A model generated the notes under the pieces. That model did no database searches, was not told the DNA's origin, and saw only the letters and a list, made by a program, of their open reading frames with translations. Of a stretch of 58,661 nucleotides of DNA, positions 1 through 58,661 are shown piece by piece. This stretch comes from an uncultured Acidobacteriota bacterium. Lineage in GTDB: Bacteria > Acidobacteriota > Polarisedimenticolia > J045. The stretch covers positions 1 to 58,661 of the forward strand of contig CAVPCQ010000034.1 in the NCBI GenBank assembly GCA_963702425.1. The letters run 5' to 3'. How positions within the stretch are numbered: the stretch's first letter is position 1; each line of letters starts with the position of its first letter. Made by a program: the position numbers and the translations under genes.

Positions 1-2374
1 CGCTGCAACGAACGCGGAAGCTGGTGCGACCGAGCCGGTCCGCGATGCCGACCGGAGCCATCTCGATCACGGTCCCGTCGAAGCTCCGGTCCGGATAGGC
101 AGTCAATCGCAGCTGGACCGGGAGCCCGGGGGCGACGTCGCCGATCTCGCTCTCCTGCACCCCGACGTCGGCGACCAGTCCACCATCGCCGGCCAGTTCC
201 AGCACCGTCCCGCCGGCGGGCACGAACTCGCCGATCCGCTGCTCCGGCCCGGGGCTGATGATCGTGCCCGCCGCCGGAGTGGTCAGGGCGCAGGCTGCGA
301 GCTTCCGTGCGACATCGTCGGCCAGCGCATGGAGGCGCAGAACCTCCGCGCGGGCGCCGGCGACGAGTTCCGGACGGGGGCCGCGCTCGACCAGCTGGAC
401 CTGCTGCGCGGCAGCCCGCAGCGCCGCTTCGCGCACCTCGAGGTCGCTCCCGACCTGTTCGAACGACTCGGCCGAGACCAGTCCCTCGCGCTGCAACCGG
501 CCCAGACGCGCCTGCTGGCTCCGCAGCCGGTTCACCTCGGTGCGGGCCGCAACCACGTCCTCGCGCGCCTGGCGCACGCGCTCGATCTCGGGCCCGCGCT
601 CGAGCAGGTCGAGGCCAGCCTGTGCGCGCTGCACGTCGGCGCGGGTCATCGCGAGCTGGGCCAGGAGGTCGCTGGTGTCGAGCCTCGCCACGACCTGCCC
701 GGCGGCGACGCGCTCTCCCTCGTGGACCAGGATCTCGGCGATCTTCCCCGAGACCTCGGGGCGGATCGCGACGCGGGCGCGCGCGTCGAGCGCCACGGGG
801 CCCGCGACCTTGAGCCGCACCGGCACGAGCGACAGCGCGACGCACGCGGTGCCAACCGCGGCCAGCTTGAGCGCGCCCAGCGGCGTCAGGCCGGCCAACG
901 CTCGGGCGCTCGCGCGCGCCAGCAGCGCGAGCGGCCGGCGCAGCATGACGAGCAGGCCGAGGGTGATCGCGGCCGGTCCCCAGAGCCCCGCGATCCGCGC
1001 CGCGTAGTGGTAGGCGACCGCGAACAGAAAGACGAAGACGGCGACGGTGTAGACCGCGGAGAGCAGCCCGTAGGCCAGCAGGAACAGCGCCGCGCGCCGC
1101 GTCGGCGCCGGTCCCTCGACTCGCCGGCCCGTGAGCTGCGCGACGACCCGCGCGACGAGCCGGCCCGCGGCCGCGCGCAGGTTCGGGATCCCGGAGAGGT
1201 CGGACAGCACGTAGTAGCCGTCGAGCTTGATCAGCGGGTTGAGATTGACCAGCACGCTCGTCGCACAGGCGGAGGCGAAGAGCACGGCGACGAAGCGTCC
1301 GAACCCCGGCGGCTGCACCCGCCAGGCGATGATCGCGGCGGAGGCCAGCCCGAGGTCCCAGAGCGGGCCCGCGAGCCCGACCAGCACGCGGTGCCGGCGC
1401 TCCCGCATCAGCCAGGCGTCGGAGACGTCGGCGTAGAGCGCGGGGATCGTGAAGAAGATCAGCAGGAAGCCCATCTCCTGCACGCGGCCGCCGTAGTGCT
1501 TGCAGGTCACGCCGTGGGCCATCTCGTGGAGCGCGGTGGCCACGAGGGCGGCGACGACGAACCCGAAGGTCCACCCCCAGCCGGGGACGACCGGCAGCGT
1601 CTCGAACAGCTCGCGCGTGTGTCGCAGGGCGAAGTAGCCCGCAAGGAGGACCAGGGCGGCGAAGGCCCCCGCGAAAGCCGGCGTGTAGACCCAGGAGAAG
1701 AGCGGGGCGATCCGCGAGAGCACCCGATCGGGGTCGACCAGCGGGACCTGGTAGTAGATCGCGCTCGTCGAGCGTGGTGGCGCCTCTTCCCGGGTGGGGC
1801 TGCCGAGCGCGCTGGCCGCGCCCGCCTGCAACAGGACCTGCCGCAGGGCGGCGGCCCGGGTGTGCCGCGGGTCGGCGGCGAGAATCTCGTCGAAGATCCG
1901 GAGCGCGGCGGCGAAGCGCCCCTCGCGCAGGCAGACGACGGCCTCCGCGAGGCGCTCGCCGGCAGGGTCGATCCGGGCGGGCAGGCCCGGCGGCCTGGGT
2001 GGCCCGGGGACGGTCAGCGCGAATCCGCCCTGCTCCAGGGCGGCGACGACTTTCTGGCCCAGCTCCGCCGAACGGGCCGGAACCACGGGACCGGTCGACT
2101 CCAGGAGCCCCTTGTCCCTCAGGTTGTCGAGGAAGTCCTGGACCTCGTCGAGCGCGAACTCCTGCGACCACTCGGTCGCCAACTCGACCTGGAGATCGAC
2201 CGGGGTGTGCTGCCCGTCCAGGCGATCGAGGATCGCCGCCTCGAGCGCGTCGAACCGGTAGTACCGCCGCGAACGCGGGTCCTTGACGATGCGGCCGGTC
2301 CCGGTCTCGCCGTCGGGCATGACGACGAGACCTGCGCGCAGTCGCGGAGCGACCGGGTCGGAGACGGCGGGCAA
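1..2374 (-). CDS. Fusion protein: N-terminal PqqD/RRE-like domain, TPR-like segment, M50 site-2 zinc metalloprotease, HlyD-type membrane fusion domain (3' end runs off the window)
   Basis: Hand translation of the minus strand from TTG 2374 (GAGGAG upstream): VKDPRSRRYYRFDALEAAILDRLDG...VQDFLDNLRDKGLL, then HEMAH and NLNPLIKLDGYY (M50 motifs), then IRPEVSGKIAEILVHEGESVAAGQVVARLD (lipoyl-like MFP motif). Absent from the ORF track because no stop codon is in the window. Confidence 0.85.
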   Translation of the reverse strand, partial: MPAVSDPVAPRLRAGLVVMPDGETGTGRIVKDPRSRRYYRFDALEAAILDRLDGQHTPVDLQVELATEWSQEFALDEVQDFLDNLRDKGLLESTGPVVPARSAELGQKVVAALEQGGFALTVPGPPRPPGLPARIDPAGERLAEAVVCLREGRFAAALRIFDEILAADPRHTRAAALRQVLLQAGAASALGSPTREEAPPRSTSAIYYQVPLVDPDRVLSRIAPLFSWVYTPAFAGAFAALVLLAGYFALRHTRELFETLPVVPGWGWTFGFVVAALVATALHEMAHGVTCKHYGGRVQEMGFLLIFFTIPALYADVSDAWLMRERRHRVLVGLAGPLWDLGLASAAIIAWRVQPPGFGRFVAVLFASACATSVLVNLNPLIKLDGYYVLSDLSGIPNLRAAAGRLVARVVAQLTGRRVEGPAPTRRAALFLLAYGLLSAVYTVAVFVFLFAVAYHYAARIAGLWGPAAITLGLLVMLRRPLALLARASARALAGLTPLGALKLAAVGTACVALSLVPVRLKVAGPVALDARARVAIRPEVSGKIAEILVHEGERVAAGQVVARLDTSDLLAQLAMTRADVQRAQAGLDLLERGPEIERVRQAREDVVAARTEVNRLRSQQARLGRLQREGLVSAESFEQVGSDLEVREAALRAAAQQVQLVERGPRPELVAGARAEVLRLHALADDVARKLAACALTTPAAGTIISPGPEQRIGEFVPAGGTVLELAGDGGLVADVGVQESEIGDVAPGLPVQLRLTAYPDRSFDGTVIEMAPVGIADRLGRTSFRVRCS

Positions 2375-2473
2375 GGGAGACTCCTCGGATTTCGTGCGGG
2401 ATCCGGCGCCGCCGGGCGGACGGCGTGGCACCCCCGGGGAATCTGGGTCCCGGGCAAAGCCGAGGCCAATCGG

Positions 2474-2884
2474 TCAGTCCTGCTCGGGTTTCCCGGGGTC
2501 GGCCGGCTTGGACTCCGGTGGGACCTCCCCTTCGTCGTCCTCTTCCGGCGCTGTCGAGACGACCGCCTTTACCAGGGCCAGCTTGCCCTGCCCGAGATCG
2601 CGCAGCGTCGCGTTCTCGACGACGTCCCCCTCGAAGACATCCTCCAGCACCGCCTGCTCGTCGCCGTCGAGCACGATCACGGCGTTGTCGGGGACGAGGA
2701 GGACGACCTCCCCGGCCTTGGGGTCCTTCACCGTCATCGAGCGCCCGTCGAGATCGACCGCCGCGACGACGCCGGAGATCGTCGCCGGCGGGGCACCGGC
2801 TGCCGAAATCGGCGGGGTGGCGAGCAGGACGGCAAGGGCAACCAGCGCGGCGACGAGCGGGACAGCGAAGCGGGGACAGGGCAT
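2474..2884 (-). CDS. Small secreted protein, probable OB-fold (DUF5666-like)
   Basis: Signal peptide, ISGVVAAVDLDGRSMTVK beta pattern, GAGGAG RBS, acidic tail. Confidence 0.65.
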   Translation of the reverse strand: MPCPRFAVPLVAALVALAVLLATPPISAAGAPPATISGVVAAVDLDGRSMTVKDPKAGEVVLLVPDNAVIVLDGDEQAVLEDVFEGDVVENATLRDLGQGKLALVKAVVSTAPEEDDEGEVPPESKPADPGKPEQD

Positions 2885-2971
2885 CAGGGGCTCCTCGGCC
2901 GTGCGGGGACGGCACCGGGGATGTTCGCCTCGGATGGTCCGGGGGGCAAACCGGCCGCGGTCCCGGGGTAC

Positions 2972-3006
2972 GAAAGGAAAGGGCCCCGCCCTTGCAGGCG
3001 GGGCCC
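2972..3006 (-). terminator. Intrinsic terminator of the OmpA-family gene
   Basis: GGGCCCCGCC-cttgca-GGCGGGGCCC hairpin (2981-3006) followed on the minus strand by TTTCCTTTC. Confidence 0.75.
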
Positions 3007-3026
3007 CGGGTCAGTTCACGCGGCGA

Positions 3027-3899
3027 CTACTTCCCGCGGCACTGCAGGGTGTAGGTCGCGCGGCGGTTCGGCTGGTTCTCGTCGATCGCCTGCTGGGTCT
3101 TGACCGTGGAAGGCACGATCACCAGCAGCTGCTCTTCGCCCCAGCTCTTGGTTTCGAAGTTGATGCCGTCCAGGCCGGCCTGGGCCTGCGTGGCGTCCAG
3201 CGTCGCCCGGGCGCGCTCGGCACCGAGGTTGAGGTTGTACTCGGTGGTCCCGAACGGATCGGTGTGGCCCTCGATCAGCACCATCTCGATGTCGCTCTTG
3301 AAGCTGGCGAGCTTGCCCGCGACGTACTTGACGTACTCCGCGCTCGAGCCGGTGATCAGCGACTTGTCGAAGTTGAACAGGATCTTCGGGTTCTTCGCGT
3401 CGCGCTGCAGCTCTTCCATGAACTGGACGCAGGCGGACGGGGCAGCGACCGGCGCAACGACCGTCAGCGCGCGCGACGAGACCAGCTTGACCGGCGAGCC
3501 GCTGGTGCAGGCCATCTCGGCCTCGACACGATACTTGCACGGTGGCAACGTGGCGTCGGCGGTGGCGGTCCCGGAGTACACGCCCGGGGTGGCCTCGGTC
3601 AGCGTCATCGACTTGGTGGTGCCGAGCGCGGTCCCCTCGATGCAGGTGAGCAGCGCGGTCACCGGGCCGGAGTTGGGTGTGCCCCGAACGCTGAGGGCGG
3701 AGGACGCGCCGACGTTGATCGTCCAGGGGTTCGCGTCGATCGCGTCGATCGCGCAAACCTTCGGCGGCGGTGGTGGCGGCGGCGGCGGCGGGACTTCTTC
3801 GATCGGCTTCTTGCAGGTACACCCGGTCGCACCGACCAGCAACATGGTCATGAGGACCATCGCGAGGGTCAGCGGCAGCACTTTCGAAACACGCTTCAT
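3027..3899 (-). CDS. OmpA/Pal-family peptidoglycan-binding lipoprotein, Cys-rich with a poly-Pro linker
   Basis: MKRVSK...GATGC lipobox-like signal; ILFNFDKS, LIEGHTDPFGTTEYNLNLGAERA and NRRA OmpA C-terminal motifs. Confidence 0.9.
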   Translation of the reverse strand: MKRVSKVLPLTLAMVLMTMLLVGATGCTCKKPIEEVPPPPPPPPPPKVCAIDAIDANPWTINVGASSALSVRGTPNSGPVTALLTCIEGTALGTTKSMTLTEATPGVYSGTATADATLPPCKYRVEAEMACTSGSPVKLVSSRALTVVAPVAAPSACVQFMEELQRDAKNPKILFNFDKSLITGSSAEYVKYVAGKLASFKSDIEMVLIEGHTDPFGTTEYNLNLGAERARATLDATQAQAGLDGINFETKSWGEEQLLVIVPSTVKTQQAIDENQPNRRATYTLQCRGK

Positions 3900-4268
3900 C
3901 GTCTGTCCTCTCCCCCGGGTCGGCCCGCGGTGCCGTCCCGGAATGTCCAAAAACTCATCCAAGTTCCCCAGCCGGGCCGCACGGCCCGGCTACCGATTCC
4001 GTTCGAACGGCCCCGCGCGGAGGCCGCAACTCCGTCCCGGGAAGGCCCGGAGACGAGGCCATGATACACATCCGGGGCGCTTTGCGGGGAGCGGCGGGCC
4101 GGTTTTCGCCCAAATCCCGATCTGCCACCCCCGGCCGTACGCCCGCGGGGCGCCGGACCCTCGTCACATGGTTCCGGGGCGCACCGTCTGCCGCGGCCTC
4201 TGGGGTGGCTGGCGCCCGGCCCTCCCGGGGGTAGCCTCTCCTGAGCCTCACCGCCCCCGGAGAATGTC

Positions 4269-5223
4269 GTGCCGCGAACCGATTTCCGCCCGCGCGCCGT
4301 CGTCGCGCTCGGCGGCAACGCGATCACCCGCCCCGGCGAGGAAGGGACGGTGGCGCAGGACCTGGCCAACCTGGGGCGCAGCCTCGAGGGGATCGCGACC
4401 CTGCTCGGGCGCGGCTACGCGCTGCTGCTCACGCACGGGAACGGCCCGCAGGTCGGGAACCAGATGATCCGCGTCGAGCTGTCGCGGGGCGCGGCGCCGG
4501 ACCTGCCCCTGGACGTGATGGGGGCCGACATCCAGGGGGGCCTTGGCTACATGATCGAGCGCGTGCTGCGCGACAAGCTGCGCGCGCGCGGCCTCGACCT
4601 CCCGGTCTGCTGCATGCTGTCGATGGTCGAGGTGCGGGCCGACGATCCCTCGCTGGCCGAGCCGACGAAGTTCGTCGGGCCGGTCTTCGACCTATCGCAG
4701 GTCGACGCCTGCCGCGCCCGCGGCTGGGTGATGAAGGAAGATCGCGGCCGCGGCTGGCGGCGCGTGGTCCCCTCCCCCGAGCCGATCGGGATCGTCGAGC
4801 GGCGCGAGTTGGCAACGCTGCTCGACGCCGGCGCCGTGGTGATCAGCGGCGGGGGCGGCGGAATCCCGGTCTGCCGCGCCGCGGACGGCACACTGGCCGG
4901 CTTCGAGGGGGTGATCGACAAGGACCATCGCGTCGGCGGTGCTGGCGCTGGAGATCGGCGCGCCCGAGCTGTTCATCCTCACGGGGGTCGAGCAGGTGAT
5001 GCTCGACTACGCCACGCCCGCGGCCCGCGCGGTGGCGCGGTTGACGGCGGCCGAGGCGCGCGGGCACCTGGCGGCCGGGCAGTTCCCGGCCGGCTCGATG
5101 GGGCCGAAGGTCGAGGCCGCCTGCCGGTTCGTCGAGCGCGGCGGGACGCGCTGCCTGATCACGGGGATCGATTCGCTGGTCGACGCGCTCGACGGGAAGA
5201 CCGGGACCTGGATCGTGCCCTGA
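4269..5223 (+). CDS. arcC: Carbamate kinase, with an apparent 1-nt frameshift near 4926 (likely sequence error)
   Basis: VVALGGNAI, THGNGPQVG, PTKFVGP, WRRVVPSPEP, GGGGIPV, EGVIDKD; continues in another frame ASAVLALEIGA...FPAGSMGPKVEAACRF...GTWIVP. Confidence 0.9.
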
Positions 5224-5231
5224 GCCGGGCG

Positions 5232-6659
5232 TCAGCCCCACAGCTCGCGCGGGTAGTCGCGGTAGACCGCGGCGAAGGCGCGCGGGTAGAGCGCGGCCGC
5301 GGTCAGGATGCGGGCCAGCTCCAGCGGCGGAACGGGGTGGTTGTGGGTGCGCAGCGGCGTCTTGTGCCCGCCCTCGGCGACCTGTCGGGCGAAGAGCGCG
5401 CAGAAGCGTCGCAGCGGGAGCGCGGTGGGCGTCAGCGGGTGCATGCAGTCGTGGAGCTCGTAGGGGTTGTCGACCCAGATCCGGTCGCGGATCGCCTCGT
5501 AGTCGGGGGTCCCGGGCGAGGGGGTGCAGACGGTGAACGAGAGCTGTGCGGGCGGCATCGCGCGGACATAGTCGGCCAGCAGCTCGAACTCCGCTTCGCC
5601 GCTCTCCGGCATCAGCATGAAGCCGGCGTGGACGGCGATCCCCTCGGCCCGCAGCGCGTCGTGGGCGCGCGCGTTGTCGGCGACGGTCGCCCCCTTGGCG
5701 ACGCGCTTGAGCTGCTCGTCGGTCGGGAACTCGAAGCCGACGAAGGCCGCATCGAGGCCGAGCGCGCGCCAGGTGCGGAAGATCTCGGGGTGCTTGAGGA
5801 CGCTCGTCGAGCGGGCCCAGGCGAAGTAGCGCTTCTTCACGCCGCGGCGGGCCAGGGCCTCGGCCAGCGCCAGCGCGAAGTCGGGGTCGATGAAGTTCTC
5901 GTCGTCGCAGAAGTAGACGTGGCCGGAGACGAGCGACGCGATCTCGTCGGCCACGTCGTCGGGCGGGCGCGGCAGATGCCGGCCGCCGCAGAGCGACGGC
6001 ACGATGCAGAAGGTGCATTTCATCCGGCAGCCCCACGAGGCGCGGACCATCGCCACCGGCGGGTCGATCGAGGTCCAGTCGGGAGCATCCTCGCGGACCC
6101 AGACGGCGTGGTAGCGCCGCGCATCCCAGAGGTCGCGGCGGGCCCGGGGCAGCGTCGCCGGGTCGGGGTAGGGCGGCCAGCCGGGGCTCTCGCTCGCGCC
6201 CGGAACCGCGACCTGCGGGATCCCGTCGAAGGGCTCGCCCGCCGCGGCGCGCTCGACGATCGCCCGGAAGGGGGTGCACCCTTCGCCGCGCACGACGGCG
6301 TCGAACGGCGGCGGGTCGTCGTTCAGGAAATCCTCGGGGGCGACCGTCGCGTGGTGGCCGCCGACGACCAGGCGCGCGGCCGGGAGCGCGGCCCGGGCTT
6401 CGCGCGCCAGGCGCTTCGCGTCGGAGGCTTCGTGCGAGTAGGCGGTGAAGCCGATCAGGTCGGGCCGGAAGCGGGTCAGCGCGCGGCGGTAGGCCAGCCC
6501 GGGGAAGCGCGCCAGGCGCAGGTCGAGGACGCGGACCTCGTGGCCGGGCGGGATGGCGGCGGCGACGTATCCGAGCTCCAGCGGCTCGAGCAGCTGGAAG
6601 CGCTGCAGCGCCCGGATCGGGGCGAGGCGCGGGCGGGGCTTGACGAGCAGGATGCGCAT
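5232..6659 (-). CDS. Cobalamin-dependent radical SAM enzyme (class B methyltransferase-like)
   Basis: N-terminal B12-binding domain (LEPLELGYVAA, LVVGGHHAT); GCRMKCTFC CxxxCxxC motif; TPSPGT. Confidence 0.9.
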   Translation of the reverse strand: MRILLVKPRPRLAPIRALQRFQLLEPLELGYVAAAIPPGHEVRVLDLRLARFPGLAYRRALTRFRPDLIGFTAYSHEASDAKRLAREARAALPAARLVVGGHHATVAPEDFLNDDPPPFDAVVRGEGCTPFRAIVERAAAGEPFDGIPQVAVPGASESPGWPPYPDPATLPRARRDLWDARRYHAVWVREDAPDWTSIDPPVAMVRASWGCRMKCTFCIVPSLCGGRHLPRPPDDVADEIASLVSGHVYFCDDENFIDPDFALALAEALARRGVKKRYFAWARSTSVLKHPEIFRTWRALGLDAAFVGFEFPTDEQLKRVAKGATVADNARAHDALRAEGIAVHAGFMLMPESGEAEFELLADYVRAMPPAQLSFTVCTPSPGTPDYEAIRDRIWVDNPYELHDCMHPLTPTALPLRRFCALFARQVAEGGHKTPLRTHNHPVPPLELARILTAAALYPRAFAAVYRDYPRELWG

Positions 6660-6691
6660 CGGGGCGATTGTCGCCGGTTCGGATCCGCCGG

Positions 6692-7333
6692 TCACTCTTT
6701 TTCGAGGAGGATGAGCAGGGCGAGCAGCTCGGCGAGGACCATCGCGGTGGCGCCCCAGACCTTCTCGCCCTCGACCTCGTAGAACGGGACGTCGTAGTCG
6801 CGCCCCTCGTACCGGCGGGTTTCGACCGCGCAGCGCGCCGGGTCGAGAAGCGTGTCCAGCGGCGCCTCGAGCACGCGCGCGACCTCCCGTGCGTGGGGCG
6901 CCCAGGTGCCGGCGGAACTCGCGATTCCGACGACCGTGTGCAGGGCGTACCCGCTGACTGGGATGTGCATCGCGGAGAGCCGGCCAAGCAGCCGCACCGA
7001 GGCGCGGTCGACGCCGACTTCCTCTTGCGCCTCGCGCAGTGCGGCGTCCTCGAAGGACTCGCCCGGCTCGACCTCGCCGCCGGGCAGCGAGATCTGGCCA
7101 CCGTGGTGGGGGAGATCGGCGGCGCGCACCGTGAGCAGCAGGTGCGGCGCACCGTCGCGCGGGTAGATCAGCGCCAGCGCCGCCGCGTCGCGCAGCCCCT
7201 CGGGAACCCGGCCGGGCTGCCAGCCGGGGCGCGGGGTTGGCGCCATCGCGCGCTGGGCCGCGGGTCCCGGGAGTGGGCCCGCGAGCGCGTGGGCGAGGCA
7301 GCGCTCGAGCGTGGCGAGGGTCAGCGGACGCAT
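6692..7333 (-). CDS. Nudix hydrolase, CoA pyrophosphatase (NudL/Pcd1) family
   Basis: LLLTVRAADLPHHGGQISLPGG, Nudix box ALREAQEEVG, C-terminal VWGATA. Confidence 0.9.
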   Translation of the reverse strand: MRPLTLATLERCLAHALAGPLPGPAAQRAMAPTPRPGWQPGRVPEGLRDAAALALIYPRDGAPHLLLTVRAADLPHHGGQISLPGGEVEPGESFEDAALREAQEEVGVDRASVRLLGRLSAMHIPVSGYALHTVVGIASSAGTWAPHAREVARVLEAPLDTLLDPARCAVETRRYEGRDYDVPFYEVEGEKVWGATAMVLAELLALLILLEKE

Positions 7334-7413
7334 CGCCGGCGAGGCTACCCCATCCGGCTGGCCGCGCGGCGTGCGACGCGGCAGACTCACCGGCCGGTCC
7401 CCGAGGAGCGCGC

Positions 7414-8343
7414 ATGTCCGATCGCCCCCGCCACGACGAGCTGATCCGCGCGCTGGCCCTGGACGGCCGCGCCCGGGTCGTCGCGGCCGACACCCACCGG
7501 ACGGTCGAGGAAATTCGGCGGATCCACGCCCCCTCCCCCCCGATGACCGCGGCCCTCGGCCGCGCCGCGACGGGCGCCCTGCTGCTCGCCGCGACGCTGG
7601 AGAAGGTGACGCACCGCGAGCCGGCGCTGACGCTGGAGATCGAGGGGAACGGCCCGGGCGGGCGGATCCTGGCGACGGCCTCCCCGGCCGGCTGGGTCCG
7701 GGCCACCGCCGCGCACCCGGAGGCCGACGCTCCGTCGCGCCCGGACGGCAAGCTCGATGTCGGTGCCGTCGTCGGCAAGGTCGGCGCGCTCGCGGTGACT
7801 CGCGACCTCGGAGCGGGGCAGCCGTACCGCGGCGTGGTCGACCTCGTTTCGGGCGAGATCGGCGAGGACCTCGCGCGCTACCTGCTGGACTCGGAGCAGA
7901 CGCCGTCGGCGGTCGGGGTCGGGGTCCGGCTCAACGGCGACGCGACGGTCGCCCAGGCTGGGGGGTACATGATCCAGCTCCTGCCGGGGGTACCCGAGGA
8001 GGAGGCCGCGGCGCTGGCCAAGCGCGTCCACGACCTGGGCATGATCACCGACCGGCTGCGCGAGGGGATCGGGCCCGAGGCCTGGCTGACGCGGCTCTTT
8101 CCGGACGGGGCCACGCTGCTGGCGCGGCAGCCGGTGGAGTTCCGTTGCGGCTGCTCGGCCGAGCGGGTCGAGCGGGCGCTGAAGCTGCTGGGCGCGCGCG
8201 AGGTCGCGCGGCTGATCGACGAGAAGCCGGACGAGCCGTCGATCGAGCTGACCTGCGGGTTCTGTCACAAGCGCTACGAGGTGCCGCGGGGCGACCTGGT
8301 GCGGCTGCTCGAGGAGATCCGGGCGGAGAGCGGCCACCGGTAG
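7414..8343 (+). CDS. hslO: Hsp33 redox-regulated chaperone
   Basis: YLLDSEQTPSAVG, AGGYMIQLLPG, zinc motif FRCGCS...CGFC; GAGGAG RBS. Confidence 0.95.
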   Translation: MSDRPRHDELIRALALDGRARVVAADTHRTVEEIRRIHAPSPPMTAALGRAATGALLLAATLEKVTHREPALTLEIEGNGPGGRILATASPAGWVRATAAHPEADAPSRPDGKLDVGAVVGKVGALAVTRDLGAGQPYRGVVDLVSGEIGEDLARYLLDSEQTPSAVGVGVRLNGDATVAQAGGYMIQLLPGVPEEEAAALAKRVHDLGMITDRLREGIGPEAWLTRLFPDGATLLARQPVEFRCGCSAERVERALKLLGAREVARLIDEKPDEPSIELTCGFCHKRYEVPRGDLVRLLEEIRAESGHR

Positions 8344-8358
8344 CGTCGCTCACCCGAG

Positions 8359-10869
8359 TCACGACAGGACCCTCTCGTTCCGGTAGTGGATCCCGTCCAG
8401 TTCGAAAACGAGTCCGAGCGGGGCCTGACCTCGCACGCGCATCGCGCCCCCGTGCTCGCCCCGCTGGTGGTGGTACCGGCACAGCGTGACGCGGTTGTCC
8501 GGCTCGTCGTCACCGCCGCGGGCCCGATAGAGCACGTGGTGGTCTTCCAGGTGGGCTGACGAAGTGCAGCCCGGGGCCATGCAGCGCCAGCCGTCGCGCG
8601 CGTAGACGCCGCGCGGGCCGCGGTGAACGTCGTGTGAGGCCACGTACGACGTGAGCAGCGCGTAGAGGCCGAGCCAGCGGGCATCAAAAGGCGCGAGGTC
8701 AGCGGAAAACATTCGGACGCGGCGCGCGGCCGCCTCGAGCGCGCCCAGGAAGTCTGCGGCGATGCCGAACGGGAGAACGAGCCGCAGCGTGGCGATGTCC
8801 GCCGGGCGCTCGCCGGCGAGTCGGACGAACGCGCCGATCCGTGCGGTCGTCTCGCCGGGCAGCCGGCCGAGCGAATGGTGCCAGTCGGCGTCGGTGAGCG
8901 GGTGGGCGCTTCGTCCCTCCGGCGTGGTCGCGAGCAGCCGTCGCAGCCGGAGCGCATCGCGCTCGTCGTCGAGGCGCTTGATCGTGGTCGACTCCGCGTG
9001 CGCGACCCACGCCTGCTGCAGTTCGGCACAGGCCAGCTCGCGTCCGAGGATCCGGACGACGCGGAGTGCCGCGAGGCAGGAGAGGCGACCGGCCTCCCGC
9101 GCTTCCTCGACGACCGGAAGGTGACGCAGCGCCCGGGCGAGCGTCGCGAGGTCCTCGGCGCCGCTGCGCGACAGCCCGAGCCGGGCCTCGGCGTAGTGGC
9201 GGATGCTGTTGAAGCCGAGTGCGGGCCAGGCGCGGCACCCCGCCAGCGCGGCCAGGAGATCGCCCAGGACGCGACGGATGTCCTGCTCGATCCCGACCAG
9301 CTCGCGGAGTTGGGCGGCGAGTTCCTTCGCGTCCCCCTCGCCGGCCCGGTGGAACAGCCGGTCGGCGCGGCCGAGGAGATCATCCGCGCGGCGCAGCATC
9401 GCTTTCGATCCCGCCTCCGATTCCGGATCGGCAGCCGGGTCTCCGCTTGGCGCCGGCGGCGGGTCGGCCTGCGGCGCGCATGGAGAACATTCGGACGGCG
9501 GCGGAGAGTCGGCCTGGGGTGCGCGCGGAGGACATTCGGACGGCGGCGGGTGCAGCGCGCGGGCGGCCCCTTCCGCCGGGATCGCGCTCGACGCGCGCGG
9601 CGGCGAGGCGTTCCACGCGCGGCGGCGGCGATCCCACGCCGATTCGCGCTCCGCCTCGTCCGGCGGGTCGGTGTGACGCAGCCGGTCGAGGGCGCCGTAG
9701 AGGTCCGGGTGCGGGTCGAGGCCGGTGGCGCGGGCCTCCGCCACGAGCGCCTCCACGAACCCGGTGGTCCCGGTCCGCGCCCCGCAGACGCACCGATGAA
9801 GCTCCCGGACCTCGAAGAATGCGGCGGCGGCCGCGGCGGGAAGATCGATCCGAATCGTCGCACGCGGCTCGTGAGCGTCGCTGTCGGGCCCGTCTTCGGT
9901 CCCCGGTCCCGGGAAGTGCTCCCGCGCCCAGGCGGCGAGGGCTCGAGTCTGCGGATCGCGGATCCCTTCCTCGATGTCGGCGGGAGGATGCGGGGCGACG
10001 GTGAGGCCGATCGCCTCGAGGTAGCGTCGGTTCCAGGGGAGCGCGGCCGCCTCGAAGAACGCCGGACCGGCCAGGGCCTCGGGACACCATGATGCGAGTT
10101 CTTCGATCAGCGGATCCGGGGGCCGCAGCGTGTCGTCGCGGCGGCCGTTGTCGTCGACGGGGAAGGAGCACTCGGCCGCGCGGGCCTGCCGGAGCCGCCG
10201 CTTGAGCTCGCGCACGCCGACCGCGCGGGCGATGGCGATCCAGGTCGGAAGGAAGTCCGTATCCGTGCCGCGCGCAATCGCGATCGCGGCGACGCTGCCG
10301 AGCGGCGGCCCTCCGTCCGTACCGTCGAGGGCGCGGAGGAGCCGGTCCGAGCGCAGGGTCGCTCGCCCGAGGGCCGCGTGGTCCCGCAGCCACCGACCCG
10401 AGCGGCCGAGCCGCTCGCGCGCGAAGTCCTCGGCCCGCGCGTAGCCGAGATCGAACCACCCGCGCTGCCGCACGAAGGCCTCCGCCGCGCGGGCGAGCGG
10501 ACGGGCCAGGCGGTGCATCCGCGCCGCGAGGGTCGCGGCGAGTGCGTCGAGGGTGGCGATCGGGGTGCGGGAGAAGCCGAGGACGAGAGGGGGCTCCGGG
10601 GCGAGGGCGGCGTGAGGGCTCTGGCGACGGTGCTCGGTACGATCCGGACGGGGCACATGGCCCACCGGCCCCGCGCGGCCGGCGCCAACGATCCGCTCTG
10701 CGCGGTCGGCGCGGTGGACCTGCACCGCGTTGTCGGCGCGGTCGGCGCGGTCGGCGCGGTCGGCGCGAGAGCCTCCGGCCCCGCGCGCGGAGCCGCGCGT
10801 GACCGCGCCGCGGTGCGCCGCGCCGGCTTGGAGCGTGCGATCGGGTTGCTGCGTGCAACTGACGGCCAT
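8359..10869 (-). CDS. Large HNH endonuclease-domain protein with a duplicated N-terminal DUF222-like unit
   Basis: C-terminal RDGWRCMAPGC...LEDHHVLYRARGGDDEPDNRVTLCRYHHQRGEH; two related segments GWFDLGYARAEDFARERLGRSG and AWPALGFNSIRHYAEARLGLSR. Confidence 0.8.
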   Translation of the reverse strand: MAVSCTQQPDRTLQAGAAHRGAVTRGSARGAGGSRADRADRADRADNAVQVHRADRAERIVGAGRAGPVGHVPRPDRTEHRRQSPHAALAPEPPLVLGFSRTPIATLDALAATLAARMHRLARPLARAAEAFVRQRGWFDLGYARAEDFARERLGRSGRWLRDHAALGRATLRSDRLLRALDGTDGGPPLGSVAAIAIARGTDTDFLPTWIAIARAVGVRELKRRLRQARAAECSFPVDDNGRRDDTLRPPDPLIEELASWCPEALAGPAFFEAAALPWNRRYLEAIGLTVAPHPPADIEEGIRDPQTRALAAWAREHFPGPGTEDGPDSDAHEPRATIRIDLPAAAAAAFFEVRELHRCVCGARTGTTGFVEALVAEARATGLDPHPDLYGALDRLRHTDPPDEAERESAWDRRRRAWNASPPRASSAIPAEGAARALHPPPSECPPRAPQADSPPPSECSPCAPQADPPPAPSGDPAADPESEAGSKAMLRRADDLLGRADRLFHRAGEGDAKELAAQLRELVGIEQDIRRVLGDLLAALAGCRAWPALGFNSIRHYAEARLGLSRSGAEDLATLARALRHLPVVEEAREAGRLSCLAALRVVRILGRELACAELQQAWVAHAESTTIKRLDDERDALRLRRLLATTPEGRSAHPLTDADWHHSLGRLPGETTARIGAFVRLAGERPADIATLRLVLPFGIAADFLGALEAAARRVRMFSADLAPFDARWLGLYALLTSYVASHDVHRGPRGVYARDGWRCMAPGCTSSAHLEDHHVLYRARGGDDEPDNRVTLCRYHHQRGEHGGAMRVRGQAPLGLVFELDGIHYRNERVLS
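9455..9552. repeat. Approximately 45-bp tandem duplication inside the HNH gene (PPPSEC.P.APQAD)
   Basis: Two copies of ACATTCGGACGGCGGCGG 45 bp apart. Confidence 0.7.
10732..10767. repeat. 9-bp tandem repeat (GTCGGCGCG)x4, encoding RAD repeats
   Basis: Directly visible in the sequence. Confidence 0.8.
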
Positions 10870-10903
10870 GGGCCCCCCTGTCTGCGATGCGAGCTCAGGG
10901 TGC

Positions 10904-10932
10904 ATTCTATAAGACGGACATCTGACTGTCAA
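10904..10932 (-). promoter_or_regulatory. sigma70 promoter of the HNH gene
   Basis: Minus strand TTGACA-17 bp-TAGAAT, about 35 nt upstream of ATG 10869. Confidence 0.75.
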
Positions 10933-11326
10933 GTGAATCGCGCGATTGTTCTGTTGTCATGCCGAGAGACGAGCTGGACATTGCGGCTGAGCACTCGAGC
11001 CCTGACGTGCTCATGGAGTCGCGGCCGATGGTCAATCCCACCTGAGCGCGGAAGTGCTCGCGGATATTCGGCGACTGATGGATCGCGGCTGTGGGCCCAC
11101 GTGCGCACCATCGCTCAGCGATCATGCTCGACGGCGCCGGCGCTCCTGCCGCATCCGATGTCCGAAAATGACCGACGCCCGCGGCGCTCGCCCTCGACGA
11201 CGCACCCGCGGGCCTCGGCCGTGGACCGCCACCGGGTGTCACCGGAGCCCTTCCCCCGGGCGCTCGAAGCCGGCCAGCCGGTCGCCCCTGGCCGACGCGG
11301 CGGACCGTCGCCGCCCCGGCAGGGGG

Positions 11327-11370
11327 TTGACGTGATGTAACCTATGGGTATCATGTCACCTATAGGTTAC
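11327..11370 (+). promoter_or_regulatory. sigma70 promoter with overlapping operator repeats
   Basis: TTGACG-16 bp-TATCAT; GTAACCTAT, GTCACCTAT and inverted ATAGGTTAC; AAGGAGG RBS follows. Confidence 0.7.
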
Positions 11371-11382
11371 CAAGGAGGCTTC

Positions 11383-11877
11383 ATGAGCGCTCAGGGCGGG
11401 AGTCCCGGTCCCGGCATCGCGGAAGTGGAGCGCACCGCTGAAGTGGAACGCCTGGCCCGTCGCCGCAGGCGGATCGTCGCCGCCTCGGCGATCGGATTCC
11501 TCTCTTGGCAGGGCGGCATCGTCGCGTCGGCGACGGCTGTCGCAGGGCACGCGACGCGTCTGGTCGACGTCGTCCGGCTCGCCGGCTTCGCGCTCTGGGC
11601 CGGATCGCTGGTCGCGATGCTCGTCACCGGCGGGAGAGAGGCCCGGCAGCCCGGCGTGCAATCGGCGCTGGAGGACGAGTTGACCGTCGCCAACCGCCGC
11701 GACGCGTTCCAGTTCGGCTATTGGGCGATGCTGATCGCGGCGGGCGCACTCTACGCGGTGTCGCTCTTCACCCCGCTGACGGCCGCTGCCGCGATCCCGC
11801 TGTTGCTCGTCGTCGGGATCACCATGCCGGCGCTCCGTTTCGTGATGCTCGACCGGCGCGGCGAGCCCCGTGACTGA
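11383..11877 (+). CDS. Four-TM membrane protein (DUF2178-like)
   Basis: Four hydrophobic segments, LEDELTVANRRDAFQFGYW motif, coupled to an XRE gene. Confidence 0.75.
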   Translation: MSAQGGSPGPGIAEVERTAEVERLARRRRRIVAASAIGFLSWQGGIVASATAVAGHATRLVDVVRLAGFALWAGSLVAMLVTGGREARQPGVQSALEDELTVANRRDAFQFGYWAMLIAAGALYAVSLFTPLTAAAAIPLLLVVGITMPALRFVMLDRRGEPRD

Positions 11878-12094
11878 TCCGCTGCTCAACAACCGCCTCA
11901 AGGAGGCCCGCGCGAGACTCGGCCTGACCCAGGCGGAGCTCGCGCTCCGGGTCGGTGTCTCGCGCAAGACGATCAACACCGTCGAGAATGGCGTGTTCGT
12001 CCCGTCGACGGTGCTCGCGCTGCGCCTGGCGCGGGCCCTGGGCGCACCGGTGGAGGCGCTGTTCCAGCTGAACGAGGGGACGCTCCGCAGCTAG
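11870..12094 (+). CDS. XRE-family HTH transcriptional regulator
   Basis: NRLKEARARLGLTQAELALRVGVSRKTINTVENGVFVPSTVLALRLARAL. Confidence 0.93.
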   Translation: MTDPLLNNRLKEARARLGLTQAELALRVGVSRKTINTVENGVFVPSTVLALRLARALGAPVEALFQLNEGTLRS

Positions 12095-12102
12095 CGGAAC
12101 GA

Positions 12103-12178
12103 TGGTGGAGCCGAACGGGATCGAACCGTCGACCTCCTGACTGCCAGTCAGGCGCTCTCCCAGCTGAGCTACGGCCCC
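12103..12178 (-). tRNA. tRNA-Ala(GGC)
   Basis: GGGGCCGTAGCTCAGCTGGGAGAGCG...CCTGA-CTGGCAG-TCAGG...GGTTCGATCCC...CTCCACCA; 76 nt with encoded CCA. Confidence 0.97.
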
Positions 12179-12307
12179 ACGACGACGCGAGGGCCCCGTT
12201 GGGAAGTGTGGCGGACGCCTCGCAAAGCCCGGAGATGCTAGCCGCCTGGCCCCTGGGTGTCAAAGCCGCGGGTTGTCCGGCCCGGCGCGCGGACCCATCG
12301 TTCCGGC

Positions 12308-13405
12308 GTGGCAACGCGCCTCCGGATCCTGCTGCCGGTCGCCCTCGGGGCCGCCCTGTTCGCCTTCGCCTGCGGCCGGGGGAGCGGCGGCGCGCCCAAG
12401 AGGGCCGAAGGGCCGCTCCCGCCGTGGGTCACGGCCGATCAGTTGATGCCGCGGGTGGTCGAGCGCCGCGCGGTCGTCTTTGACAGCCGCGCGCGCGGCG
12501 ACTACACGGCGGGCCACATCACCGGCGCGTGGCCGCTTCCGCTCGATGAGGTCGCCCCGCCCGGCGGCGACCTCGACGGCACGGCGAAAGAGCACCTCGC
12601 GGCGGCGCTGGCCGCGACCGGATTCGATCCCGGCGCCGAACTCGTCGTGACGGACAGCGGCGGCCCGGAGGGGCTGCGCCGCGCCGCCGCGGGCTGCTGG
12701 CTCCTCGCCCTGGCCGGCGCACGGCGCTGCACGCTGCTCACCGGCGGGACCGACGCCTGGCGCGCCGCGGGAGGCGACCTCATCGCCGACGAGCCCGCAG
12801 CCCCGAGCGACCCCACGCGGGTCCGGATCCACGCCCGGCCGCCGGCGCTCGCCTCGCTCGACTTCGTGCGCGAGGCGACCGCGCGGCCCGAGGGGGCGGT
12901 CGTCGACGTGCGCGAGGCGACCGCACGGCCCGAGGGAGCGATCGTCGACGTGCGCGATGGCGCAGTCGGCGACGGAGGCGCCGGCGACAGCGCCCACGCC
13001 AACAGCGAGGCGCTCGCCCGCGCCGGCGGCCGCCACGAGGGCACCATCCCCGGCGCGCTCCCCTGGCCGCTACCGCAGCCGGCGCTGTCGGGCGTCGCCG
13101 GCACGGCCGGCGCACCGTTCGACGCCGCCGAGCTCGAGCGCTCCGCCGCCGCCGCCGGGCTCTTTGCTGAACGCGAGATCGTCGTCGTCGGCGACGGTCT
13201 CGAGGACGGCGCGCTCGCCTGGTTCGTCCTGCGCTACGGCCTCGGCGTGCGCGACGCAAAACTGTTCCCAGGCGGCGTCTCCGTGTGGCGCGGCCACGCC
13301 CCCCTCCCCTACGCGCCGGCGGCAGCCCTGCAGCCTCCGGCAGCCCTGCAGCCTCCGGCGGCCGGTCAGCCTTCGGCCACCCCGCAGCCCGCGGCGGCGC
13401 TGTAG
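12308..13405 (+). CDS. Exported tandem rhodanese-domain protein lacking the usual catalytic Cys
   Basis: Lipoprotein-like signal (LFAFAC); VFDSRARGDYTAGHITGAW, GTIPGAL, KLFPGGVSVW; 42-bp internal duplication VREATARPEGA.VD. Confidence 0.75.
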   Translation: MATRLRILLPVALGAALFAFACGRGSGGAPKRAEGPLPPWVTADQLMPRVVERRAVVFDSRARGDYTAGHITGAWPLPLDEVAPPGGDLDGTAKEHLAAALAATGFDPGAELVVTDSGGPEGLRRAAAGCWLLALAGARRCTLLTGGTDAWRAAGGDLIADEPAAPSDPTRVRIHARPPALASLDFVREATARPEGAVVDVREATARPEGAIVDVRDGAVGDGGAGDSAHANSEALARAGGRHEGTIPGALPWPLPQPALSGVAGTAGAPFDAAELERSAAAAGLFAEREIVVVGDGLEDGALAWFVLRYGLGVRDAKLFPGGVSVWRGHAPLPYAPAAALQPPAALQPPAAGQPSATPQPAAAL

Positions 13406-13439
13406 CCCGGATCTTCCGCGGACGACCCGGGCTGGCGCG

Positions 13440-16178
13440 CTACGGCGTGTCGCCCCCGGCCGGGCCGCTGCTGTTCTCGGCCACGACCCGGTAGATCCGC
13501 AGCGTCCGTCCGTCGAGCCGCGACCCGGCGTCCCACCACTCCGCCCGCGTCGCGCCGCCGATCGTCGTCATCGGCGTCGCGGGCGCATCGGCTCCGAGGA
13601 CGTCGTAGCGCGTGGCCGGCCCCTGGCCCGGGCCGGGCACCGGGGCGGTCCAGGTCAGCTTGACGTCGTCGCCAGCGCGGACGACCCGCAGCGTGTTCCC
13701 GACCGGCGCCGGAGGTGCGAGCGCCGGCGGCGTCCAGGCGTCGCAGACGATCCGGTCGCCCTCCAGGCGGACCTCGTCGAGACCACCCTCGATCACCGCG
13801 TCCCCGCCTCCGCTATCGTTGACCCGCACGCGGACGCGGAGCGCGTTCGTCAGCGGGAGCAGCTCGCCCAGCGCGAACGACTTCGCCGTCCAGGTCCCTT
13901 CCGCGGAGTACACCGCTTCCAGCTCGACCCAATTCGAGCCGCCGTTCGAGGACGCCTCGACCCGGTACCACTGCGCTGGCGGATAGGACGGAAGCCCCTC
14001 GCGGAAAAACCAGCGCGAGTACGACAGGACCAATGACGCGTAGGCGGAGGCGTCGAGCGCGGGCGAGGTGAGCGTCGCCTCGCCGCCGTCGACGTCGTCG
14101 TCGTTGGCGGTCAGGCCGGTGTTGCCCGTGACCCAGGCCCGGGTGCTCGTCGGGCCGGCGTCCTCGCCCGGGTTCGCGATCTTCCCGTGGCTCGTCGTCT
14201 GCCTCGGTACGCCGCGCTCCCAGCGACCGTCGGTTGCCGTCCCGCCGGAGGTCCAGCCGCGGTCCTGTTCGCCGTCGTCGGCGAAGAGCACGGTCGGGAC
14301 CGGCGAGCCGACGCGCACGACGAAGCGGCTGCGCGAGCGGCGCCCGGAGGCGTCGTAGACGTCCAGCCGCAGCGTGGCGTCGGTGAAGCAGGGGCTCTCG
14401 ACCTGGATCGCGAACGCCGCGCCGACCGGCTCGCTGGTCGCCCCAGGTGGCAGATCCGGATAAGCGGCGTGGTTGTCGAGCACGACCAGCCCCGGCGTCT
14501 CGGAGGCCAGGAAGGCGGTGATCCCGGTGAAGCTGCGGGCGGCGTCGACGTTCTTCACGGTCACGACGATCGTCGCGACCTCGCCCGGGTCGAGCGCCAG
14601 GTCGCCGTTGCCGCGGTCCTGTCCGGTGTCGTCGACGCGGTGCGCGAAGTAGCGCAGCTTGGCGTTGGCCTCGGTCGCGGCGGCGTAGGCGTCGACGCGG
14701 CCGGAGCCGAAGGTGTTGTCCTTGCCCGGCGGGCCCAGCTCGATCGCCGTCTGCTCCAGGATCGCGGCCATCTCGTCGCGCGTCAGGTAGGGGTCGCCCT
14801 CCAGCATCAGCGCCGCGGCGCCGGCGACGTGGGGCGTGGCCATCGAGGTCCCGGACATCGTCGTGTAGCCGTCGCAGTAGTTGAGCGAGACGGTGTCGGT
14901 GCCGGGGGCCGAGACGTCGGGCTTGATCAGGCCGGGCGGGTAGGGGTAGTCGTTGTAGCCCGGCACGCCGGTCCAGGTGACGGGGCCGAGCGACGTGAAG
15001 TAGGCTGCGGCGTCGGCTGGGTCGGTGGCGCCGATCGTGATCACCGACGGGACATCGCCGGGGGTGCGGACGTTGTCCGGCTCGGCCCCCCCGCCCTCGT
15101 TCCCCGCGGCGACGATCATGATCGTCCCCATCGCGATCGTGGTCTCGCTGTTGCGGCGCCAGGTCGCGCGGTCGGGGTCCCAGGAGTGCGACCAGCCGAG
15201 GCTCATCGTGATCAGGTCGGCCTCGTTCTCGGCGGCGTACTGCATGCCGTTCCAGACGTCGACCTCGTCGGCGAGGCTCAGCCCGACCTTGACGATCATC
15301 ATCTTCGCGCCCGGCGCCACGCCGGTCTGTGTCCCCTGCGTGCCGTCGCCGGCGACGGTGCCGGTAGTGTGCGAGCCGTGGCCCGAGGCGGTGTCGCGCG
15401 GGTCGTTGTTGCCGACCTCGAAGTTCCAGCCGATCAGGTCGTCGACGAAGCCGTTGCCGTCGTCGTCCACCCCGTTCTCGTCGGAGGGGTCCATCACGAC
15501 GCCGTCGTGGTCGAGGTCCTCGCCGGGATTGATCCAGATATTGTTCACGATGTCGGGGTGGTCGTAGCAGGAGCCGGAGTCGATGTCGGCGACGACGACC
15601 CCGCGGCCGGTCAGGCCGAGGCCGCTCCAGACCTCCGGGGCGCGCATCTTGGTCACGCCCCAGTCGGTCCCGGCGTCGGGGCCGGCGCCGCTGCCGGCCG
15701 CGCTCCCACCGCCGGCACCGGTCCGCGGTCCCTCGACGAAGACCGGGCGCTTCGGGTTGTGGTTGATCCAGGCGACCTCGGACCGCGCCGCCAGCGCGCG
15801 GATCGCGGCCGGGGTCGCGTCGAGGCCGACGACGCTCGAGAGCCAGAGCGGGCGGACGCGCGCCGCCAGTCCGTCGTGCTCGTAGGCGGCAACGGCGGCG
15901 AGCAGCGGCGCCTGGGTCCGCGCGGCGTGCTGCTTCAGGCGCTCGACGATCGCGCGGCGCGGCTCCGCGGCGCGCGCGAGGCGCGCGATCGTGTCCGGCC
16001 CGAGCTGCTCGGCCAGCACGATGCTGACCGGGACGAGGTCGCCCGGCGCGGCGGCGTCGAGCACGCGCGGGAGATCGCCGCGCAGCCTGGCGAGCTGCGG
16101 GGGCTCCGCCAGCGAGAGCGACATCACGCACAGCACCGCCCACGCGGCGCACCCGTATCGCAGACCGACTCCCCGCAT
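13440..16178 (-). CDS. Secreted S8 subtilisin-like serine protease with C-terminal beta-sandwich and FN3-like domains
   Basis: Catalytic triad motifs VADIDSG, GHGSHTTGT, SGTSMATPHVAG; NGVDDDGNGFVDD insert; GAGGAGG RBS. Confidence 0.93.
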   Translation of the reverse strand: MRGVGLRYGCAAWAVLCVMSLSLAEPPQLARLRGDLPRVLDAAAPGDLVPVSIVLAEQLGPDTIARLARAAEPRRAIVERLKQHAARTQAPLLAAVAAYEHDGLAARVRPLWLSSVVGLDATPAAIRALAARSEVAWINHNPKRPVFVEGPRTGAGGGSAAGSGAGPDAGTDWGVTKMRAPEVWSGLGLTGRGVVVADIDSGSCYDHPDIVNNIWINPGEDLDHDGVVMDPSDENGVDDDGNGFVDDLIGWNFEVGNNDPRDTASGHGSHTTGTVAGDGTQGTQTGVAPGAKMMIVKVGLSLADEVDVWNGMQYAAENEADLITMSLGWSHSWDPDRATWRRNSETTIAMGTIMIVAAGNEGGGAEPDNVRTPGDVPSVITIGATDPADAAAYFTSLGPVTWTGVPGYNDYPYPPGLIKPDVSAPGTDTVSLNYCDGYTTMSGTSMATPHVAGAAALMLEGDPYLTRDEMAAILEQTAIELGPPGKDNTFGSGRVDAYAAATEANAKLRYFAHRVDDTGQDRGNGDLALDPGEVATIVVTVKNVDAARSFTGITAFLASETPGLVVLDNHAAYPDLPPGATSEPVGAAFAIQVESPCFTDATLRLDVYDASGRRSRSRFVVRVGSPVPTVLFADDGEQDRGWTSGGTATDGRWERGVPRQTTSHGKIANPGEDAGPTSTRAWVTGNTGLTANDDDVDGGEATLTSPALDASAYASLVLSYSRWFFREGLPSYPPAQWYRVEASSNGGSNWVELEAVYSAEGTWTAKSFALGELLPLTNALRVRVRVNDSGGGDAVIEGGLDEVRLEGDRIVCDAWTPPALAPPAPVGNTLRVVRAGDDVKLTWTAPVPGPGQGPATRYDVLGADAPATPMTTIGGATRAEWWDAGSRLDGRTLRIYRVVAENSSGPAGGDTP

Positions 16179-16316
16179 CCCGCCTCCTCGTCCCGACCGC
16201 GCCCGGCGCGGACATCGCTCCGGGTGCGCGAAGCCTAGGTACCGCGGAGGCGACCGCAGGTCAACGGGCATCTTTGGATGAGGGGCGGGGTGGCGGGGCG
16301 ACGGGCGGAGCGCGAT

Positions 16317-16390
16317 TGGCTGAGGGGCAGGGACTCGAACCCCGATTCTGCGGTCCAGAGCCGCATGTCCTACCGTTGGACGACCCCCCA
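16317..16390 (-). tRNA. tRNA-Gln(CUG)
   Basis: TGGGGGGTCGTCCAACGGTAGGAC...TGCGG-CTCTGGA-CCGCA...GGTTCGAGTCC...CAGCCA; divergent from glnS. Confidence 0.96.
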
Positions 16391-16568
16391 GCGAGGTCAG
16401 CCGCGGGGTACCTTAAGGAAAGACGCCCGAACCGTCAAGTCAGGCCCCACCGGCGCTCCCCGGCGCCCCGCGGCCGATCACCCCGGGACGCCGCGCTTCT
16501 GGCAGAATGCCGCGTCGCGGGCAGGCTCCCTGCCCGGCCGATTCCCTCCCAGTTCGAGGCCGCAGACC

Positions 16569-18259
<1,691 letters not shown>

Positions 18260-18266
18260 GCGGGCG

Positions 18267-18295
18267 TTGACGACCGCCCCGACCAGGCGTAGATT
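18267..18295 (+). promoter_or_regulatory. sigma70 promoter, probably giving a leaderless TA transcript
   Basis: TTGACG-17 bp-TAGATT; ATG 18302 lies 6 nt after the -10 box and has no RBS. Confidence 0.65.
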
Positions 18296-18301
18296 ATTAT
18301 C

Positions 18302-18820
18302 ATGAGTGATAAGTATGCGGGTGCCGCACCTGTCCTCGGGGCGCAGATCCGCGAGCTGCGGCAGGCGGCCGGCCTGACGCTCGAGGCCCTGGCGCGGCGG
18401 ATCGGGACGAGCGCGCCCACGCTCCATCGCTACGAGAGCGGGTGGGACCGGTTCGAAGTGGCCACACTGCGGCGCATTGCCGAGTCGCTCGGTGCGTCGC
18501 TTCAGATCCGCCTGGTGCCGGCGGCGAGCGCTCCCCCGGCTGCGCCGCCGACGCGCGCCGGCCTCGTGCAGCAACTGGCTCCCCTCTTCTGGGACCGGGA
18601 CCTGAGGGAGTCCGACCTGGACGAGCACCGAGACTGGGTCATCGCGCGCGTCCTGACCTCGGGTGACCGGGAGGACGTCCGCGCGGTGCGGGCGACCTTC
18701 GACCGCGAGGCGATCCTGCGGGCCGTGGCGCGGCGGGACGTCGATCCGCGGACCCGCAACTACTGGCACCTGATCCTCCGGGGAGGACGCGGGCGTGCAC
18801 CCCAAGGTCATCGGGACTGA
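18302..18820 (+). CDS. XRE-HTH plus DUF6922-like protein, putative antitoxin
   Basis: N-terminal HTH ([22 protein letters not shown]); C-terminal LFWDRD...[10 protein letters not shown]...RTRNYW; overlaps the AbiEii gene. Confidence 0.75.
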
Positions 18821-19412
18821 CGGCTGGGCGACCGTCCGGAAGCTCACTGGCGCCGGCTGCGCCGAGGGTTGGACGCTGGCAGGCGGGACCGCGCTGGCCC
18901 TGCAGCTGGGCCACCGAATCTCGCGTGATCTCGACTTCTTCCGCCCGGACGGCATCGACCAGGACGCGCTGCTTGGCGACCTCACCACGCTTGGCCGCGT
19001 CCGCATCCAGGGCCGGTCGGAGGGCACCCTCCATCTCAGCCTGGACGGGCTGCGGGTCAGCTTCCTCCGCGCGCAGGCCCCGCTCCTGTTCCCAGGCACG
19101 CCGTACCGCGACCTGGTGCTCGCCGATCCCCGCGATATCGCCGTGATGAAGGTGATCGCGATCGGCGGGCGAGGCAGCCGCAAGGACTTCATCGACCTGT
19201 TCTTTTTCCTGCGCGGCGGCGGGTCACTCGACACCGTCTTCGAGTTGATTCGCCGGCGGTTCGCGCGGCTCGACTACAACGAGTACCACCTGCTGCGCTC
19301 GCTCGTGTACTTCGACGACGCGGAGACGGAACCGATGCCGCGCCTGATTCGTCGGGTGAGTTGGCGTGAGATCAAGGCGGCGATGGTGGCGGAGGTCAGG
19401 CGGTTGTCGTGA
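18795..19412 (+). CDS. AbiEii/AbiGii-family nucleotidyltransferase toxin (type IV TA)
   Basis: WTLAGGTALALQLGHRISRDLDFF, DIAVMKVIAIGGRGSRKDFIDL. Confidence 0.88.
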   Translation: MHPKVIGTDGWATVRKLTGAGCAEGWTLAGGTALALQLGHRISRDLDFFRPDGIDQDALLGDLTTLGRVRIQGRSEGTLHLSLDGLRVSFLRAQAPLLFPGTPYRDLVLADPRDIAVMKVIAIGGRGSRKDFIDLFFFLRGGGSLDTVFELIRRRFARLDYNEYHLLRSLVYFDDAETEPMPRLIRRVSWREIKAAMVAEVRRLS

Positions 19413-19549
19413 CGGTGTCCACCGTGCGATCTGCTCGAGAGCCCGCACCCGCTCGCGCGTCGAGCCTGGTCCCCCGCAGCTGCTCGGGCGCCCTGCAGGC
19501 CGGCGTCCCGGCCAGCGTCAGCGTGCGATCGTCGGCCTGCGGCCGCGAT

Positions 19550-19945
19550 TCACTCCGTGGACGCTACGCCTCCCCGTGCGGCAGCCGACCCGGCGTCCTC
19601 TCCGCCGACGATCCACCTCGTCTCCTCGCGCAGCACGCGTCCGAAGCGACTGTCCTCTGCCGAGATGCGCGCGAACTCCTCCGCCGTGTAGACGAGCAGG
19701 TCGGCATCGACCGGCAGCTTCTCGAGCGGCCAGTCGGCAGCGCGCCGGATGAACGGCTCGTCCGACCGACGAATCACGGCGACCAGGTCGAGATCCGAGC
19801 CCACCCCCCAGCCGCCGCGCACGAAGGAGCCGAAGACCCCCAGCCGGATCAGGTCGGGCCGGCCGCGGCGCTGCTCCTCGGCCCACGCCGCGAGCGCGCT
19901 TCCCACCGAGGCGCGTTCAGGCCATCTGCGCGCGTGCAAAGTCAA
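19550..19945 (-). CDS. Minimal nucleotidyltransferase (MNT), partner of the HEPN protein
   Basis: GVFGSFVRGGWGVGSDLDL (GS..DxD motif), PVDADLLVYTAEE; start codon uncertain. Confidence 0.85.
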   Translation of the reverse strand: MTLHARRWPERASVGSALAAWAEEQRRGRPDLIRLGVFGSFVRGGWGVGSDLDLVAVIRRSDEPFIRRAADWPLEKLPVDADLLVYTAEEFARISAEDSRFGRVLREETRWIVGGEDAGSAAARGGVASTE

Positions 19946-20306
19946 TGACCTCGCGCGCGAGGCGTTGCGCCTCGCCGCTCTGGAGCGGCCCGTACTGCTC
20001 GAACGGCGCACCCTCCGGGTGGCCGTTGGGATAGCGCGTGGGGACGTAGTAGGCGTCCAGCGTGCGCCCCTTCTCGACGAGGTCCTGGGGCGCATCGCCG
20101 AGTTCCTCGAGCAGGCGCGCGACGCAATGATCCCGAGAAACGTGGCCCCGCCGGAGGTAGGCGGCCTTGGCGGCCTTCCCCGCGGCCTGCTGCGCGACGA
20201 AGCAGGCCCACTCGTGGTGGCCGGACCGTGCCATCGCTGCCGACGCCTCGAGGTCCTGCACGGCCTGTGCGAACCAGTCCCCGGAACGTTCCGCCATGTC
20301 GTTCAT
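19917..20306 (-). CDS. HEPN domain protein
   Basis: DWFAQAVQDLEAS, EWACFVAQQAAGKAAKA, LDAYYVPTRYP. Confidence 0.9.
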   Translation of the reverse strand: MNDMAERSGDWFAQAVQDLEASAAMARSGHHEWACFVAQQAAGKAAKAAYLRRGHVSRDHCVARLLEELGDAPQDLVEKGRTLDAYYVPTRYPNGHPEGAPFEQYGPLQSGEAQRLAREVIDFARAQMA

Positions 20307-20579
20307 TATCGCACCCCGTCTGCAAACAAGCTGAGCCTACGCTCCGCGGCGGGAGGGAGGCCGCGGGAGACGGCCGAACCGTTGCCGGGGCGGGATCGAC
20401 ACCCTCCGCGGCCGATTCTGTGAGGCAGTTTCGAGCAGACGGAACAAGGCGCACGGGACGCCGATCTCGTCGTGACCGGCAGCGGCTGCGGTGATCGGTT
20501 TCCCCGCTTGCTGCGGGCGCTCCTCGATGTCCGGGTCGAGTTGGTGCCGGGCGGGGACGTCTGCATCGGGCGCGGGTCC

Positions 20580-20953
20580 GCACCAACGACGCACGCGCCG
20601 CGCGCTTCCCCACGCAGCCGCTCGAGCATCTGCGGGTGGCCGACCCACTCCGGGCGGAGCCGCTTCAGCGCGACGTCGACCCGCAGCTTGAGGTCGAGAG
20701 CCTGCCAGACCTCGCCCATCCCGCCGCGGCCGAGCAGGCGCGCAACCTGGTAGCGGCCGCCGAGGACGAAGCCGGGGAGGAAGGCGCTGTTCTCGGCGGG
20801 CCCGCCGCCGTGGCCGACGGCCGGGGTGGACTGCGAGCCGAGCCGGGAGAGCGTCGCCAGCGTGCCGACAGCCTCCGGGAACGACTGCCCACACGACGGG
20901 CAGGACCCCACCGGGTCCAGCTCCTCCTGCGAGCACGCCGGGCAGCGCGCCAT
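20580..20953 (-). pseudogene. N-terminal fragment of a Hanks-type Ser/Thr kinase with a zinc ribbon
   Basis: CPAC...CPSC, GRYQVARLLGRGGMGEVW, VALKRL, ERLRGEAR; similarity stops before the HRD and DFG motifs. Confidence 0.8.
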
Positions 20954-21147
20954 GGGGGGATCTTGCGACTGGGCAGCCCCCGGCTGAACCCCCACTGTTC
21001 GTCAGGGGCCACGGAGCGAGCGCCCTTCCCGCGCTGGAAACCACGACACGGGAGGCCGTGGCCCGTCGCGGCCAGTCGCCGTACGATGAGTCCCAGCCGA
21101 CTCGACCTCGGCCGCGGCGTACCCGATCCCAAGGAGCCCAACCGACG

Positions 21148-21372
21148 ATGGAACGGCAAGTGAGCGTGGTCATCGAGAGGGACGAGCAGGGCTACTACGC
21201 CTACTGCCCTGAGCTGCCCGGGTGCCAGTCCGAGGGAGCCGATCTCGACGAGGTTCTCGCCAACATCCGCGAGGCGATCGAGTTGTACCTCGAGACCCTC
21301 TCGGCAGACGAGCGGGCCGCATGCCTGAGCCAGGAGATCCTCACGACCTCCATCAAGGTCCGCGTTGCCTAA
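21148..21372 (+). CDS. hicB: HicB-family antitoxin
   Basis: VVIERDEQGYYAYCPELPGCQSEGADLDEVLANIREAIELYLE; AAGGAG RBS. Confidence 0.9.
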   Translation: MERQVSVVIERDEQGYYAYCPELPGCQSEGADLDEVLANIREAIELYLETLSADERAACLSQEILTTSIKVRVA

Positions 21373-21421
21373 AGCACCTCGGATGACCGCGGTCGAGGCG
21401 GCATCCGGCGAAGGGCCGTGA
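21365..21421 (+). pseudogene. Truncated HicA toxin start (MPKAPRMTAVEA...)
   Basis: Overlaps the hicB stop, has a HicA-like N-terminus and ends after 18 codons. Confidence 0.55.
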
Positions 21422-21611
21422 GCGACGGGATTCCGCGGTTTCAATCGTGGCGATGCTGCGCGACCGGGCCGCGGAGGGCACTCTGCGAGCAGCGCGCCCC
21501 CGCCCGCCGCGCCCGCTTGCCGCTCGCCGCCCATCGGTGCGACGATCCCCCTGCCCCGCGCGTCGAGTGGGTCGCGCCGCGGCAATCCTTCGTCTCCGAG
21601 GGAGGTCCCCG

Positions 21612-23516
21612 ATGGGCCGCACGTTCGAGATCCGCGACCACCTGCTGACCTCCTCCCCGGACATCTACACGCCCGCCGCCCTCGCCGCGCTCGAGGCGCT
21701 GGCGCCCTTCAACGCGGACCGCCGCGATCTGATGCAGGCCCGGATCGCGCGCCGCCTCGAGCGCGCCCGGACCGGCCGGCGGATCGAGTTCCTCGACCCG
21801 GACGCGATCATCCCGCGCACCACGCTCCGCGTGAGTGACGCGCGCGAAGGCCGTTTCGTCGGAAGCGACATCCCCCCCGACCTGCGCCGCCAGTGGGTCC
21901 AGGGGACCGGCCCGGCGACCAAGCCGCACGCCGGCCTCGCGAGCGGCCTGCGCAACGTCGCCTACGCGCTGCTCTCCGGCGCCGACGGCTGGATGTTCGA
22001 CGGCGAGGACGCGCTGGGCCAGGTCGAGACGATGTCGCTGGACAACCAGCGCAACCTGAAGCTGGCGATCGCGCGCGATCCGGTCTTCCTGAAGGTCGCC
22101 GAGCAGGTCGCCGTCGAGATGAACGACTGGGCCCGCGGCTTCTTCGGCCGCCCGATCATCGACGACTGGCGCCGGCAGCTCGACTTCACCACGCGCATCT
22201 TCCGGGCCCGCGGGCTGCACCTCGACGATCGCCACATCCGCGAGCGGGACGGCCGGGGATTCTCGGCCTCGATCGTCGACATGGTCCTCTATGTCGTCAA
22301 CAACTTCGAGCGACTGCGGTCCGAGGGGCGCTCGATCGTCCTCTACCTGCCGAAGATCCAGACCGCGGGCGAGGCAGCGCTGTGGAACGACATGCTGGCC
22401 GGGCTGGAGCGCCACCTGGGGCTGCCGGTCGGGACGATCAAGGTCTACGTGCTGGTCGAGCAGATCGAGGCCTCCTTCCAGCTGATGGAGATCCGCGCCG
22501 CGCTGGGGCCGCACTTCGTCGGCTACAACACCGGGCGCTGGGACTACATCAACAGCGTCTCGGACGCGCTGGCCTGGGACGCCGCCTTCCTGAACCCCAA
22601 CATCGACGCGATCGGCATGACCTACGGCTACATGCGGAACTACGAGGACCGCGTGCGCCGGGCGGTCAACACGCCCGACCGGGACGGCCGCTGCGCGCTC
22701 TGGCAGGGCGGGATGGAGCCGAACATCCCGGTCGGCTCCGACGCGGGCGTGACCGCCGGGATGAAGCGCGCCGTCGCGGGCGGCGAGCGCGAGCAGCGCG
22801 AAGGGGCCAGCGGCAAGTGGGTCGCGCATTGGAAGATGGTCCACATCGTGCGGCCGGTCTGGGAGCGCGCGGGCGCCGACAACCAACTCGGGCGCGCCTT
22901 CCAGCCGCTGACCTACACGCCGGAGGACGCCGCGGGGCTGGCCTTGCTCGAGCCCGCGCCGCGCACGGTGCGCGGGGCGCGCGACCTGCTCAGCGTCGCG
23001 CTGCAGTACGGCAACGCGTTCGGACAGGGATTCCAGGCCGCGGCGCTCAAGCCGGCCGACTTCTTCGGCAACGACGACGTCCTCTACCTGATGGAAGACA
23101 TGGCGACCGGCGAGATCCGGCTGAGCATCCTCTGGGAGTGGATCCACAAGCGCGCACCGCTGACCGAGGGCGACGACGCCACCGGCGTGCGGGCCGGGGA
23201 GACCTTCACCGCGGCGCTGTTCGCCCGCCTGCTCGACGAGGAGTACGACAAGCTGCTGCGCGCTGGCAACCGCGACGTCCACGACGACTCCAAGCCGACG
23301 ACGCTGCCGATCGCCCGCGCGATCGTCGAGGCCTACGTCCGGGACCCCGTCAAGGCGCCCTGGTACGTCGACCTCCTCAACCTGAATCTCAACAACCACG
23401 ACCTGGCGCGCGCCGGGGAGCGGATCGCGAACTATCTCGAGGCCTTCCGCCGCGACGGAACGCGCGTCACCGAGAACCTCGACTTCGGCGCCCCCGGGGC
23501 AGGAGCCACGCCATGA
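21612..23516 (+). CDS. aceB: Malate synthase
   Basis: [46 protein letters not shown]; ATGA-coupled to isocitrate lyase. Confidence 0.92.
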
Positions 23517-25771
23517 ACGAGTTCGAGCAGGAAGTCACCGAGACCCAAGAGTGGTTCGACAGCCCGCGCTTCGCGGGGATCTTGCGGCTCTACTCGGCGC
23601 GGCAGGTGGTCGAGCAGCGCGGGACCATCCCGCACGACCACACGGTCGCGCGCGAGGCGGCCGTCGCGTTCTACGAGCGGCTCCGGCAGCTCTTCGCCGA
23701 GCGCAAGAGCATCACCACCTTCGGTCCCTACTCCCCGGGGCAGGCGGTGGCGATGAAGCGGCTCGGGATCGAGGGGATCTACCTGGGCGGCTGGGCGACC
23801 TCGGCCAAGGGGTCGATCGCCGAGGACCCGGGACCGGACCTGGCGAGCTACCCGCTCTCGCAGGTCCCCGACGAGGCGGCGGTGCTGGTGCGCGCGCTCT
23901 TGACCGCCGACCGCAACCAGCAGTTCCTGCGCTCGCGCATGACGGATGCGCAGCGCGCCGCGACCCCGGCCTACGACTACCGGCCGTTCATCATCGCCGA
24001 CGCCGACACCGGCCATGGCGGCGATCCGCACGTGCGCAACCTGATCCGGCGCTTTGCCGAGGTCGGCGTCACCGGCTACCACATCGAGGACCAGCGTCCG
24101 GGCACGAAGAAGTGCGGCCACCAGGGCGGCAAGGTACTGGTCGCCTCCGACGAGCAGATCAAGCGGCTGAACGCGGCCCGCTTCCAGCTGGACATCATGA
24201 AGGTCGCCGGGATCGTCGTCGCGCGGACCGATGCCGAGGCGGCCACGCTGCTGGACGGCCGCGGCGACGAGCGCGACCAGCCGTTCATCCTGGGCGCCAC
24301 CAACGTCAGTGTCCCGGCGTTCAAGACCTGCCTGCTGGCGCTGATGAAGCGCTTCTTCGAGCTGGGGATCAAGGAGCTGGGCGGCCACCGGCTCTACGCG
24401 GTCTCGGCCGAGGAGATGCGCGCGGCCGAGTCGTGGCTGGTGAAGGTCGGGCTTGCGCAGGCCGCGGCCGAGGGGGCCGCAGCGCACAAGAAGACTCCGG
24501 AGGCGCCGGTCGATCCGCTGTTCGAGAAGGTCTCGGCGCGGCTGGCCGAGACCTGGGAAACCGCGGCGGGTCTCCTGACCTACGGCGACGCCGTGGCCGA
24601 GGTGATCGAGTTCCGCGCGAGCGAGGGCGAGACCCTCGCGCCGACTGCCGCGGAATGGCGCCGCTTCGCCGAGACGGCCTCGCTGTGGGCCGCCAAGGCC
24701 AAGGCGAAGTCGCTGGGGATCCAGATCGTCTGGAGCGCCGAGCACGCCAAGACGCCGGAGGGCTACTACCAGATCCGCGGCGGCATCCCCTACGCGATCG
24801 CCAAGTCGCTGGCGGCGGCGCCGTTCGCCGACATCCTCTGGATGGAGACCAAGACCGCCGACCTGGCCGACGCCAAGCAGTTCGCCGACGCGATCCACGC
24901 GGCCTACCCCGACAAGATGCTGGCCTACAACCTCTCGCCGTCGTTCAACTGGGACTCGACCGGGATGAGTGACGACGCCATGCGGCGCTTCCCCGAGGAG
25001 CTGGGGAAGATGGGCTTCGTCTTCAACTTCATCACCTACGGCGGCCACCAGGTCGACGGCGTCGCGTCCGAGGAGTTCGCGACCGCGCTGAGGCAGGACG
25101 GGATGCTGGCGCTGGCCCGGCTGCAGCGCAAGATCCGGCTGGTCGAGTCGCCGTACAAGACGCCGCAGACGCTGGTCGGCGGGCCGCGGCTCGACGCGGC
25201 GCTGGCGGCGTCGTCGGGTCACACCGCGACGACCACCGCGATGGGCAAGGGCTCGACCCAGCACCAGCACCTGATCCAGACCGAGGTCCCGAAGAAGCTG
25301 CTCGAGGAGTGGCTGGCGCTGTGGAGCGAGCACAACGGGATCTCCGAGGCGCTGCGGGTCGAGCTGAAGCCGCACCGCGCCGGGTCCGAGCTGCTGGAGC
25401 TGGCGCTGGTCGGCAAGGGGGGCGCGAAGCTGGCCAACGTCGTCTTCGCCTCGATCCACGACCGGCGCGAGCGCAGCATCCTCTCGGTGCGCGACCAGAA
25501 CACCTTCGACGAGGCGCTCCGCAAGCGGCGGCTGATGACCCTGATCCACCTGTTCCTGGTGCACCGCTACAAGGTCGACTCGGTCCACTACGTCAGCCCG
25601 ACCGACGACAACGGGTACCAGACGGCCAAGATGAAGGCCCAGGGGATCTACAGCGCGGTCAACACCGAGGTCGGCCAGATCATCGTCGCCGACGTCAATA
25701 CCGCGCGGGTCGCCGAGCTACTGGCGGCCGACCGCGTGGCGCTGGGGAAGCTGATCCGGAAGGAGGAGTGA
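23513..25771 (+). CDS. aceA: Isocitrate lyase, long (ICL2-like) form, 752 aa
   Basis: [22 protein letters not shown] signature, [11 protein letters not shown]; large central insert and extended C-terminus (SVRDQNTF...HYVSPTDDN). Confidence 0.95.
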
Positions 25772-25876
25772 GGGGGCTGTCTTGGCGGGGCTCTCCTCTA
25801 TGCGGAGCTGCGCCTCTCCACGACTTGGTCCAGCCGTTCCCTCAGGCAGATTGCGTGTCTTTGGTGCAATCGAGCG

Positions 25877-26107
25877 ATGGTAGCTGGAGATTCCTCTCAT
25901 ACGCGCCCTGGCTGGACCGCCGGGCGCGTCCGCCACGGGGCCGAAGCTCTCGACGCGGAGATCGAGTTCTGGCTCGCTGCGCCGCCCTCCGTGCGGCTTG
26001 CCGCTGCGTGGCAGTTGGTCGAGGAGGCGTGGGCACTCGAGGGACACGATGGACCTCCACCCCGATTTGAAATATCTCTTTTCGGCACTCGCCGCGGCGG
26101 GCGCTGA
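25877..26107 (+). CDS. Small protein, probable partner of the downstream nucleotidyltransferase
   Basis: FWLAAPPSVRLAAAWQLVEEAW motif; overlaps the NTase start. Confidence 0.55.
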   Translation: MVAGDSSHTRPGWTAGRVRHGAEALDAEIEFWLAAPPSVRLAAAWQLVEEAWALEGHDGPPPRFEISLFGTRRGGR

Positions 26108-26455
26108 GTACCTCGTCGTCGGCGGCTACGCGGTCGCGTACCACGGCCGGCCGCGCTTCACGAAGGATCTCGACCTGTAGATCGGCGAGGAGCCGGACAA
26201 TCTGGCTCGCGTCGTGACGGCGCTGCGGCAGTTCGGCGCTCCGGCGACGGCCATCGCGGAGCTCCGTGCCGCCGGGCCGGACGAGATCATCTGGCTGGGG
26301 GCAGCGCCGGTTCGGGTCGAGATCTTCCGCACGATCCCGCGGAGCGAATTCGCGGAGGCCTGGGCGCATCGCATGAGTGCCACCTGGGCCGGCATTCCGG
26401 TCGAGATCATCGGCCTTGATGAGCTGCTCACTGCCAAGCGCACGACCGCCCGCGA
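26049..26455 (+). pseudogene. Nucleotidyltransferase (DUF6036-like) with an internal TAG stop and an eroded C-terminus
   Basis: YLVVGGYAVAYHGRPRFTKDLDL*IG...IIGLDELLTAKR; TAG at 26178-26180. Confidence 0.8.
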
Positions 26456-26959
26456 ACATGCTCGGGAGCAGGATCAACGGCAACGACGCCACCGAGCCGA
26501 CCGGCGCCGGCTACCAGCTCGGCGCGATCCCCAGCCGGGCATCGCGCGTGATCCGCGGCTTCGTGCGCTCCTGCGGCCGCTGCGGCGAACGTCGCGCGTG
26601 TACGACCTGAGCTCGAGCGGCTGCGGACGCACGATCCGACCTGGCTCCGCAACCCCGGCTCGCCGCCTATCCCGACGTGCAGGTCGCCGACTGCGCGAGC
26701 CAACAAGCGGTCGGGCGCCGAACCGATCGCTCCGCGACACGTGACCTGGTCGAGCGGCTACGTCGACGCGAGCCGGCCGTGACGCCGAGCCACGACCTGC
26801 CGCGGGCGGCCACTGCCCGGCAACGTGCCATGGTGAGGCGGCCACATCGGAGCCGCGGTGGAGCTCGGCTGCATGAACCCCTGCGCGCACGGTCCGAGGC
26901 CGTGCGCCGTCACCTGCGCAGCTGGTCGGCGACGACAGATCGCGCGTCGCTCGTCCGGT

Positions 26960-27797
26960 CCGGCGTCCGACGTCCTGTGCGCCCCGTTCGGACCGGAGCG
27001 CCCGGCGACCGGCGTGCTGTACCTCGATCGGCGCGGCAGCACCGCAATGTTCGACGACCCGCACCTGCAGGTCGTGGCGGCCCTGGCGGGCATGATGCAC
27101 GTCGCGCACGAGAACCGGGAAGCCCGGACGCACGAACGTCGGCTGCAGACCATCGAGGCGGAGCTGGCCGCGGCCGCGCGGATGCAGGGCATGCTGCTCC
27201 CGCCCGCCGACCTGGCACCGCCCTCCGGCTTCCAGGTCGCCGCCTGGCACGACCCGTGCCACGCGATCGGCGGCGACATCTACGATTTCTTCCAGACCGA
27301 CCGCGGCTTCGGGGCGATGGTCGCCGACGTCTCCGGGAAGGGGCTCACCGCGGCCCTGCTCGTGACCAGCCTGCACGCGCGCTGGCACGCGATCACGCGG
27401 CTGGGACTCCCCTGCGAGCGGATGCTCTCGCAATTGAACGAGGAGATCTCCTACCGGCTGCCGTCCAATCGGTTCGTCACGCTGGCCTCGGCAGTCGCCG
27501 ACCCGCTCCGCGACGAGCTCGTCTTCGTCAGCGCGGGGCACGGCCCGGCACTCCTGCTGCGCGAGCGGGAGGTCGAGCGGCTCGACCCGACCGGGCCGCC
27601 GCTCGCGCTGCTCTTCGAGCGCGGGTCTTCTCCGAGCGCCGCCGTTCGGGATCGAGCGCCTCGTGGACTGTGCCCGCGACGCGGCGCCCGGCGGTCCCCA
27701 GGCCATCGTTCAGGCGATCGTCCACGCGATGGAGCAGCACGCCGGCAACGCCGCGCAGGACGACGACACGACGATCGCGGTGCTGGCGCGGGTCTAG
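26960..27797 (+). pseudogene. GAF-SpoIIE/PP2C (RsbU-like) phosphatase fragment
   Basis: ELAAAARMQGMLLP, IGGDIYDF, VADVSGKG, VSAGHGP, terminal QDDDTTIAV; the TDG motif region and N-terminus are missing. Confidence 0.8.
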
Positions 27798-29209
27798 AAG
27801 TACTGGTAGATGAACGGCGCCGACTCCCCGGCAGACGTCGCCAGAACGAGCGCCAGGATCGCCACGGCCAGCGCGAGGGACCGGCCCCAGAGCGGCCAGC
27901 GCCGGAACGCGGTCTCGTCGCCGGACCGGTGCTGGATCCAGTCGATCCCGAGCGAGACCAGGATCAGCAGGCACGCCGCCGTCAGCGATCCGCTCCAGTG
28001 TCCCGGTTGGAACGCGCTGCGCACGAACTCACCCGCCACCGGCAGCGTCATCTGGAACAGCAGGTTGCTGGCCGTCAGCATGATCACGACGCCGAGCGCT
28101 CCCGCGGCCTGCCGCCAGGCCGGCTGCCGGTCCGGCGGCACGACCGGCCGCCACAGCGTCGGGATCCGCCCCGCGAACAGGAACACGCCCCACAGCAGGC
28201 CCCAGGCGAGCATGTGCCACGCCACCTGGTGCCAGAGTGCGCTGACCAGCATGGCCGCCAGCGGCGGCACGATCAGGTTCAGGGGCGTGTTCGGGCGCGC
28301 GCTGCGCCGCAGGAGCGCGCGGCTGACCGGCATGTAGACGTAGTCCCGGAGCCACGACGAGAGGCTGATGTGCCAGCGCATCCACAGCTCGCTGAAGTTC
28401 CGCGAGAAGAACGGGGCGGCGAAGTTCCGGGAAAGCTCGAGGCCGAACAGGGCGCTGACGCCGCGGACGATGTCGGTGTAGCCGGCGAAGTCGTTGTAGA
28501 TCACGAAGACGTCGGCGAGCAGCCACAGCAGCGCCTGCCACCCGGCGTGTTCCGCCGGCGTCACGAACTGTCCCGCCGGGATCAGCCCCCGGATCGTGTC
28601 CGCGATCACGAGCTTGCGCAGCAACCCGACGAGGACCAGCGTGACCGCGCGCGCGACGACGTCGTTGTCGATCACGCGGCCGCGCGGAAGCTGAGCGAGG
28701 AAGGCCCGCCCGCGCTCGATCGGCCCGGAGACGAGTTTCGGGAACCAGGCCGAGTAGAGCGCGTAGTCCGGCCACCGCGGGAACTCGGCCAGCTGCCGGC
28801 GCGAGGCGTCCACGAGGAACGAGATGTTCTCCAGCACGCGGTAGGACAAGCCGATCGGCAGCACCAGCTGCACGAACGTCACCGAGCCCGCGCGGCTGCC
28901 CGCGCCCAGCGCCTGCACCACCGGCGGCAGCAGGAAGGCCGAGTACTTGAGCAGCCCGAGCGCCAGGACGTTGACGCCGATCCCGGCCCACAGCCAGGGG
29001 GATCCGGCTCCCCTCCACAGCCGGCGCGCGAACCAGTGATTCGCCGCGGTGAGCGCCAGCAGGCCGAGCGGGAACTGCCAGGACCAGGTGCCGTAGAAGA
29101 CGAGCGAGGCCGCGAGCAGCAGCCAGAGCTGGGCGCGCCGCGGCAGCGCGAAGTGCAGCGCGAAGAGGGCGAGGACGAAGGCGGCGAACGGCCAGGAGGT
29201 GATCGACAC
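27794..29209 (-). CDS. MBOAT-family O-acyltransferase (AlgI/DltB-like)
   Basis: LLLAASLVFYG, LPIGLSY, SGPIER, IYNDFAGYTDI, LWMRWHISLSSWLRDYVYMP, LWHQ, PFIYQYF. Confidence 0.93.
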   Translation of the reverse strand: MSITSWPFAAFVLALFALHFALPRRAQLWLLLAASLVFYGTWSWQFPLGLLALTAANHWFARRLWRGAGSPWLWAGIGVNVLALGLLKYSAFLLPPVVQALGAGSRAGSVTFVQLVLPIGLSYRVLENISFLVDASRRQLAEFPRWPDYALYSAWFPKLVSGPIERGRAFLAQLPRGRVIDNDVVARAVTLVLVGLLRKLVIADTIRGLIPAGQFVTPAEHAGWQALLWLLADVFVIYNDFAGYTDIVRGVSALFGLELSRNFAAPFFSRNFSELWMRWHISLSSWLRDYVYMPVSRALLRRSARPNTPLNLIVPPLAAMLVSALWHQVAWHMLAWGLLWGVFLFAGRIPTLWRPVVPPDRQPAWRQAAGALGVVIMLTASNLLFQMTLPVAGEFVRSAFQPGHWSGSLTAACLLILVSLGIDWIQHRSGDETAFRRWPLWGRSLALAVAILALVLATSAGESAPFIYQYF

Positions 29210-29219
29210 GGCGCGCTCG

Positions 29220-30296
29220 TCAGGCCGGCGGGAGCTTCAGCCGGCCTTCTCGCACCGCCTCGAGGAGCTGCTCGCCCAGCCACCGGCTGTACGCTTCCGC
29301 GCCGGTCCGATTGAGGTGGATGAAGTCCGCCCAGCCGTCGGCCGGGATCGCACGGTCGGCGGGAAACCGCCAGAACGCGACGCCGTGCTGCGCGGCGAGC
29401 GTCTCGATCGCGTCGAGCCCCTGCTGGTGGTCGAGCTCTCCCCCACCGTAGTGCTGCAAGGCCGTCTCGCTGACGGGCAGCTCCACCACCAGCACCTCGA
29501 GCCCGGGCGAGCGCAGGCGCAGCAGCTCGGACAGGGCCGCGATGCGGTCCGGCGAGACCTCGTACCGGCGGAGCGCCCGGATGGCGCCGCGATCGATGCC
29601 GCGGAACTCTCCCGGCGCGAACGCGCCGAATCCGTTGGCGGCCATGTTCTCGACGGCTTGGCGCAGCTTCTGTTCGGCCTCTCCGGATTGCTCGCGCCAG
29701 AACAGGTATCCCGAGTACTGGCGGAAGGCGACGGAGTGCTCGCTGAGCCAGCCACCGACGCTGAACTCCCCGCCCTGGTAGCGGACCCAGGGACTGGTCG
29801 TCAGGTGCGATTCGAACTGGTCGCGGTCCTTGCGCTCGAGGAGCCCGTACGACGAGACCCCGACCACCATCAGCGTCGGGTGGAACTTCTCGAGCAGGAT
29901 TCTCGCGACCGCCGGTTCGCTGGTCTCCGACATGCCGCCCAACCCGAAGTTGAAGCTGTGGATCCCTCCCCCCGCCGCCGGCCGCAGGTTCCCGTCCACG
30001 ATCTCCGGATCGATCCCCCGGTAGACCTGGGAGCTGCCGACGAAGAGGCAGTCCACGGGCCCCTGCCGCTCGACCATCTCGCGCAGGAGCACGAGCTTCC
30101 GGTCCAGCTGGACCAGCCCGCCGCCGAAGGTCTCGGGGGGCAGTCGCTCGCGAAGGAAATCGGTGCGCGCCGCCCACTCGACGGCGCCGGCGATCGCGGC
30201 GGCGAGCGCCAGGCCCAGGACGACAGTCCTTCCGAACGGCCAGTGAAGGCGAAGAACACCCGCGGTCAGCTGCTCCGGCTGGACTGCTTCGCTCAC
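29220..30296 (-). CDS. Membrane-anchored SGNH-like protein (AlgJ/DltD/DUF1574-like), partner of the MBOAT
   Basis: LFVGSSQVYRGIDP, SFNFGLGG, WADFIHLNRTGA; one N-terminal TM segment; start codon uncertain. Confidence 0.8.
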   Translation of the reverse strand: MSEAVQPEQLTAGVLRLHWPFGRTVVLGLALAAAIAGAVEWAARTDFLRERLPPETFGGGLVQLDRKLVLLREMVERQGPVDCLFVGSSQVYRGIDPEIVDGNLRPAAGGGIHSFNFGLGGMSETSEPAVARILLEKFHPTLMVVGVSSYGLLERKDRDQFESHLTTSPWVRYQGGEFSVGGWLSEHSVAFRQYSGYLFWREQSGEAEQKLRQAVENMAANGFGAFAPGEFRGIDRGAIRALRRYEVSPDRIAALSELLRLRSPGLEVLVVELPVSETALQHYGGGELDHQQGLDAIETLAAQHGVAFWRFPADRAIPADGWADFIHLNRTGAEAYSRWLGEQLLEAVREGRLKLPPA

Positions 30297-30468
30297 CCGC
30301 GCCGCTCCCGGTTCGTCACCGCGGGAGTATACGGTGCCTGCCCGGCCCCTCGACGCGCCGCGGGCGCACCCCGGCCGGCCGTGGCAGGTCGGGCCCGCGC
30401 GCACGATAATCCGCGCCCGGACCCGGCACGCGGATCGTCCGGCGCCGTCATGAGAGGAGCGCTGTCCC

Positions 30469-31941
30469 GTGAGACGCCTGGTCTTCCTGCTGATCGCCCT
30501 GGCCCTGCTCGCCGCGGGTTGCAACCGGCCAGGCCCTTCCGTGATCCTCGTCTCGATCGATTCCCTGCGCGCCGACGAGCTCGATCGTACGGTGGGAGGA
30601 AAGGCGGTCGCGCCGCGGCTGTCCGCGCTGGCCAAGGAATCGCTCCGCTTCGACCGGGCCGTGGCCGCAGCCCCCTGGACCACTCCTTCGATGATGACGG
30701 TCATGACCGGCCTGCACCCGCGCGCGCATGGCGTCGCCGCCTATGACCGCATGGTCTCTCCGTCCGTGCCCCAGCTCGCCCAGCAGTTCAAGGACGCCGG
30801 CTACGCGACGGCGGCCTTCGTGCCGGCCGCCACGCTCCGGACGTCGTTCGGCTTCGGTGCCGGATTCGACGTCTATACGGAGGAGCACTACGGCCACGAC
30901 AAGCGCTCCTCGAAGCAGCTCGTGCGCGCCGTGACGGAGCAGCTCGCCGCCTTCAACGGGAAGCCGTTCTTCCTCTGGGTGCACCTATGGGATCCGCACT
31001 ACGACTACATCCCGCCGCCGCAGTTCGATCTGTTCCCGCAGGGTGAGCGTCCTCCCAGCGAGGACCTGCAGTGCCTGCGGTGGTACGAGAACGCCGTCAC
31101 CCCGGCCCAGGCGCTCTACCTGAAGGGGCGCTACGAGGGCGAGGTCCTGTTCACCGACAAGTTCTTTGGCAATCTGCTGGACACGCTGGGCCGCGAGGGA
31201 CTCGCCGACACGACGGTCCTGGCGGTGATGGGTGATCACGGCGAGGCCTTCCTCGAGCACGGATGGCTGACCCACGCGGGGCGCGTCGACGAGCCGGTCG
31301 TGCACGTGCCGCTGATGCTGCGCTGGCCCGGTCACATCGCTCCGCGGCGCGAGGCGGCTGTGGTCTCGACCGCGCAGCTCGGCCGGACGCTCCTGCAGCT
31401 GGTGGGACTGAGCCCCGAGAAGTTCGGCATGGAAGAGGCGCTGCCGCTGGTCGAGCGACCGCAGGATCCGGCGGTCGAGCCGATCGCGATGACCGAGACG
31501 CTGCGCGACGCGTGCTTCACCGGGCTGGTCGGACAGCGCTACAAGTACGTCGTCGAGCACCGGTCCTGCCGCGAGAATCTCTTCGACCTCGCCGCGGACC
31601 CCGGCGAGCAGAACGACCTCGCCGCCGCCCAGCCGGAGCAGCTGGCGCGCTACCGCGCGATCCTGTTGGAGCGCCTGACGAAGCTGGCCGACGCTAGGAT
31701 TCCGCAGGCGTCGCAACCGCCCGAGGTAGTGCAGTCGCTGGAGAAGGCGCTGCGCTCGATCGGCTATGTCGGCAAGAAGCGCGCGGCGGGCGAGGCCGAT
31801 GGGCCGGAGTGCCCCGTCGCGACGGGCGCCGTCCGGCCGGTTCCTATGGGCGAGCCCGGCGGGCCGGCGTGTCCGTCGGAAGGGGCGATGCGGTGCCTGG
31901 GCGGGCAGCGCGCGACGCGGACGGAGGCCGGGACACGGTAG
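30469..31941 (+). CDS. Sulfatase/alkaline-phosphatase-superfamily lipoprotein
   Basis: LAAGC lipobox; SIDSLRAD, APWTTPSMMTVMTG, HLWDPH, GDHGEAFLEHG, LFDLAADPGE, LRSIGYV. Confidence 0.9.
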   Translation: MRRLVFLLIALALLAAGCNRPGPSVILVSIDSLRADELDRTVGGKAVAPRLSALAKESLRFDRAVAAAPWTTPSMMTVMTGLHPRAHGVAAYDRMVSPSVPQLAQQFKDAGYATAAFVPAATLRTSFGFGAGFDVYTEEHYGHDKRSSKQLVRAVTEQLAAFNGKPFFLWVHLWDPHYDYIPPPQFDLFPQGERPPSEDLQCLRWYENAVTPAQALYLKGRYEGEVLFTDKFFGNLLDTLGREGLADTTVLAVMGDHGEAFLEHGWLTHAGRVDEPVVHVPLMLRWPGHIAPRREAAVVSTAQLGRTLLQLVGLSPEKFGMEEALPLVERPQDPAVEPIAMTETLRDACFTGLVGQRYKYVVEHRSCRENLFDLAADPGEQNDLAAAQPEQLARYRAILLERLTKLADARIPQASQPPEVVQSLEKALRSIGYVGKKRAAGEADGPECPVATGAVRPVPMGEPGGPACPSEGAMRCLGGQRATRTEAGTR

Positions 31942-31949
31942 CCGAGGCT

Positions 31950-32200
31950 TGTTCCTCGCCCTGACCCCGGCCGCCTTGCCCCTCAACGAGTTGCGATCCT
32001 CTGCCGGATTCCCGAATCGACCGCGGACGCCCTCCGTTGCTCTCAGCCTCTACCGCCGTCATCGCTCGTCGATGCTCAACTGCGTCCTTGCCGTCGCCTG
32101 GACTCGCGTCGCGATCTTCGCCAGCGGCGCCGACTTCTTCATCGAGAACCTCGCGCTCCGCCGGCACCCTGTCCTCCTCCAGACGAAGAACCCCCGGCGC
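31950..32200 (+). mobile_element. Degenerate 5' scar of an integrase-core (rve) transposase element, copy 1
   Basis: Homologous over about 240 bp to 47874-48125; encodes decayed MLN..LAVA....AIFA..AD...ENLALR. Confidence 0.7.
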
Positions 32201-32244
32201 AGCGCTGCGATGGCAGGAACGGATCGCTGCCGCTCCTGATTGCG

Positions 32245-35200
32245 CTATGGACACGCGCGTCCGGTGCGCGCCACGCCATTCGATCTCGTGCCAAGCGTGC
32301 CCGTCCCGCAAGAGTTCTCGGCCCGCACCAGATAGAAGTACGCGTTCGCCGCCAGGGGCTTCGCCGGTTCCGCGGTCGTGCTGTCCGCGCCGTTGGACTC
32401 GAGGCACGTCGCAGCCGCGCCGAAATCGGCCGCGCTGCTCGAGCGCAACGTGTCGTAAAGTGGCGCGGTGCCGCCAGGACTCAGCGGCGCGCTCCAACTC
32501 AACGCCGTCGTCGTCGAGAACGTCAGCGTGCGCACTTCACCCGGAATCGACCACACGGTGTTAATCGCGTCATTGCAGTCGAGCTCGGGACCGAAGCGCC
32601 CGTCGCCATCATCATCCGAAAGGCCCAGCGCCGAGTTGGAGCGTATCGCGTGGTAGTCGCTGCGGTGATCGACCCACGCCACGTGAGTCCACTTGTCCGG
32701 GCTGAAACTGAGCGCAGGCCACGTCGAGTCGGAGCAGCCGGGGCCGTCGCCGGCCTCGACCCGGATCGAACCCGTGTGCCACGTCAGGCCGGCGTTCTCC
32801 GAGTAGTTGACATAGGTATCGAACCCGGGTTTGCCGCTGCAGCTGTTCCGGTTGTCGACCCAGGCCACGCGTGCGCTGCTGCCGCGAAGCGCCACTGCCG
32901 GCACGAGGAACCCCAGATTCATCGCCGACTCGTGAGCGCCTGGCGCATCTCCCGTGTCGACCTGCACCGCATTTGCGAGCCAGCTCGAGCCCTGGTCCGT
33001 GGAGCGGTTCGCGAAGAGCTGGTCCTTCCCCGTACGGTCGTCGGTCCAGGTCACGAGGACGTTCCCCGCATCGGCAGCCATCACGACGTTGAACGAACTG
33101 TTAACACCGGGTGCGTCGCCATCGACCCGCTGCTCCGCGCTCCAGGGCGGATCGCCGTTGACCACAGACCGTCTAATGAACACGTCGAACGCACCGTTAC
33201 GCGCGTCGAACCACGCAACGTAGACGCCTCCCGAGTTATCCGCAGCAATCGTGGTCCCATTGGGGCCCGCTCCGACGATTCCGCCGGCAAGGTCGATCGA
33301 TCCGCGCCACGTGTTGCCCGCATCCCAAGAGCGGTTGACGTAGTAGTGCCACGTTCCGAGCGGACCGTTGGCGGCGTTGATCAGAACATAGACGTGCCCA
33401 CCGGCATCGGCCGTCATGCCGTCGATCCAGGCTCCGGTGACACCGGTCCCGTTGACTTTCGCATCGGCTGGAAACTGCCAGGTCGAACCGCGGTCGTGCG
33501 AGACGTTGAAGTAGGCGTCCATGTCTTCGTCCAAACCCGAGCCGGTCGCGCGATCGTCGGACCAGCCGAGATAGACGTTGCCACTCGCATCGCACGACAG
33601 GAAAGCAGGATTGATCATGGAGGCCTGTGTCCCGGCGTGGTCGACACGAATCGGAGCCGCAAGCCACGTGCTGCAAACGTCACACGACCGATTGAGGTAT
33701 ACGGATGGACTCGAGCCGCTTCCTGGTTCGGTCCAAGCCACGTAGACGCATCCGTTCCCGTCGGCACAGACGCGCGGAACGAAGGACACCGCCGATCCTG
33801 TGCTCGTGCCGGTGTCGATCCGCACGTCGTTCGCACGCCAGGTTGCCCCGTGGTCCAGCGAGCAATTCGCGTAGATGTCCTGGCGTCCGTCGCGTTCGTC
33901 CATCCACGCCGTGAAGACTCGACCAGCCCCGTCGCTTGCAATGGCGGGCAACATCGCCGCACTGTTGTTCATGCTCGGCGCGCTGTCGATGCGGATGTCG
34001 GACGCGTTCCACGTGTCACCGCTGTTGGCCGAGTGGTTGACGAAGATGTCGTTATAGGCGCTCGCTCGCGCGTCGTTGCGGCGATCGTTCCAAAGCGCGA
34101 ACCACCCCGTTGACGTGTCATGCGCGAGCCGCACCTGGCGCGCGCTGGTTGTCGCTGCCGCGCCCGTGTCGAGACGCTGATCACCCAGCCACGTGCTACC
34201 GGTGTCGTGCGAACGATTGGCGTACGGCTCGACGCCACCGCGGCGCGTGTCGAGCCATACAACCCCTGCATCCGCTCCGGTCGCAGCGATGCGCGGCGCT
34301 GTGGAGGTGCCGCTGCTGTTACCCGGATCGAGTCGCTGGTCGGGGCTAACCCACGTGCCGCCGAAATTCGTCGAACGCGTCGCCCACACGTGAGTCGCAC
34401 CGGTGCGGTTGTCCTGCCATGCAACGTGAACTGCACCCGATGTGACCACGATGTCGGCCGCCTCCGCCTTCGTACCCGCGCTCGCGTGGTCGATACGGGC
34501 CGCGGTGCCCCATGTCGAACCATTGTTGGTGGACGAGTTGACATAGATCAGCGAGGACGCCCCCGAGGCACGCTGCCAGACCACGTAGAGGCGGGAGCCG
34601 GCTGGTTCGAGTGCAATGCGCGGCTTGCTCGATGTCGGTGTCGCGTCGTTGTCGAGACGCTTCGCACCGAGCCACGAGGCTCCACTCGTCGTTGTGCTGT
34701 TGGCCCAGATTCTTCCACTGTTGTCAGCCCACGCGACGTGCGCGAAACCGCCGGAACGAGCGACGAGGCTCAACGGGCTCACGCCGCTGTTACCGCCGTC
34801 GACGATCTGCGGCGCGCCCCATGTCAGGCCCGCGTCTGTCGAAGTACTTACCGAAACACTGTCCGTGGACCAACTCCACGACCATGCCGCATAGACCGTG
34901 CCCGATCCGTCGGTGGTGATTTCCGGTGATCCGAGCGTCTTCGTACCGCGGGACGCGTCGGTGTTGATGCGCTTGACCTCGCGCCATGTTGCGGCCCCGT
35001 CGATCGACGAGACCGCGTAGAGGTCTTCCTTGTCCGTGATCGCTTCCCGCCACAGGACGATGACTCGAGAGGAGGAATCGCAGGTGATGCGCACCTCAGG
35101 AGGACCAAACGGCAACATTCCCGCTGGGAGCGTGCGCTTCAAGCGCGTCGCTGCGGACCAGCTGGCACCGCCATTGGTCGTCTTGCTGAGATGGATGTCT

Positions 35201-35445
35201 CCCGCAAAACCGGACGCCCCGGCACTGTTGTCGATCCAAACCGCGTAGGCGACGTTGGACGACGGCGAGCAGATCTCGGCGCCAGACGAATCGCTCGGCC
35301 CTGCCAGGCCGGTTCGACGCAATGCGCGATCCGGAGAGGGGAATTGGCCAAGCGCGAGGCCTGGGACGGCAGCAGCGACCAGCGTGATCAGGACCATGCG
35401 TGCGGTGCTCAGTGATCTGGATCCAACGCAAACCGGTGTGGCCAT
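32245..35445 (-). CDS. Large secreted Asp-box/BNR-repeat (sialidase-like beta-propeller) protein with an FN3-like C-terminal domain
   Basis: About 15 S-x-D/N-x-G-x-T/S-W repeats; signal peptide; C-terminus YFYLVRAENSCGTGTLG...RTGRACP; visibly lower GC than its neighbours. Confidence 0.85.
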   Translation of the reverse strand: MATPVCVGSRSLSTARMVLITLVAAAVPGLALGQFPSPDRALRRTGLAGPSDSSGAEICSPSSNVAYAVWIDNSAGASGFAGDIHLSKTTNGGASWSAATRLKRTLPAGMLPFGPPEVRITCDSSSRVIVLWREAITDKEDLYAVSSIDGAATWREVKRINTDASRGTKTLGSPEITTDGSGTVYAAWSWSWSTDSVSVSTSTDAGLTWGAPQIVDGGNSGVSPLSLVARSGGFAHVAWADNSGRIWANSTTTSGASWLGAKRLDNDATPTSSKPRIALEPAGSRLYVVWQRASGASSLIYVNSSTNNGSTWGTAARIDHASAGTKAEAADIVVTSGAVHVAWQDNRTGATHVWATRSTNFGGTWVSPDQRLDPGNSSGTSTAPRIAATGADAGVVWLDTRRGGVEPYANRSHDTGSTWLGDQRLDTGAAATTSARQVRLAHDTSTGWFALWNDRRNDARASAYNDIFVNHSANSGDTWNASDIRIDSAPSMNNSAAMLPAIASDGAGRVFTAWMDERDGRQDIYANCSLDHGATWRANDVRIDTGTSTGSAVSFVPRVCADGNGCVYVAWTEPGSGSSPSVYLNRSCDVCSTWLAAPIRVDHAGTQASMINPAFLSCDASGNVYLGWSDDRATGSGLDEDMDAYFNVSHDRGSTWQFPADAKVNGTGVTGAWIDGMTADAGGHVYVLINAANGPLGTWHYYVNRSWDAGNTWRGSIDLAGGIVGAGPNGTTIAADNSGGVYVAWFDARNGAFDVFIRRSVVNGDPPWSAEQRVDGDAPGVNSSFNVVMAADAGNVLVTWTDDRTGKDQLFANRSTDQGSSWLANAVQVDTGDAPGAHESAMNLGFLVPAVALRGSSARVAWVDNRNSCSGKPGFDTYVNYSENAGLTWHTGSIRVEAGDGPGCSDSTWPALSFSPDKWTHVAWVDHRSDYHAIRSNSALGLSDDDGDGRFGPELDCNDAINTVWSIPGEVRTLTFSTTTALSWSAPLSPGGTAPLYDTLRSSSAADFGAAATCLESNGADSTTAEPAKPLAANAYFYLVRAENSCGTGTLGTRSNGVARTGRACP

Positions 35446-35679
35446 GGTGTCGTCCCCGTCCCGATCGAGCCGGCAACTCGCCGAGTCCTGCCAGCACGCG
35501 CGATTACCGTTCCATGCGTCGCGAGGCCGAACGGATCGGAGAGTCATCGCTCGCCGGCAGATGGTATGGCAAGAACGTTGTCGCAAAGCGGCGGAGCGGG
35601 ACACCCCTGCCCCGGCCAGCATCCAGGCCGCTGTTTCCGGCCACAGAGTATACGACGAGTTCCCGCCGGAGGTCCTCGC

Positions 35680-36245
35680 CGCGCAGGAAGACGTTGTCGT
35701 GCTTCAAGTAGGGCATGCCGCTGCGTGTCGGCTTGCGGGCCAGCCACTCGTGACCGTTGACGTAGACCTGGAGCTGCATTGGGAACCAGGTCTGGAGCTT
35801 GACGGCAATCAGGCCCAGCTCACGGTCCACGAAGTAGAAGTACGGGAGCAGGCACTTCCGCCGGGTGGATCGGACGTACGAGTCGTCATCCCAACGGAGC
35901 GCGAATGTCCAGCACAGCTCGAGCGTCGACAGGACGTACACCAGTCCTTCCGTGATCTCACTCCGCTCGGCGATCTTGCGCGCCTTCTCGGCCTTGCGGA
36001 CCCGCTCCGCGGAGTCCAGGAATGGTCGGCCCTGGCGCTGGGCCAGTTGACGCGCGTGCTGCTTCAAACGCTCGGCCTGCCCGATGAGGAAGGCCTTCAG
36101 GCCGTCGGGCCGGACCCCGTGGCGCTTGAGGAAGGGCGTGATCTCCCGACCCGAGAACGGCGGCAGGTAGCCGCGAAAGATCACCCGGTCGAAGCACGAG
36201 AGCGAGCCTCGGGTCTTGTCGGCGTGCTCGTCGAGGAAGGCGTCC
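35680..36245 (-). pseudogene. N-terminal fragment of a poorly characterised putative transposase family
   Basis: GSLSCFDRVIFRGYL...YFYFVDRELGLIAVKLQTWFPMQLQVYVNGHEWL...KHDNVF; family recalled from memory; truncated. Confidence 0.5.
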
Positions 36246-36371
36246 GAGGACCGATCGCACACTCGAGCGGCGTCCGAGGGCACGGGCCCTCACCGGATCG
36301 CGACGGTCATCGACTTGGTTGCGGCCAGAGCGCCGCGGCAGGCGCTGCTGGCCGCGACTCGACACCTTTTC

Positions 36372-36652
36372 GGGGTAGCACCGGCGGAGGGATGCGCAGC
36401 TGACTCGGGACCGCAGGCGTGTCAGCGCCTGCCACGGCGCCAGCTGGACGACCTCGCGCTCTCAGCGGGGAGGGGCGCTCGGAACCCGCCACGCCCCTCC
36501 CGGCACGAGGCGCCTTCCTCAGTCGTCGGACCACTCCGGGTCGGGATCGAACAGCCGGGCGGCGCCGGCGCGATCGGCTGCGGGCGGGCAGGCAGGCCGG
36601 GGCACTCCAGGATCGCCCCGGACCGCTACACCCGGATTGGATCTTGGCGAAG
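36372..36652 (-). mobile_element. IS91-like transposase C-terminus and downstream end fragment, copy A
   Basis: Decayed VRAILEC.GLPARPQPIAPA...LFDPDPEWSDD* (stop 36519-36521); shares CCCTCC..GCCGGTGCTACCC with copy B. Confidence 0.65.
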
Positions 36653-36739
36653 GGCTCCCGTCTCATACCTCCCACGTCCACCACCCAAGCTCTTTCTCCT
36701 CCCGGTGCCCGCGGCAACCGTAGCGGCCGCGTCCCGCTG

Positions 36740-39160
36740 TCACTGGCACTTGCTGGCGTCGACGACGTACCGGCCGGGGATGACCACCGAGGCCGTCCCT
36801 TCGTTCCCGCCGCAGTCAGACACGCGCACCGTCACCGTCGGATTCTCGAAGACCGTCCGGCCGCAATAGTTCGAGAGCCGGCAGCTGAACTCCCCGGGAG
36901 AGCTGGGGTTCTCGTCGCGGAGCAACCCGTCGCCGTCTCCGTAGTGCCAACCGTTGTAGAGCCAGCAGTCGTCCACCTGGAGGATCTCCTGAACGACATC
37001 GCCACGGGCGCCGTCGTCGTCGCTGTCGGTGAAGAAGGTCGCGAACGAAGCCAGATCCGAGAGCTGGCGCTGTCCGGACTTCGGCAGGATCGTCGCCGTC
37101 GGCGTTACGTGGTCCACCGTGAAGTCGAGCAGATTCGACGCCGTGTTGCCGCCCGGGTCGGTCGCCGAAGCGGTGACGAGATGGTCGCCATGCCCGTCGT
37201 ACTCGTTGTGCCAGTAGCCGGCTCCTGGCGGGTCGTAGTGCGCTCGAAGACGTGGGTCGCAGGGGTCGATGTACGAAACCCACACCCCGACCGTCTGCGA
37301 CGTGCAGTAACCCTTCTGCTCGGGAAAGACCAGCGAGGCCCAGGGCGGCGAAGTGTCCTGGACCTTCACGGTGGTGGTGTCCGAGTCCGCCAGGCCTCCC
37401 TTGTCGGTCACGATGAGCCGGATCTGGTGCTCGCCGAGCGGCATGATCGTCGGCGTCCACCCTCCAGTCGCGATGAGCTGATCGCGTTCGAACCACTCGT
37501 AGGCGCGAATGCCGTCCTCGTTTCCGGGAGCGGATTCCGGGTCGTGGCTCGCGGTCCCATTCAGGACGGCATAGGCTCCGTGATCTCTCTCGCAGTCGAC
37601 AGTCTGGTCGACGCCGGCGTCGGCTTCCGGCGGATAGCGGTTCACGTAGAGCTGCCACGCGCGCTCGTCTGCAGTAAGCCCTGCGGGGTCGATGCGCACG
37701 AAGGGCGAGGTCCGGTTCATGCCGACGCGCACCGTGTGCATCCCTGGCGTCAGATCGCCGGCCTCGACGGTGAACAACTCCGCCGCGGCGCCGGCGACGG
37801 GCGTTCCGTCGATCGACCACTGGAATAGCATCCGTCCCGGCTCGTGCGGAACCGGCGTCACGACGAAGTCAAGACTCTCGTCGTACATCACGCTGGATTC
37901 GAGCGAGGCGGGCGACGCGGCATCGATCGCTCCGACGCGCCGGAGCAGGCCGAGCGTCAGGCTCTCACGACACACTGCGCAAAAGGGCGAACTCGGGGAA
38001 CGCATCTTGCAGGTCTCGGACGGCCGGTAAGCACCGACCTCGGCGTATCCGCAGCCTTCGAAGGTCGAGACGTCCGGCTCGTCGAGCCAGTACCACCACT
38101 TGGCCTGCTCTCCCAGCATTTGCTCGGCTTGGCAGCCGGCGCAGTTCAAGGAAGGGACGGGAACGTCCAGGCAGCTTCTCGGAGCGTGAACCACGCCGGG
38201 GAGGAAGTACTCATCCCCCAACCCGCCGAGCGCGTGGCCCAGTTCGTGGGCGCAGACGGGGCCGGCGTCGACTTCACCGCACACCGTGAGGTTGCCCCCA
38301 GCAAATCCGCCAGAATGACGGACCCACAGGACAAGCGGCGTGGTCGTGAAGGGGGCGCAACGGTCCATGGCGGCGTGCACGTTCCGAAAGCAGTCGTCGA
38401 TGAAAGGGCGGCAGTCGAGCGCCGTGTCCGGGGGGCCGTGCTCGGGTCCGGAGACCCACCGCTCGGGGCCGGTCGCGTCGATCCGGTACACGTTGAACAG
38501 GCTTCTGTTGCTCGCGAACGGCTCGGTTCGGAACAGGTAATCGACGAGTTCACCGACAATGCTGCGGTATCCGCGCAGGTCCAGCGACGGGAGCACATCG
38601 CTCTCCACCCAGCCGTCGCCGATGATCGTCAGGTTGATTCGGTTCGCGAGAGGTCCGTTGTCGATCAGCTGGGTCACCGGCCACGGGCAGGGGGCCAGCG
38701 TTTTGGTGCCCGGCACCGCGGGCGGATCGAGCGGCAGCGCGGCGATCAGCGCGCCGTCCGCCGTGAACAGTTTCAGCAGCTTCGCTTCGTGTGGATCGAC
38801 CGGCAGCAGCACACCGAAGCTGCTCTCGGCCTGCTCGACCTCGCCGCCTTCGAACTTGCCGGACGGGCCGACTTGGTCGGTGACGACGATCGTGGGATCG
38901 CCGATGAAGCGCGAGTCGAGCAGACGACCGTCCGCGGCGTAGGTTTGCGCCGTCCAGCCGCCGAGCTCGCCGGGCGTTCGGGCCCGCGCAGGTGCGGGAT
39001 GGACATCGACGAGCGTCACGATTCCCGCACTGTAGTGCAGCTGCACCTGGAGGTGGCGGTCCGGCGACTGCGCGAGCGCGGAACTCAGCGCCGCCGCGAC
39101 GATGACGGTAAGACCGAATCGGACCATGAGCTTCAGCACGGTCGGGATGCAGCTCCGCAT
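36740..39160 (-). CDS. Secreted M64-family (IgA peptidase-like) metallopeptidase with PKD/Ig-like domains
   Basis: NRINLTIIGDGW, FNVYRID, AHELGHALGGLGDEY, FEGCGY...YRPSETCKMR...FCAVCRE; PEADAGVDQTV...LNGTASHDP PKD domain. Confidence 0.88.
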   Translation of the reverse strand: MRSCIPTVLKLMVRFGLTVIVAAALSSALAQSPDRHLQVQLHYSAGIVTLVDVHPAPARARTPGELGGWTAQTYAADGRLLDSRFIGDPTIVVTDQVGPSGKFEGGEVEQAESSFGVLLPVDPHEAKLLKLFTADGALIAALPLDPPAVPGTKTLAPCPWPVTQLIDNGPLANRINLTIIGDGWVESDVLPSLDLRGYRSIVGELVDYLFRTEPFASNRSLFNVYRIDATGPERWVSGPEHGPPDTALDCRPFIDDCFRNVHAAMDRCAPFTTTPLVLWVRHSGGFAGGNLTVCGEVDAGPVCAHELGHALGGLGDEYFLPGVVHAPRSCLDVPVPSLNCAGCQAEQMLGEQAKWWYWLDEPDVSTFEGCGYAEVGAYRPSETCKMRSPSSPFCAVCRESLTLGLLRRVGAIDAASPASLESSVMYDESLDFVVTPVPHEPGRMLFQWSIDGTPVAGAAAELFTVEAGDLTPGMHTVRVGMNRTSPFVRIDPAGLTADERAWQLYVNRYPPEADAGVDQTVDCERDHGAYAVLNGTASHDPESAPGNEDGIRAYEWFERDQLIATGGWTPTIMPLGEHQIRLIVTDKGGLADSDTTTVKVQDTSPPWASLVFPEQKGYCTSQTVGVWVSYIDPCDPRLRAHYDPPGAGYWHNEYDGHGDHLVTASATDPGGNTASNLLDFTVDHVTPTATILPKSGQRQLSDLASFATFFTDSDDDGARGDVVQEILQVDDCWLYNGWHYGDGDGLLRDENPSSPGEFSCRLSNYCGRTVFENPTVTVRVSDCGGNEGTASVVIPGRYVVDASKCQ

Positions 39161-39239
39161 GGATGGCTCCTCGCTGTGCCTTGCCGTAACCCCGTCGGCA
39201 TTGGCGGATAGCCGGCATTGTTCGCGTTCCAGCGCGGAC

Positions 39240-39536
39240 TCAGGGTAGCACCGGCAAGGAGGGACGGGGCCGACCCCGAGCTGAGGACGAGTCTCGGGGC
39301 CGCGTTGACGCCGGGTCGGCCGCTCCGCGTCCGCGGCCGGCCGAACTCACTCGGAGCCCGGCGGACCCTTCCCCGCGTGAGGCGCTCCCTCACTCGCGGG
39401 ACCACTCCGGATCGGGGTCGAACAGCCCGACGGATAGGCGGGCCGAGGCCACGGGCGGCGGTCGGGCCGGCAGGCTGAGGCGCTCCAGGATCGCCCCGGC
39501 CGTATCGGGCGGGAAGATCGGGGCGAGGATCCTCAT
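39240..39536 (-). mobile_element. IS91-like transposase C-terminus and downstream end fragment, copy B
   Basis: 39536-39390 reads MRILAPIFPPDTAGAILERLSLPARPPPVASARLSVGLFDPDPEWSRE*; direct repeat of copy A. Confidence 0.7.
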
Positions 39537-39544
39537 CGGCCCCT

Positions 39545-39900
39545 GAGTCGCGGTACCCGGCGTCGCGCACGTCCAGCAGCAAACGCTTGACGTCGCCGAA
39601 CGTCAGGTTTCGGTCGGCCTTGCCGAGCGCCGGTGTTTCCGGCGCGCGCTGCCAGGACGCGGATATCCGGGCGCGGAGAGGCGCCGGATTCAACTCGTCG
39701 TCACCAACGACGGTCCGCCCGTCACGTTCGACGACAACGAGCACCCGGCCGCGCCGCCCGGGCTTCGGCCGTGGGGCCTTCGCCGCGGGCAACGTCACGG
39801 GCTGTCCGGCCTGTAGCCTCGGCGTGACGACCATGAAATTGATCAGCAGTCCGAGCACGACGTCCACGAGCGGGGTCACGTCGACTTCGGCGCGGGGCGA
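39545..39900 (-). pseudogene. exbD: Degraded ExbD/TolR gene
   Basis: AEVDVTPLVDVVLGLLINFMVVTP...VTLP...KADRNLTFGDVKRLLLDVRDAG; no clear start, and cut by the IS91-like fragment. Confidence 0.7.
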
Positions 39901-39929
39901 TACGGAAGATCCTGCTGGAGTGTGCAAGG

Positions 39930-40496
39930 TCAGCGCCTCTCGCAGATGGCGACGAAGCGCCACGGACTGCGTGCCAGGCCGGTGAAGGGGTAGCAGGTGA
40001 CGAGGCTCAGCCGCGGGCCGCCCACCGGCTGCAGTACCGCCGTGTCTTCCGCCGCGACGATCCGCGTCGCGGTGACGCGCCAGTGCTCGGTCCCCGCCTG
40101 CGTCGTCACGACGATCTCGTCGCCGACCGCGACGTCGCGGAGGAACGCGGCCCACGAGTCGCGGTGCCCGGCGATCGCGCAATGGCCGTCCGTCCCCGGG
40201 CGCGCGGTCCCGTCCACGTGCCCGAGGCCGAACGCGAGCGTCCCGCCCGTGGCCCCGGACAGGACGGTCCGCACGACCCCAAGGCGCGGGACTTCGACCC
40301 GCGCCACGGGGTGGACGTCGGCCCACGACCACGGCCGATGCACTCCGCCGTCCGCGAGGTGCGCCGCCCACGCGCGCTCGATCAGCCGGCCGGCGAGCCA
40401 CGCCTTCACGCTCAGCCAGGCTTCCGTTCCGAGCAGCGTCGCGCCGCCGGCCGCGCTGGCCAGCGCGGCGACCAGCAGCAGGGGACGGGAGATCAT
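39930..40496 (-). CDS. Class GN (Gram-negative, marine-proteobacterial type) sortase
   Basis: VKAWLAGRLIERAW, PWSWADVHPVARVEVPRLG, LAFGLGH, IAGHRDS, LSLVTCYPF, conserved Arg in PWRF. Confidence 0.92.
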   Translation of the reverse strand: MISRPLLLVAALASAAGGATLLGTEAWLSVKAWLAGRLIERAWAAHLADGGVHRPWSWADVHPVARVEVPRLGVVRTVLSGATGGTLAFGLGHVDGTARPGTDGHCAIAGHRDSWAAFLRDVAVGDEIVVTTQAGTEHWRVTATRIVAAEDTAVLQPVGGPRLSLVTCYPFTGLARSPWRFVAICERR

Positions 40497-42448
40497 CGGC
40501 CGATCCTCGTTGCAGCCAGCGCAAGTCCGGCCGCGAGCGCGATGAGCGCCGCGCCCAGGGCGACGTGCAGCGGTCCGTCGGTGCCGCCCATCGGCAGCGC
40601 GCCGTCGAAGAGCCTAGAACCGTGCGGGAGGGCGTTCGCGACGGCGATCGGTGTGGCCGGACCCTCCGCGGTCGGCGTGGCCTCGACGGCCACGAGGCTC
40701 GTGTACGGCGTGACGAGCCGGAACGGCAACGCGACGGCGAGAACGTCCGCGCGGACCGCGCCCGGATCGGCGTTCTCGAGCAGCCGGTCGAGGAGCGCGC
40801 CCACCTTGGCCCGTGCCCACCGAGTTGCGATGCCGGAGCCCGCCGGCGCGCTCGATCCGACGACGAGCTCGGTGCGGTAGCGGCCGCGCGCCGTGCCGCC
40901 CGAGAGCACGGCCGTGGTGCCCGGGTGCGAGTGACCGAGCCGCAGGGAGACGACCAGCGGGCTGCCCGCGTACAGGTCGGGGATGCGCTCCGGGAACACA
41001 TCGAGCGGCGGCGCGCCGTTCCAATCCAGGGTGACGCCGGTGAGTACGGGGCGCTCGAGCCGAGCGAGCAACGCGTCCACCCGCACCTCGACCTCCTCGG
41101 ACGAGGCGATGAACTCGCACGCGCCGCGGCCGTGGAGCGCGAGCTTCTTCATCAAGTGGCGGTTCGGTGCGCTGCCGATGCCAATGAGGTGCAGGCGCAC
41201 GTCGCCGAGCCGCGCGGCGACGGCGGCGAACACCTCGTCCTCGTTCTCCACCGCCCCGTCCGTGACCAGCACGATCCGGCGGGGCCGCGTGGAGTCGGCG
41301 CGCTGCGCGAGCTCGATGGCGTGGAGCAGGGCAGGCAAGATCTCCGTCCCGCCGTCGGCCTCGAGGCCGCGGACGAACGCGCGTCCTTCTTCGAGCGCGG
41401 CGCCGATCGCCGGCTGCTGCGTGTCGCGGAAGTCGTCGTACTGGTCGTCGAACTTCACCAGGTTGAAAGAGTCGAGCGGGTGCAGTCGGTCGAGCGCCGC
41501 GAGCAGGGCACGCCTTGCCTGGTCGATCGGCTGGCCGGCCATCGAGCCCGACACGTCTACGACGAAGACGGTGTCAGTCGGCAACGCGTCGTCGCCGTCG
41601 GCGGGAACGTGCGGCGGGTAGAGCGTGAGCAGCGCGTACTGGCCGTCCTCCCGTTCTTCGACGAACAGCGCCGCGCCCGGCTCGCCGCCGGACTGCGGGC
41701 GCCAGCGCAGCACGAGGTCGCGGTCGCAGGCGATCGGGTTGTCTGCCGGCTCGACGACCGTCGTGGTGCCCTCGGCCCGGACGGCGAGCTGGTGCGAGGG
41801 GGACTCGACCGACTCGATCGGGACGCCCAGGTCGATCTCAGCGCGCACGAAGGCGCGCGGCGCCGCGGCCTCCGCCGCAGCGAAGCTCGCCGGCGCGGAT
41901 TCCTGGGACGACTGCAGGGGGCAGTACCGCGGCGTCCAGGTCATCGGGAACGCGAACTCGAAGGCGCCGTCGACCTCGACGACCTCGTGCAGGAAGTGGA
42001 TCGAGACGCGGACGGTCTCGCCGGGGTTGACGTTGGCGACCGCGGTCGTGAAGAGATTCGGCCGGTTCTGCGCAACCAGGGCGGCCTTGCGCCCCTCGGT
42101 GCGGGCCGCTTCGTACTCCGCTGCGGCCTGCTCCTTCTCGCGCACGACGGCCGCGATGCGGCGCGCGCCGATCGACAGCTCCATGTCGTTGACCGCAGCG
42201 TGTTCGGGCAGCGGCAGAACGTAGGTCGCGTCGATCACGCGCCCCGTGTCGTTCGTGAACGCCTCCACGACCTCGCCGTGGAGCATCACGCCGGTGACCC
42301 AGAAGCGGACCTCGAGCTGCATCACGGGCAGATCGACCGCGCCATCCGGCGTGCGGGCGACCAGCGAGCCGACGCCGAATGCGGGCAGTCCCATCGACAG
42401 AGCGGCGACCAGCGCCGCCAACACCGTTCTTTGCCACCGGACGATCAT
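40493..42448 (-). CDS. VIT plus vWA sortase target protein with a C-terminal LPMGG-TM-basic sorting signal
   Basis: VIT domain (YVLPLPEHAAV...QNRPNLFTTAVAN), MIDAS DVSGSM, GGTEI, LVTDGAV, LVTPYTSLVAV; tail LPMGGTDG-hydrophobic-RIGR. Confidence 0.92.
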   Translation of the reverse strand: MIVRWQRTVLAALVAALSMGLPAFGVGSLVARTPDGAVDLPVMQLEVRFWVTGVMLHGEVVEAFTNDTGRVIDATYVLPLPEHAAVNDMELSIGARRIAAVVREKEQAAAEYEAARTEGRKAALVAQNRPNLFTTAVANVNPGETVRVSIHFLHEVVEVDGAFEFAFPMTWTPRYCPLQSSQESAPASFAAAEAAAPRAFVRAEIDLGVPIESVESPSHQLAVRAEGTTTVVEPADNPIACDRDLVLRWRPQSGGEPGAALFVEEREDGQYALLTLYPPHVPADGDDALPTDTVFVVDVSGSMAGQPIDQARRALLAALDRLHPLDSFNLVKFDDQYDDFRDTQQPAIGAALEEGRAFVRGLEADGGTEILPALLHAIELAQRADSTRPRRIVLVTDGAVENEDEVFAAVAARLGDVRLHLIGIGSAPNRHLMKKLALHGRGACEFIASSEEVEVRVDALLARLERPVLTGVTLDWNGAPPLDVFPERIPDLYAGSPLVVSLRLGHSHPGTTAVLSGGTARGRYRTELVVGSSAPAGSGIATRWARAKVGALLDRLLENADPGAVRADVLAVALPFRLVTPYTSLVAVEATPTAEGPATPIAVANALPHGSRLFDGALPMGGTDGPLHVALGAALIALAAGLALAATRIGR

Positions 42449-42476
42449 GACCGAGCCTCCTTCGCCGGGCTCGAAA

Positions 42477-42492
42477 TGCACGTTCGGTGCCA
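42477..42492 (-). promoter_or_regulatory. sigma54 (-24/-12) promoter of the VIT-vWA/sortase operon
   Basis: Minus strand TGGCAC-CGAAC-GTGCA with exact GG-N10-GC spacing; predicted start just before the AAGGAGG RBS. Confidence 0.7.
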
Positions 42493-42545
42493 GTCCGGTC
42501 TCACCGGTCTGCCGGGTCGGATCGTGTCCGCCGCCACACGGACCG

Positions 42546-42561
42546 TGTGTGCCCGGACACA
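42546..42561. promoter_or_regulatory. Candidate enhancer-binding-protein site TGT-N10-ACA
   Basis: TGTGTGCCCGGACACA, an imperfect palindrome 55-70 bp upstream of the -24 box. Confidence 0.4.
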
Positions 42562-42712
42562 AACATGGGGTGTGAACTCCGTCGGGGCGGGTGCAAACCC
42601 GCCCGTGCCATTGGTTGCCAGGATTGCCCCGGGTACCAGGCGCACAGGCGGGCTCGCGCCCGACCCCACAGAAGACCGATGAGCGGCACGCTGCGTGCTA
42701 CTCTCCGCCCCG

Positions 42713-44379
42713 ATGACGCTGCGCAACCGGCTCGTGCTCGCCCTGATGCTGGCCGCGGTGCTGCCGATGGCGGTGCTGGTCGGCGTGCCGCTGGTTCGCG
42801 CGGAGCGCCGCGTCCGCGCGGAGGCCGAGAGCCGCCTCGATCTCGCGCGGCGCCAGGCCGCGTTCCTCGTCGATCGCGAGCGGCGGGCGGTCGTCGAGCG
42901 CCTGGTCCGCGCCGCGTGGGAGCTGAGCCGAGACGAGCGGGCGGTCTCACCCCTGCTCGTCGGCCCGGAGGACGCGGCCCACGCGGTCGTGCGCGCCAGT
43001 GCAGATCGCGGCAGGTTCGACGTGCTCGAGATCCTGCGCGAGGACGGTACCGTCCTCGCCGCCTCGCACCCCGAGCCGGGAGGGGTACGCCGCAGCGCGT
43101 ACGCTGAACTGCCCGACGAAACGGTGGCCGTCGTCCGGCTGCCCGCGGCCGGCGACGACGACCAGGTGCGCGTCGCGCTCGGCGGCCGGCATCGGCTCGT
43201 GGTCGGGAGCGAGACTCTTCTTCTGGTCGCCGCGGTGGCCCTTGGGGACGAGTTGGTGCGCGACGTGGCGGCCATCACCGGCCAGCCCGCGGCGCTCGTC
43301 GACGGCGAGGGGCGGCCGCATGCCGTCGCGGGAAACGGGGACGTGCTCGCGGCGCGCATCACCGGAAGCGTGCCGCTGGGCAACGACGGCTGGCGGATCG
43401 AGGTCGCGGCGCCCGCGGGCGACGTCGCGCGCCTGCGCCGGGAGCTGCTCGGCGCGTTCGCGGGCATCGCTCCGTTCGCCCTGCTCTCCGCGCTGGTGGT
43501 CGGAGTGTTCGTCGCAGCGAGGATCGCGCAGCCGATCACCACGCTCGCCGAGCGCGCAGACGACATCTCGATCCGCCACGAGGCGTTCGCCCGGTTCGAC
43601 CGGGCGAGCGACGAAGTCGAGCGGCTCCGGCTGTCGTTCGACCGGATGCTCGAATCCCTAGCCCGCAGCGAAGACCGGCGCGTCGCGGCGGAACGGATCG
43701 CTGCCTGGCAGGAGGTCGCGCGGCGGATCGCGCACGAAGTGAAGAACCCGCTCTCGCCGATCAAGCTCGCGGCCCTCAACATCCGCCGCACGCGCGAGAA
43801 GGCCCCGCACGAGCTCGACCGCGCGATCGAAGAGGAGACGGCGACAATCCTCGAAGAGGTCGAGAGCCTGCGCGGGCTCGTCGACGAGTTCTCGCAGTTC
43901 GCGCGGCTGCCCGCGGCGCAGCCGGTGCCGTGCGACCCGCGCGACATCGTGCGGGGCGCCGTCGGCCTGTTCCGCGCGCGGATCGCCGCGCTGGGCGTGC
44001 GGGCCTCGGTGGATCTCGAGCAGGCGCCAGAGCGGATCGTCGCTGACCCGGAACAGCTCGGCCGCGTGCTGAAGAATGTCGTCGCCAACGCGCTCGACGC
44101 GCTCGAGCCGGTCGCGGACCGCACGCTGCGCGTGAGCGTAGCGAGGGCGGACGGCGGCTGCGTCATCACGGTGCGCGACAGCGGCGTCGGTCTCGGCCCC
44201 GAGGCGCTGCGCCGGATCTTCGAGCCGTACTACACCACGCGCGGCGAGCGCGGAGGCAGCGGCCTCGGCATGGCCATCGCGTACCGCATCGTGGCCGAGC
44301 ACGGCGGCACGATCGAGGCGCAGGGGACGCCGGGCGCCGGCGCCACGATCACGATCCGACTGCCAGCGGGAGTTCCCTG

Positions 44380-44380
<1 letters not shown>
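42713..44380 (+). CDS. NtrY-like HAMP sensor histidine kinase
   Basis: Two TM segments, HAMP, AWQEVARRIAHEVKNPLSPI H-box, NVVANALDA, VRDSGVG, FEPYYTT, GSGLGMAI. Confidence 0.93.
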
Positions 44381-45732
<1,352 letters not shown>

Positions 45733-45866
45733 CGCCGTACCTCCAGCGTGACCGCCGGCGGCACGTCTGTACGGACGGACAGAAGGCCCGCCCCACGGCG
45801 GCCCGACCGCAGGCATCCACCCCGCGTTCGTTGCCGCGGAACCCCTGTCCCTCGCCACAACCCCTG

Positions 45867-47872
45867 GTAGGGTCGAGGACTGGCGCGGTACCCCTTGGAC
45901 GCGGCCTATCCGTTGCTCCCCGTTTCCTCTGGGAGTGCCTCACTAGCCAGATCGTGGGCCCGTTTCCAGCCCCCGCCACATCGCACGCAGCAAGCGGATT
46001 TCCCGCACTACGCGCTCCTGCACACTTCGCATCAAGGGTTATGAAACCGTTCGGCCGGAGCGACTTTCGGTGATGAGGACACGAGGTATCGGATCCGGTA
46101 ATCGCCGAATAGTCCGAGAGTCTCGTACAGCCATCGCCTACTCCACCGCTTCCAGCCGAAGCCGGGGCGCAATCGGGCCCGCGCCAGGTGACGCCTGATC
46201 TTCTCTTCTACCCAGTTTCGGATGAACGCCAGACACCGGCTCGAGTGCCCGTGCGCGAAGTAAGTCACCCAACCGCGCAGGATGGGATTGATCTTCTCGA
46301 CCAACCTCCTGGTCGGTTGGGAACGAAGGCGGCGAAACCACGTCTTGACCTCGCGTAGCAACGCCGTCCGGTTCTTCAGCTGCGGCGTGCGCAGCGGCAT
46401 CCACCGCCCTGCACGACTCCGCACTCGGCGAAACTCAAAGCCGAGGAATCCGAAGCTCTCCCCTCGCGTCAGGTCCACGTTCCGGCTCTTCTCCTCGTTC
46501 ACCTCCACCCGCAGCTTGGCCAGCTCCTCCCGAAGCCGTTTCTCCACCGCTCGACGAAGCCACGCATGACGCGGATGAGAGTCCACCAACAGCACCAGGT
46601 CGTCGGCAAACCGAGCGTACTCGATCGCCGTGAATCGACCGTAGCGCGTGACCTCTTTCGCCCGCTCCAGCATCCTGTCCACCTCGTTGAGGTACAGATT
46701 GCTCAGCAAGGCTGAGATCACACCGCCTTGAGGAACTCCCACCTTCCCGGAAGCCTTCAGGATCATTCGCAGCAAGTGCATCACGTCCTCGTCATCGACT
46801 CGCTTGGCTACCTTCCCCAACACGATGGCGTGTGCCACCGTGTCGAAGTAGGAACGCAGGTCGAGATCGATGACATACGTCTTACCTTGAATGATCGCAT
46901 CCGAGACCCGTTGCACCGCGTCCTGCGGTCTTCGCCTGGGTCGGTAGCCACATGACCCCGACTGAAAGCCCGCCTCGAAGATCGGTTCCAGGATGAGCTT
47001 GAGCGCTCCCTGGACCACCCGGTCCCGGATGGTTGGGATCGACAGGACGCGGAACTTGCCGCCCGCCTTGGGAATCTCAACCTTCCGGACCCGTAGGGGA
47101 CGATGGATGCGTTCGCTCAGTTCCCTCCTGAGCTGCTCCACGAAGCGATCCACGCCCTGCGCCTCGATCGCTTCGAACGTGACCCCATCAATCCCCGGGG
47201 CCCCGTTGTTCTTCTTGGCGAGTCGATACGCCTCTCGTAGCGTCTCCGTCTTGCACACGTGCACATACAGTCCCCAAAAGCGCCAAGACGGCTCGGCCTT
47301 CGCCTTGACGTATATCCTTCGTCTCAGGTCTTGCAGATCGACGGGTGCTTTTGTCATTTCACCCCTGCCTTCCATGTTGACGAAGGATTCGTGTGCAGCA
47401 GGGCCCCTTCGCTCCACGGGCGTTACCCCGCTTCTTCGCTACTTCGGACCCGGCCGCCACCGTCTCGTCTTCGGTCGATTTCCCGGGGTCTCCGGTCATT
47501 CGACCTACCTTGCTCCGTCGATTTCTCGACGGGACGAGGACGGCTTCTCCAGTTGCTCGGCATGTCCTTGTCACCGTGCTGCCCCTACCACCCCGCCGGA
47601 GTGACCCGCCGCGTCGGTCAGATTGCGACGGACCATGCTGCCTTCGCCCCGAGGCAGAGAGCTCGGCCTCCGGAATCATCATTTGTCGAGGCCACCTCTG
47701 GGTTCACTCGCGTTGCGGCCCGGTGACTCGCTCACCATCCCGAAGATGGCTTTGTCAGTCGGCTTCACCAGATTCGTTTCCTCCACTGATGCGACCCGAG
47801 CTACGGGGCTTCTGACTTTTGCCCCCGGTGGGACTCACTCCCACTGAACATGCCAGCCTTCGCTGGACGCAC
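45867..47872 (-). mobile_element. Complete group II intron (ribozyme plus intron-encoded RT/maturase)
   Basis: 5' end GTGCGTCCAGC at 47872; domain V-like GAGCGCGTAGTGCGGGAAATCCGCTTGCTGCGTGCG; domain VI ending CCTCGACCCTAC at 45867. Confidence 0.9.
46032..47357 (-). CDS. ltrA: Group II intron reverse transcriptase/maturase without an endonuclease domain
   Basis: APGIDG, LSIPTIRDRVVQ, GVPQGGVIS, YARFADD, FGFLGF, X-domain INPILRGWVTYF; no C-terminal HNH. Confidence 0.95.
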   Translation of the reverse strand: MTKAPVDLQDLRRRIYVKAKAEPSWRFWGLYVHVCKTETLREAYRLAKKNNGAPGIDGVTFEAIEAQGVDRFVEQLRRELSERIHRPLRVRKVEIPKAGGKFRVLSIPTIRDRVVQGALKLILEPIFEAGFQSGSCGYRPRRRPQDAVQRVSDAIIQGKTYVIDLDLRSYFDTVAHAIVLGKVAKRVDDEDVMHLLRMILKASGKVGVPQGGVISALLSNLYLNEVDRMLERAKEVTRYGRFTAIEYARFADDLVLLVDSHPRHAWLRRAVEKRLREELAKLRVEVNEEKSRNVDLTRGESFGFLGFEFRRVRSRAGRWMPLRTPQLKNRTALLREVKTWFRRLRSQPTRRLVEKINPILRGWVTYFAHGHSSRCLAFIRNWVEEKIRRHLARARLRPGFGWKRWSRRWLYETLGLFGDYRIRYLVSSSPKVAPAERFHNP

Positions 47873-47873
47873 T

Positions 47874-48139
47874 GCCTCGCCATGACCCCGTCCGCCTTGC
47901 CCCTCAACGGGTTGCGTTCCGATGCAGGAGATCCGAATCGCCCGCGGAAGAGCCCGGTCGCCCTCAGTCCGTACCGCCGTCATCGTGCGTGGATGCTCAA
48001 CCGCGCCCTTGCCGTCGCCCGAACTCTCCTCGCGATCTTCGCCAACCGGGCCGACCTGATCCTGGAGAACCTCGCGCTCCGACAGCAACTCGCTGTCCTC
48101 CGACGGAAGCACCCTCGACCTCGTCTCCGCGCGGCCTGA
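47874..48139 (+). mobile_element. 5' scar of an integrase-core (rve) transposase element, copy 2
   Basis: MLNRALAVARTLLAIFANRADLILENLALRQQLAVLRRKHPRPRL, then a stop; abuts the intron 5' end. Confidence 0.75.
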
Positions 48140-48519
48140 CGATTCCGCTCGACCAGTCCAGCGCCGCGGCCTCCTTCTGGAGCGCGTGTGCCGTTGCGGG
48201 AGGCAGACCGCCGACAGCTCTGTCAACCGGCGGGCATGGCCGTCGCCGACACACGCCGGGGTGCGTTCGGCCCGCGTGTTTGCCTGCCATTCCAAGCCGC
48301 GGGAGCCATCAGCAGCGCGCGGACTCGATATTGGCGAAGGACAACACCCGAAGCCGGCGATGCGATGCGCGCATCTCGCCCCGGATCACTTGCGGGGTGC
48401 CGCGGCGGCGTTAGATGCTGTGCCTGGCACGGCAACCGCCAGCGGGACTGACACCCCCGTTGAGACCCGGCACGCGGTCGCGCACGCTGCGCGTTCTAAG
48501 TCGTTTTCGCGCTGATACT

Positions 48520-48559
48520 TGGGGAGTCGTCCAACGGCAGGACAGCGGACTTTGGATCC
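48520..48559 (+). tRNA. 5' half of tRNA-Gln(UUG), broken in the anticodon stem (probable attachment junction)
   Basis: TGGGGAGTCGTCCAACGGCAGGACAGCGGA-CTTTGGA-TCC, closely similar to the 5' half of the tRNA-Gln(CUG) at 16390; no T-arm or acceptor 3' strand follows. Confidence 0.85.
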
Positions 48560-48572
48560 ATTAAGCATGTCG

Positions 48573-48610
48573 GCGGTAACTTGGCTCCCATCAGCAAGTT
48601 GCCGCTTTTT
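48573..48610 (+). terminator. Intrinsic terminator directly after the tRNA half
   Basis: GCGGTAACTTG...CAAGTTGCCGC-TTTTT. Confidence 0.75.
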
Positions 48611-48622
48611 CTATCAGATAGC

Positions 48623-48694
48623 AGTGTCACCTAGTGTCACCCAGTGTCACCAAACGCACCGCGATTCTGGAAATTGCGCCACGATGTGCCACGA
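48623..48694. repeat. Phased direct repeats, candidate integrase arm or Xis binding sites
   Basis: AGTGTCACC x3 (48623, 48633, 48643) and GCCACGA x2 (48678, 48688), all with 10-bp periodicity. Confidence 0.7.
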
Positions 48695-48738
48695 CTTCGC
48701 GCCGGTCAGGGTGGAGTTAACCCGGATATGCAGGGTAG

Positions 48739-48774
48739 AAAAAGGCTGGCCCGCCGGTTAGAGGCCGGCGGGCC
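48739..48774 (-). terminator. GC hairpin, possible minus-strand terminator
   Basis: GGCCCGCCGG-ttagagg-CCGGCGGGCC followed on the minus strand by AGCCTTTTT. Confidence 0.5.
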
Positions 48775-48887
48775 GTGACAGCGCGATCGGCCCCAGGACG
48801 AGTGGAAGCCGTTGACACAGTACCATGATCGGGTGTAGAAGTCACAGTGCGATCGAGAGCCGATTAGAGGTCGGCAGAAAGGACGAG

Positions 48888-49502
48888 ATGAACGAAGCCG
48901 AAACCAACCAGACCAAAGCCGAGCAGTTCTGCCGGCAGTTCATGGCCGAGATCCGCGCCATGACACCGCCGGGCGGTCAAGAGCACGCGCTGATGACCGC
49001 CTCGCGGGTGAAGCACAGCGCCGCCGCAGGGCATCGGCAGCACGGCGTCGTCGCGCTCCTGCGCCGCGCGGCCGTCCGCCGGACCGCTCCCCGCCGGCTC
49101 GGCACCCGAAGGCACCGCCGCGCTGCTAGGGGCGCCCGCGCCGCACCGGCGGACGATTCTGGTCCCGAACCACCCCCACCCCCGAAAAGTGATCTGATCG
49201 CCGCCTGCGCCGCCCTGGCGCTGCTGGCCGTCGCACTCGCTGCCGGATTCTTCGCCGGCGCTGGCGCCGCCCTGGCTCTGCCCGTGTTCGGCGCCGTCGC
49301 GCTGCTGACGCCCGGTGATCTGGCCGAACGGCTTCGCTGCTCGGTCTCCCAAGTCAGGAAACTCTCCCGGCTGGGCAAGATCGAGACCGTCTACGTCGGC
49401 CGGCTCCCGAGGTACACAGAGGCCGCGGTCGACGACTACGTCCAGCGCAGCACGACGCGCATCTCGACGCTGGCCGTCGCGCGGCGCCGAGGTGGCCGGT
49501 GA
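48888..49502 (+). CDS. Protein with a C-terminal excisionase/HTH_17 DNA-binding domain
   Basis: LLTPGDLAERLRCSVSQVRKLSRLGKIETVYVGRLPRYTEAAVDDYV; start codon uncertain. Confidence 0.7.
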   Translation: MNEAETNQTKAEQFCRQFMAEIRAMTPPGGQEHALMTASRVKHSAAAGHRQHGVVALLRRAAVRRTAPRRLGTRRHRRAARGARAAPADDSGPEPPPPPKSDLIAACAALALLAVALAAGFFAGAGAALALPVFGAVALLTPGDLAERLRCSVSQVRKLSRLGKIETVYVGRLPRYTEAAVDDYVQRSTTRISTLAVARRRGGR

Positions 49503-50434
49503 GCGCCCGCCGGAAGGCCGCAACGTTCCGGTTCGAGGTCCCCCCATCGCAAGCGCACGACCCGGCAGCCGTCGCCCTGGCCGATACCGCCAACGACTAC
49601 ATCGACAAGATCCGGTGCGCGTGGTCCAAGAGTACGGAAGCGATCATCGAGACCGGCCGCCTGCTCAACGAGGCGAAGGCGAACCTGAAGTACGGGACCT
49701 TCCTCGGGATGGTCGCGATGAGCCTGCCGTTCTCCCGGTCGTGGGCCTTCAAGCTGATGAAGATCGCCAGCGACCCCCGGCTCGCAGATGTTGCGCATGC
49801 GCAACATTTGCCCGCGAAGGCCGAGACGCTGTACGAGCTGACGAAGCTCGACGATCGGGAATGGAAGGCCGCCGAGAAGAGCGGCCTACTCCGCCAGGAT
49901 GTCGAGCGGCGGGAGATCGTCGCGATCCGAAAGCCGAAGGTCCGGCCGGCGCACGTTCCACCGACGCCAACGGCCGCCCGCGTCGTCGTGGACGCCGAAC
50001 CTGTCGATCACGAAGACGAGGCGCTCCCGGACGGTGCACAGCGCGATCATGAACAACACGAAGTCGAGCTCCCGAAGTTCAGGAAGCTCCCCGGGAAGCC
50101 CCTGCTTGAGCGCCTGACCCGAATGAAGGACACGCTTGCGTCCTACGTCTACGCTCTCGAATCCCTGGACTTCGATGACGTCCCACCGAGCGAAACCATC
50201 TCCGCTCTCGGCCGCGAGCTATCGAGCAGCGGCGCAGCGATCCAGCGTTTCGCCAACGGCCTACCGAAACCGAAAGGTGCCGGGCTGGCTGACCCCAGCA
50301 TCTTCCTGCGGATCGCCACCTCGACCTTGTTCGATGGTCTGGAGCGATGCACTCCAAAGCAGCGACGGGAGGTCTTAGCGGCCCTCACGCAGTGGGTCGC
50401 AGATCTCAGCGCTCGTAACTGGGACGACGCATGA
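49499..50434 (+). CDS. DUF3102-domain phage protein
   Basis: AIIETGRLLNEAKANLKYGTFLGMVAMSLPFSRSWAFKLMKIA...TLYEL. Confidence 0.75.
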   Translation: MSARRKAATFRFEVPPSQAHDPAAVALADTANDYIDKIRCAWSKSTEAIIETGRLLNEAKANLKYGTFLGMVAMSLPFSRSWAFKLMKIASDPRLADVAHAQHLPAKAETLYELTKLDDREWKAAEKSGLLRQDVERREIVAIRKPKVRPAHVPPTPTAARVVVDAEPVDHEDEALPDGAQRDHEQHEVELPKFRKLPGKPLLERLTRMKDTLASYVYALESLDFDDVPPSETISALGRELSSSGAAIQRFANGLPKPKGAGLADPSIFLRIATSTLFDGLERCTPKQRREVLAALTQWVADLSARNWDDA

Positions 50435-51335
50435 CCGCCGCCGTGCTCGACCGCCCCGTCTGGCGGATGGCCGACGAGCCCCCGGCCGCCCGAGCCCGGG
50501 ACGGGGGGTGCGCCGTGATCCCCCGCACCCTGTTCCCGTCCGAGCTGGCGACGGACCCCGGATCAAGAAGCTCTCCCGGCTGCTGGGCGTGCCACGGGCC
50601 GCGGCGGTCGGTCACCTGCTGATGCTCCTCTGGGCCGAGGCCAGCCTGCACCACGACGGCAGCAACGCGCTGTTCGTCGATCCCGAGGACCTGGCCGAGG
50701 CGGCCCTGTACCAGGGCAACGGGGCCGACCTGGCCGGCGCCCTGATCGAGGCCCTGCTCGCGACGAAGGTCGACGGCGGCGGGCTGCGGCTGGCGCTCTA
50801 CGAAGACTGCAACGGTCCTTATCGCCGGGAGCGGGACGCCAAGATCGCCAACGCGAAGCGCTACCGGGACGACCAAAGCCGCCAAGGCCGAGGAGCAAGA
50901 CAAGGCCGAGCCGAACAGTAAGACGAATACATTCGCGAATGCAGTCGCGAATACCAGTACTAGTCTTTCTTGTCTTTCTGTTCTTCCTGTGAAGAAAAGC
51001 ACGCGCACGCGCGAGCGCGACCGCTTCCCGCCGGGGGCGGGGCGGTCGCTCGCAGTTACCCGGAGTGGGAGCCGCCCGACGACGGGCTAGACCGCCGGTC
51101 TGAAGCAATCGCCCGGTCCGCTCGGTGAGGCCAAGGGCGAGAGCCCGCCTGAGAGGGTCCAGGCGCCAGCGGTCGACCTGCGCGGCCCGATCGCCAAGCA
51201 GCGGGACACCTTCCGCAAGCTGGCCGACCAGGCGATCGAGGCTGGCGATCCGGTCAAGGCCGACCGCTACAACGGCTTCGCGGCTGAGGCGCAGGCGAAG
51301 CTCGACGCGCTGCCTGCGCTTGAGGCGGTCCAGTG
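50431..51335 (+). CDS. Putative phage replication initiator (replisome-organiser-like), frameshifted in this sequence
   Basis: LATDPRIKKLSRLLGVPRAAAVGHLLMLLW N-terminal pattern, ERDAKIANAKRYR, low-complexity AT-rich linker at 50940-51000; boundaries approximate. Confidence 0.5.
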
Positions 51336-51611
51336 AGCGCGGAGACCCGTCCGGTGACGCGGCTGGAGTGCGAGGCGGCCCGTGCGTTGCTTCGGCGTGC
51401 CCGCAAGGCCGACGCTGCCGGCGAGTTCATGAAGGCCGCCAAGCTGCGCCTCAAGGCCGCCCAGATCCTTGCAGGCACCGCGAGGCCGAGCGCATGACTT
51501 ACATACACGACATTCGTCAGTCAGTTAGCCTGGTTTTTTCCGTAACTGTCCGCGAGCAACGGCGCTCGACCCATTTGCGCACGCGGGTCGTCCCGGTCCA
51601 AGGGAGGCTGA

Positions 51612-51946
51612 ATGGTCAGTAAGCCGAAGGCGCCGGCTGGCCTAGGGGCTGCTGGGCGGCGGTTCTGGTCTGCGGTGGTCGAGGAGTACGAGCTGGGCCC
51701 GGCGCAGTTGGAGGTCTTGCGGGTGACGTGCGAGTGCCGGGACCGGCTAGAGGAGGCGCGGGCGGAGATCAAGTCGGCCGGGGCGTACCTGGCGCTGAAG
51801 TCGGGGGGGCTCCGGCCGCACCCGGCGCTAGCGGTGGAGCGGGACTGTCGATCGGGTTCCTACGCGGTCAGCGGGAGTTGGGGGTGACGGCTGTCGACCC
51901 TGACGAGTCGCGGCCGCTGACGGCGCTGCCGGGCCGGCGGATCTGA
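51612..51946 (+). CDS. terS: Terminase small subunit, P27 family (frameshift near 51850)
   Basis: PKAPAGLGAAGRRFWSAVV...LEVLRVTCECRDRLEEARAEI...GGLRPHPALAVERD...RELGV; GGGAGG RBS. Confidence 0.85.
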
Positions 51947-51947
51947 C

Positions 51948-52355
51948 GTGCCGACGCGGCTCCGTCGACGGGTGCGGCGCGCGGTCGAGCCGCTCCATTT
52001 CGGGATCGCGTTCAGCCTGGCGGCGCGGCTCGACGGGCCGTGGTCGCTCGACCACGGCGGGACCCGGATCGCGCCGGCGGAGGCGGTTCGGCTGGCCGAG
52101 CTGCACCTAGCCGAAGTGCTGACGCTGTGGGCCGGGCTCACCGCCGCGGCGCGCCGCCGGCTGGCGACCCCGTCGCCGAAGCGGCCGGCTGAGGCCCTGG
52201 CCGATGACGCGCTGTGGGCGGCCGGAGACCGGCTGCCGTGGGCCGTACGCGAGGCGCTGGGCCGGCGCTGTCCGTCGACCCGGCGCGGTATCGAAACGCT
52301 CTTGGAGCGGTACGGCGTCTCGCTGGCGCCTGCCGGCCGGAAGGAGTTGAAGTGA
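51948..52355 (+). CDS. Hypothetical protein of the element
   Basis: Open frame coupled to terS and to the next gene; no recognised motif. Confidence 0.45.
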   Translation: MPTRLRRRVRRAVEPLHFGIAFSLAARLDGPWSLDHGGTRIAPAEAVRLAELHLAEVLTLWAGLTAAARRRLATPSPKRPAEALADDALWAAGDRLPWAVREALGRRCPSTRRGIETLLERYGVSLAPAGRKELK

Positions 52356-52659
52356 AACCCGAGAACGCGATGACCTGGCCGTCGCCCGAGCGCGTCTCCG
52401 CCATCGCCGAGTTGGCGATCGCGGGGTGCCACCCCCAGGGGCCGCAGGGGCGCTCCGGCGGCCTTTGAGCGTGACCGGGGCCTGCGCCCTGCTCGCGCAC
52501 CTCGCCGCGCTCCTGGCGGACGCTGCGCGGTCTGGGGAGGCCGAGGTAGCGCTGCTGGCGGGGACCGTCGCCCCGCTGCTGCGGGCTTCGTCCGACTTAC
52601 TCGACGAGGCGGTTACTGAATTGGAACGTCGAGCGGCTGCGGCCGCTGAGGCGAGTTGA
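52352..52659 (+). CDS. Hypothetical helical protein (one apparent frameshift)
   Basis: AAGGAG RBS, GTGA overlap with the previous gene, Ala/Leu-rich helical C-terminus. Confidence 0.4.
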
Positions 52660-52733
52660 CCCCGGACCGATAGAGACGGCGCGTGCACGCGCCACTAGAG
52701 CCCGGTGCACCGGGCAGAAAACGGAGACAGGAA

Positions 52734-54012
52734 ATGCCGTACCCGAACAAAAGGGCCTGGTCGAGCGGTCGCTGGAGACCATCCTCGACGGCCAGAAGAA
52801 GTCGCTGGACCGGATCGCCGAGTTGGACGAGCGGGTGTCGCACATCGAGGGCCGGGCGAAGGGCGGGAGCGGGATCGAGTTCGCGGCAGCCCGGCCGACG
52901 CGTTGCCGGCGCGGCAGCGCGACCTGGTCCGGCTGTACGCCCGGATGGGTGCCAAGGACCCGGCGCGGGCCGCGGCCTGTGAGGGCTGGCTCAAGAATCA
53001 CCTCAAGATGCAGCTTCCGGCCTTCGCGGCGGGGCTGGCGCAGTTCGCGGCCGAGAACGCGAAGTTGGCCGAAGCGCTGGGAGAGCAGAAGGCGTACTTG
53101 AACGAGAACACCGGCTCCCAGGGCGCGTTCGGGGTGCCGCAGAACGTCGAAGCCGAAATCTTCCGCGTGATCGAGGACAACAGCGTAGTCCGTCGCGTCG
53201 CGCGGCGGCTGGCGGTCTCGACGAAGCGGACGGCGCTCGTCAACGTCGCGTCCAACGTCACGACCTACGTCCTCGACGAGCTTGGCGCTTCGATCACGGC
53301 CGGCGAGCCGACCTTCGGTTCGGCGACTCTCAACGTGAAGGACTACGTTGCTTACGGCAACTGCTCCATCGACGTGCTGCAAGACGAGGTAGTCGGCCTG
53401 CTCAACTTCTTCGCGACCAACGCGGGCGAGATGATCGCTGCGAAAGAGGACAACCTCGCGCTTGAGGGCACGACGACGGACACCGTCGTGGGGCTCGGCT
53501 CGCAGACCACGACGAACGTCTACACGGTCGCCCGGATCTACACGCAGGTGCTCACGTCGGCGACGAACAGCCCGCAGATTCCGACGCTCGCGCAGTTCTC
53601 CAACGCGATCTACGGCATGGCGCAGAAGTCTTCTCGCATCGGGACTTCCGCGTTCTTCATGCGGCCCGGGACGTGGGGCGCCATCGCCTCGCAGGTGACC
53701 ACGAGCTTCCCGCTGATCGGGCCGGCCGGCTGGTTCGGTCAGCCGGCACCGCAGGACCCGCGGGCCGACGGCAGCTTGTTCGGATACCCGGTTTACTGCA
53801 CGCCGCAGATCGCGACGTCGACGGCCGGCTCGAACATCTACTTCGGCGACTTCAAGAACATGGTCTTCGGCGATCGGACGGGCGTCGACTTCGGGATCAC
53901 CGACGCTGAGAAGTTCCAGTACGGCCTCATCTCGCTGCGCGTCATCAAGCGCACCGGAATCGTGGTCGCGAACGCGCACGCGTTCTCCATGATGCAGAAG
54001 GCGACGTACTAG
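52734..54012 (+). CDS. HK97-fold major capsid protein with an N-terminal coiled-coil (two apparent -1 indels in the first 160 nt)
   Basis: GAFGVPQNVEAEIFRVIEDNSVVRRVA, EPTFGSATLN, EDNLALEG, FFMRPGTW, SLFGYPVYCT, IYFGDFKNMVFGDRTG. Confidence 0.88.
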
Positions 54013-54129
54013 CAGCGGGGTCCAAACGCGTCGCGGGTCCGCTGCCGGGTCGTGTCCCCGCATTCGCCCGTGACGCACCCGCCGGCGGCCGGTCCATTCA
54101 ACCGGCCGCCGGCATCTCCGGAGGCTTCC

Positions 54130-54681
54130 ATGAGCGTGACGCTGCGCAAGGTCAGGATGGCGACCGAGTTGTATCGGCTCGGCGTCAGCCGCTACACCCT
54201 GCCGAGTCTCGACCAGCCGGCCGGCGAGGACCCGGACGGCCCGACGATCGGGGAAGTCGCGCTGACCGACCCGCGGCCGTCGCCCGAAGCGGAGGCTGTC
54301 GCGGCCGATCTGCGCCGGCGGCTCGCGGACCGGATGTTGTCGCGTTTGAACGAACAGCAGAAGGCGGCGGTCGGGCTGCATCTCGCCGGCTGGACGCACG
54401 CAGACATCGGCCGGGCTTTCGGGTTCAGCCGTTCGCGTGCGGCGCAGGTAGTGGCCGGCGCGGCCGCGGTGCTGGCGGCCGAGGACTGGCCGGCGCCGCC
54501 GCCGAATCCGCCCGGCCGGCCGCGTCGCGAGCGTACTCCGGACGAGGAGCTTCGCGAGCGGCTGGTCGCGACGTGGCACGCGCTGCGCGGAGATGGGCTG
54601 CTGAGCGACGAGCGCGAGCGGCTCGAAATCGAGCTGTCCGAGCTTCGCCGGCAGATCCAAGCGGCCGAGAAGTCGCCATGA
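54130..54681 (+). CDS. Sigma70 region-4-like HTH regulator
   Basis: SLDQPAGEDPDGPTIGE, LSRLNEQQKAAVGLHLAGWTHADIGRAFGFSRSRAAQ. Confidence 0.7.
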   Translation: MSVTLRKVRMATELYRLGVSRYTLPSLDQPAGEDPDGPTIGEVALTDPRPSPEAEAVAADLRRRLADRMLSRLNEQQKAAVGLHLAGWTHADIGRAFGFSRSRAAQVVAGAAAVLAAEDWPAPPPNPPGRPRRERTPDEELRERLVATWHALRGDGLLSDERERLEIELSELRRQIQAAEKSP

Positions 54682-54854
54682 CCGCGCCGGCGCCGACGAT
54701 CTGGATTCGCTGGATCTCACCGCCGGCCGCTTCGGCGACGGGCTCACCGCCGCGGCGCGCCGCGGGTGGTCGCGGAGGTCTTCATCTCGCGCGGGGACGC
54801 GCTGCCGATGCTGGAGTGCGAGGTCCCGGCGGAAGCGAAGAGACGGAGGACGGC

Positions 54855-55232
54855 GTGAGCTACCAGTTGAAGTTCGACATGGCGAATCCGTCGTGGGACG
54901 CTGGCTTCGACGCGCTCCGCGACTTCCTGATCGACCACGAGAAGCAAGCGTGCATCTCGCTCGACACCGTCGATCGGTGGCACCGCCAGACTCCCGGGCG
55001 TTCGGAGTGGCTATTCCGCAAGACTCGGGAGCGTTTCGAGGAGGGCGCCGACTTCCTCCGCGACGAAGACGGGACGGTGTACCTGACACCCGCCGGCTAC
55101 CTGGTGCTGATCTTCAACTACCAAGACGAGATTGCGTGGTTGTTGCACCGGGAGATGGTCGACGCGATGCAGCGAGCGAAAGCATGGCGCTATCTCGGGC
55201 AGTTCTTCCCGCTTGAGGACGGCGCGTCATGA
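54855..55232 (+). CDS. ORF6N-like (phage antirepressor-type) DNA-binding domain protein
   Basis: ISLDTVDRWH...RERFEEGADF...YLTPAGYLVL...DEIAWLLHREMVD; GGAGG RBS. Confidence 0.65.
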   Translation: MSYQLKFDMANPSWDAGFDALRDFLIDHEKQACISLDTVDRWHRQTPGRSEWLFRKTRERFEEGADFLRDEDGTVYLTPAGYLVLIFNYQDEIAWLLHREMVDAMQRAKAWRYLGQFFPLEDGAS

Positions 55233-55549
55233 CCGATCTCCGCCAGCCGTTCGCGCTGTTGGCGTCGGTTAGGCGCGGGCTCGAAGCGGTTCAGTGGCTC
55301 CGCGAGCACAACCTGCCGGTGCCGCAGGAGCACGTCGAGCTGGTCGCGCTGATCGCTGGCGAGCGCCGCATCGCCGCGTTTCGCAAGCTCGGGCGGTCGC
55401 ACATCCCGGTGACGGTGATCGACATCGAGGCGATCGCCCGCGGAGAACGTGACGAGAACGTGTGTCGCAAGGACTTCGCTCCGACTGAGGCCTACGAGAT
55501 CCGAAGGCCGTCGAGAAGGAAGAGGCAAGGCTGGCCGCGCTGCGGATGA
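55229..55549 (+). CDS. ParB/Srx N-terminal-domain protein (partial or frameshifted)
   Basis: LIAGERRIAAFRKLGRSHIPVTVI...ERDENVCRKDFAPTE. Confidence 0.7.
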   Translation: MTDLRQPFALLASVRRGLEAVQWLREHNLPVPQEHVELVALIAGERRIAAFRKLGRSHIPVTVIDIEAIARGERDENVCRKDFAPTEAYEIRRPSRRKRQGWPRCG

Positions 55550-55951
55550 AGGCGGTAAACCCTCCGCAAACTTTGCGGAGGGTGGAGAGCCTGGAGAGGC
55601 GCGACAGAAGGCGGCGAAGGCGACGGGACCCCTGAAAATGTCCGACGACGGACATTTTCGACGCTCACCATGCCCATCAGTTCCCGCATCTGTAGAGGCG
55701 GGACCTCATCCGATCCGGGGCCCCCTTGACTCCGGGAGCCGGGGAGCGTATCCCTTCCCTCGCCTTGAAAAAGGCGGGACCGCCGCCCGGTGGAACGGAC
55801 GACGGCCCCTAAGCTCACGGGAGCCGAGGCCCCCGATGAACCTGCTGCACAGCCTACCAAAAGCCCGCACGTCGGGCACCTGTTTACCCCCACTAACCGG
55901 GGTCTCGGTTCCCTCCATTCAGCGCGGCCGATCCGCGCACGGAGGGGAACC

Positions 55952-56125
55952 ATGAATCGAGAAGAACGAAGGCACCTCGCGGCGATGTTGAAGGTCTTGG
56001 CCGAAGAGTTGAGCCACATCGTCAAGCTGCTCGACCGAGCCGAAGAGGGCCGTGTCGCGGCGCGGGTGCTCGTGGCCCGTCGCAACCTCGAGGACGCCTG
56101 CATCAGGCTGCTGGAGGCCCAGTGA
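55952..56125 (+). CDS. Small hypothetical protein
   Basis: GGAGG RBS, MNREERRHLAAMLKVLAEEL..., coupled to the next gene. Confidence 0.5.
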   Translation: MNREERRHLAAMLKVLAEELSHIVKLLDRAEEGRVAARVLVARRNLEDACIRLLEAQ

Positions 56126-56358
56126 GCGCCGCGGTGGTGACGCTGCTGTTCATCGTCGCCGGCCTGCTCGTCGCGGCGATCGGGACGGCCTGCCACGCCT
56201 GGTCGATGGCGGTCAAGGCGTCGGAGGATGTCTTCCGCATGGAGCGGCTGTTGCGGACCCGAGAGACGAAGGACCTGCGGGACGCGCGGCGGGCAGAGAT
56301 CGCCGCGGCCGAAGCGGAAGTCGCCGCGTGGTGGCAGGGCTACCAGAGGGGGGCGTGA
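56122..56358 (+). CDS. Small single-TM protein
   Basis: Hydrophobic N-terminus, GTGA overlap with the previous gene. Confidence 0.5.
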   Translation: MSAAVVTLLFIVAGLLVAAIGTACHAWSMAVKASEDVFRMERLLRTRETKDLRDARRAEIAAAEAEVAAWWQGYQRGA

Positions 56359-56461
56359 TGGCGACGCTCACGATCACCGTACCCGACACCCTGGCCGCGC
56401 TGCCGGCGGACCGGCTGGACGCGATCCTCGGCGCCGTCGCGGCCATGATCCGACGGTCGCA

Positions 56462-57342
56462 CTAGCACTGCCGCGCGGCCAGCTCCAGCGCCAGCGGCAG
56501 CCCCTCCACCAGCGCCACCACCTCCCGGCCGGCCGGCTCGTAGCCGTCCAGCGGCCCCAGGAAGTTCGCCAGCAGATCGAGCGCCTCGGCCTCCGGCAGC
56601 GCGTCCAGCCGCTCCACGGCGCCGCACAGCGCCCCACACAGCGCGGCGTCGCGGCTGGTGACGATGAGAGCACGCTCGGCGGGCAGCACCGCGCGGCACA
56701 GCCAGCGGCCCAGCTCGACGTCCCACAGGTCGTCGAGCACCACCAGCAGCCGGCCCTGGCCGGCGAGCGCGGCCCGGAGGATGGCCCCGCGGCGGTCGAT
56801 GTCCGGCTCGTCCTTGAGGTCGAGGCCCAGGTCGAGCGCCAGCCGGCCCGCGAGATCGGCGGGCTGGGAGGCCCACCCCACGTGGAGCCACAGCACGCCG
56901 CCGGGGAAGCGGCCGGCCAGGTCGCGGCCGAGCTTCTGCGCCACGGTGGTCTTGCCGACGCCGCCCATGCCCTGCACCGCGGCGCTGATGGCCACGTCAT
57001 CCCCGGCCAGCAGCCGGCCGGTCAGGCGGCCGAGCACGGCGGTGCGGCCCACGAAGGTGTCGGGTGGCGGCGGGGCCACGAAGCGGGGGCGGGGTGCGGC
57101 CGCGTGCTGCCGGAGGTGCGCCGCGGGCTGGCCGGGCCGCGCTTCTTCGAGCGCGGCCCACAGCTCGGGGAACCTGCCGTGGCGCTCGCAGTAGTCGAGG
57201 AGCAGTTGGATCTTCTGGCCTTGGTCATGCCCGTGGTGAAGCTGCCGTAGACCGGCCGGAAGTGATCGGAGCAAAGGGCGTTCAGTTCTTCGTCATCGTA
57301 CGCGGCCATGAGGTAGTCACGGATCGTGGCGCTAGCAGGCAT
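56462..57342 (-). pseudogene. Effector-associated-domain (EAD-like) plus NB-ARC STAND NTPase, truncated after GLPLA and frameshifted near 57220
   Basis: IRDYLMAAYDDEELNALCSDHF...KIQLLLDYCERHGR; FVGR, Walker A GMGGVGKTT, Walker B LLVVLDDLWD, LIVTSRD, GLPLALEL, then a stop. Confidence 0.85.
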
Positions 57343-57394
57343 CGGCAGCTCCCTTTACGTGTCGTTGGCATCGATTGTAGCACACCGAAGGTCG

Positions 57395-57627
57395 AATGTG
57401 AAATGTGAAATGTGGAATGTACGATGTACGATGTACGATGTGAAATGGCGAATGTGGGATGGCGAATCGAAAATCGCAAAATCACAAATCGCAAATCACT
57501 CAGAATGACGCGCTCCCCCAACGCACCACGCAACGACCCGCAGGTCGCCGCACCACGCCTTCGTCACATTCCAGATTCCACATTCCACATTCCACATCCA
57601 ACATCGCACATCCAACATCGTACATCC
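57395..57627. repeat. Heptamer tandem-repeat tracts arranged as an imperfect inverted pair
   Basis: (AATGTGA/GATGTAC)n 57395-57445, (AAATCGC)n 57464-57496, (CCACATT/CAACATC)n 57565-57627. Confidence 0.85.
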
Positions 57628-57701
57628 AAGACAGATCGTACAAACTCAACAACCAAAACCATTGACAGACCCTCAAGTTTGCACGATGATGGTCCAGAAC
57701 T

Positions 57702-58635
57702 ATGGTTACCCTACCTGATCGAATCCGACTATTGGCGCATCCGCAACTTCCTCCGCGAGGTCTTCCTGCTTAACGGCCGGCTCGAACATAGCTGGCATGT
57801 GGCGCGGCTCGATCACTGGCGCTACCACCACATCCGGACCTGCCAGGTTTGTGCACCGTTCGAGCAAGTGACCGCGGCCTGGGAGTCGCCGGACGGGCAG
57901 ATCGCAGCCGTCGTGCACCCCATCGGTGGCGGCGAGATCCGCCTGCACGTCCATCCCCGCTTCCGCACCCCGGAGCTGGAAGACGAGATCTTTGCCTATG
58001 CCGAGGAGCAGTACGCGGAGCGGCCGGCAAACGGGAACCATTTCATGGTTGTGCCGGTCTTCGCGGATGATGTCCTCCGCCGGCAAGTCCTGACCCGCCG
58101 GGGATCATCAAATACCCCGGCGGGGGCTGCCACTGGCGGCGCGACCTGGCCGCGCCGCTGCCTGAGGCGCCGGTTCCGGACGGGTACACCATCCGCTCGA
58201 TGGGTCCGCTCGCCGAACATCCCACGCGCAGTTGGGCTTCGTGGCACGCGTTTCACGCCGGCGAACCGGACGAGAACTACGAAGGGTTCGCCTGGTACCG
58301 GAACATCCAATCCGCCCCGCTCTATCGCCACGACCTGGACATCGTCGCGGCCGCGGCCAACGGGGAGATTGCCGCCTTCTGCACGATCTCCTACGACGAT
58401 GCCACCCGCAGCGCCGTGACCGTGATGGTGGGGACTGCGGCCGAACACTGGCGCCGCGGCTTGGGCAAGGCCGTCATGCTCGAGGGGATGCGGCGGCTCG
58501 TGCAGATGGGCTGCACGCGCGTCTTTTTCGACCGCCACCGAGGAACCCGCCGGCGCCCTGTACCGTTCGGTGCACCAGGCGATGAAGGTGACGGATACCT
58601 GGATAAAAGAGTGGGCAGGGGTCAGGGGGCAGTGA
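57702..58635 (+). CDS. GNAT-family N-acetyltransferase (several apparent frameshifts)
   Basis: DYWRIRNFLREVF, LHVHPRFR, YRHDLDIVAAAANGEIAAFCTI, motif A EHWRRGLGKAVMLEGMRRL. Confidence 0.8.
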
Positions 58636-58661
58636 TCAGTGGGCAGGGGGCAGGGGTCAGG

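Follow-up and report, generated by a model that had tools for sequence, protein, structure and literature searches.

A tRNA-integrated island with adjacent small terminase and HK97-type capsid genes in an Acidobacteriota genome, a probable phage satellite with relatives in the same class

What kind of element encodes a small terminase subunit (TerS) and an HK97-type capsid protein and no other part of a virus? Acidobacteriota are among the commonest soil bacteria, and to our knowledge little is known about their phages. We analyzed such a locus in a stretch of 58,661 nt (the window), which is contig C34 of a 42-contig draft genome of an uncultured soil Acidobacteriota bacterium (91% complete, 5.85% contamination). 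A sequence-only reading had proposed here a phage satellite of a new family. The presence of positions 48560–58661 was compared among four genus mates, the class was surveyed by a PF05065 profile search of 119 genomes, and gene order and TerS were compared by BLASTP in six islands (those of the window, C37, L007, L037, L040, and L041). Criteria for phage-inducible chromosomal islands (PICIs) were taken from the SatelliteFinder model, as given in the available part of PMC10085698.

The limits of the element were defined by the following features.

48521–48559, plus strand: attL, the first 39 nt of tRNA-Gln(UUG), identical to bases 1–39 of contig C35
48572–48610, plus strand: terminator-like hairpin with a U-tract just inside attL (fold −21.9 kcal/mol, z −3.66)
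57382–58661, no strand: strain-specific DNA up to the contig end, absent from the genus mates

The island is inserted in tRNA-Gln(UUG), with the first 39 nt of the tRNA duplicated. The attL piece begins with the acceptor stem and reaches the 3' side of the anticodon stem, after which the sequence departs into the island; C35 opens with the same 39 nt and continues as the intact tRNA. C35 and the tRNA-Gln locus of the genus mate G313 are syntenic (92% identity), and the left flank in C34 (27794–32040) and C35 correspond to the two sides of that locus (92–93% identity). The predicted attachment repeat is thus real as a 39-nt 5' piece; there is no whole tRNA at the site (neither ARAGORN nor Rfam called one at 48521–48559), and the repeat partner lies on C35. 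Position 56465, proposed as the right limit, is not a boundary: the whole of 48560–58661 was missing from all four genus mates, and the island extends to the contig end because the intact tRNA-Gln starts another contig. The left part and the middle of the tRNA-integrated island lie in the window. We failed to find an integrase in the window or adjoining the tRNA-Gln partner on C35, where the PICI model places one at one end of the element. The hairpin inside attL, which a simple terminator scan overlooked, is also present in the C37 island (z −4.71). The strain-specific terminal DNA contains 7-nt tandem arrays with an inverted partner (57382–57626), a GNAT acetyltransferase gene split over two frames, and, where the contig stops, 14-nt repeats.

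The packaging and shell genes occupy the middle of the island.

51533–51588, no strand: conserved non-coding motif, a T6 tract and a 32-nt core (51547–51578; alignment with C37 and G401:C128)
51612–51946, plus strand: P27-type small terminase TerS (PF05119, phrog_1496, phrog_83)
51948–52355, plus strand: ORF of 135 aa (GC3 0.89, strong coding signal)
52426–52659, plus strand: ORF of 77 aa (ORF call)
52734–54012 (ORF 52705–54012), plus strand: HK97-type major capsid gene, broken (PF05065, E 1.3e-32)

The T-tract gap pointed out at 51500–51610 is real and contains the motif of about 50 nt, 25–80 nt upstream of terS, which is conserved in two further islands; its pattern occurred at only three places in the 119 class genomes (the window, C37, and G401:C128). 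No significant RNA fold was obtained for 51533–51588 in a fold-energy test. The identification of a P27 TerS was upheld, with PF05119 matched over positions 8–71 of 98 at 25.2 bits, barely over the cut-off of 24.7, by an ORF that is not intact (51612–51887, 91 aa, early stop). Its C-terminus probably carries on in the frame of ORF 51728–51946, as judged from a GC3 frame switch near 51850 in the frame plot and the translation read by eye; the frameshift is only inferred, because the 49-aa tail alone gave no Pfam match.

The capsid matched PF05065 over profile positions 1–279 of 280, and its reading frame is also not intact: by coordinates counted by hand from the translations, the ATG (52734) lies in one frame, the N-terminal coiled coil (about 52742–52894) in a second, and the body (52864–54012) in a third. 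Homologues of 442–443 aa are 65–69% identical to it. By tblastn, protein P0004 aligned with residues 7–48 in frame 2 and residues 62–442 in frame 1, which puts the N-terminal extension of the window capsid out of frame. As first read, about 800 bp separate TerS from the capsid gene, a space that holds the two ORFs and neither TerL nor portal; these ORFs had no Pfam, PHROG, or PADLOC match. Searches of 48560–58661 with Pfam and PHROGs revealed no TerL, portal, protease, connector, tail, or holin gene. The island therefore has the small terminase of the PICI model and lacks the components forbidden there (tail, holin, portal, and head-tail connector), and of an intact HK97-like prophage only TerS and capsid are present, without TerL, portal, protease, and tail. 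In contrast, the order in locus L048 is TerS–TerL–portal–protease–capsid.

Upstream of the motif, regulatory and replication genes were encoded.

48825–49502, plus strand: ORF with a C-terminal HTH_17 excisionase/AlpA-like DNA-binding domain at 49302–49448 (Pfam, PHROG)
49499–50434, plus strand: DUF3102 protein, 311 aa (PF11300, 27.9 bits, above the cut-off)
50508–50921, plus strand: replication-initiator-like ORF, 137 aa (phrog_9474, E 1.7e-8)
51091–51507, plus strand: two short stretches of coding-type GC3 in different frames (frame plot, three-frame translation)

All three genes named in this part by the sequence-only reading (Xis, DUF3102, Rep-like) were recovered. The HTH_17 domain scored 26.1 bits (E 1.1e-5), just short of the Pfam cut-off of 27; the ORF also matched the excisionase/regulator family phrog_66 (E 6e-4), not AlpA itself, and was 42% identical over 124 aa to the HTH protein of L037 (BLASTP). 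Its real start is probably downstream of 48825. The DUF3102 protein has a 46%-identical relative in G401:C75. The Rep-like ORF covers positions 12–124 of 288 in phrog_9474, the N-terminal part of the family only, and is half the length of its relative in L041 (286 aa). The absence of a primase holds for the window copy and L041, but most relatives have a primase-helicase. The stretches at 51091–51507 are possibly one broken gene.

The following features lie downstream of the capsid gene.

54052–54681, plus strand: sigma-70 region 3.2/4-like protein without region 2 (Sigma70_r4_2, E 1.1e-4; phrog_351)
54573–55232, plus strand: ORF earlier called ORF6N (only about 54820–55232 looks coding in the frame plot)
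55229–55549, plus strand: protein with ParB-like N-terminal domain, 106 aa (phrog_3264, E 4.7e-7)
55952–56465, plus strand: three small overlapping ORFs of about 57, 78, and 35 aa (translations, frame plot)
56462–57274, minus strand: N-terminal fragment of an EAD7 + NB-ARC protein (STAND NTPase), 270 aa (PF00931, E 2.5e-22)

The sigma-like protein likely starts at 54130. Its Sigma70_r4_2 match was below the Pfam cut-off in the window and above it in L007, L037, L058, and L062; homologues hold the same position in C37, L037, and L007, in agreement with the regulator proposed earlier. ORF6N was not confirmed: ORF 54573–55232 had no Pfam match at E ≤ 0.01 and only a weak match to the anti-repressor family phrog_4608 (E 4e-4), with no stretch passing. 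The ParB-like assignment was borne out, and 45 aa of this protein are 44% identical to a stretch of C37. The small ORFs had no family match in Pfam, PHROGs, or PADLOC; the middle one is hydrophobic near its N-terminus. Apart from ORF6N, Pfam and PHROG annotation bore out the gene order as a whole. The NB-ARC match stops at position 200 of 248, and the EAD7 domain was also matched. This fragment, absent from all four genus mates and without a PADLOC match, is probably cargo or a rearrangement scar within the island.

In the window copy, TerS is cut short, the capsid gene is spread over three frames, Rep is half-length, and the integrase end is unassembled. Most likely this copy is in decay or was mis-assembled. 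Elsewhere the genome is not riddled with frameshifts: long high-GC3 ORFs cover 80–84% of other contigs, with medians of 367–469 aa.

PF05065 was found at 21 places in 13 of the 119 class genomes. Seven loci are tRNA-bounded islands without TerL or portal, including the unfinished one in the window; five more have an integrase or helicase, without TerL or portal in the contig, and two are short contigs with TerS–capsid or capsid–sigma adjacency, which gives 14 island-type loci versus four phage-like ones (with TerL, portal, protease, or tail genes). Three were left unclassified. The seven islands are of the 7.5–11 kb size class and contain a replication gene, a single capsid gene with a TerS-like neighbour, in most cases a sigma-region-4 protein, and, in all but the window, a tyrosine integrase. 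Relatives with an integrase are C37, L007, L037, L041, L050, L055, L056, L057, and L059. One island, C37, resides in the same genome: it is 11.2 kb long, is bounded by a 39-nt 5' piece of tRNA-Lys(UUU), has its integrase adjoining the intact tRNA, and is visibly decayed. Besides C37, the relatives bounded by tRNA direct repeats are L007, L037, L041, L057, and L059; in these five, capsid, integrase, and replication genes are full-length, the last being full Rep or primase-helicase genes. Their gene order is common despite capsids only 25–45% identical.

The gene directly upstream of the capsid gene was TerS-like in all six compared islands. This assignment is based on PF05119 in the window, on phrog_83 in L037 (the C37 gene is 77% identical to that of L037), and on a weak phrog_1889 match in L041, to whose gene those of L007 and L040 are homologous. 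PF05119 also lies beside the capsid gene in L053 and L057. The combination of own capsid and TerS without TerL, portal, or tail thus recurs in further Acidobacteriota genomes, in islands whose genes are intact and which have attachment repeats; syntenic relatives exist, and terL and portal between terS and capsid, set beforehand as evidence against a satellite, were not seen in them. The capsids, however, are spread over two or more deep clades in which phage capsids are interspersed, so that the islands represent an architecture class and not the single new family first suggested.

Among IMG/VR relatives of three of the capsid clades, which were mostly ordinary phage fragments (portal in 100 of 136 loci), there was no clear lone-capsid island. 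No co-resident helper prophage was found: the genome, 91% complete, had no match to TerL_ATPase (PF03354) or Phage_portal (PF04860), and PF05065 capsids occur in it only twice, in the window island and in C37. Likewise, no helper was found in five genomes of the genus.

We consider it probable that the locus is a tRNA-integrated, PICI-like phage-satellite island with helper-dependent packaging, present in the window as a decaying or mis-assembled copy. The island family most likely spreads via a borrowed helper phage, because it has its own shell and packaging genes and no other virus parts. In intact relatives, excision of the island would be the work of the tyrosine integrase and the HTH protein, and replication that of the island's Rep or primase-helicase. 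TerS may direct the large terminase of the helper to a site on the island, the candidate being the conserved motif immediately upstream of terS. The capsid protein, with its N-terminal scaffold-like domain kept, would make small shells, which would still depend on the portal, maturation protease, connectors, and tail of the helper. The sigma-like protein probably sets the timing of expression.

Remnants of ordinary HK97-like prophages, left without independent life after deletion of terL, portal, protease, and tail, are an unlikely explanation. The window and C37 copies are visibly decayed, capsid clades are interleaved with capsids of complete phages, the IMG/VR relative L044 has the normal order portal–protease–capsid, and P0005 is a protease–capsid fusion, all as expected of remnants; however, the six repeat-bounded relatives keep to 7.5–11.2 kb, five of them with full-length genes, random deletion would not repeat the TerS–capsid adjacency among such divergent capsids, and island-type loci outnumber complete phage loci. 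It is similarly improbable that the capsid makes no transmissible particle and serves integrative elements as a decoy poisoning phage capsid assembly (defence) or as an encapsulin-like compartment. DNA packaging is indicated by the TerS-like gene that neighbours the capsid gene in the six compared islands as well as in L053 and L057; the capsids are PF05065 members whose N-terminal extension is long and scaffold-like, like that of phage capsids (the Pfam domain begins at residues 107–167 in the relatives), and PADLOC gave no match. Such a role would nevertheless agree with the lack of portal, protease, and TerL, with the lack of a helper in the five genus genomes, and with the disturbance of helper capsid assembly by satellites reported in the available part of PMC10690885.

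It is very improbable that the islands are capsid-forming PICIs or small phages with a portal and a large terminase that have diverged beyond recognition. Although several ORFs have no family match, including proteins of 687 aa (L037) and 581 aa (L056), and the L057-type IMG/VR relatives L150 and L154 pack capsid, portal, integrase, primase, and TerL into about 10 kb, the largest unassigned ORFs in L007, L041, L057, and L059 (241–316 aa) are too short for a portal or TerL, and between attL and 56465 none of the unassigned ORFs of the window exceeds 135 aa. The L037 protein resembles viral clusters including tape-measure families, not portals, which we regard as a lead only. A further alternative concerns the window copy itself, whose damage could be largely assembly error, the real copy being intact and active in part of the population at low coverage. 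The 39-nt repeat is the very start of C35, and short tandem repeats close C34, which fits a branched assembly graph of occupied and empty sites, and the genome is a contaminated draft; but there are at least three frame breaks in 8 kb, the left 45 kb has ORFs of 560–990 aa, other contigs look clean, and the sister island C37, within a 405-kb contig, is decayed too. This makes assembly error a rather improbable explanation.

The locus had been thought unlike any known satellite family, and this view was not sustained. Elements of similar kinds have been described in Mycobacterium, among tycheposons, and as EPIPs (available parts of PMC10654092 and 10.1101/2020.12.28.424599, and PMC12822802). 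PICIs, as presented in the available parts of PMC10085698 and PMC10654092, are likewise small, integrate at tRNAs by tyrosine integrases, and have TerS and a capsid-related gene, without tail or holin; their AlpA/Xis-type regulator and own primase/replicase are also paralleled, in the window copy by candidate genes; the Mycobacterium candidates resembling phiRv1 and phiRv2 combine an integrase with a major capsid gene (PMC10654092, same part). The Acidobacteriota islands differ from PICIs in phylum, in a full HK97-type capsid gene in place of a capsid-size remodelling gene, in the sigma-region-3.2/4 protein downstream of the capsid, and, in the genus-level islands, in duplicating the 5' part of the tRNA, not the 3' part. 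A prohead protease and a serine integrase are further components of phiRv1. The PICI-like tycheposons of Prochlorococcus (Hackl et al.), proposed phage-capsid hijackers, are islands associated with tRNAs that have a tyrosine recombinase, primase/helicase, and a single viral packaging gene; in the available part of 10.1101/2020.12.28.424599 this is terS or MCP alone and the hosts are marine cyanobacteria, whereas both genes are present and adjacent here.

The EPIPs of Mycolicibacterium aichiense (PMC12822802, preprint) are about 11 kb long and share with our islands TerS, major capsid protein, HTH protein, integrase, and the supply of remaining parts by a helper. They also have a tape-measure protein, which the 687-aa protein of L037 resembles by Atlas features. 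Unlike the islands, EPIPs encode a head-tail adaptor, stopper, scaffold, and serine integrase and were isolated as particles, while the Acidobacteriota islands are known from genes alone. Capsid-forming PICIs are satellites with their own capsid that take helper tails (available parts of 10.1101/2022.09.08.507074 and PMC10085698); their core components number 11, among them portal, head-tail adaptor and connector, protease, HNH, and, in the model, terL (PMC10085698, same part). Apart from an S49 protease in L058, the Acidobacteriota islands lack these components; the window, L007, L037, L041, L057, and L059 have no portal, head-tail adaptor or connector, prohead protease, HNH, or terL.

Our literature search found no paper pairing Acidobacteria with PICIs or phage satellites. 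We put forward only tentatively that these elements form a sizeable undescribed Acidobacteriota guild of 7.5–11 kb tRNA-integrating satellites, with TerS and HK97-type capsid genes adjacent and a sigma factor truncated to regions 3.2–4, which outnumber complete prophages in the class and assemble small shells of their own around a portal, a protease, and a terminase motor taken from helpers. Such a division of labour, itself as yet a tentative proposal, would fall between classical and capsid-forming PICIs. If they are satellites, the islands betray the presence of HK97-like helper phages, would provide a minimal system (one capsid gene and one TerS) in which to study the recruitment of a foreign portal and packaging motor by a satellite shell, and may open a route for gene flow, and for interference with phages, in soil. 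The distribution of class capsid genes, 14 of 21 in small islands and 4 of 21 in phage-like loci, bears on prophage annotation as well: a lone capsid match should not be taken as a prophage remnant.

The island was analyzed within a 42-contig draft genome of 5.1 Mb, with about 71% GC, 91% completeness, and 5.85% contamination. Most of the gene order proposed in the sequence-only reading (Xis, DUF3102, Rep-like protein, P27 TerS, capsid, sigma-like regulator, and ParB-like protein) was borne out by Pfam and PHROGs:

Genes of the window island, as assigned with Pfam and PHROGs
49302-49448, HTH_17 excisionase-like domain
49499-50434, DUF3102
50508-50921, Rep-like protein
51612-51887, P27-type TerS (small terminase)
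between TerS and capsid, two ORFs without family assignment
52705-54012, HK97-type capsid (PF05065, E 1.3e-32)
54052-54681, sigma-70 region-4-like protein
55229-55549, ParB-like protein

The ORF6N gene also claimed there was not confirmed: Pfam was empty, and the match to an anti-repressor PHROG was weak. As had been stated, no TerL (large terminase), portal, protease, or tail gene was found by Pfam or PHROGs from 48560 to the contig end; connector and lysis genes were likewise not found by these searches in the same stretch. PADLOC gave no match for 11 of the 12 proteins tested from the window and its relatives. A 46-nt inverted repeat (52144-52189 and 54722-54765; 91% complementary, blastn E 9e-8) encloses a 77-aa ORF together with the capsid and sigma-like genes and may have been left behind by an exchange of modules.

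The window copy is broken and incomplete. Its capsid homologues are 442-443 aa long, and its own capsid gene is spread over three frames, one with the start codon (52734), one with the N-terminal coiled coil, and one with the body; tblastn placed residues 7-48 of the homologous capsid protein P0004 in frame 2 (52766-52894) and residues 62-442 in frame 1 (52864-54006). TerS covers just positions 8-71 of the 98-position profile, and the GC3 frame plot changes frame near 51850, within terS. In our reading, TerS would continue in another frame past about 51850; a Pfam search with this alternative-frame tail (49 aa) gave no match. The Rep protein is half the length of its relative in locus L041. 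The other contigs analyzed (C35, C37, and C6) were clean, with 80-84% of their length covered by long high-GC3 ORFs (median 367-469 aa); the breaks are therefore either true decay or a local assembly error in a variant carried by part of the population.

No tRNA was called at the left end of the island by ARAGORN or Rfam. The bases at 48521-48559 correspond to nucleotides 1-39 of tRNA-Gln(UUG) and are identical to the opening bases of contig C35, where the tRNA continues intact. C35 shares 92% identity with the genus mate G313 from tRNA-Gln onwards, and positions 27794-32040 of the window contig (C34) share 93% identity with G313 DNA located 13-17 kb upstream of tRNA-Gln; since both contigs match the flanks of this G313 locus, they represent two sides of one locus. 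The stretch 48560-58661 is wholly absent from four of four genus mates, and therefore the island extends to the contig end, beyond position 56465, which had been taken for its right limit. Within this additional part are a fragment with EAD7 and NB-ARC domains, arrays of 7-nt repeats, and a GNAT gene in two frames; the right end is unassembled. Our search found no contigs that join the end of C34 and no integrase homologue beside the tRNA-Gln partner on C35.

The EAD7 and NB-ARC STAND-NTPase gene (56462-57274, minus strand) is truncated to 270 aa, with the match to the 248-position NB-ARC profile ending at position 200; its stop codon directly adjoins the last small ORF of the island, and it has no PADLOC match. 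The 7-nt arrays (57382-57626) are matched by an inverted counterpart at a distance of 105 nt, and 14-nt tandem repeats are located at the extreme contig end (58610-58660); these repeats are the likely reason for the assembly stop. The GNAT acetyltransferase gene (57412-58661) is seemingly divided between 57412-58419 and 58200-58661, possibly by another frameshift in the strain-specific part. Just left of the tRNA-Gln piece lies a group II intron (45800-47900), with a maturase/reverse transcriptase ORF containing RVT_1 and GIIM domains (46032-47417, minus strand) and an Rfam group-II-D1D4-4 match (47708-47846, minus strand). The repeat at 47873-48350, with many copies in G313 (78-91% identity) and one frame resembling a transposase N-terminus, is probably an IS fragment.

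A colinear relative of the island was found on contig C37 of the same genome. It begins with a 39-nt 5' piece of tRNA-Lys(UUU) (95696-95734), followed by the same terminator-like hairpin as in the window, and ends 11.2 kb further on with a tyrosine integrase (105838-106839) and an intact tRNA-Lys (106934-107009). The two islands share 78% identity over 37 aa of the HTH domain, about 50% in the sigma-like gene, and the start of ParB, and their capsids belong to different clades; tblastx between them yielded mostly high-GC noise and was set aside. The C37 island has decayed as well, since its primase-helicase is in fragments. About 3 kb of it (L005 9500-12500, equal to G000:C37:102500-105500) are poor in ORFs, have a GC content of 49-57% versus about 70%, and gave no match in Rfam.

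Close relatives of the window capsid were found in 3 of the 401 sampled genomes of the phylum (E <= 1e-10), and a single-sequence locus search of genome contigs found no relative. A PF05065 survey of 119 genomes of the class gave 21 places, distributed over 13 genomes, and the surroundings of these places were annotated; L007 and G401:C167 gave identical figures and were counted once. Four places are ordinary phage loci (L048, L049, L051, and L052), with the order TerS-TerL-portal-protease-capsid-head completion-tail in L048. Seven are islands bounded by tRNA repeats, namely the window island and the following six:

Lengths of the tRNA-bound islands found beside that of the window
C37 (sister island), 11.2 kb
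L007, 8.8 kb
L037, 11.2 kb
L041, 7.5 kb
L057, 9.3 kb
L059, 8.7 kb

Another five (L040, L050, L055, L056, and L058) have an integrase or replicative helicase beside the capsid on a contig without TerL or portal, with an S49 peptidase additionally present in L058. Two short contigs show TerS-capsid (L053) and capsid-sigma (L062) adjacency, and three loci (L054, L060, and L061) were not placed in any group.

Related elements carrying terL and portal between terS and capsid would have pointed away from a satellite; this arrangement was not seen in the seven tRNA-bound islands. The largest ORFs without assignment in L007, L041, L057, and L059 are 241-316 aa, too short for these four to contain an overlooked portal or large terminase. 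The gene immediately upstream of the capsid was TerS-like in the six islands compared, with evidence of varying strength; a profile of the TerS-like proteins of L041, L040, and L007 had no matches among PDB sequences. Outside these six, a PF05119 TerS also adjoins the capsid gene in L053 and L057. Duplication of the 3' part of the tRNA is the usual arrangement. It was found in the relatives from other genera (L041, L057, and L059; 45-64 nt); in the window's genus (C34, C37, L007, and L037), the 5' 37-39 nt are duplicated, and the intact tRNA adjoins the integrase.

The target tRNA of L037 was called tRNA-SeC by ARAGORN. Large proteins without assignment are encoded in L037 (6305-8365, minus strand, 687 aa) and L056 (1727-3469, minus strand, 581 aa). 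The former is nearest, by Atlas features (score 0.96-0.97), to viral clusters with 12-14% tape-measure-family members and, as a lead, would be a counterpart to the tape-measure gene that EPIPs carry; the latter has a weak LmuB match in PADLOC (E 8e-4).

In a tree of 36 capsid sequences, the island capsids fall into at least two deep clades, each intermixed with capsids of phage loci. They do not form one clade, and therefore the class is defined by architecture, like PICIs, and not by capsid descent; thus, the idea of one family stands as to shared architecture and fails as to common capsid descent. An IMG/VR search with three other capsid clades gave 136 loci, mostly phage fragments, and a local phmmer screen with few seeds, by which divergent portals can be missed, detected a portal at 100 of these loci and TerL at 40. 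Neither was found in 34 loci, 32 of which have less than 3 kb upstream of the capsid (the other two are L081 and L130), and this screen gave no clear case of a lone-capsid island among the 136. In some relatives of the L057-type capsid, a stretch of about 10 kb holds the capsid, portal, integrase, primase, and TerL genes. Five contigs of about 6-17 kb (L143, L147, L150, L153, and L154), related to this capsid type with 32-40% identity, encode a capsid along with a portal and an integrase; TerL is present in most of the five and a primase in two, and their content resembles that of cf-PICI-like elements.

The T-tract gap pointed out in the sequence-only reading does hold a conserved motif, consisting of a T6 tract and then a 32-nt core (51547-51578). 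It sits 25-80 nt upstream of terS and is also present in C37 and G401:C128, despite the different TerS and capsid genes there; among the 119 genomes of the class, the pattern was found in these three places only. RNA folding was no better than that of shuffles (z 0.19 and 0.90), and the motif was therefore read as a DNA site. Its role may be in packaging, as a cos or pac site, or in late expression, as a promoter/operator. A sigma-54 promoter was also considered and dropped, the GG-to-GC spacing, counted by eye, being wrong.

The search for a helper phage was negative: the window's genome gave no TerL_ATPase or Phage_portal match, and its only PF05065 capsids are those of the two islands. Nor was a phage-type capsid locus found in the other four genomes of the genus. 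With no helper phage found in this genome or in the other four of the genus, the helper is therefore one that we infer rather than see.

The PICI model of SatelliteFinder is built on an integrase, a regulator, a primase-replicase, a capsid morphogenesis gene, and TerS as its five core components and bars tails, holins, portals, and connectors; the same paper classes Mycobacterium phiRv1/phiRv2-like elements as PICI (PMC10085698). [quoted passage not shown] EPIPs, with 11-kb particles, have TerS, MCP, scaffold, adaptor, stopper, tape measure, and serine integrase (PMC12822802). Mulch/Flayer satellites and cf-PICIs possess portal and terminase genes (PMC10690885), and the VEIME paper mentions terminase small subunits, its text lacking the term 'capsid protein' (PMC9618062).

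Judged by gene content, the Acidobacteriota islands would be PICI-like in their working: at the family level the content agrees with the PICI test, and the window copy falls short of it on the integrase. They do not belong to the cf-PICIs. They differ from the described kinds by phylum, by a TerS adjoining a full capsid gene, by a sigma region-3.2/4 protein (alignment A4), and, in the window's genus, by duplication of the 5' and not the 3' part of the tRNA. Among the matches listed, our literature search found no paper pairing Acidobacteria or Acidobacteriota with satellites or PICIs. The initial observation was largely right, and its interpretation as a new satellite family stood in part: a capsid-carrying island kind is already described in other phyla, and comparative genomics supports the Acidobacteriota islands as a putative satellite family.
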